Shown: positions 1 to 64,000 of the stretch, piece after piece
Numbering within the stretch: position 1 is the stretch's first letter
Layout of the letters: each line of letters starts with the position of its first letter
NCBI RefSeq assembly: GCF_035084215.1
Contig: NC_090331.1
Span: forward strand, 30,814,001-30,878,000
Reading direction: 5' to 3'
DNA from: Heptranchias perlo
Lineage: Eukaryota
DNA: 64,000 nt
Notes under the pieces: generated by a model
What the model was told of the DNA's origin: nothing
The model's database searches: none
What the model saw: only the letters and a program-made list of their open reading frames with translations
Program-made: the position numbers and the translations under genes

Positions 1-283
1 GTCGCAGGATAAGGGGTTGGGCATTTAGGACTGAGATGAGGAGGAATTTCTTTACTCAGAGGGTTGTGAATCTTTGGAATTCTCTACCCCAGAGAGCTAT
101 AGATGCTTAGTCATCGAGTATATTCAAGGTTGAGAGCGATAGATTTTTGGACACCAAGGGAATCAAGGGATATGGGGATTGGGCGGGAAAGTGGAGCTGA
201 GGTTGAAGATCAGCTATGATCTTGTTGAATGGCGGAGCAGGCTCGAAGGGTCGCATGGCCTACTCCTGCTCCTATTTCTTATG
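1..283 (+). mobile_element. CR1 LINE 3' end
   Basis: Encodes RNFFTQRVVNLWNSLP; 3' UTR ends cctactcctgctcctatttcttatg. Confidence 0.85.
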
Positions 284-3200
284 TAGAAATACTTATCTGG
301 CACAGATCAATCGGGGGAGTCAGGAAGAATGAAAAGTGGGAATATAATTGAGATCCGGGATTAGAATTTGATATAATCCCATGAGCTCTTGTTATTTTGC
401 AGAGTATATGCGGCTAAAAGCTACTTTTTCTCTCTGTGAAGTACAGGTTTTCAAACTGGCTTCCACAAGAGGAATCCATGGGGACGCCCTGAGGTCATCA
501 GATTTCTTAATTTGATTGCTTACTAATGGATGATTCCTGTTGCAATGTACTCACGACTCAGAAGCATCCACTATCTTAAAATTATTTTGCGTCTGTAATA
601 AAGTGTAATGTGTGGACCTGCAAATGTGATTTTTTAAATAAATTCATAGCATATCTTTTGTGGTGTGCTGATGGTGAGTTGGAGGATAAGCAGTTTTATA
701 ATGATAGTGATTTTAAGGTCATGTAACTTGCAATACATTATCAGAGCCACTGATTTTCAGTGATTGAATTAGTCAAATTCAATTTTTATTGCATGGTATG
801 AGATTTCTTTTTAAACCAGTGTTCTGAATATAGAATTCTATAATTCAATCTTTTTCCCCCCAATGAAAATTTTAAATGAGTAGCTTCGATAATTATTATA
901 TGTTTCTTTACCTGTGCACTTAATTTTTACTTACTTTTTTTTAAAAAGCAGGGAAGATAGTTGGTGACATGTAGCAGACTGGAGATTGGTATATGGAATT
1001 TAGAAACAGTGGTGGGGGTTGCTGGGCTTTGATAGCACAGCGAAGGGAGAATCTGAGATTTGGTAACAATGGGGGATAAAATGTAGGGTTTCATTTACCA
1101 CGTGGGTCCTAGGTCCGGCAGTTATTGCGGGGGGCGGTGGGGGGATAATGGAGTCTTTACTTGACTGAAGAGAAAGATTCTTAACGATGCATGAAACCAA
1201 AATCGAGAGAGGAAGGGCTTTCCGCTGAGAAAAATACATTTTGTTTTGGTTTTGTTACTATAAATAACAAAGAACAGTTGGGTGTTTCTGAGGTAGGATT
1301 TAAGTAGTTTAATTGAGCAGTGAAATATGCAATTTTTCATGTTTTTATGGTGCTTAAAATATTATTTAGAAATGTGGAATTTCAATTATTGAGGAAAAAT
1401 GGTAGACAAGGAATCAGGAATAATGGCTGCGTAATCATTGGTTTACCTCCTACCCTTCTGCTCTCTAACAAGTGTATTACTGAATCTAATTAATAAACTT
1501 GCAAAATAGTCAATCAGCTGGAAAACATTTATTGGGAGTCAGTCATGTGGGAAGAATGAGTCAAGAAATAGGACAGAAAAGAGAGACAGAAAATAAGTGT
1601 TACAATTAAAGGAAATTTGCGTTACATGCAAGATTTTTTAATCTATTACTAGTGGATCTCCTGTTTTATAACAACAGAGGTGTTGTGCCATGTAATGCCA
1701 CTGATAATAACTGCATAAGTCAAATTCTATTTTTATTACATGGTATTGAGATATCTGCCTCTATGGAACAATAAACACACACATAACTGTTTAATAAATT
1801 TATTTTACTTTCAACCAGAAAATTTTGCATCTCTAAGGAAGTAGGAAGGGGCACAGGGTTTGTAGATGGCCATTTTTGGTTTTAATTATAAACAGCTGCA
1901 GAATTTACCTCAGAAAACACTGTTTACCTCAGGTAAACCTTCCAACATGTTTTTAATATTAAAAAAAATCTATTACACGCTTCCAGAATTTCCTGAGTTC
2001 AATAGAAAGGAGAATCAGGAATGTTATATAACAAGTGGCCAATCCCATTCATTCTTCAGAATCAGTAAGCTTTTGGTTAAAAACCCCAGCCAGTACTGCC
2101 AATTGGACATGAAGCATCTGGACCTGCCCTTCGGAAACATGTCTCAAGGCTTTCCTCACCTTTCTTTATTGTGAAGATTGAACTGACGCAAAGGAAATCA
2201 AAAAGGTATTTTACACAAATACAGTTATCCATCACAGTATGTTTGAAGGTATGTGGCTGGTGTCCCATAACCCGTTTTCAGCCAAGTAAGAGGATAAGTA
2301 ATGATCAGCCAGAATTAATACCCGATAATAATGTAGATAGTTATCAGGAAGTGCTTATGATGAGATCAACACTAATGTGTTTGCATCTAACAGGTTAACA
2401 TATAAAAGCCACCTCATGTCAATGCAGCCATCTGTAATTACATCATCTACAGATCTGGTTTTCCTCACAATGCAATTTTCAGCCAGACCAGGAGTGTGCG
2501 CATTTTACTTCAACCCTGCCTACAGCAACATATCATAGATGGATATTCAAATTTGTAAATTGAATTGTGACATTACTCAGTATGTTATATTGACAAGAGT
2601 GTTATCAGCCAGTACCAACTTTCCCAGTTCTGCCACCCTAGATAAATATCAAGACTAACCTGGATAAGGATTCTCCACAGTGATGCTCCCTAGACCACCA
2701 TAACTGACAACAGTGAAGTAATTCTGTGATGTAAAAACTCAAAATGGCAGTATTTATGGGTTGCTCAATTTTTTAATGAAATATGAATAGGGATAAACTT
2801 TTGTTTGAAGTATTCTCTTCCTCCTCTCCCCAATCATTAGTCTTATCCTAATAATATCTTGAAAAAGTTAGATTGAGAAAAAGTTGTACAAATATTATTA
2901 CTGACTACACAAGCAGCAATATTGGAACATCAACCCATTTTATATAAAAGACATTGCCAGAAACATACAATGGTTGTTTAGTATAAATTCAACAGCAGTA
3001 GGTACCATGTATTTCACCAAGAAACACTGTATGGGTATCTCAAAACACATAATTGCCCCTTCCCATTTTGCAATTTTTGTGCTTCCCCACTCACAGGCAC
3101 AAAAGATGGGCAGGCAGCCTAATTCTGGGTTTCTACCAACACCACTCCTGAAATGGCTCTGTGAAAATGCGCACAGCAGGAGTACGGGTTGTCTTGGCCT

Positions 3201-3544
3201 CAAGTTTCCCTTCCTTAGGGAATTGCTTCAAGTCCACTAGGCAATTACTATAAGAGTTTTCTTTGTGGGGTATTGGGTGTTGCATGCAACATACATTGTA
3301 GCAGCCTTTCAGGATATTTGAGAAGTATTTAATCCTTCAAAGTTTCTTATTGAAAAACAGTATCTTTGTATACCAATAAAAAGGATTATAGATATAAAAG
3401 AAATGTAACTGCCCACTAAATCATTACATTTGACAGCATCACAAACATGGATATAACCTAGACTTTTACAAGCTGGATGTTCTCCAAGCAAAATATGGTA
3501 CCTAAAAGGAGCTCATGAATTTCTCCATCACAAAGACTGACACC

Positions 3545-4100
3545 ATCAGTGCAGCTACCTCACATGCCACCTCCCCGTCTGCCCCGCTGCTGACCAGCTC
3601 CAAAACCCCTCACTCATCCTAACCCTATCACTTTGCAGCTTCTCTCCCATTTCTCCCTCCCTCTCTAAGCTCAACTCTTTGAGAAGACCCACTTTCCATC
3701 CCCTCGATTCCCAATCCACCCAACCCTTGACCTTCTTTCCTGGCCCCAATGCTTGGCCACATTGGTAATGGCTTCCTCTGTGCAGGTATTATCCCACTTG
3801 CTTCCAAACTTCCATCTTCATTCCACCACCACCCCTCGAATGCACCTAACCATGATCCATCTGCCCCCTCCAACTACTGCTCAATCCCTAACCCTTTTAT
3901 CTCCAAGATCCTTGAACGTCTTTATCCCCATCTGTGTGCTCCCTTCAGTCCAGCTTATGCCCTGTTGACAGTACAAAAACTCCTCCAGCTCAAAGTCACG
4001 GATAATACCCTCTGTGACCGTGGCACTTGATTCCTCTTTGACCTTTCTGCAGTCTGACATGGTGAATTCTGCCATCCTCCACTGTGGTCCACCTTGCATG
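3545..4100 (+). mobile_element. Decayed L2 LINE fragment
   Basis: NYCSIPNPFISKILE resembles the L2 NYRPISNLPFLSKILE motif. Confidence 0.7.
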
Positions 4101-5384
4101 GTAGATGACATTCCAGAGAAAAAACAGGTAACATGGGAAAGCACAAATGAGCCAGCTTGCACTAAGCTTCACTGAAATGTTTATCAGCCATATTTTATAG
4201 CTTCTTGGTTAAAATGTAGGAAATGAAGTAAAATTATTCACCAGATATTTATTTCTAAACGCAGCAGTAATTCAACAAATGGGAGGGTTTTCAGTTAACT
4301 GCACAGTAGTTTGAAAGAAATAAGGGGTTCTGGTGCATGAGACTCCTAATTCAATGCTCTAACATTTTCCATTAGGGTATAACATTAGCAAAACTATATA
4401 TAATCTACCGCACACACACACAAGAAAATGTGTTGGAATCAAAACTACCTACAACTAAATGCAGTGCAAGGATTCCATAATACTTCCATTTTATAAATGA
4501 AGTCATTGGAGACAACCTGAGACCACTGAGGATCAGATATTAGATTGTTTAATCCTCCGCCCTTCATGTAAATGCCTCCTTTTTCCCATTAGTCCTCTAC
4601 TGTAAAATAATATGGCTTAAAAAGAACAAATTGGTAACTGACTACATAATCGTGCACCAGTCATCATTCTTTAATAACAGATAATAGATTTTAAAATGGA
4701 AAGAGCAATTTAAAAAAGTCTTAATATCAGCATTCTTGAAAGTGGAGCTTCTTTATATGTTCATGTTCAAAAACTCCTCCCAGCCAAATGCCACCAGCAC
4801 TGTTTAAAACTGAAATATTCAAAAGTTCAAAGAAATTCAACAGATTGCCAAATCTGTATTATTGATTTAATTTTAAAAGGGATACTTCCTAATCTTCATG
4901 TAACAATATCCTTCACACTTTATTATTTATAATGTTACTGAAGAGCACCCAAGGAATTCAATACTTGCTTCTTCCAAATAATAGCAACCAACTACTACCA
5001 GAAAGCATTTTGTGTACAAGTGCTGTGCATCTGATTTCACCATTTTACATTTTTCCCCAGAGAGAGAGATGCTGGGGTTTTGCTCACCATCTCCTGTATC
5101 AATTTTGCTCATTATGTACTATTTGTTCATTATTATATTTTTTTCTGTACACTAACATAAAGCACCCATTACAAATCATGTCTTTTCATTTTTTTGGAAT
5201 TAAAATGATTAGATAAATTACTAATACAGGATGATAGTTACCTTGCACAGGCTGCACAATAGGAAAATCTGGTGGTGGTGTTTTAAGGTGATGTAGGTGG
5301 AGAGGCTATGCTGGATTGCACAATTGTATGGCCCCGTTGTGACTTAGGTGGTGGTTATAGTGATGGTGGCAATGGCTGCCGTTT

Positions 5385-5812
5385 TATTTTTTATTTGTTC
5401 ATGGGATGTGGGCTTCGCTGGCAAGGCCAGCATTTATTGCCCATCCCTAATTGCCTTGAGAAGGCAGTGGTGAGCCGCCTTCTTGAACCGCTGCAGTCCA
5501 TGTGCTGACGGTTCTCCCACAGTGCTGTTAGGTAGGGAGTTCCAGGACTTTGACCCAGTGACGATGAAGGAATGGCGGTATATTTCCAAGTTGGGATGAT
5601 GTGTAACTTGCAGGTGGTGTTGTTCCCATGTGCCTGCTGCCCTTGTCCTTCTAGGTGGTAGAGGTCGCGGGTTTGGGAGGTGCTGTCGAAGAAGCCCTGG
5701 CGAGTTGCTGCAGTGCATCCTGTGGATGGTACACACTGCAGACACGGTGCACCAGTGATGAAGGGAGTGAACGTTTAGGGTGGTGGATGGGGTGCCAATC
5801 AAGCGGGCTGCT
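5385..5812 (-). mobile_element. LINE 3' end, third family (CR1-Zenon/Jockey-group-like; clade uncertain)
   Basis: LNVHSLHHWCTVSAVCTIHRMH...KSWNSLP; same family at 15995-16745 and 36152-36454. Confidence 0.8.
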
Positions 5813-8679
5813 TGTAGTGTAGGAAATAGTGCCTTCTGATTCTGGTGATAATTGTAGACTAGAGAATTAAAACATTACATAATTTTTATCTATATTAATA
5901 GTCTTATGTAAATTTTACTTTATTTCAAAAATAATAAACTAGGCATATGATCTGGAAGCTGTTAGTTGAACTTAAAGCACAAACATATCTTGCATTAGGG
6001 GTCTACCACTGAAAGCATTATTAGTCTCACATCACAAATTTGCATGGTTAATGTAGTGTTAGTGAAATTACGTAGACCAGAATGGGTCTTTGTAGATTTA
6101 ATAAACAGGATCGAGAATTTAAGTATCAATAATTATGGTAATGTCCAAGAACCCTTATAGTTAGAAGCTGCAAAACAAAGCAATCAGCACCAATTTCTAC
6201 AAAAGTATTTTTAATCAGATAAAACAAATTTTTAAGAAAAAAATCTTTCCAAAAATATTTCAACAGGTCTTTCTGAAAGGGTTACAAATATCTATAGGGG
6301 AAATATTTGGGCTGCCCCAAGAGCTGATTTTAACTAGGAGAGCCGTAAAGAAGCTACAACTCGCCTCAGTGCTGCTGAAGTACTGGGAAAATTAAGATAA
6401 AAAGAGCCATGATTCCTGCTCCTGATTGTTATCCATTGACCTCTGCTGGAAGTGACCATATAAGAATATCAAGAGGAGACAGGATGGGGCGCGAGTGTTA
6501 TATTTGCAGTTGAGCACACCTCTAACATATGAATAGCAGCCATTTGGGCAAGGTACCAGAACGTACCCATGGAACCTTATCCCAGCAAAAAAAATCAACA
6601 GCTTCACGAAGGCAGGAAAATTAGTGAGAAAAAAACACAAAACAGGAAGTATAGTTGACTGAGCTGATTCATAATCCTTAAGTGCCATATAGAGACAACT
6701 GGGGCTAAATAATGCCTTGAGCACAGGAGCACCAAAATGCAGTACTGGAGGCATGCAGGCTCAGTCACCATGTTGAGTTACCTACCTCTATGACATTCAT
6801 TAATTGACGGCCTCAAGCAAAGGCCAGGCATCTCCCCTGAAGAGGGGGCAAAAAGGGAGGGTGTGGGAGTAGAGAGCAAGAGAGTCATAACTGAGCTGCT
6901 TCTGTGCATTTCCTAGTTACCAAAGAGCAGATGCCTGGGCCACTTGTCCTCTTACCCATACTTGGTGCCTAAATTGTCAAAATTTGATTAAGGGAAAGGA
7001 GAAAATAAAGGTTCTTACACAATTTTTTAAAAAAAAAGTAAACTTAATGTGTTTCCATCTTTCCATTCAACTGTTTCCCAAAAACACCTGTTGCTTTGAT
7101 GGAGCTTGGTAATGGACACTGCACAGAGATCCATTGATGAAACGGATATATCTGTGATTATGGGCTGCACTCAACATGAGGGGAGCTCTACACAAAATGC
7201 TCACTCCCAAGATCCATGTAGCCAGCAGTCTTAAAGCATAAAACTTTGAAACAAGGGACAGCTGCAACACACGAGAAAGTGTATAGCAATCTCACTTTAT
7301 AACATTTAGTTATTATGAGACAATTCAATTGAACATATTTCCACTTTGGAGGTGTGCTGTCAGTATATTTTCCTTCATTAAGTTTTAAGCTGCAACTCTG
7401 CACTTTTCTCTGAAATTATTTCTCTCTTTGAATTTAATGTACTTGGATCTGAAAAAAATACTATGATACACATTATATACACAATATTTTTGTTGTAGTA
7501 CTCATATTTATAGCAACTCTTACGCTATAAAAACTGGTTCCTGAATAGATTTCTGATTCATGTTGAAATGCAGTATTGTACCATCTGTACTGTACAATTA
7601 ACCCTTTTAACTGAGCTTCCCTTGCAAAAAAGCAAAGCAAATATGGCAGTGGCGTTACTGGATTGTCACAAAGGAAACCGTGGCTTTTTGTGCCGAGTGA
7701 TATTATTTCAAGATGTTACAGAAAGAACCAAATGCAAGAGAGAAGCACAACTGGGGATTCAGTTTAAGTTTTAATAGCAGGAGTGCTTTGGAAATCAATT
7801 AAAATATGAACCTTTGACACACCACAGATAAGTATCCAATCAAAAACTTAATTTTGTTCTAATTAATAGATTTTATACATTTTAGAAAACAGTAACATAT
7901 CCTTACAATATAACTGACAAACTACTGTTACACAATTGGAAATAGAAACTGATGTTTGTTAAGATCAGACATAATAGCGTTTTGGGGCCAGGTGGGTCTT
8001 CAATACAGAGTTTCCAATCTAAGCTACTGAGAAATCAATGATAAAAAGAATTTCTGTCTGGCCCAGGAAATGCATGATCTCTCTCCATAGGCATTGGCTT
8101 TCAAGGTTGAATGAAGCCAAATGGGAAAGATCTTAGCCTTGGGGACAGATCTAGCCTTTCAACTCCCATTGATGACTCAGAGGGACAAGTTAGTTCCGAA
8201 CTTCCAACGGTAACCACGATCTTGAAGCAAACTGGACTCCAAAGACATCTTGCTTACCATTCCACCAGGAAAACAGCCACCAGCTGGTTACTGACAACTG
8301 ACGAGCATCGATTTGAACCCTTGCTAGGCAGGCAGCTGGCACCAAGAATTCCTCACAAGCATAGTGAGCAGCTCTACTCGTCATAACAGCTACTGTAACT
8401 GAGGCTTTAGTTGTATAAATATTTGTAAAAAATCAGTAACCATAGCAACTTTTGTTGTTGACAATAGTAATAAAGCTGACGACACCTACAACCGGTAGTA
8501 TGTTGCAAGGCATCCCAACACACAAACATTTATTTGTGTAAACAGTGGGAAAATATTTCCCCACTATTTCTAGAAAGTTGCAGTTGTTTAGACTACGCTT
8601 ACATTTATACCAACAACCATGATTACACTAAATATTACAATCTCTAAGAAATGAATAGCCTGTGGTTGGATCATCCTCC

Positions 8680-8930
8680 AGGTTCAATCCCTGTGTTTGA
8701 CAATCTCAGCCTTGGTAGTAGAATTGCTACAGTTGTCATTGGCACTCCTGGGTTAATGAAGGGAAAATTACTAAATCTTGATCAATATCCAGCCACCTGT
8801 ACTCGAAGTGCTTTTGGTGACACCTCTGGGTTGAGCAGCCTGCCAATGCTCACTGACTAGGCTCACACATGAAGAATGGCCACTTGGAGTGAGTTATTGG
8901 CCCCCATGGGACAACACTCCAGCAAACAGT
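8680..8930 (+). mobile_element. Ancient SINE, AmnSINE2-like
   Basis: B-box-like ggttcaatcc; block gctcacacatgaagaatggccacttgg; related to 41745-42090. Confidence 0.6.
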
Positions 8931-10079
8931 CAACCCTCAAAGGAGAATGAGGGAAGAGGAGAATCAATGGAGAAGGGAGAACAAAAATCATGTATAAAAT
9001 ATATAAATAGCAATTTAAGTGGTTCTTCTACTCTTTTCTGTTTAATTCAAACCCAGTAGTATTTTGGATACAAATTTCCTAACAGTCAAGCACTCTGAAT
9101 ACTAAATTCGTCAGTAGGCTTGAGTTAAAACATTTTTCTTTTATAGATTTAGACTATTTGCAAAATAGAGCACAGCATTTTTGCTAAACAATTACTCATT
9201 CATACACCAGATTTTAATTGATTTCCTACCTTGTAGGGTTTTCTTTCTTTGAATAATCTGCATCCTCCAGACACCATGGGAGTAAAGCCTAGCTTGAGTG
9301 GTTCTGTGGAAAATCACCTGCCTAGCATGCACACAAAAAATGTTGTCACGATGTTGCAGATAGGCAGTGCTGCTACTCCCATATTGTATACAGCCACAGG
9401 ACCTGGTTGTTTTGACCTGTACTGAATGCAACTGGCTCCAAAACCTGTCTTTTTTTCTCCTCCTCCAAGTCCTGTTCGAATCACTCCAAGCTGATGGGGA
9501 AATTCAAGTGGTTCCTTGTACATCACTTGGTTGTGGAAGTTTAGTCTGCCCCCTTGTGGAAGGGAGCATGGGTTTTAATCAAATTGGCAGCGTCGTGAAT
9601 GGAATTGCTGATGGAATCGAACCCTTTGTGCAAGGTATTCTGCTATTCTTCAGTTGGTCTGGTTGAAATCAGGTTGTTCAGTATTGCTGACCAGTGTTTC
9701 CTCCTTGGAGGGATCAACTGTATTTTACCTTTGGTTTAAGTAGTACTTCTATACAGATTGAAGAGGAGCCCACGGCACTCACTGATGCTGTAGAATTCCT
9801 GTCGCCAAATGGTGTTGGCTGGTTTTTCACATCAATTGGCAATGGTGCATGCCCAGAAATGTCTAAGTGGGAGAGGCCAGATACTTTAAGATTGGTGATT
9901 CCCAACTTAGAATGGCTGTCTTTCTTGTGCCTATTTGGGTTTTGCCCTCATGTTTGGCACAGATGCTCTTCACTGGTTAATTTGGACAACAGAAAAGAAA
10001 TGTGGTAACAGCGGTGCCACGTTTTGGCAACAAGTATTTTATGCATTGATTATGCCAATCAGCAACTGTTGGCAGGCAA

Positions 10080-12130
10080 CTACAACAATAATAACTTGCA
10101 TTTATAGAATGCCTTTAATATAGGGCAATGTCCCAAGGCGCTTCACAGGAGCATAGTCAGACAAAAATTGACATTGAGCCAAAGGAGATATTAAGACAGG
10201 TGACTAAAAGCTTGGTCACAAAGGTAAGTTTTAAAGGAAGAGAGGGATGAGAAGCAGAGAGGTTTAAGGAGGGAATTTCAGAGCTTAAGGCCGAGACAGC
10301 TGAAGGCACAGCCACCAATAGTACGGCAAAGAGAGTGGGGGAATGCACAAGAGGCCAGAGTTGAAGGAACTTAAAGTTCTGGGAGGGTTGTAGCACTGGA
10401 GGAGGTTTTAGAGATAGGAAGGGGTGAGGCTATGGAGGGATTCGAATACAACATTGAGAATTTTTAAATTGAGGTGTTGGTGGACTGGGAGCCAATGTAG
10501 GTCAGCAAGCAGAGGTGATGGGTGAACTGTACTTGGTGTGGGTGAGCAAATGGGTAGCCAAGTTTTGGATGAGGTCAAGTGTATGGAGGGTTGAGGATGG
10601 GGAAGAGAGCATTGGAGGTAACAAAAGCATCAATGAGGATTTCAGCAGCAGATAAGGTGAGGCAGAGGCTGAGTCTGGCTATATTACGGAGGTGGAAGTA
10701 GGCGGTCTTGGTGATGGAGAGGATATGGGATTGCAAGCTTAGGTCAGGATCAAATAGGATAGCAAAGTTGTGAACAGTCTGATTCAGCCCGAGACAGTAG
10801 CCAGGGAGTGGGATGGAATCGGTGGTGAGGGAATGGAGTTTGTAGCTGGGGCCGAAGGCAATAGTTTCGGTCTTCCCAATATTTAATTGGAGGAAATTGC
10901 AGCTCATCAAGGACTGGATGTCGGACAAGCAGTCTGACAACACAGAGGCAGTGAAGGATTTGAGAGAGGTGGTTGCGAGGTAGAGCTGGGTGGCATCAGC
11001 GCACACATGGAATCTGACGTCATGTCTTCGGATGATGTTGCCGAGGGGCAGCAAACAGATGAGAACTAGGAAGGGATCAAGGAAAGATCCCTGAGGGACT
11101 CAAGGTGACGAAGTGGGGGCGAGAAGAGTAGCTATTGCAGGAGATTCTCTGGCTACGAGTGGATGGGTAAGAGTGGCACCAGGCAAATGCAGTCCACTCA
11201 GATAGATAACAGAGGAGAGGCGTGGGGGAGGATGGTGTGATCAACCATGTCAAAGGATGCAGACAGATCCAGAAGGACGAGGAGGGATAGTGCACCACGG
11301 TCACAGTCACAGAGGGTGTCATTTGTGACAAGGCCATTTCAGTACTACGGTAGGGGCAGAAACCTAATTGGAGAAGTTCAAACATGAAGTCGCGGTAAAG
11401 ATGGGAACAGATTTGGGAGGCGACAACATGTTCAAGGACTTTGGACAGAAAAGGGAGGTTGGAGCTGGGGCAGTAGTTTGCAAGGACAGAAGCGTCAAGG
11501 GTGAGTGTTTTGAGGAGAGGGAGATTTGAAAAAGAGGGGGACAGTATCTGAGGAGGGGGGACCATTTACATCAGCTAGCACGAGGCCAGGAAGGGAAGTT
11601 AGGTGGTCAGCAGTTTAGTGGGAATAGAATCAAGAGAGCAGGAGGTGGGTCTCCTGGATAAGATGAGCTCTGCGAGATCATGAGGGGAGATATGAGAGGC
11701 AAATGGTCCATATCCATAAGCTCCTCGCACTTGTTGTTGGAGATGATGTGGAAAGTGCAGGGGAGAGGGCTTTAAGGAAATGGTTGGTAGTGCAGAAAAG
11801 AAGCCGGTGGTTATCTTTGTTTTCCAGGATGTTCCTGGAGTAGTGAGCAGTTTTGGCAGAAGAGAGCAGGGCCCGATAGTGCTTGATGTGCTCAAGCCAG
11901 ATCTGGTGATGAATGTCTAAACTCTGATGAAAGTTCAAGTCTGCGTCCCATTAATGGAGGGAAGAGGGGGGGCTGTACCGGGGGTGGGGGGTGGAGACAA
12001 CAACTAGGATGGGAGAGAGTAAGGGTTTTGCTGGCGACAAATGCATCAAAGGCAGAGGTGAGGGTGTGATTGAATACATCGATAGCTGCAGAAGTATCAA
12101 GGTGAACGGAGGGTCAAAGGCTACATAGTG
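10080..12130 (-). mobile_element. L2 LINE, about 2 kb, decayed
   Basis: NLPFLSKVLE, ADATQLY and FLQLNIGKTE remnants; typical 3' end (aacttgcatttata on + strand). Confidence 0.9.
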
Positions 12131-13928
12131 AGGAGTTTGACTGGCTTAATGGTGCAAGTCCTTTGGCTTTATACGACACAGGAGTTGAATACTACATGTG
12201 GCACCATTTCAAATCTCATCCCAACTTTTTTTTTACGGCATGCTACGTGCATAGTGTCCCAGAACCAATCATGTTATGCTTTATTCTCACAGCGTATAGA
12301 GAATGATTAATGAACTGTACTTTCTAAAACATCAAAAACTTTTATAGATTAATTGAAGTGCGACTAAAGATATTGAAAATTTTGACTGCAACCGCTCCAA
12401 GAAAATGTGAAATATAACTAAGAACAACATAGGAAAAACAGGAGTGAAACTAACAAGATAGGACAGGATTAAAAATCCATTTTGTTTGATCCGAGGCAAT
12501 TCTTAAAGACACAAGTTTCTGTGAGTTGAAAACTGCAAGCCAGAGGAGCCAGAGCAATAAAAGAGCCAAAAGCACTGGCTTTACCTGTGTTTGTAACAGT
12601 TTATGACCTGAAAGACAACGTGAAAAACAAATGGCTTCATATCTGCCAGGTAAACTGAAGAGAGCGAGAGTAAAAGGACAAAGGCCTCTAAAATCGCAAT
12701 GTTAACAGTAGCACCCCAAGCTTTGTAGCACTTCTAAACTCATCAATAACATATCGAGGCCTAAAAAGTGTTTTTAAAAGTTAATTGTAAAAGCCAGGCC
12801 AAATCTTTAAGTGAGAATGTGAAAAAAACAATATGTTTTTGGATAGCTTTGATGTTCAGATATAAAAAGACACGACTTAACACTTAAATTAGTTAGAGAA
12901 AAGTTAGAGAAGGAAGACAGATTGAGGATCAAGTCACACATAGGTACAGTCAGAGACTCAGATAAAGGTTATAAGGAAAAGAAGTGAAGAAAAGCTCAGT
13001 TCAGAGAGAGGTATTGCAGCACTTAACAGTCAATTCCATAATATAAATTCTCAAGATGCAAGAAATATACTGTAATCGCACAAGTACATGCATGGGATGA
13101 ACAAGAGAAGATGACACCTGATAACCAGGAACAACTGACACATTTATGTAGATGATTCAACCCAACATGCAACCAGGGCAAGGAGGGTATAAACTTAAAT
13201 AGAGAGCATACAACTATGAGATAAGCTTATACACCTACAAGAGACTACATGTAGTGTAATCCTCAAAACTGTACTTCTGAAACTGAGTTACATATGTTAT
13301 ACTAAGCTGCACTCAGTTAAGGCTGATAGTCCGAAGTGCTGACTAGATTACAGCATACCAAGTTAGACCCAGCCGCTGCTGTACTGTTGTAATTTTGAAA
13401 CCAAGTTGCTGAACTACTGAAGATGATCATTCTGAAAACCATGTTATCTTTGCATGTATACGGTTTAGAAAAATTGTTAGCGATACAAATTTGTATCGCC
13501 ATTCATTGCATGATCTCTGGCAAGAGTTAAGTGCTGTAGTTTGTTCAGACAAGTGACAGAATTTTTTTAGTTATTTGGTTGGTGATAGGGTGAATTTTAT
13601 TAATATAATACAATAAAACACACACACGTGCACACATATCTCAATTGATCTCCCATAGAATTGCACACAGGGATTTAAATATGCATTAAAAAAAAATCAC
13701 ACACACAACCATGCTAGACATATAAAGGTGAATTCTGATATATTCTATGGGCATGGTAGATTTTCTAGTTAATCATCCTCATCTTGTTGTGAACTTGGGT
13801 TCCAAAATTTGAATATCCAATTTTAACAGGGGCTAGGAACTCGAGTCCAAGACAGGCAGTCATCATTCTTATATGATTGAAACGGAAATGTTGTGAAAGC
13901 GTTCAATTCTACTGAATTTAATTTATTA

Positions 13929-14096
<168 letters not shown>

Positions 14097-15565
14097 TTAC
14101 TATGTGATAAAACTATCCGTATCTGGATCAGAAGAGCTAGCTCCACTCTGTGCTATTACTAAAGCAAATCAAATTTTTGTTGGTGTTATATTCAATGTCA
14201 AAGTTAACCTTTTACCATGCCTATCAGCTGAAATTTATTCTAACAGGAATAAAATGAAATATTCCGACAGATAGCATCTTGAATTTAGAATTGTAGCCAA
14301 CAATTGAGATCTTGGGATTGACATACCTGCGGAAAATAGCTGGGGTAAAGTGAAAATAAGATGCAGCACAACAAGACACCAGTAGAAATGTGCAAGGACT
14401 TGTTACAAAGAACTTTTCTGAATTCAATTTTGGTGAAAGTAATTAGCAACCCCAAAGCATGGCATTACATTGAAAAAGCTGAACTTTTAAACAAATAGCA
14501 ACATAAAAGTGACTCTATCCATTGTACAAATAGTCAGAGATCATTGTAGTGAAACCATCTCACTGCACGAAGTTGGATTTGTCAAAATGAGGAGGTGGGA
14601 CATAGTCAGAGCATAACATGCTTCTAACAGGAATTTCTAATAAAATAGAATTTTATCACATAAAATTTTAATAACAGTGATTGGAAGTTCAGAAACACCT
14701 TTCTGAGAACCAAATTCAATTCCAAAGGGAAACCTGAGGGACAAATGGAGGCATCATCCAAGCTCTCATAAGTTGGTACACAAAATTATTTCTCCTTCCC
14801 CACTTTATCACAGGCATGGGTAATAGGCAGAAATAGCAGCAACTTAGCTCTTTTATATCTTCATGCATAAAAGAATCACTGGCACATAAACCCGCAATAA
14901 GTCATAATGAGGGCAGTGGAACCGGCAGACATAATACTTCAATTTGGTATTCATTCATTCAGTATAGAGGCTTTCAACCCAATTCCTCAGTAGGCTTTTG
15001 CCCAAATTAAATAGCTCCAGCAGCTGTCAGTTTATATGGAAAAATCATGATGGAAAGCAACAAAAAAGATCTTGTGTGTCACTGGGAAAGATCCACAGAA
15101 TGCAATAAAAAATTTTAAGCACTAATCAGGAGCTGTAGGTCTGAGTGGGCAATAATCAAAAATGGCATTGAAAGAATAGTGCGAGATTTTTTTCAACTTG
15201 AACTACAAGGGAAACTCGATAAAATTGTACAACTTCAACAAGATATTCCCTCTACGTGCAAATGGAATGAAAGAGGGAATGTAAAATTTTCTTACTAGCC
15301 AACAAAACAGATAAACATTAATTAAACTTATCTCTGGTACGGGAAAAAGTACACTTAGGTATGTGATCATTGACAAGAGAAAGAAAGATTGAGTGAGAGA
15401 TCTCGAGCAAATATAACCATTGATCAAAATGGAACTTCAATGTTTCTCCACCATCCCTTCCAAATATGAGCAAAGTTTAAGTGAACTGAACAGAATTTTT
15501 CTTAAAATACTTGAAGATTCGGGTTAAAGTAGAATATACTGTACTGTAAAACACTTAAAAAGTCA

Positions 15566-15952
<387 letters not shown>

Positions 15953-15994
15953 TCAATGTATTTTCAACTTTTTAAAAATGTACGCCAACAGCCT

Positions 15995-16745
15995 ACTGGA
16001 CAACATCCAGGCTTGGGATGATAAGTGGCAAGTAACATTCGCGCCAGACAAGTGCCAGGCAATTACCATCTCCAACAAGAGAGCACCTAATCACCACCCC
16101 ATGACATTCAATAGCATTGCCAATTCCCCTACTATCAACATCCTGGGGGTCACCACTGACCATAAAATAAACTGGAACAGCCACATAAATGTATTGGCTA
16201 CTAGAGCAGGTCAGAGGCTGGGTATTCTGTTGAGTGGCTCACCTCTTGACTCCCCAAAGACTCTCTACCACCAACAAGGCATATGACAGGAATGTAATGA
16301 AATACTCTTGCCTGGATGGGTGCAGTTCCAACACTCAAGAAGCTTGAAACTATCCAGAACAAAGCAATCTGTTTGATTGGCACCCTATTACTCAGTGGTT
16401 TAAAAATCCACTCCCTCCACCATCAGCGTACCTTGGCTGCAGTGTGTACTGTCCACAGGAAGCAATGAAGCAACTCCCCAAGACTTCTTCGGTAGCACCG
16501 CATAGAACTAGAGCAGCAGGTGCCTAGGAATACCATCACCTCCAAGTTCCCCTCCAAGTCACATACCATCCTGGCTTGGGTATATATCGCCAAAATACTG
16601 GAACTCCCCACCTAACAGCATTGTGGAAGCACCTTCACCACACGGACTGCAACGGTTCAAGAAGGTGGCTCACTATCATCTTCTCAACTAGGGATGGGCA
16701 ATAAATGCTGGCAGAGCCAGCAACACCCACATACTGAGAATGAAT
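15995..16745 (+). mobile_element. LINE 3' fragment, same family as 5385-5812
   Basis: IQAWDDKWQVTFAPDKCQ...ILGVT...RAGQRLGIL; shared gggatgggcaataaatgctgg tail. Confidence 0.85.
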
Positions 16746-17228
16746 TAAAAGAAACCTTCAATTGCAGGGAGTATCTTGAGCAACTTGATTGCAAAGTAAA
16801 TTGCGAATTGCTTTGGAACATCCCAACACCAGGAAAACACACTACAGACTTTGGGGGAAGGAATGGGGACTCAGATTCTCCAGCCTGTAATGTGGTTTTC
16901 CGGGGTGCAGTGACTCTGGAGAAGCTCTCAGATTGTCGTGAAGTTATAGCCCCTGCTATTTACAATGGACCTGCTCCAGGATAAGTTACTGATGTTACTA
17001 GAGCAGACTAATAGGGAGTCTGAGAAGCTCCATGTCGGTAACTCAACTGAGTTTTAAAAAAAAATTCTGTGAAGATTTACTTTCTTCTATATATAAAAAA
17101 AAAGGTGGTGGGGACGAGGGGGGCTACTTTGAACAAAAAGTACTCGTCTAGACTTACCTTCCCCTTCAAACTAATTCTCTAACTGGATGGCAAGACAGGC
17201 AAGTAAAAATCCATTGAAGGTGACATAC

Positions 17229-17383
17229 CTGATAGGACTGCATTGAAGGATATTGGACCATCATGCCTTGCATGTGATTGCCCATACTGCTATGTTGGCC
17301 ACTCACAACATTTTGATTTTGAGGCTGAACACTAACCAATCCCGGATAGCTTTGCTGCTGACTTGACATCACGGTTTGAAAAC
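17229..17383 (-). CDS. R3HDM1: R3HDM1 coding exon (FQTVMSSQQQSYPG...YPSMQSYQ)
   Basis: 155 nt, phase 1 to 0. Confidence 0.94.
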
Positions 17384-18709
17384 CTGCAACAAAATAATTT
17401 GAGATTTATAATTTAGTCTATTTCTCCTCAAAATGTTAAACACGTGCATTGTCCAAAAAGTTTGAAGGATTTGTAATGCACTGGAACATTAGCATTGGTA
17501 GAATGATACTTTAAAGAAAACACCTTCAGTTCTGATAGCAAAATCTTACTTGATAATAAAAAAGTAATTTTCAAAATGATAGATCTCTTTAGCTGACTCT
17601 GCATTACAACAAGAAGTGGCATCTTCAAATGACATTGCTTTATTTAATGAAGTGCCTAGTGAGTACATTTTGTTTGAAATAAATCCCCCACTTTTACATT
17701 ATAAAATAATATGCATAGAAGAAATTTGACATTTTAGTAAAAGTATTAATTTGGATTGTTTAAAGTTTTTCTCAATTCTTGTGGGTTCCAATGGGATTTG
17801 AAGTAACTGAGCAGGATAGCAGGCATAAAACTTATTGTTGTGCCTATAACTTTGTTGAGAACAGGTAACAAAAACAAACTAACACTGCAATTTTTGGCTG
17901 CATCAACTCATCATTTCACACTTTTGCCTAAAACATTACTCTTTAACAGGTTACCATGAAGGAATAGTCAGCAGATTATTTGATTGTGAGGGCCTTCAGC
18001 CTAATCTTGTGCTTGCCAGATGTCCACATATGTGCACTTCAAGCAGCAATAGGAACCCTGGCTAATTTTACAATTTTTAACCCAAGACCATTTTACAAGT
18101 CTTACCATTATGCAGGCTAACTCAGCATAGGTTGGGCATTGACATTGGATCCTTCTTAGCTTGTATGTCTTCAATAGATGGATCATTGGGGAAGCTTAAT
18201 TATTAATCATCAAATGAAAGGTACAAAGATCTTGGAAGTAGAAATGCTGGTCTGAGTTAGTCACTTACAAATTTTAATTATTTCTCTTCATAAATTTTGC
18301 AGGCATTTCAAACGTTCCATCCACTTCAATACAACACTGGTGTCAAAACTACACTGTGGACCGTATTAGTCCCTAAAGCCCAGGCAACTTGGTTCTATTT
18401 ATGGAGATGGGACATCTCCACTCCAGGAGAACTTGTGCAATCCTATTGCCAAACAAGAATTGCAGCAAGTAAAGAATTAGATTCTCCAAAGCTTTTGGAG
18501 CAGCTAAAAACTATCAGATAATAAAATAGATGAATAGATAACTAAAATGGATGAGTAACCTCAGGTATTTTCTTAAAGGGCAGCACAGACAGAAGTAGAT
18601 TTAAAGCAAGAGCATTTGAAAAGTCAAGGTTAAAGGGGTGCAGTAGAAAGGAACTAATGTGAGAGAGTACACCTATAGGAAGTAGAAGGCAAAGAGGATC
18701 AAAAATCAA

Positions 18710-20050
18710 AATTTGCATTTGTTACATCTTTAATATAGAAAAATGTCCCAGGGAGCATTGGAGAGGTATAATTAGACAAGAATGGACACCGAACCAAAGG
18801 AGGAGATATTAGAAAGGGTGCCCAAAAGCTTGTTCAAAGAACTGGGCTTTAAGGAGGGTCCTAAAGGAGGAGAAGGAGGTGGAGAGGCAGACGTGTTTAG
18901 AGAGGGAAATTATACAGCGTGTGGCCTAGACTACTGAAGGTATGGCCACTAACGGTAGGGCAAAGGGAGAGAGTGTTGTAAGGCCGGAGGAAGGTACAGA
19001 GATGGGGGAATGAGGCCATGAAGGGATTTAAACATGAGGTTGAGAATTTTAATTTGAAGGTAGTGGAGGATCGGGAGATCAGCACGGACAGTAGTGATGG
19101 GTAAGAAGTACATAGTGCAGAATAGGATACAGCCAGCAGAGTTTTAGATGAGCTGAAGTTTAGAGTGTGGAGGATGGGAGACCGACCAGGAGAACATTGG
19201 AATAGTTGAGTCTGGAGGTAACAAAGGCACAGATGAGAGATGCAGCAACAGATGGGCTGAGGCAGGGATGGAGGTGGAAGTAAGCAGTCTTTGTGATGGA
19301 GAGGACGCGGGGTCAGAAACTCAGGAGGGGCTGAATAGGTTGCGGAGACTTGAAACAGTTTAGTTTAGCCTGAGACAGCAAAAAGGATAGTGAGTTTATG
19401 GCTGGATTGAAGTTGATTGTTTCAGCCTTCCCAATGTTTCACTGGAGGAAATTGTGGTTCATCCTAAACTGGATATCAGACAAGCAGCCTGACAGCACAA
19501 ACGGGTGAAGAGGTAGAGCTGGATGTTGTCAGCGTACACATGGAAGCTGAACCTATGTCTGTTGGGTGAGGAAGCGGTCAACGACAGATCCTTGGGGGAC
19601 TCCAGAGGCAACGGTGTAGAGATGGGAAGAGAAACCATTGCTGGAGTTGCTCTAGCTACGATCAAATAGGTAAGAGTGGAACTAAGCGTGGGCAATCCCA
19701 CTGAGTTGGACAATGGAAGAATGGTGTTCGTGGAAGATGGTGTCATCGACTGTGTCAAAGGCTGCCAAGAGGATCGAGGATAATGCACCACGGCCACAAG
19801 CACAAAGGATGTCACTGATGATTGGGTTGGGGCATTTTGGTGCTGTGGCAAGGAGGGAAACTGATTCGAGAGACTCATACATGGAGTTGCACGAAAGTTG
19901 GGTACTGATTTGGGAGTCAACAATACGTTCAAGAACTTGGGAGAGGAAAGGGAGGTTGGAGATGCGGCGCTAATTTGCAAGGACAGAGCAGTTGGGGGTG
20001 GGTTTTTGAAGTGGCAGAAGTTTTGAAAGTGAGGGGGACAGTACCTGAGG
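18710..20050 (-). mobile_element. L2 LINE fragment
   Basis: AAFDTVD and YADNIQLY remnants; similar to 10080-12130. Confidence 0.85.
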
Positions 20051-20184
20051 TAGTACATCAATCTGACAATTCTCTCAGATCATTGGTCAGGCTGCAATTA
20101 GAACAGTGTGTCAGTTTTGGGCACCTTACTTTAGGAAGGATGTGTATTCCATGGAAAGTGTGCTAAGATATTCACTATGTTACT

Positions 20185-20620
20185 AGGAATGAAAGGTTTT
20201 TGTTTATGAGGGGAGGCTAGAGAAACTGGGGCTCTTTTCATTAGAACAAAGAAGGTTAAGAGGAGTTCAAAATGGAGAGGTTTTGGTAAAGTAAATCTGG
20301 AAAAACTATTCCACTGGTCAGTAATTAGAAGGCAGAAATTCAAGACCATAAGGAAAAATTGCAGTGAGGTTAGGGGAACTAATTTTTAAAAAAATGTAGA
20401 GGGTTGTTAAAGCATGAAAAGTCCTACCAGAAACAGTACTGAAAGCAGAATCTAAAATAGTTTTTAAAATGGGAAGTGGATAAAATATTTGAAACAGACA
20501 AATTTTAAAAAAGGTAGAGGCAGGGGAATAGGATTCAACGGATAGCCCTTTCTGGGAGCTAGCACAGTGTGACTGGCTGAATGGCCTCTATATGCACGGA
20601 AAAATTCTATTATTCTAATT
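20185..20620 (+). mobile_element. Decayed CR1 3' end
   Basis: Similar to 29762-30200 (gaaactggggctcttttcattagaaca...ggctgaatggcct). Confidence 0.65.
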
Positions 20621-21659
20621 TGTTATTGTCACATGAACTCCAAAGTGCAATTGCAGAGTTTACTGGGGCCCAATAATGAAATAATTCATATAAAAGCTGA
20701 CAGTTTATTCCAGGACTACTGTTTCATAAGTGACATTATTTTTGAGCGATCTGACAAATCACAAAATGTAATTTTCATAATACACAAAAGTAACTAGCAT
20801 TTGTCACTATTTTAGGGTGTACAAACTCAAATGGTGAACTTTACATACTATTTTATATGAGAAAAATGTCAAACAGTCATGCCTGCATTTTAAATTAATT
20901 CAAATAATAGCTTTTGTTTTAAAATATAAATAATACGTTGAGTTTTTTCAACCATTTAGTGAAATCCTAAAGTAATAGACACGAGGTAAACAGCACAATA
21001 TTTTCTATTAAACACAAACACTTGCCAGCCTACATGCTGAGAAAAGATTTCAGTCTTAGAAGAATGTACTATTTTTAGCAAAAGGTTCAATGGCCAAATT
21101 ACATGATAGACATTATCCATGGCAACCATCTAAAATTCTCACTGAAATTGGCAGGAGACTGTACCACTACTGTGAATATGTTTCAATTATGTCATTACTG
21201 CAGAACAAACTGTGATCAATTTCCCCAGAAGAGAGAAAAGTAGGGCAAAATAAATTGATGGTTCAGAATCTTTCCTCAGGGCTTCAAGCACCATTCTATT
21301 TTTAGATGTTTTTAGTCACCTTACTGTCACAAAACAGGAGAAATCAGTATTTGGTACCAAAGACATTTTCCACCGTGAGGGAAAAGACATTTTCCACCAT
21401 CCCAGTTTAAGCAAAGAATATGATTAATTTAGTGCCTTTACAATAATGAACTAATCAGAAATGCTATTAAAAATTAAGAGTTCCACACATGACAATTAAA
21501 ATGGCATGTTAATATTCACATACACAGCATTTCACCTATTACTACTAAGTAATAATCCCATTCTGACATTTGAAAAAGAATTAGGTTACAAGTTTCAGTC
21601 CATCACATTTCATATTGATATTATAAGTCATCGATCTAGACACTTGCCCCGTGGTTTAT

Positions 21660-21741
21660 GAAGCAGCTGAAAAAGAGACCGGTTCACTGTGAGAAATGTA
21701 GCACTCTCAGACAGTGCTCCGGCCCCGTATTCAACAGCTCA
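21660..21741 (-). ncRNA. MIR128-1: pre-miR-128-1 hairpin (3p mature 21672-21692, 5p 21705-21727)
   Basis: Minus strand contains the exact miR-128-3p TCACAGTGAACCGGTCTCTTT, paired with CGGGGCCGGAGCACTGTCTGAGA; TGAGCTGTTG...CAGCTGCTTC flanks are of the 128-1 type; intronic and sense to R3HDM1. Confidence 0.98.
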
Positions 21742-22116
21742 CAGAAATGCTGATTATCAATTCAAATTCAACATCCTTCAGACATATGCCAGGACGGAGA
21801 TTGACAGAAGGCTGAGAAATTCACAGAAAGAAATCCCATGTCTGTTCATTCGGCACCTCCTATTTTCACAGCATGGTGCCAGAACACAGTTTATGTATGA
21901 ATCTGGATTATCTTTTTAATAAAATAATATTTAAAATGTGAGCAACATCATAATTCTTTAACTTTCTCATCCCCGAGTAGACATGTATCCAAGCACTTCA
22001 AAAAGATTAATTAAAAGAAAACCAAAAAGCTTAGGAATTAGCAGATACAAATAAACTATTTTTACAATTATTATAAACCATTACATGAAGGAAAAAGTGC
22101 ACAAACAGAAACCAAC

Positions 22117-22240
22117 CTGTTTGCTGGGTAGTTTGTGACAATGGCTGGTTGTGCTGAGTGTTGTAATGGATAGGGGCTATAGGCCGATACTGCTGACTGG
22201 AATGGGGGTACTGACCTGGAGCACAGTAACAACTAGACAG
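22117..22240 (-). CDS. R3HDM1: R3HDM1 coding exon (LSSCYCAPGQYPHSSQQYRP...QQT)
   Basis: 124 nt; CYCAPG motif; directly upstream of the miR-128 hairpin. Confidence 0.95.
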
Positions 22241-24289
22241 CTGAAAAAAAAAGAAAAAAACAGTTCTTAAAGAGGATTGTTGCCTTGAAACGTTAGCTGA
22301 AAATTTCTTTTTTTTTTTGAGTAAAAACAATATGTAATGATCTAATTTGTGTCAAAAACTGTCACTGTGTCACAGAAATATCACTTAAATATACCATCAC
22401 ATCATAACATATTATAGGTGTTGTATCTAACCACTCTCCCCATATGACAGCATCAATCCCCTTTAAGGACCCCAAAAGATTATACATTGGTATAATCATT
22501 TTGTACACAGTGCTTTTTCTTATACCATTAAGATTAATCAATACGCAGTATACAAAGTTACCACGATGCAAGATTAATGTTTGCTACCCAGTATTACGAA
22601 CATCGGATTTTTATTGATGCTCAGACTTTTGTTCACAAAAAACTTTTGTTCTCGCTCTTCAATCCATTTTATTTGATCTTCTCTGCAAGATTCTGCACAT
22701 ATCACACTTTGTTATGGATGCAAAACAATCTTAAAATGGTGGTGTTTCAGAGTTGAATTTGATAAGCACATTCCAATGTGCAAAGTTCTCTAACCAAACA
22801 ACAGTTGATCTCTGAAGGATTAGGCCAACATGAAGGCAATTCCACTTCAGCTGAATACATTGTGCATTCATGGTATAATATCCTGTCATTATAAGACAAT
22901 GTATCATCCAATGTACCATCAGTAAGACACTGGAGACCCATATACACAAGAATCTCACTTACTTCCTGGGAACACTCCTCTTCACACTTTGTTGATTAGC
23001 ACTGCTATTGTTCTAAAACAGCATATCCATCCAAATAACATTGAGATCTAATATGTTAATATATAATTAAACATTAGCATATAATAAAATATACATATAA
23101 ACTATGGATAGCCTATTGAATTGCTCATGGGTTTAATTGCTAACCTGGTCTAACCCTTTGAGGCCAATTCTCCCAATAGATAAATCCAAGTTGCTGTAGG
23201 TACTTATAAAATGCTGATATCAGAGGTTGGTTGTATTCTTGTGAATTTCAGGCTGCAGGTCAGTGATTGGCTGTCTCTTTTTTTTAAAAAAAAAGATTGT
23301 TTTGCATCGGTAAAGAAATGTGATACTCACACTACTCACTGAATACGTGTACTGTGTTTTTATTACAATGTATTATATTAGTGATAGATGTGTGATCATA
23401 TTACCTTTTTGTGGAAACCTTGATTAATATGTTTGTTTAGCTACGTATTGAGTTTTATGTTCTGCCTTTAAAATACACAAAAGTCCAGGAGCCACAAAAA
23501 GACGGAAGGGAAGATGTTCTAGGTTGCAGGTAGGCATGTGTAAAAGTACCAAGGAAGGTGATGTGGCTTGGTAGTGTTGGACGGGAGAGCTATGGATATG
23601 GGAACATGGCGGAGGGGTGCTGGGGTGTGGGGGGAGCAGAGGATTGTTGAGATATAGGAGTAATGGGGAGGGTGGTCTGTGAGTTTTGGAATAGTGGAAG
23701 AGGGTTATGTGGTCTGGGAGTGGCATGTTGGGAGTGGAACTGGGGTATGGCAGTGGTGGAAAGATGGTGATGGAGTTTGGAAACATGGGGCTGGAGGGAT
23801 TGCTAGATGTCGGAGTACTGGAAATGGGGTCCAAGAGAGAATGAATAGTGGGAGGGGGAGTTATGCCGACAAAACCGCTAAAGTCACAGCTGTGATCTGG
23901 TAATTGGTAACAAAATTCTTTAAAGCGCTAACTGTGCGTTTACTATCTTAGCAAAAATACAGCAAGTACTTTAAAGAAATTGAAACCGATTCCTGGGTCA
24001 CAGTTGGGAGCACACTGACGGGGATGTTCTTAAGGGCTGGGTCGGTAGTGATGAGTAGCAGCAAGAGTAAGTAAGGTGGGGGGGGGAAGGGAAGGCATGG
24101 TTCCTTGGGCCAGGACTGATGAGAGACAGAGGAGGGAACAATGAATGGGGGAAAAAGAAATACAGGCATTCTTAAGCAGTTACTGTGCTTTTACTACAAT
24201 ACCTCAGTGAGAGCGGTGGGAATTGGATGGGTGGTCAGGGGGTGGTGATGGTGGGGACACCACATTGGGACAGTAGGGGTAGTTGCAAG

Positions 24290-25150
24290 TAGGACCGTCT
24301 TGCCTTTACAAATGCAAGTTGTTGTTGTTGAGACCGGGAGCCAGTGTGGGTCAGCAGGGATGGGGGGGATGGGGGTGATGGGAAAGTGGGACTAATTCTG
24401 GGACAGGTTATATGCAGCGAAATTTTGGACAGACCAGGGTTTATGGAAAATGGAGACCAGCAGGAAGAGAGTTAAAGTTGTTGAGTCATATATTGGGCTG
24501 TCAGCAGCAGAGGAGTAGAGGTAGGGGTGGAGGTGGAAGTAAGCAATCTTGTTGTCGGATAGAATATGCGGTTTAAAGTTCAGCTCAGTGTGCAACAGGA
24601 TGCCAAGATTACAAGTGGTTAGGTTCTTCCCGAGAGAGTGGCCAGAGAGTGGGGTGCAATCAGTAGCAAAGGAATGGGGTTTGAGATAGGGCCAAAACGA
24701 CTTTGAACTTCCCAATGTTGAGCTGGAACAAGTGACTCAATCCAAGCCTTGATGTTGGAAATGTAGTCTGGCAATGGAGGGTCATTTGATGGGTTGAGAT
24801 AAGTGATTGAAGGATAGAGGATGGCTTGTTCATCGCATGTACTGCACATTGTGGAAAGGTCGAGGAAAACGAAGGGAGCTAATGCATCAGTGTCACAAAA
24901 AAATGTCGTCTGTACCTTTGCCTAGGGCTGCTTTGGTGCTGTGTAGAGATGGCTAGTTGGACTGGAGCGCTTCGAACAAGCAGTTATGGGAGAGACGGGC
25001 ATGAAGCTGGGAGATGACGACATGTTTAAGGACTTTAAAAAAGGAAAGAGAGCTTGGAGATGGACGGTAACTGGAGAGGACAGATGCGGCAAGAGTTTTT
25101 TTTGGGGGGCAATGACAGTGGTTTTAAAGGGGAGAGGGAGAGGGACAGTG
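24290..25150 (-). mobile_element. Decayed, internally deleted L2 fragment
   Basis: NLGILLHTELNFKPHIL...AYFHL remnants. Confidence 0.7.
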
Positions 25151-25302
25151 CCTGAAGTTTGCATACAGAGTTGACTTTCACATGCTTAACAACACTTGTT
25201 GCAACATGTATTAGGCATCTGGAAATCCAAGTGTTTGTGTACTCAGCAGGGTTAATTTTGAGAGATAGTCACCTGTAAGTTTTTAAACAGCTGTATTATG
25301 TT

Positions 25303-25423
25303 CACCTGACAAAGGAGAAAGCCTCCGAAAGCTTGTGATTTTCAAATAAAACTGCTGGACTATAACCTGGTGTTGTAAGATTCCTTACATTTGTCAACCC
25401 CAGTCCATCACCGGCATCTCCAC
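25303..25423 (+). mobile_element. Short solo Penelope pLTR 3' end with degenerate hammerhead core (CTGACAA)
   Basis: Homologous to 50160-50249 and 39787-39915; 8-bp flanking repeat attatgtt at 25295-25302 and 25424-25431. Confidence 0.88.
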
Positions 25424-27647
25424 ATTATGTTGTCATGTCATCCAATATTTGGGGGGGGGGGGGGGGGTCCAATGCTATTGTTGGGTTTAGTAGGGTGTTG
25501 GCTGTAACAGCCACTAAAACTTTCCTTGCATATGCTACAACAGTTGCCATGTTAACAGCAATTCTTCTGATAGCTGGTCGTTCTAGTTCATACAAGGTCT
25601 TACTCTGCAGTGTTTCCAATGCTGTTCTATGAAGAGCTACCTTGGGTAGACAAGAAGCTGCCACCCAGAGGAAATGTCCTAACCATAATCTCAATATATT
25701 CTGTTCCTCTTCCTTCACTCCATCCTGTATTTTTAGCATTTCATTCCTGGCAACATCTGTCAATGAACTGAGGATTCCCTGAAGCAAATAAAGCTCAATA
25801 CTTGAACTTCTTCAAGGTTCATGCTTCACGGCAACGGTTACAATGAGACCTCTTAACAGAGGCTAATATTGTTATATGTCCATATCCAACTGATTGACAG
25901 GATCAAAATAGCAACAGTTGTCCAGACATTACATTATGAAGTGTTATCACTTGTCAATTCCTCTCCAATGTATTGAACTGGGTTACTTGTTCTATCCAGG
26001 TTTCATTATCCAGATGCTAGAGTCGTAACACTAAATGGAATCTGGTTGGGAAGTTCTTTACAAAACGGTTGTCTGTTTTACTTCAATACAAGAGTAGCAT
26101 TTCTACCGCTCCCCCCCAACCTGAACCCCCCAAAATATGGATCCTTTAGTTGTCCAATCTTCTATTTTCAACCCTGTTGAAATAACCTCAGTTACTTCAC
26201 TGAGTGTCACCTGGACCTGCAGCAACTATTTTGAGATTTCCTATTCTATCCAAGATTACATCTCTATCAATTTTAATATTTATAAAGTTATTTGATACAG
26301 GGTGTCCCACAGTTAGAACATGAGCATCATCCACAGGAGTATCGACTCATGCTATTCATCAAACAGCATTTAAAAACAAAACTACACATACTGTAATCAT
26401 TAAGGATCTAAAAGCACTGGTTTGAGCCTTGTAAGAATTGTAGAAAGATCTACAATTTTGTATACAAGCAAGAATTTGATATTTAATTTTTGTTCTGGGG
26501 ACAAGTGGAGTTTCTTTAAGGTCAAACTGGCTCCAAGATGACCTGCTGTTTGGAACCAAGTCAATCCCCTGTGGCAGATTCTTTTACACAAAATCTTAAC
26601 CTGGCAAGTCTCCAATATTCCATCGCACTGGTAATGATTCACCAGACAAACCAGTTCATTGATGGTATGTAGGGCAGCAAGGGGCATGTTTTTCCCCCCA
26701 CTCATCTCCAGATAACCCTGTAAATTCATGATCTTAACTGTTAGGGCGGTCCTACGTAGACAAGTGTCAAACCAGGTTGCTGTGCTGCTAAACTTCACAG
26801 TTTCAGCCAGTTAAACTCCAATGCTACTCTTATGAACACTAAGCAGTGGCCAACTTGCGCTCAAGTTCTCTAAGCCTAAATGAGTGGCATGCATTCCCAC
26901 ATAGAGAGTGAGCACTTTATATAAGGCAAACAGAAACTGTACTGTATGAATTTCTCAGTAGTTTGGAGACTCTTATGCATGGTGATTGGTTTCCATTCAT
27001 GTCAGGCATATGACACACCTAAGAAAATAGCTATTATTGGCAGGCTTAAATACAGATTGTATTAAAGTGCTGATCTCCATGTCCAGTATCATATCAGTAA
27101 ATAGCTAGAGAGATCGAACTTTATTTCAGCTATAAATAGTAAAACTCTTCAGTGTAATCACTTTGTTACGCCAATGGTGAAATTAGTGACTAAAAAAATC
27201 AGAACTACATTAGCTTTTAAAACAAATTAGGACCTTAAAGTCTAAAGCCACCTTCTCTTAAAATATTAAGATACAAATTCCATTTGTGATGTTTTAATGC
27301 AATGTTTATTTTACTTATTGAAAAGAGAACAATTCTGCATCTCTATCTAGAAATCTAGCAAGAGCTGACTTAAAAACTTCAAAGGAGGTGACAACCCAAA
27401 ATGGTGCAGAAAATAGGTCTCCGACACAAAAACAAGTAGTTATGCGAATTTAGTATCTTAAGCTGTAGATATACCCAACATTCCTTCACTTCTATTGGAG
27501 GGGAAAAAAACGAAGTGCATGAAAGCCTAAATGGGAAATACAATGTTGAAGGCACAAAATTTGTGATACATTTGTAGGGGTGTCTGGGGGCATGTTTCGC
27601 CTGGAATTTAAAAATAACTTTTACCCCTTCATTGCTGACATTAGCAG

Positions 27648-28123
27648 GTTTCAAAGGAACAGGAGTAGGCCATTTTGCCACTCGAGCCTGTTCCGCCATT
27701 CAGTGAGATCATGGCTGATCTGTGACCTAACTCCATATACCCACTTTAGTCCCATATCCCTTAATACCTTTGGTTAACAAAAATCTATCAATCTCAGATT
27801 TAAAATTATCAATTGAGCTAGAATCAACTGCTGTTTGAGGAAGAGTGTTCCAAACTTCTACCACCCTTTGCGTATAGAAGTGTTTCCTAACTTCACTCCT
27901 GAAAGTCCTGCCTCTAATTTTTAGGCTATGTCCCCTGGTCCTAGACTCCCGAACCAGTGGAAATAGTTTCTCTCTATCTACCTCATCAGTTCCCTATAAA
28001 ATCATGAAAACTTCGATCAAATCATCCCTTAATCTTCTAAATTCCAGGGAATACAACCCTAGTTTGTGTACTCTCTCCTCGTAATTTAACCCTTGGAGTC
28101 CGGGTATCAGTCCAGTAAATCTA
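27648..28123 (-). mobile_element. CR1 3' end
   Basis: Reverse complement of the sequence type at 33420-33860 (ggaacaggagtaggccatt). Confidence 0.85.
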
Positions 28124-28725
28124 CAAGCATCAGATAGAAGCTGTTGCAAAGACATGGACAGCACTTATACGGCAACTGTATCTAAGAGACGCTTGAATAA
28201 ATACTGTTTTCCTTATCCTGAAGTTCATGCTGCCCTTAAGGACCAACCATTATTATAGTTGAGTATGCAAATTTAATCCTAATTAAGCAGATAATAAACA
28301 AGAAACAACAATGCATAGTAAGGAATTTTGCCTAAAAAAAAATCAAGTCCATTCTCAGCAGGTGCATAAGGGAACAACAGAAGGAAGATGTGATGAATGT
28401 CAGTAATAAAATCTGGGATGAAAGGAATGGAATTTCTTTCTCTGATATCTAAGGCTTCAAAGTGAAATGAGTTTTGGGCAGTCTAAATCTTGTACCTGGT
28501 GTACACAAGGTTACTGCACAAAACTGCTCAGAATTTGACGTACAATTAGTAATCACACACAAAGACAGGGGTATGACAACTGGTGTACCAAGTGGAAATG
28601 TTCTATGGGTGCATCATGAAGTTGGTATTGAGGAACATTACTGAGGTGATGTAGAATCTTCATCCTGTCCTCTATAATTGACCTAGGAGTGCTTAATATT
28701 GACATTAAATTTCATTCTCTAACAT

Positions 28726-42609: not shown

Positions 42610-42663
42610 CTAAATATTTGTCGCCTTTGTTGTGTGCTATTAGCAGTTTCTTCTTCTTGAATT
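42610..42663 (-). CDS. R3HDM1: R3HDM1 short exon (IQEEETANSTQQRRQIFR)
   Basis: 54 nt, phase 2-2; STQQRRQIFR motif. Confidence 0.93.
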
Positions 42664-42752
42664 CTATTGGTGTTAATGGGACATTTCAGAATTTAGTACT
42701 AATTACCATGAATAACTAATCAATTAAGTTGTCTTTTCAAATTAGCACTTAC

Positions 42753-42790
42753 CTTTTATCTGCAAAGTAATTGTCCTGGGAGAATGATAA
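42753..42790 (-). CDS. R3HDM1: R3HDM1 short exon (LSFSQDNYFADK)
   Basis: 38 nt, cag acceptor and gtaagt donor; needed for phase 0 to 2 continuity; absent from the ORF track. Confidence 0.9.
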
Positions 42791-44885
42791 CTGAAAGCAA
42801 AACACAAATTTTTAATTACACAGACAGAATTAATTATCAAGAAATTAACTGAATAATGAACATCCGTTATTTTTTACCCACCATAATTTCAAAACAAACA
42901 TTATTCTCTGGTACCAAAGATGTATAAAAATGAAGTACTGTATGCTATTCACTATTTTCCACATGTAAAAGACCCTGAAAGGTGATGCACACTTTTTAAT
43001 TTAAAAAAGGCTCTTTTATAGAACAAGCTGACATTATGAGTAAATCATGTACTTTCTATTTTGCTGGTCTGATTCCACCTTCAAACAAATTTGAAGTGAT
43101 TCGGTGGCTTAAACAAAATCAACAACCAATACCACAACAGCACTGAGTCATCCAAGCTGTTGACATAAAAAATTGATTTTTTATTTTGTTATAAATTATC
43201 ATGGTATGATACGTACAATTTTATAATAGCAATTATAGTGCTTGGAAGCCAACTTTTGATGGGTATTCCTTTAAACAGTTCAAGAATTCTTGGCACACAA
43301 GAAAAATTACCTGGGTAAACATCCAGCACAGTGGTATTCAATACGAGAACACATTTTGAGTGCATCTCAATTCTTTCAACACTATTTTTGAAGAGTTTAA
43401 ATCTTCATATAGAAGCTATATATGAAGAATGCAAATTTTTAAAACACTGCAAAAGTAGCATTATTGAATGATCACAAATCTGTACTAAAATCATACTTTT
43501 GCTATTAACTTGTTGGCTTCCGACCTCTCTCAGATGAACAAACTGCTTGTAATACACTGCACTAAGCTCAAAGCAGAAAAACAAGTGAAGATCTGCAGAT
43601 GCCTAAGCAGGGTATCTTGGAAAAATGATCCAGCTTTTAACAACATATACATTTTAAAGGTTTTATTACCTTTCTTAAAAAAACACAACTGTTCCATTCA
43701 TTTACATTCTTGTTCTGTGAAAATCCTACAATAAGGGTCATGAACAGCAAAGATGCTCCTAATGAGTATCTGAAGACCATAAATAACCAGCATTGGGGAC
43801 AATATTATGTTCTCACTATTATAAAAGTCTCTTCTTTTTTTTTTATTTAGACTGTTTTCCTGAAGAGGTTTAGTGCTCTTAAAAAGTGTTTTCATGCAAG
43901 CGGTTATCAGTGGACCAACAATGCTCCTTTTCCACTTCCAGTCATAATTTAGACCTCTGATCGTTTGGTCTGCATCAGGAGAGATAGATTTATTTACAAG
44001 AATTTGTCAAAGAACATATTTGATTTGCTGTAGCTAAATGAATGCAGTCAAATGCATGAAGCTAAAGAGTATAATGGCATGCAGTATGGTATTTTTTGAA
44101 CTCTGGCACCAGCCAATTGGATCCCAATGGCCTTTTTCAGTCCTGTGCATTCCTAGGTGTACAACAAAAAAGTGTGATGGGGGGAAAATTCATCATTAAA
44201 AGAGTTTCAAGTGCTTTAGTCCTATATGCCATCTATCAGAAGCATTATTTACTTTCTTGTACCTCATATTCAAACACTCTGCCATAGGACAACTGCTTTC
44301 TATCATTTACCAGATCTTGATAACTATCTTTCCTATGCCACGCTGGCAAAACATATGTACTACACAACACCTGAATTATGGCTCTGACTCAAAAATACCC
44401 ACCCAAAATTTAACAAGCAGTGCAATGCTCTGCCAACACCCTTACAAGGGCATCTGAACATGATCACTAAACTGCTCTGCAGAGAATTTTGGATTTATGG
44501 CCATCTAAAACAGTCATAAACTAAACTATGATACGCTGAAAAACAAATCGGCTGCAGATAAAATATACCATATCAAAATTCTGCAGGCTGCTCTTTTATG
44601 TACTATTTGTCCTCACAGAAAGAAATTCCAATTTTCTTACAAAAGAGTTTCATCAAAGCAGGTGACAAACAACTATTTGTATTTACAAAAGTTCATGGAA
44701 TAGCATCCCATTTGATACAGCCAGACTCCACAAAGATTCCTCTATTGAGACTACCATCCAACTTTCAGTTTACTAATGTATTGTATACTCTAAAATCTCC
44801 ACAACCAAATCAGTCAAGTCCAATATCTTCTATATTTTCAGCTACTCATACACAGCCAGTAACGTCTCTTTGCACATCCAGTTTA

Positions 44886-45155
<270 letters not shown>

Positions 45156-46451
45156 TTAATTTGTCTGTATTAGCAATGCTACACTCTCCTTTAAAAAAAA
45201 GTGCTTTCTAAGAGCTTTCTAGAATGTAATTTTCATTCTCCCAAGGCAGTTCATGCTTTTGTCACAACTATCTTGACTTAATTCCAGATGGTTTCCTGAT
45301 TTTGCCTTACATTTCCACTCAGCTGTTGTAACCGATTCATTCAGAGCAAATAACCTGTTTTAATACATAATTCTCTTCCACTTCGTTACTGTGAAATATT
45401 CCAGTAACACCTGTGAACAATCTCTTGGTTAGAGGAAATTATTACAATTTCTGAGTGACTATTTGTGGGTTGAACTGAAAGCAAACTGTGCAACCAAGTT
45501 TTAATCTGATTAACCAACTGGTTAGGATTCACTTAAAAAATCCTCATATGAGAAACATGCACTAGAATGACTTGGGCAGTCTTAGCCATTGAAAAGCCAG
45601 TTGTGCTGTTAATCAGTCATGTTATATATTCATTTAAGAGGAATTCCCCTTGAAAAACTGGTGAATGCGTTTCATATACAAATATCTGTCACCACATTAA
45701 ATGCAACTTTTTCTAATGCAAAGTGCAATATCCTTCAAATATCTTTGCTACTCTTATCTTTATCAGAGTGTCAAATAATGCTTGCTGCAGCGGCCATATA
45801 GGACTTGATGCACAGGACATGTGGTACATATATACACAAGTGTGATGAGCAATGTAAAATTAGTAATTAGCTATCTGGATAAAAATGCAATGTAAATTCT
45901 TGGCTACAATTATTCCATTAAACAAATATAATGGATGTGGGCAAAAGGTTTGAAGTTTACAAACTTCCGTTCAATTGAATTACACTATGAAAGTCGATCC
46001 CAGGACTCGTTGAATATCATCCATTGAATACGTGACTGGAGGCTACTTGAACTGAGCTATGTTCCAGAGCAATGGTCTGAGTCTAACTAGATCCCTCTAA
46101 CTTGTTAGTAAAACCCCAACCTCCACAGAAGCGAGTACCCATATAAATTGCACAAAAATATAAAGTACTGTTATTTACTGACACCATTTTATAAACAGAA
46201 TTTTGAAGGAAAAATGACAGTTATGATCAAATCATTTGTTGACTTCAAAACATTCCTAGATTCCTGCTGCACGGCAACTCTATGTGTACTTATCAGGTAT
46301 TCTCTCAATGAAACTATATAGTACTACAATACGGAGTACTCAAACTCAGGATACAAAAAGTACATTCCAGTTTTGTGAAATTAATAATCTGCTCCAGGGA
46401 AATTTACAATTTTATGTAATTTAGATAGCCATAAAAACAGCCTTTGTTTTA

Positions 46452-46667
<216 letters not shown>

Positions 46668-47662
46668 TCAAAGATAAGTGATATCAATGCCAAAGAATTT
46701 AATGCTTTCCCACTTTTGGCACGCGGCATCAACATTCTGCACAAACTTTAGAAGATTATCTCCCAGTACACCACAGTAAATTTTCCATTTCTCGCATCAA
46801 TCATCCTGGTGGCGTTTGTGAGCAAAAATGCCAATTTGCTGTCAAATCTCACACTGTGGAACTAGATTGAATGTCTAAATTTATTTAATGTGGGGCTCTT
46901 AGAGGAAGGAGGCTTTCACTATCATTAGGGCTGGATTCAATCCTAGGTTCTGTAAAGATAGTAGGTTAGCCCACTGGATCATCCAAAACTCCATTCTGAA
47001 ATCAATTTGCAACAGCCTGCTAGCAACATTTTTAGCATTTAATGGAGGCAAGTATTTCGACTGCACAGGTTCAACTGACATTCACATTTAGAGTCTGTTT
47101 AGAGTTTCTTTAATTCCTGTTACTAGAAGGGAAGGAAAACAGCCCATAAAAACAGTTGTTATCCTGATTTTAATTTTTAAACTAATTTGTGCCACACTTA
47201 TTTTCAATGTAGCAATGACCTCTGTACTTCACTCCATTGAAACAGCGGAAGTTGCACTATGGCAAGGCTTTAAGTACAGCTTCAATATTTTATAGAATTT
47301 TTGAAATTCCTTTTTTTAAAGGTTGGGGAGGGTCTCGAAATTATTCTACATTTACCTTTAGGAATAAAGGACAATTTTTGGTCATATAACTGAATAAAGA
47401 AATCTTACACAGTTAACAGAACTTTAAAACCCGATTTCACACCAAATATACTAAGCCTTACAAGTCCATAACTGCACAAGTGAGATTTGCAACATCTTGA
47501 TGTGTAATGAAAATGTTGACAAACTATGAGGACTATTTTCACAAACAAAGATGAAATGTTTTGCATATTGTTTTTGTACAAGAGTAGTGGAGACTGTGCT
47601 TGCAAAATTTTCAATATTAACATTTACTACGTGTTACACAGTTACTGCCATCAAATAATTTG

Positions 47663-50249
47663 ATGGCAGTAACATGAAAACTAAGAGCAGGAAGCTTGAG
47701 AAACTCGGCATCACCACCAGCATCAACCAAGCTTCCCCTGGTACCACGGTTGCAACCACAGGGAAGTCTATCGTCAATTTGTCCGACCACACCCTTCAAC
47801 CAGACGAAATCAAAGTTCTCAGCCGAGGGCTCAATTTCTGCCCCACTACCAAAATGGACCCCGTTAGTCTCGCGGCGGACACAGAGGAATTCATCAGGAG
47901 AATGAGGCTCCGGGAATTCTACCACAAACCCCAAGATTTCAACAGCGAACCCAATGAGACAATCAATGATCCGGAACAGCAGACAGAGGGATCCGCGGTA
48001 CAGCAACCGAAGAGGAAACAGTCAAACTGGACTCCTCCGGAGGGTCGCTGCCCTCAGCTTGACATGTATGCCCAAGCTGTCAGGAAATGCGTCAATGCCA
48101 GATTCATCAGGCACACTCAGAAGACAGTCCAGAATGTCACCCGAGCACAACGCAATGCTCTCAAGACCAACCGCAACATCGTCATCAAACCAGCGGACAA
48201 AGGAGGAGCCATCGTCATACAGAACAGAACGGACTATTGCAAAGAAGCATACCGACAACTGGACAACCAGGAACACTACAGACGGTTACCCGCAGATCCG
48301 ACCAAAGAACACACCCACCAGCTCAACAAACTGATCAAGACCTTCGATCCAGACCTTCAAAACATCCTACGCACTCTCATCCCACGTACTCCCCGCGTGG
48401 GAGACTTCTACTGCCTCCCAAAGATACACAAAGCCAACACACCCGGATGTCCTATCGTATCAGGCAACGGAACCCTGTGTGAGAACCTCTGTGGATACAT
48501 CGAGGGCATCCTGAAACCCATCGTACAGGGAACCCCCAGCTTCTGTCGTGACACTACAGACTTCCTACAAAAACTCAGCACCCACGACAGCATCAATACT
48601 CAACACCAACAACAGCCAATCTCCAGACGCCTTCCTACAACTCATCCGCTTCATCCTGGATCACAATGTCTTCACCTTCGATAACCAGTTCTTTACCCAA
48701 ACACACGGAACAGCCATGGGGACCAAATTTGCACCCCAATATGCCAACATTTTCATGCACAAGTTCGAGCAGGACTTCTTCACTGCACAGGACCTCCAAC
48801 CAACGCTATACACCAGATACATCGACGACATTTTCTTTCTATGGACCCACGGCGAAGAATCACTGGAGAGACTACACGATAACATCAACAAGTTCCATCC
48901 CACCATCAAGTTCACCATGGACTACTCCTCAGAATCGGTTTCTTTCTTGGACACACGAATCTCCATCAAAGACGGGAACCTCAGCACCTCACTCTACCGC
49001 AAGCCCACGGACAACCTCACGATGCTCCACTTTTCCAGCTTCCACCCTAACCACGTCAAAGAGGCCATCCCCTATGGACAGGCCCTGCGAATACACAGGG
49101 TCTGCTCAGACGAGGAGGAACGGGATGGACACCTACAGACTCTGAAAGACGCCCTGGTAAGAACAGGATATGACGCTCGACTCATCGATCGACAGTTCCG
49201 ACGGGCCACAGCGAAAAATCGCATAGACCTCCTCAGAAGACTAACACGGGACGCAACCAACAGAGTACCCTTAGTCGTCCAGTACTTCCCCGGAGCGGAG
49301 AAACTACGCCGTGTTCTCCGCAGCCTTCAACATGTCATCGATGACGACGAACACCTCGCTATGGCCATCCCCACACCTCCACTACTCGCCTTCAAACAGC
49401 CACCCAACCTCAAACAGACCATCGTTCGCAGCAAATTATCCAGCTTTCAGGAGAACAGCGTCCACGACACCACACAACCCTGCCACGGTAACCTCTGCAA
49501 GACATGCCAGATCATCGACACAGATACCACCATCACATGAGAGGACACCACCCACCAGGTGCATGGTTCATACTCCTGTGACTCGGCCAACGTTGTCTAC
49601 CTCATACGCTGCAGGAAAGGATGCCCCGGAGCATGGTACATTGGCGAGACCATGCAGACACTGCGACAACGGATGAACGGACACCGCGCAACAATCGCCA
49701 GACAGGAGGGTTCCCTCCCAGTCGGGGAACACTTCAGCAGTCAGGGACATTCGGCCACCGATCTTCGGGTAAGTGTTCTCCTAGGCGGCCTTCGAGACAC
49801 ACGACAACGCAAAATCGTCAAGGAAATTGATAGCCAAGTTCCGCACCCATGAGGACGGCCTCAACCGGGATCTTGGGTTCATGTCACGCTACACGTTACC
49901 CCACCAGCGAACAAAAGCTATCTGTTTTTAATATAATGGGTCATTTGCTGGCTTTCTCTGCCTTCCGGATGTTTCTGCCTCTCTCTCTCTCTGTTTTTTT
50001 TTCCTGTTTGTTTTTTTTGTTGAATGTGTATTCGGGGGTTCTGTAGGTGACACCTCCCTGTCTGAACACGGTGATTGCCTTGACAACGGGCAGTCTGTAA
50101 ACACCATGTATTGTTCTATGATGTATAAATGCGTAGGTTTCAAGGAGCTCCTGACAATTACCTGAGGAAGGAGGAAGCCTCCGAAAGCTTGTAGATTTCA
50201 AATAAAAATTGTTGGACTATAACTTGGTGTTGTAAAATTGTTTACAATT
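47663..50249 (+). mobile_element. Penelope-like retroelement (probably Neptune type), 5'-truncated and defective; RT + GIY-YIG + pLTR
   Basis: IKPADKG, LPKIHK, GTAMG and RYIDD RT motifs; Cys linker PCHGNLCKTC; VVYLIRC...WYIGET endonuclease; 13-bp TSD atcaaataatttg at 47650-47662 and 50250-50262. Confidence 0.95.
50156..50197 (+). ncRNA. Minimal hammerhead ribozyme motif in the Penelope pLTR
   Basis: CTGAGGA-A-GGAG(gaagc)CTCC-GAAA-GCTT with short stem I; palindromic AAGCTT in place of stem III. Confidence 0.75.
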
Positions 50250-50279
50250 ATCAAATAATTTGTCACCTTCCAAATCCTT

Positions 50280-51325
50280 GCTCATCTTTTCCGCAACTCC
50301 GTTTGAATCTCTCCAATCAGGTTTCTGCCCTGACACAACACAAACAGCCCAACCAAAATCACCAACATCATCCCTCCTCGACCTCTCTGCAGCCCGACTT
50401 GGTCGACCGCACCAATTTCCTCCACGCTTCTCCTCCATTGCCCAGCTTAGGGGGAATTGCCCTCGCTTGGCTTCAGTCTTACATATCTGGTCATAGCCAG
50501 AGCAACTTCCTGCTCACAAACTGTTAGCTCTGGAGTCCCTGTGGGATCTATCCTTGGGCCCATTCTCATCGTTAGTATGTGCTGCCCCTTAATGACATCA
50601 TCCAAAGACATGGGGTAAACTTCCACATGTATGGTGACAATTCCCAGTGCCATCTCTCGACCTCTCTCCTGCCTCTGTTATCAGACTGCTTCCTGTCTTG
50701 TATGAACCTCAATTTCCTCCAATGAAACATTGGGAGGACCAAAGCCATAGTTTTCAGTCCCAGTCACATCACCCTCCCTGGCCACTTTCTCATGCTGAAC
50801 CAGACTGTTTGGAACCTTGGCACCCTAGTTGAGCCTGAGTTCAGCTTCTGATCCCATAATCCTTTCCATCACAAAGAATAATTATTTCCACCTCCATACA
50901 TCCCACTTACCCATCGCCCCTGTCCTTGCTGACTTACAATGGCTCCCGGTCCCGCAGTACCTCAAATTTAAAATCCCTTCCTCGCTCTGCAACCTCCACC
51001 AGCCCTACAACCCCAACCCCCTGCACTCTTTGTTCCTCTGATTCAAGTCTCATGCATCCCCCTCTCCATTTGCCCCACTATTGGTGACCATGCCTTCAGC
51101 CGCCTAAGTCCCATGCTCTGGAATTCTCTCCCGAAACCCATCCACCTTTCGAACTCCTTTATGGCCTTCCTTAAAACTCACCTCCTTGACCAAGCTTTTG
51201 GTTATCCTTCCTAACATGTCCTTCTTTGGTTTGGTGTCCTTTATATATTTTTTTGATTTTGCCTCTGTGAAGTGCCTTGCAACATTTTTCTATGTTCAAG
51301 GCCCTATACAAATGCATGTTGTTGC
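50280..51325 (+). mobile_element. L2 fragment adjoining the Penelope 3' end
   Basis: FESLQSGF, GVPVGSILGP and LADLQWLPV remnants; L2 tail. Confidence 0.85.
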
Positions 51326-51456
51326 AGTAGTGCTAGTAAGTCGAAGTGGTTTCTTTTGCCCCCCTCCCGAATCCAATACTGAAGCAAACTTTTAAAAGCA
51401 CAATAAAATGATTAACTTAATTATAAATAAAAGCATTTCAGAAGTTAAATCACTTA

Positions 51457-51654
<198 letters not shown>

Positions 51655-51683
51655 TTAGCCTATGCATCAATATCAGCTCTTAC

Positions 51684-51743
51684 TTGTTATTACTGATAAA
51701 ATCCAGAATTTCTTGTTCTAACTTCAGCAACATCATTCTATCC
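51684..51743 (-). CDS. R3HDM1: R3HDM1 coding exon, start of R3H domain (DRMMLLKLEQEILDFISNN)
   Basis: 60 nt, phase 2-2, gtaag donor. Confidence 0.97.
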
Positions 51744-53476
51744 CTGGAGAACAAAAAAAAATTTTCAGTAGCATTCATTTGCCAAATAGGTTAGTTCAAA
51801 TGCTTGAAACAAAAAGCAACTGGAAATTATGCACTTCTCAATTAAATTCCCTGCAAGCACAAGACAATATTTCTATTAATTATGAACCTACCTGCATACT
51901 ACACAGTGACAAATATGTGATTTTTCCGTCCAGTGTGGACATCCAGTTGCTTAAACCACACTGGACCTATGTGTTAGTCTATTTATGTAACAGTTGACTG
52001 ATGAGCATTAAATTTCCAAAAAAAAAATATCAGCATCTAAATGAACAAAAGTTAAATCATTTGAAGGCTTTACATTTATCTGCAGGCTCATTTGCATGCA
52101 GAACAAAGTTGCATGCAAAGGAAGCATTTGGACTTGGAACTACTGTCCTTTTGGGGGAGATAATTGGGGATTCTGGATAGTGAGGTGGCTCCTAGATGTA
52201 TTTTCTGGCACTGGAAGTTCAGAACAAAGTTAACTCTCTGTGGCAGACTCAGCATCTGATACCCAAGGTAGGTTCACAGTACTCCAGGGCACTGCTGATG
52301 ACTGGCCAGCTTCGCTCACAAATGGAGGGGTAAGATCCTTTTATTTTGTGCTGGGATTCTTCACACTTGGCTACAGATAATCCAGCAAACCAGTGTCCTA
52401 ATGAGTACAGTAGTTTTGTCTGCATAATGGTGATATTGCTGGACACAGTAGTAAAAGCTACCACTGAGCTAAGCTGACACCAATCATAGGACCAACTACC
52501 CTTAATGTTTCCTCATTTGATCACTGTTCAGAGTTACTGCTGGAAATTGAACCTACAGACGACATAGAGGGCAAACAGGATTGCACATAACTGCAATGGT
52601 CTTTGGGGCAGTGGTTAAAGTGCCTCTGACACTCATTGTTAAAGCTCAAATTAAGTATGAAGCTCCGTGTCGCCCCCTTCAGTAAGTAAGATGAGAAAAA
52701 GGAAAGTTTGGGGAGAAATAAATAAATTCATCATGCACAATGTTGTATATACTTGTGTACAAGAGAAATTTATTTTGCTATTTAGTGTTCAAAGTACAAT
52801 GTTTGTCCTAAGGTGCAATCACGCAAGTTTAGTATCATTGCACAGTGAATTTGGATATGCTAGATTTGAAATATATAAATCAGATTCAAAGGCCCAAAAG
52901 GACACTAAAGCAAAGCAGAGCAAGACTTTCTCCTCTAGGGCACCTTATTCTTTGTTTTACTGTTAGATTGCTACTGTGATGGTGTAAATGCACCTTTACT
53001 TAAAGGTCATACCTTCACTCAGGTTTCTCTCACAGCACAGAATTTCTGTGGAGAATGGTGACCACTGCTCCAAAGATGGTAGCAGTAGCACCACGAGTGC
53101 ATTCTTATCAACTGTTGCACAGTGATATTTTAATGGCAATTCTATCTCCCAATTTCAGTCCCAACTACAGCTGCAGGAGCCTGCGTTGAAGTCAGGAGGA
53201 ATAGCTGCCATTTAAATATCACAGCAGTGCAAGAGCTGAGCAACAACTGACAGTCACAGTTAATAAGGACGTGCTGGTTTGAATGAAAAGGAATACATAA
53301 AATATAATTGTGTCTGCCAGCTAACATGAAGGTTAGAATTTTGGGGGATTAAAGCTTCGCTAAATTTCAGCAAGAGTAAGTCAACATTCAACCATTTCCA
53401 TTGGTGGTTGGATTAGAGGAGTTCTATTGTATGTATAACAGTAGCATCTCTCATAGAAATTACAGTACAGGATGAC

Positions 53477-53735
53477 TTGACAATTCCAATGCTCCAGGCC
53501 GACCTCCCATCTTCCACGCTCCATAAACTTGAGCTCATCCAAAATTCTGCATCCCATATCTTAACTCACACCATGTCCCGTTCACCCATTACCCCTCTGC
53601 TCACTGACCTACATTGGCTCTCGGTCCGGCAACGCTTCGATTTTAAAATACTCATCCTTGTTTCCAAATCCCTCCATGGCCTCACCCCTCCCTATCTCTG
53701 TAACCACCTCCAGCCCTACAACCCTCCGAGATCTC
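53477..53735 (+). mobile_element. L2 internal fragment
   Basis: LHKLELIQNSA...PITPLLTDLHWL. Confidence 0.85.
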
Positions 53736-54036
53736 TGTACACGTTATTGTGTTTATCAACTGTGTGGCACCAACGTGTGTTTTTTAAAAAAAAAAACTGG
53801 CTGGTGGTGGTTCAGAATTCCTAGGAATAGTTATGGCAACCATGGTTATAGTGAGCAGCTGCTGATAGGAGGGTGAATGCACAGCTATTCGACCGTCAAA
53901 CTGCCACTCGGGTAAGTAATGATGGTTGGTTTGATCTCAGGTACAAAGAATAAATTCCAAATGTGTACAATAACTATGTACCATAAACAATGCATGACTG
54001 AAAATATTGCATCTTCTAAATATAATCAAAAACTCA

Positions 54037-54162
<126 letters not shown>

Positions 54163-54226
54163 TTACAAGTCACTCAGCAAGCATCCAAAATCTGAAAGTA
54201 TTTTAGTGAAGAAATGCAGTGTAAAC

Positions 54227-54350
54227 CTCTTGATAACATTTTTTTATGCATTTTATCTGGTTTGTCTATGCATTCTTCCTTTTCAGCTTCATCTTTTGTG
54301 GGCTGTTCTTCTTTATCAAGTGTTTGTATTAACTGTAGTTGAATTTTATC
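54227..54350 (-). CDS. R3HDM1: R3HDM1 coding exon (DKIQLQL...KKMLSR)
   Basis: 124 nt, AG/GT bounded, phase 0 to 1; resembles EKIQIQL...RKMLSR of R3HDM1. Confidence 0.95.
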
Positions 54351-55169
54351 CTGTGTAAACACAAGACAAATCGTAGTCATAATATTATTCATTCAACACA
54401 TGGATTAACATATTTTGAGGTGTGGAGTTTAACAAAAATGGTAATCTCATTTCACATATTTTCCCCCTCAAAATACTTCAACAATCTTCCCTAACTGGCT
54501 TCACAGTGATTTGGCAAATGCCCTGGATAGTATGCTACACCAATCCACTGAGCAGACTACTTGAAAAAGACACCGTTTACTACAGAATTTTGACTTTCAC
54601 AGTTTCATATTATTGTAACATAAATGGAACAGTATCAACATAATATCAAATAAGTCAGGTGATATAACCTTGAGGATATGCTCTTTTTCAAAGAAACAAT
54701 TTATAACAGCAGTACAAAGAAGAACAGGCAATCTTTGTTGGAAAGCAAGGGTAGCAGAGGAAATATGAAATTGTGAAGTTACAGGTACTCATTTTAGTCC
54801 GTAAAATCTCCTTTCAAAAATTAGATTGAACGCAAAGAATTCCCAATCATCAGAATTTGCTCTCATATGCATGCATGATATAATGCTATTTCAATGTTCC
54901 ACTGTACAATACAACTCATGTTGCAAGGAGATCAGAGTCCCTATACTTACATGCATATTTATGAAACACAACTGAACCAGGAAATTCTGGTAACTTGATG
55001 TCGGCTGACACCGAACCAGAGAATAACCCAAAGATTGGACTGTGGTTTACGACTACTGCTGAAGTAAGTTATCTGCCACCAGAAAATACCAATGTCTTCT
55101 CCTTGAACATGTAAGCTGATGTGGAACATGGCTCGCTCCACTGGTGCACTAACCTTTCTCTTACCAATT

Positions 55170-56030
55170 TTATCTCCCAACTTTATCCCATCTGGACCGA
55201 CTGACTTTACTACTTTGAGTGCTGCCAATCTTTTAAATACCTCCTCTTCATCTATTTTAATCCTATCCAATATTGCTACTACCTCCTCCTTTACTGCTAC
55301 AATGGCAGCATCCTCTTCTCTAGTGAAGACGGATGTGAAGTATTCACTTAGTGCCTCAGCCATGCCCTCTGCCTCCACAAGACGATCTTTTTTGTCCCTA
55401 ATTGGTCCCATGCTTCCATTGACTACCCTTTTACTATTTATATGTTTATAAAAGACTTTTGGGTTCCCTTTCATGTTAGCCACTAATCTATTCTCATACT
55501 CTCTCTTTGCCCCTCTTATTCCCTTTTTAGATCTCCTCTGTACTGTGTATTCAGCCTGGTTCTCTACTGTATTATGAACCTTACATTTGTCATAAGCCTA
55601 CTTTTTCTGTTTCATTTTAATCTCTATATCTTTAGTCATCCAGGGAGCTCCAGCTTTGGATACCCTTCCTTTCCCCCTCATAGGGATATGTCTACTCTGT
55701 ACCCGAACCAACCAATAAGCCTCCCATTGTTCAATTACTGTTTTGCCTACCAATTTTTGATTCCAATCCACTTGGGCAAGATCCCTTTTTAACTCACTGA
55801 AATTTGCCCTCCTCCAGTTAAGCATTTTCACATTCTTTGGGCTGGAAACACACTGTTCCAGAAAGTTCGTTTGAACACATTTCAGGAATTCCTCCTCCTC
55901 TTTGCCCTTTACACGGTCACTGTCACTGTCCCAGTCTATATTTGGATAACTGAAGTCCTCCATTATCATTACTCTATAGGACTTGCATCTTTCTGTAATT
56001 TGCTCCTCTATCTCCTTCCCACTATTTGGT
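55170..56030 (-). mobile_element. CR1 ORF2 fragment (EN to RT linker), internally deleted
   Basis: DFSYPNIDW, NPKVFY, YFTSVFTRE and GPDGI remnants. Confidence 0.88.
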
Positions 56031-56704
56031 TATAAATATAAACTCGAGCAAACCCAGTAGCCTTCAAACTTCCTATCCACAAGCTCAAAGACTGCAAAGG
56101 GGGATCTGAACTTTTTGGTTGTGAACAGAAAGCTGATCAATTGAAAACTGGCAGAGTCAAAAATAAAATTATCTGCTGCCAATAGCAGATGAGAAAGCCA
56201 AAGATGTAAATACTGCTTTCCTATATTTCAATGCACTTCTGGAAGGATATAAGAAAATGCTCGCCATTTGAGGGCAAACATCCACTCAGGTCTCTCCCAA
56301 CCATTTTTGTCTTGCTCCATTTGTCAACATTACTGTGGTTAGTACTCCTGTCAACTTTCCATTCCGTTCTACCTAAGCTATAAAAATTCAATTCTACACA
56401 TATTTCCTCCTCCCTACATCCCCAATCTGCTGAAATCAAAACTCATTGCAGAATCTTCCACTTTAACTCATTCTTCCCCAAGATAACAGCTTGCATTTCT
56501 ATCCACCCTTATAATGTAAAAAAAAGTGTCAAGATGCTTTAGAGCGGGGAAAAAAACATTCAAAACTCTGGAACTCCTTACCTCTTTCAGTTTCCTTTAT
56601 TATACAATTTTCAGGCTTTTAAAACCCAACCAACAAATCAACTAATCATGATTTGTTGATTTACCCTATCTTCTCTATTATTCTTTTCAACCGTACGAGT
56701 GTCA

Positions 56705-57570
56705 TAATAAGAACATAAGAAATAGGAGCAGGAGTAGGCTATATGGTCCCTCGAGCCTGCTCCCCCATTCAATAAGATCATGGCTGATCTTCGACCTCAA
56801 CTCCACTTTCCCGCCCGATCCCCATATCCCTGGGTTCCAAAAATCTATCAATCTCAGCCATGAATATACTCAACGACTGAGCATCCAGAGGTATCTGGGG
56901 TAGAGAATTCCAAAGATTCACAACCCTGAGTGAAGAAATTCCTCCTCATCTCAGTCCTAAATGGCCGACCTCTTATCCTGAGATTACGCTCCCTAGTTCT
57001 GGACTCTTCAGCCAGGGGAAACATCCTCTCAGCATCTACCCTGTCAAGCCCTCTTAGAATCTTAGAAGTTTCTATGAGATCACCTCTCATTCTTCCAAAC
57101 TCCAGAGAGTATAGGCCCATTCTACTCAATCTCTCCTCATAAGACAACCCTCTCATCCCAGGAATTAATCTAGTGAACAGTCATTGCACCGCCTCTAAGG
57201 CAAGTATATCCCTCCTTAAGTAAGAGACCAAAAATGCACATAGTACTCCAGGTGTGGTCTCACCAAAGCCCTGTACAATTGCAGCAAGATTTCCTTACTC
57301 TTATACTCTAACCCCCTTGCAATGAAGGCCAACATACCATTTGCCTTCCAATTGCTTGCTGTACCTGCATGTTAACTTTCTGCATTTCATGTATAAGGAC
57401 ACCCAAATCCATCTGAACACCAACATTGAATAGTTTCTCACAATTTAAAAAATATTATGTTTTTCTATTTTTCCCACCAAAGTGAATAACCTCACATTTC
57501 TCCACATTATACTCCATCTTCCACCTTCTTGCCAACTCACTTAACCTGTTGATGTCCCTTTGCAGACTCT
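56705..57570 (-). mobile_element. CR1 3' end
   Basis: LSYEERLSRMGLYSLE...RNFFTQ; same subfamily tail as 1-283. Confidence 0.9.
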
Positions 57571-58101
57571 GGGATCTATCAGAGGGATTGAAAAATACCC
57601 TGGAACCTAATCAGTGGGATGGATAAACACGGTGGGATCCATCAGAGGAATGGATAAAAATTATAGGTCTTTGCTATTCACATTAGTACATTTCTTAAAA
57701 GCAACATCCCAAGTTATTTTCTAATTTCGAAGATCAAACAAATGAGTAAGAATTGTCAATTTCATAGGTAACTAGGATAGCCGACTTGAGAAATGAAAGC
57801 AAGTACATTGTTTTCAGACAGGGATAATTTCAAAGACTGGAGTGAAGACACATTGCAAGGAACATGGCTCACAGCTGGCCTATGACACGCATAGGCCCAA
57901 GAGTATCCTCTCTTTTTTGGAGAGGCAAAAGAGATTATCCAGTTCTCAAAAGACAAAAGCTCACAGCCAAATGATGAAGGCCACTAAGTTTCAGTAATCT
58001 GATGACTATCTTTTCTGATCTCTGTCTCTGCTGTTACATAATTTTTTTTAAGATATGCAAACTGAAAGTTGATTTTAATTACTAACTTTAAAAAAAATCA
58101 T

Positions 58102-60902
58102 TGAATGGTTCAGAGCACAGAAGGAGGCCATTTGGCCTGTCGAGTCCGTGCCCGTTCTCTGCAAGAGCAATCCAGCTAGTCCCACTCCCCGACCCTATCC
58201 CCATAGCCCTGCAAACTTTTTCCCTTCAAATACTTATCTAATTCTCTTTTGAAAGCCACAACTGAATCAGCCTACACCACCCCCTCAGGCAGTGCATTCC
58301 AGATCACAACCACTCGCTGTGTAAAGAGTTTTTTTCTCACGTCCCCTTTGGTTCTTTTGCTAATCACCTTAAATCTATGTCCTCTGGTTCTTGACCCCTC
58401 TGCCAATGGGAACAGTTTCTCTCGATCTACTCTGTCCAGACCCTTCATGATTTTGAATACCTCTATCAAATCTTCTCTCAACTTTTTCTGCTCTAAGAAC
58501 AACCCCAATCTTCTCCAGTCTATCCACGTAACTGAAGTCCCACATCCCTGGAACCATTCTAGTAAATCTCTTCTGCACTCTACGGCCTTCACATCTTTCC
58601 TAAAGTACGGTGCCCAGAACTGCACACAATACTCCAGTTGTGGCCAAACCAGTCTTTTATAAAAGGTTCATCATTACCTCCTTGCTTTTGTACTCTATGC
58701 CTCTATTTATAAAGCCCAGGATCCCGTATGCTTTCTCAACCTGCACTGCCACCTTCAATGATTTGTGTACATATACCCCCAGATCTCCCTGTTCCTGCAC
58801 TTCTTTAGTTTATATTGCCTCTTCTCGTTTTCCTACCAAAACGTATCACTTCACACTTTTCTGCATTGAATTACTTCTGCCACATGTCCGCCCATTCCGC
58901 CAGCCTGTCTGTGTCCTGTTGAAGTCTAATTCTATCCTCACTGTTCACTACCCTTCCAAGTTTTATGTCATCTGCAAATTTTGAAATTGTGCCCCACACA
59001 TATCATTAATATATATCAAAAAAAGCAATGGTCCTAGTACCGACCTCTGAGGAACACCTCTGTATACCTCCCTCCAGTCTGAAAAACAGCCGTTCACCAC
59101 TACTCTCTGTTTCCTATTACTTAGCCAATTTTGCATCCATGCTGCCACTGCCCACTTTATTCCATGGGCTTCAACTTTGATGACAAACCTATTACGCGGC
59201 ACTTTATCAAACACCTTTTGGAAGTCCATATACACCACATCAACCACATTGACCTCATCAACCCCCTCTGTTACCTCATCAAAAAAAAATCAATCAAGTT
59301 GGTTGTACACAATTTGCCTTTAACAAATCCGTGCTGGCTTTCCTTCATTAACCCACACTTGTCCAAGTGACTATTAATTTTGTCCTGGATTATTGTTTCT
59401 AAAAGTTTCCCCACCACCGAGGTTAAACCGACTGGCCTGTAGTTGCTGGGTTTTTCCTACACCCCTTTTTGAACAAGGGTGTAACATTTGCAATTCTCCA
59501 GTCCTCTGGCACCTCCCCCGTATCTAAGGATGATTGGAAGATTATGGCCAGTACTTCTGCAATTTCCAACCCTGCTTTCCCCAGCAACCTAGGATGCATC
59601 CCATCCGGACCGGGTGACTTATCTTTAAGTACAGCTAGATTTTCCAGTGCCTCCTCTTTTTCAATTTTTAGCCCATCCAGTATCTCAACTACCACTTCAC
59701 TTACTGTGTTTTTGGCAACATCATCTTCCTTGGTAAAGACAGATGCAAAGTACTCATTTAAAACCTCAGTCATGCCCGCCATGCATAGATCTCCTTTTTG
59801 GACCCTAATTGGTCCCACCCCTCCTCTTACTACCCATTTACTGTTTACATGCCTATAGAAGACTTTTGGATTCCCTTTTATGTTTGCTGCCACTCTATTC
59901 TCATACTCTCTCTTTGCCCCTCTTATTTCCTTTTCCGCCTCCCCTCTGAACTGTATATAATTCAGCCAGGTTCTCACTTGTATTAGCAACCTGACATCTG
60001 TCGTACGCCCCTTTTTTCTGTTTCATCTTACTCTCTACCTCTTGTAAACAATTTTACAACACCAAGTTATAGTCCAACAATTTTATTTGAAAATCACAAG
60101 CTTTCGGAGGCTTCCTCCTTCCTCAGGTGAATGTGGAAATGAAATCCTCGAACCTTTCGCATTTATAAATCACTGAACAATACCTGGTGATTACAGATAG
60201 TCTTTCCAACTGCCCGTTGCCAAGGCAATCAAAGTGTTTAGACAGAGAGGTGTTACCTACAGGGCCACCGAATATACAAACAACCAAAAAAACTCTTAAC
60301 CTCTTGTGTCATCCAGGGAACTCTGTTTTCAGTTGCCCTACCTTTCTCCCTTGTGGGAACGTATCCAGACTGTACCCGAACCATCTCCTCTTTAAAGGCC
60401 GCCCACTGTTCATTTACAGTTTTACCTGCCCATCTTTGATTCCAATTTACCTGGGCCAGATCCATTCTCATCCCATTGAAATTGGCCTTCCTCCAATTGA
60501 GTATTTTTACTTTAGAGTGATCCTTGTCCTTTTCCATAGCTAATCTAAACCATATGATACTATCATTGCTGTTCCCTAAATGTTCCCCCACTGACACTTG
60601 CTCCACTTGGCCCACCTCATTTCCCAGAACCAGATTCAGCAATGCCTCCTTCCTCGTTGGGCTGGAAACATACTGGTCAAGAAATTTCTCCTGAACACAC
60701 TTCAAAGATTCCTCCTCCTCTTTGTCCCTCACACTATTACTATCCCAGTTGATATTAGGATAGTTGAAGTTCCCCATTATCACTAGTCTATGGTTCTTGC
60801 AAATCTCTAATTTCCCTGCAAATTTGCTCCTCTATATCCTTCCCAATAGTTGGTGGCCTATAGACTACCCCCAGTAGTGTAATGGCACCTCTATTGTTTC
60901 TT
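58102..60902 (-). mobile_element. 5'-truncated CR1 LINE, about 2.5 kb plus a nested pLTR
   Basis: Colinear EN (GNFNYPNINW), WRIANVTPLFKKG, YMDFQKVFDKVP, GVPQRSVLGP and WNALP remnants; possible TSD aaaatcat at 58094-58101 and 60903-60910. Confidence 0.92.
60046..60298 (-). mobile_element. Penelope pLTR fragment with hammerhead motif (60092-60132), nested in a CR1
   Basis: Reverse complement aligns with about 50000-50245; 9-bp TSD acctcttgt at 60037-60045 and 60299-60307. Confidence 0.9.
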
Positions 60903-63556
60903 AAAATCATCTCCTTAAATTCACAAGCAATAATGTTGGTACAAGTTTACTACTATTTAATAACAAATTGTGTTACTCATTCATTTCAATATTTTTCAGT
61001 ATCACTGGCAATCAATTCATAACAGTAGGTCATAAAACACACGAAAGCATGGGAAGGATGATCCTGGAATTTGGTTTCAGGGGGAATGGAGAAGAACTTT
61101 GCATGGGTTTGGCAGTATTGTGGAAATGGGAGTCTGACTGCCCTGGGGGCCCAGGAGAATGAGGTCTGAACTGCCTTGGTCTCTTTCAGAATTTAGGGTT
61201 CCCACCACCAATTTGCTCCTGCCCATAAGCTTCATACTCCTGATCTACTGATTAACCCTTTTAAGCCATCAAGCACTCTTCCCACTGCTCTCCCCATTGT
61301 CAGCAGGTTCCTGCATTTAAGCATTTTGCATACTATGTGTGTATTTGCTGACTTATGTAGTCTTCAATGAAGATATGTTTCTATAAATAAACAAAAGTCA
61401 CCCCATAAAATGCTAAAAAGTTCATCATTTACAGTTTCCAATATTTTTTTTACACAAAAATGTACCCGTAAGCCTCTAAACTGGTCTTACACGAGAAGGA
61501 TTTTTTAAAAATTGAATCTGGAGCCAAACGGAGAGCAGTGTTGCCATGATTAACATGGACAGCAATTAATCAGGAGTGAAGAACAAGAGTGAGGTGGGGT
61601 GGATGTCGCAGGTTATGTGGAGAGCCAGCTGGGAGATGCAAATAAGGGTGCAACAGCGCTACCTACTGTTGGGCTTTCTAAGCTGCAAGCTAAGTGTTGG
61701 TCCTGGTTCATCAATTTAACATTGAAAGTAAGGTAGGTACCTGGGGTATTACACTCGAAGTGTCACAAGTGGGGAGAAAATCCTAGAAGTGCAATACAGG
61801 ATGTTTGCATGTAATTGTATGAAATTTAATATCCTACATCTATAGATTATATGATTGGACACTTGAGCAACTGGTTACTCTAGATGTGTTTTGCCAAGCA
61901 TGAACTGCTGCCTAAATTACTAGGCCAACTACCGCACAAATTGACAGGAACCCCCTACATTCTTGAACGTGATGCACATCAAGGATGTTGGACTAATTTA
62001 TGCAGCCATTTAACATGAAAACAAGAGGAAAAAAATAAAGATGGCTCACCGCTCTCAAAATTACAATACAAAATAAACCTCTAAGTTATTCCAGTTTCAA
62101 TCTGCACAGATCATATTACTCACTCTCGCATTTGCCTCCAAGGTTTGTCACGAATACAAATCTCCTTCCAAGCCTTATTGTCTCATCTACATTCAACATG
62201 TTGAACCCAGCTTCTTTCAAAACTCTTAACCTACGACATCTATAAAAATAGCAGTCTTCACCATATGCTCAAAATAACTATTCTCCTCTCGCACATTCTA
62301 TCACAATTGTTTAGCTAACAAAAAAACCCCATGGGGAACAACACGAGTGCACAACCAGATGCATCAGATTTAGTACAGTCTTAGTGCAAACATATAACCA
62401 TCAGCAACAAATCAAGGTCAAAGGAATTTTATAAACCAATTTTAAAAAGTTTATAACATTATGTGGTCTAAAACAGGCACACAAATCAGATGATGAATGA
62501 TCACCACAGACAAACGAGTTAATAGTCAATTGTTTGGCTCGTATGAGTTTTAAGTTATGCAGACCAACATCACTACTTTTTTTTGCTAACCTACCAAACT
62601 TCATTTGTATCCTCATTTAAGGGGAGATCAAAATTATGGAATTTCTCCCCCCAATATCTGCTCTCGAAACTTCACTGCAGGGAACAATTGATGTGCATAA
62701 TATCAACCATTCACAACTACTAAACTCTAGCAGCGTGTATCTTTTAAGTCATTTTTTATATAAACATCAATGAAAAAAAAAGTACAAACATATGCTGTGG
62801 CATAGCTACATTCAAAGCTACTTTCCATACCAAAAATGTTATATAATCTTATCTTTGCAGATAGAAGAGAAAAACAAAAATGTCATTAGAAGCTTGAATT
62901 CAACAATTTAGTCTTCTGGTTTAAGCAGTGCACTTTCTATTATTTAACATCCATGACAAGTTAATATTCTCAGCTTATTCTGAGTGCAAAAGCAAGTCTT
63001 CAAGATAGAATTAATTTATTTTGCTTTTCTCACCAGCACACTAAAATATCTAGCTTGGTTCAGATCATCAATTGTAAAAACACATGATAAACAGGCTTAA
63101 TATATTAAGCAGGTATTAAGCCACAAAACTAGAGGTTACCCTTTTTTTTAGTACTGTGGGATCTTCAAGAGTGCAAATACTAACTTAGAAGCAAAATCAA
63201 ATCATGAAGAGTAATTACTACTAAATAGATAAAATGGTTGCAATAAGTTGTACTAGTTACAGAAAATGCAGTAAAAAAGACAATTAGGATCTTTATATTT
63301 GGTAGAATTCTTATCACTGAAGTATTTGTTCTTGTATGTAAAGCATAGAGTTCTGTAACCTGTTATTTTTCTCACATTATGACCATTCGGCTCCTTAAGT
63401 TCAAATACCTTCAGTACAATGCAACTGATGCTCCTCAAATGCATAATGAGAATTTAACAAGCCAATTATTTCCCTCTGTAACAAAGCCTTTATTTTGAAG
63501 AAATAAAACTACAATAGCAAAAAAAAACCCACTACACCATCAGACTAGGGATTTTA

Positions 63557-63673
<117 letters not shown>

Positions 63674-64000
63674 CTAAAGGAAAACATTCAATGTTAGGGC
63701 AAATGCATTGACACAAAAATATATTTAGCTACATTTATTTAATCAAAAGTAAGCTCATTCCAACCGTATACCCTGCAACAAGCTTAAAATTAGCTTTGAA
63801 AAACTCATTTTTAGTTTCAAAATATCCAGTTAGATAATTGGATTTTTGATTCTATTTGTTTGGATATGCAAATCTAAGCTCCCTGATTAGACTAGATGAC
63901 AATGACCTGATCACACAAGTCCTGCCATATTATGTTGTTACAGGGTACAGTTTTCAATATACTTTCCCACAGCAATTGCTTAAATAGTCTACTCCATTTA

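What the first reader, a model, noticed from the sequence alone, without database searches (positions are those of the whole stretch)
25295..60307. Autonomous-type Penelope plus three tiny ribozyme-bearing derivatives in one gene; two break at the ribozyme 5' edge
Seen: the same pLTR/hammerhead module occurs at 25303-25423, 39787-40004 (twice), 50156-50249 and 60046-60298, each insertion with its own 8-13 bp flanking repeat. The 25.3-kb copy starts at stem I (ttcac-CTGA) and the palindrome folds back at the same spot. The 3' ends fall into two classes: near ...GTTTACA, or about 40 nt further at ...CTCCACAT. Stem II (GGAG/CTCC) and GAAAGCTTG are invariant while the loop varies (gaagc, aaagc, aaaat). 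Known: PLE pLTRs often have a short 3' extension. Inference: the structure is under selection, and the ribozyme may set the boundary of a roughly 125-nt minimal mobile RNA, resembling a retrozyme/SINE partner of the element.
Basis: partly seen in the sequence, partly recalled or inferred. Interest (0 to 1): 0.7.

Follow-up and report, generated by a model that had tools for sequence, protein, structure and literature searches.

The report
Penelope stubs mark transcription start
These four inserts are real but dead pieces of a very common Penelope-type jumping gene, and the shared left edge of its shortest copies follows a TATA-like box rather than the ribozyme, so it likely marks where the element's RNA begins, not a ribozyme cut or a separate mini-element.

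Summary
In detail: five pLTR/hammerhead arms in four insertions, with 8, 12, 13 and 9 bp target duplications, in introns of one R3H/SUZ gene. The family has at least 99,490 arms genome-wide, and the local element is broken. In 365 sampled arms, 158 of 290 that reach the ribozyme's 5' side end 19 nt before to 3 nt after its first core base. This edge is about 35-45 nt upstream of the predicted cut, so cleavage cannot make it. TATA-to-ribozyme spacing varies from 36 to 47 nt among subfamilies, and the edge moves with the TATA box (mode +30/31, an Inr-like site). Genome-wide counts agree: 37% versus 76% of arms survive the same interval in two subfamilies. The 130-nt unit runs from that site to the ORF's ATG. 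Best reading (inferred): run-off cDNAs of uncut mRNA, started internally at the known 'tail' sites, often two joined head to head. It is not a SINE or retrozyme lineage. No RNA 5' ends or cleavage were measured. The architecture is published; the start-site run-off was not found in eight searches, but this scan noted it before on other DNA.

The parts
25295..25302 (.). Left target duplication of insertion A (8 bp; right copy 25424-25431)
25303..25423 (+). Insertion A: single tailed arm of 121 bp. Starts 3-5 nt before hammerhead C3 (25306), about TATA+34 in subfamily coordinates; predicted cut after 25334; G8 replaced by A at 25311; ends just before the ORF start codon position
39775..39786 (.). 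Left target duplication of insertion B (12 bp; right copy 40005-40016)
39787..39915 (-). Insertion B, tailed arm; 5' end at TATA+36 (C3-5); hammerhead core 39910-39882
39914..40004 (+). Insertion B, tail-less arm; 5' end at TATA+31 (C3-10); hammerhead core 39924-39952; joined head to head with the other arm (94-nt arms, 98% complementary)
47650..47662 (.). Left target duplication of insertion C (13 bp; right copy 50250-50262)
47663..50249 (+). Insertion C: 5'-truncated, broken EN+ Penelope-like element (RT, linker CxxxxCxxC, GIY-YIG type endonuclease; residues 116-902 of the intact ORF with a gap, a stop and frame changes), 3' UTR, tail-less pLTR end
50124..50133 (+). TATA-like box of the pLTR in C; predicted start site near 50153-50154; hammerhead core 50162-50190
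   Evidence: start site inferred
60037..60045 (.). Left target duplication of insertion D (9 bp; right copy 60299-60307)
60046..60298 (-). Insertion D: 253-bp tail-less pLTR piece that keeps the TATA-like box (starts 60167) and an Inr-like site near 60140; hammerhead core 60126-60098; its 5' end is an ordinary truncation far upstream
15563..54392 (-). Recognised exons of the host gene (R3H exon 51457-51654, SUZ exon 44886-45155, intronic mir-128 at 21660-21740); likely R3HDM1 (name recalled)

Best explanation
The short copies are pieces of an endonuclease-bearing Penelope-like element whose 5' ends follow a TATA-like box at about +30, and they are likely run-off cDNAs of the element's uncut mRNA 5' UTR. 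Shown: a TATA-like box, an Inr-like site about 30 nt downstream, a minimal type I hammerhead 6-17 nt after that, two 3'-end sites about 37 nt apart, then the ATG, 129-134 nt from the predicted start. Inferred: the protein binds the 5' UTR/ORF junction, nicks both target strands about 12-13 bp apart, starts reverse transcription inside the RNA at either 3'-end site (as shown in vitro for the anole element), copies through the intact ribozyme and falls off the RNA's 5' end. One cDNA gives a monomer like A; two cDNAs, one per target strand, joined through a few bases of microhomology, give a head-to-head palindrome like B with the tail on one arm. Longer copies (C, D) would come from the downstream pLTR of tandem transcripts or from template jumps. 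The stubs lose the promoter and are predicted dead ends.
For: Hazard of a 5' end per nt: 0.068 at TATA+29..32 (58 of 213 at risk), 0.019 at +19..27 and +34..46, 0.007 at +1..18, 0.002 further upstream. Modal end by spacing class, longest arm per event: C3-17 for 46-47 nt, C3-16/17 for 43-44, C3-12/13 for 41-42, C3-10 for 39-40; best 3-nt peak 39 of 107 in TATA coordinates against 25 in ribozyme coordinates, permutation p=2e-4. Genome-wide exact counts: spacing-46 subfamily 12,913 / 9,144 / 3,396 arms reach C3-9 / -15 / -24; spacing-39/40 subfamily 15,841 / 10,093 / 7,654 reach C3-8 / -15 / -24; last step 37% against 76%. Non-inverted monomers also end there. A G precedes the predicted +1 base in 49 of 100 and 55 of 100 listed arms where the family base is C (counted by hand; about 30% expected), as a copied cap would give. 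128 of 133 inverted partners of tailed arms are tail-less. 88 of 92 short palindromes share a flank word of 8 nt or more, 64 of them 12-13 nt. PMC11167929: RT starts internally at two sites that bound the tail, both strands are cut and extended, uncut RNA is the main substrate, and RNA downstream of the start sites is required.
Against: No RNA 5' end was measured; only assembled contigs were available. TATA and Inr are motif readings, not promoter assays, and D. virilis Penelope uses a TATA-less internal promoter (PMC2377424). The non-circular comparison of two subfamilies in my sample alone is borderline (p=0.06). The peak is broad: 72 arms end at +34..46 and 25 at +19..27; the spacing-39/40 subfamily has a second cluster at a self-complementary stretch near C3-15..-20. 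The spacing-46 probe was validated on only 3 long copies. The G signal is confounded in palindromes, because the partner arm is G-rich and its A bases follow G or C; in non-inverted copies it is 10 of 19 (p=0.03). A weak second cluster of ends lies at C3+29..36 (19 of 348, window chosen afterwards).
Confidence: 0.78

Rival explanations
1. The folded ribozyme (or protein bound to it) sets the boundary: RT falls off as it leaves stem I, or a nuclease trims the RNA back to the structure.
For: Many ends lie within 5 nt of C3 (12 at C3-5, 11 at C3-2); both short window copies end 3-10 nt from it. Trimming could explain the trail of ends downstream of the main peak.
Against: The main peak moves from C3-10 to C3-17 with TATA spacing. 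RT meets the 3' side of the structure first, so a block should give ends near C3+35, where only a weak cluster lies.
Confidence: 0.08
2. A non-autonomous SINE- or retrozyme-like RNA of about 125 nt, released by self-cleavage, propagates as its own family.
For: Retrozymes derive from pLTRs (bioRxiv 10.64898/2026.07.22.740005). Solo pLTRs that keep the TATA box, like D, could make a short RNA that is copied in trans. The unit is very abundant (143 of 239 events have all arms ending at or after TATA+19).
Against: A cleaved unit would begin at C3+29; 1 of 365 arms begins exactly there. Only 7 of 365 arms have a same-strand module within 400 nt. Short arms are as close to long copies as to each other (tie in 88 of 122; 52 identical to a long copy over about 85 nt) and occur in every subfamily. 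They lack the TATA box.
Confidence: 0.06
3. Palindromes arise by snap-back of one cDNA (or self-priming on an antisense template, as proposed in PMC3846280), and the boundary is a preferred fold-back sequence rather than an RNA end.
For: The two arms are usually near-identical (median 1 difference against 8 between events; 28 of 79 identical). Some fold-backs centre on self-complementary words.
Against: Non-inverted monomers end at the same site. Either arm can be the longer one (tailed 35, tail-less 55, equal 15). Four short palindromes differ between arms at non-CpG subfamily sites (L161, L172, L178, L258; 72 pairs parsed), which points to two templates at least sometimes.
Confidence: 0.08

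Closest known systems
EN+ Penelope-like elements, Neptune/Nematis type (PMC8557442 passages; PMC3846280 passages)
   Same: RT with DKG and YIDD, linker CxxxxCxxC, C-terminal GIY-YIG type domain with two internal cysteines; pLTR; inverted 5'-truncated copy; optional 30-40 bp tail on one side; 8-13 bp target duplications; TATA plus Inr-like motifs in the pLTR were noted in rotifer PLEs.
   Different: Those papers describe 5' truncation as variable; no pile-up at the start site was found in the passages read. Neptune versus Nematis was not resolved by a tree.
PAc/Poseidon of Anolis carolinensis in vitro (PMC11167929, main text read)
   Same: Two internal RT start sites bounding the tail; both strands primed; hammerhead upstream of the start sites; cleavage not needed for insertion.
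   Different: In PAc the ORF begins inside the ribozyme; here the ATG follows the tail, so the copied unit is the whole predicted 5' UTR. The paper maps where RT starts, not where it stops in the genome.
Minimal PLE hammerheads (PMC4209133, results and discussion read)
   Same: Type I core, extra base before stem II, no real stem III, palindromic 15.2-16.2 positions, thousands of solo motifs, pairs on opposite strands 100-700 bp apart.
   Different: That paper proposes cleavage and circular templates; the copies here carry the ribozyme uncut.
Non-LTR retrozymes (PMC7229834 passages; bioRxiv 10.64898/2026.07.22.740005, parts 1-3 of 5)
   Same: Non-coding, pLTR-related, type I hammerhead, target duplications.
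   Different: Retrozymes are head-to-tail tandems of 150-450 bp units with cut-to-cut RNAs; these are monomers and head-to-head pairs bounded by a predicted start site and the RT start sites.
Retroviral minus-strand strong-stop DNA (recalled, no call)
   Same: Works like it: internal priming near the RNA 5' end and run-off at the cap, with a repeat at the RNA's other end as a possible landing site.
   Different: Primed by cut target DNA, not tRNA; integrated directly; strand transfer was not shown here.

Membership tests
EN+ Penelope-like element | Single ORF with PLE-type RT (DKG motif) and C-terminal GIY-YIG endonuclease | tested here: met
   Intact 902-aa ORFs at L075, L086, L163, L165; RVT_1 E=3e-10; GIY-YIG E=4e-4, just under Pfam's cut-off; window copy 92-95% identical but broken
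EN+ Penelope-like element | Partial tandem pLTR, inverted 5' copy, optional 30-40 bp tail, target duplication | tested here: met
Neptune/Nematis clades | CX2-5CxxC linker motif between RT and EN | tested here: met
   Motif at residue 753; definition from PMC8557442
Neptune clade | RT phylogeny | not tested
Minimal type I hammerhead | Core CUGANGA, stem II, GAAA, palindromic stem III positions, NUH, stem I | tested here: met
   221 of 237 arms parsed; four stem I and four stem II pairs kept in 218-221 of 221; double changes are rare (C-G for U-A in 5 arms of stem I, G-C for A-U in 3 of stem II). No Rfam hammerhead hit
Minimal type I hammerhead | Self-cleavage as dimer or with protein help | not testable with these tools
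   Needs a bench assay; genomic ends at the predicted cut are at most a weak cluster
Non-LTR retrozyme | Head-to-tail tandem units, each with a hammerhead | tested here: not met
   7 of 365 arms have a same-strand module within 400 nt; none in the window
Non-LTR retrozyme | Unit ends set by the cleavage site; circular RNA | tested here: inconclusive
   Ends are not at the cut; circular RNA could not be tested
SINE-like non-autonomous family | Own lineage and own internal promoter | tested here: not met
   No short-only lineage by nearest neighbour; TATA-like box lies outside the unit; an internal promoter was not assayed

The most novel reading that the evidence does not exclude
Penelope-like elements make a strong-stop cDNA by default: RT starts near the capped 5' end of the uncut mRNA, and two RNAs, paired through the hammerhead's palindromic stem III like a retroviral dimer link, are copied onto the two cut target strands at once. 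A jump of this cDNA to the 3' pLTR would rebuild pLTR tandems, so the ribozyme would serve mainly to pair RNAs or to control translation, not to cut out the template.
Probability: 0.17. Interest if true: 0.8.

Novelty: new member of a known kind. Interest (0 to 1): 0.48.

Why it matters
How Penelope-like elements form tandem and inverted pLTRs, and what their hammerhead does, are stated open questions (PMC2377424, PMC8557442, PMC11167929). If the stubs are run-off copies, about 40% of this family's arms record both the RT start and the RNA start at near-base resolution, place the ribozyme in the first 50 nt of the mRNA, and show that the copied RNA was uncut. Subfamilies with different promoter spacing give a ready test. 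In practice such stubs should be annotated as PLE by-products, not SINEs, MITEs or miRNA hairpins. A rough extrapolation (84 of 239 sampled events, sample enriched for tailed arms) suggests on the order of 20,000 short hairpins in this genome.

Tried and rejected
Rfam: no hammerhead family hit; MIR7807 and mir-553 matches on B are below their cut-offs and reflect the palindrome. RNA evidence: no RNA holder listed on record; four guessed-RNA contig sets were laid and cannot show starts. No solved structure matched the ORF. The first 5'-end maps were discarded: some reference copies held inverted arms, which scored 30 short arms as long; one search supersedes them. In one search helices 3 and 4 were entered out of register and are ignored; the hairpin at the first 3'-end site was counted instead (A-U 104, G-C 91 at one pair, probably one inherited double change). 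Deletion of a tandem 5-mer as the source of the extra G was rejected (0 of 12 G cases). Chimeras between promoter type and downstream type, as a sign of strand transfer, were looked for in 102 long arms: no clear case, which is weak evidence. Co-folding two ribozyme copies did not give the double-hammerhead fold as the lowest-energy state. Ten arms scored at C3+13 are mostly fold-backs at an internal palindrome and were not read as a peak.
Full report
Observation. They lie in a minus-strand gene with R3H and SUZ exons and an intronic mir-128, likely R3HDM1 (name recalled; the exon that would put D inside the gene is a peptide at extended position 71.6-71.8 kb). The long copy C is 92-95% identical to intact 902-aa ORFs found elsewhere in the genome but is truncated and broken. 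The ORF has RT, a CxxxxCxxC linker and a GIY-YIG type domain, which by PMC8557442 (passages) points to the Neptune/Nematis type; no tree was built. A 22-nt word of the module has 99,490 exact matches in the 3.25-Gb genome, so five arms here against about two expected is unremarkable for a selected window.

Sample. Arms were found by a 22-nt anchor downstream of the ribozyme (up to 3 mismatches) in loci L001-L260 and the window: 512 raw, 423 distinct. I dropped arms seen only in L001-L030 or the window, which were chosen for covering the whole module, and 2 duplicates, leaving 365. All come from contig C1. 102 arms came from anchor-only lists and the rest from tail-bearing lists, so tailed arms are enriched; a few segmental duplicates and double pairings remain. 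Each arm was aligned leftwards to 82 real long copies cut 70 nt above the TATA-like box (which replaces).

The boundary is real and is not the cut. Of 290 arms reaching C3+3, 158 end between there and C3-19; 95 of 365 run well past the promoter. A type I hammerhead cuts after CUU at C3+28, so a cut template would begin at C3+29 (established hammerhead numbering; PMC4209133 read). Ends at +27..32 are 10 of 339 (0.0049 per nt against 0.0052 just upstream). Over +29..36 there is a weak cluster, 19 of 348 against 18 in 22 flanking nt (p=0.001, window chosen afterwards); only one arm starts exactly at +29, several are fold-backs in an AT-rich self-complementary run, and none of 137 extra, biased arms fell there. 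Cleaved templates or RT stalls at stem I are at most a small class.

The boundary follows a promoter-like motif. Long copies carry a TATA-like box 36-47 nt before C3, depending on subfamily. Ends peak at TATA+29..32 (58 of 213 at risk; 0.068 per nt) with ten-fold lower hazard at +1..18. The mode sits at C3-17, -16/17, -12/13 and -10 for spacings of 46-47, 43-44, 41-42 and 39-40; it is diffuse (C3-10 to -2) for 36-38. The best 3-nt peak holds 39 of 107 ends in TATA coordinates and 25 in ribozyme coordinates (permutation p=2e-4; subfamily calls partly depend on arm length). A non-circular version on two subfamilies gave p=0.06, so I counted genome-wide: 9,144 to 3,396 arms (37%) survive from C3-15 to C3-24 in the spacing-46 subfamily, and 10,093 to 7,654 (76%) in the spacing-39/40 subfamily. 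The probes matched 3 of 3 and 26 of 30 long copies. In most subfamilies the peak base is the A of a pyrimidine-A-pyrimidine-rich Inr-like word (consensus recalled). The unit from there to the ATG is 129-134 nt, and the tail ends at the ATG.

Possible cap trace. Where the family base before +1 is C, arms with another base there show G in 49 of 100 and 55 of 100 listed cases (hand counts; 1,291 and 101 matches in all). Context shows true junctions and not a deletion variant. In palindromes the partner's composition and microhomology can also give G; non-inverted copies give 10 of 19 (p=0.03). Suggestive only.

Palindromes. 133 of 199 tailed arms have an inverted partner within 4.5 kb, and 128 of these partners lack the tail. 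84 of 239 events are short palindromes like B. Junctions mostly overlap by 0-5 nt. Arms are usually near-identical (47 of 72 pairs show no polymorphic difference against 195 of 1,828 random pairs), but four short palindromes differ at non-CpG subfamily sites. This fits two cDNAs, usually from the same source and sometimes from two RNAs; snap-back is not excluded for all events.

Mechanism. PMC11167929 (main text read, supplements not) shows for the anole element that RT starts inside the RNA at two sites bounding the tail, that both strands are cut and extended, that RNA downstream of the start sites is required, and that uncut RNA is the main substrate. Applied here (inference), the complete binding site exists where the pLTR is followed by the ORF, that is near the mRNA's 5' end, so the default product is a 130-nt run-off. 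Long copies need tandem sources, which exist (L086, L165), or template jumps, for which I found no sign.

Not a SINE or retrozyme. Tandems are rare (7 of 365), short arms are not a separate lineage, and they lack the TATA-like box. Stem pairing is kept across subfamilies, but copy A has lost G8, so selection concerns the sources.

Prior work. The architecture is published (PMC3846280, PMC8557442, PMC2377424: passages; PMC4209133: results and discussion; bioRxiv 10.64898/2026.07.22.740005: parts 1-3 of 5; PMC7229834 and PMC13725137: passages). Eight searches found no report of a start-site pile-up; older subscription papers and all supplements were not seen. My reading was noted, before the look-up showed that this scan had reached the same idea on other DNA, including this genome; those notes are not independent support.

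Verdict. A new member of a known kind, with dead local copies; the mechanistic inference is testable and moderately interesting (0.48).

Noticed in passing
window:47641-47673: The 5' junction of element C carries about 10 nt that are an inverted copy of the upstream flank, centred on the self-complementary target duplication; it looks like snap-back synthesis from the target end.
   Followed up: partly
window:21660-21740 (-): mir-128 precursor above Rfam's cut-off, in an intron of the host gene, 3.6 kb from insertion A.
   Followed up: no
window:25380-25395 and all arms: The first 3'-end class lies just after a 6-bp hairpin with an A-U / G-C double change between the two main lineages (104 against 91 arms); a candidate RT-binding element. 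A longer stem is predicted to close around it with the tail.
   Followed up: partly
L163, L165, L086, L075: Intact 902-aa ORFs in inverted, triple-tandem and tandem arrangements, 99% alike; the family looks recently active.
   Followed up: partly
window:39822-40012: B would form a 94-bp near-perfect hairpin in the host pre-mRNA; it gives spurious sub-threshold miRNA matches and could be an editing or small-RNA substrate.
   Followed up: no
L093-L097 (G000:C1, about 3.93-4.02 Mb): Dense cluster of short arms inserted in a satellite-like repeat, partly duplicated with their flanks.
   Followed up: no
window:33146-33739, 35037-35771, 54959-56029, 58272-60831: Several decayed CR1/L2-like LINE fragments (labels recalled); D is inserted in one of them.
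   Followed up: no
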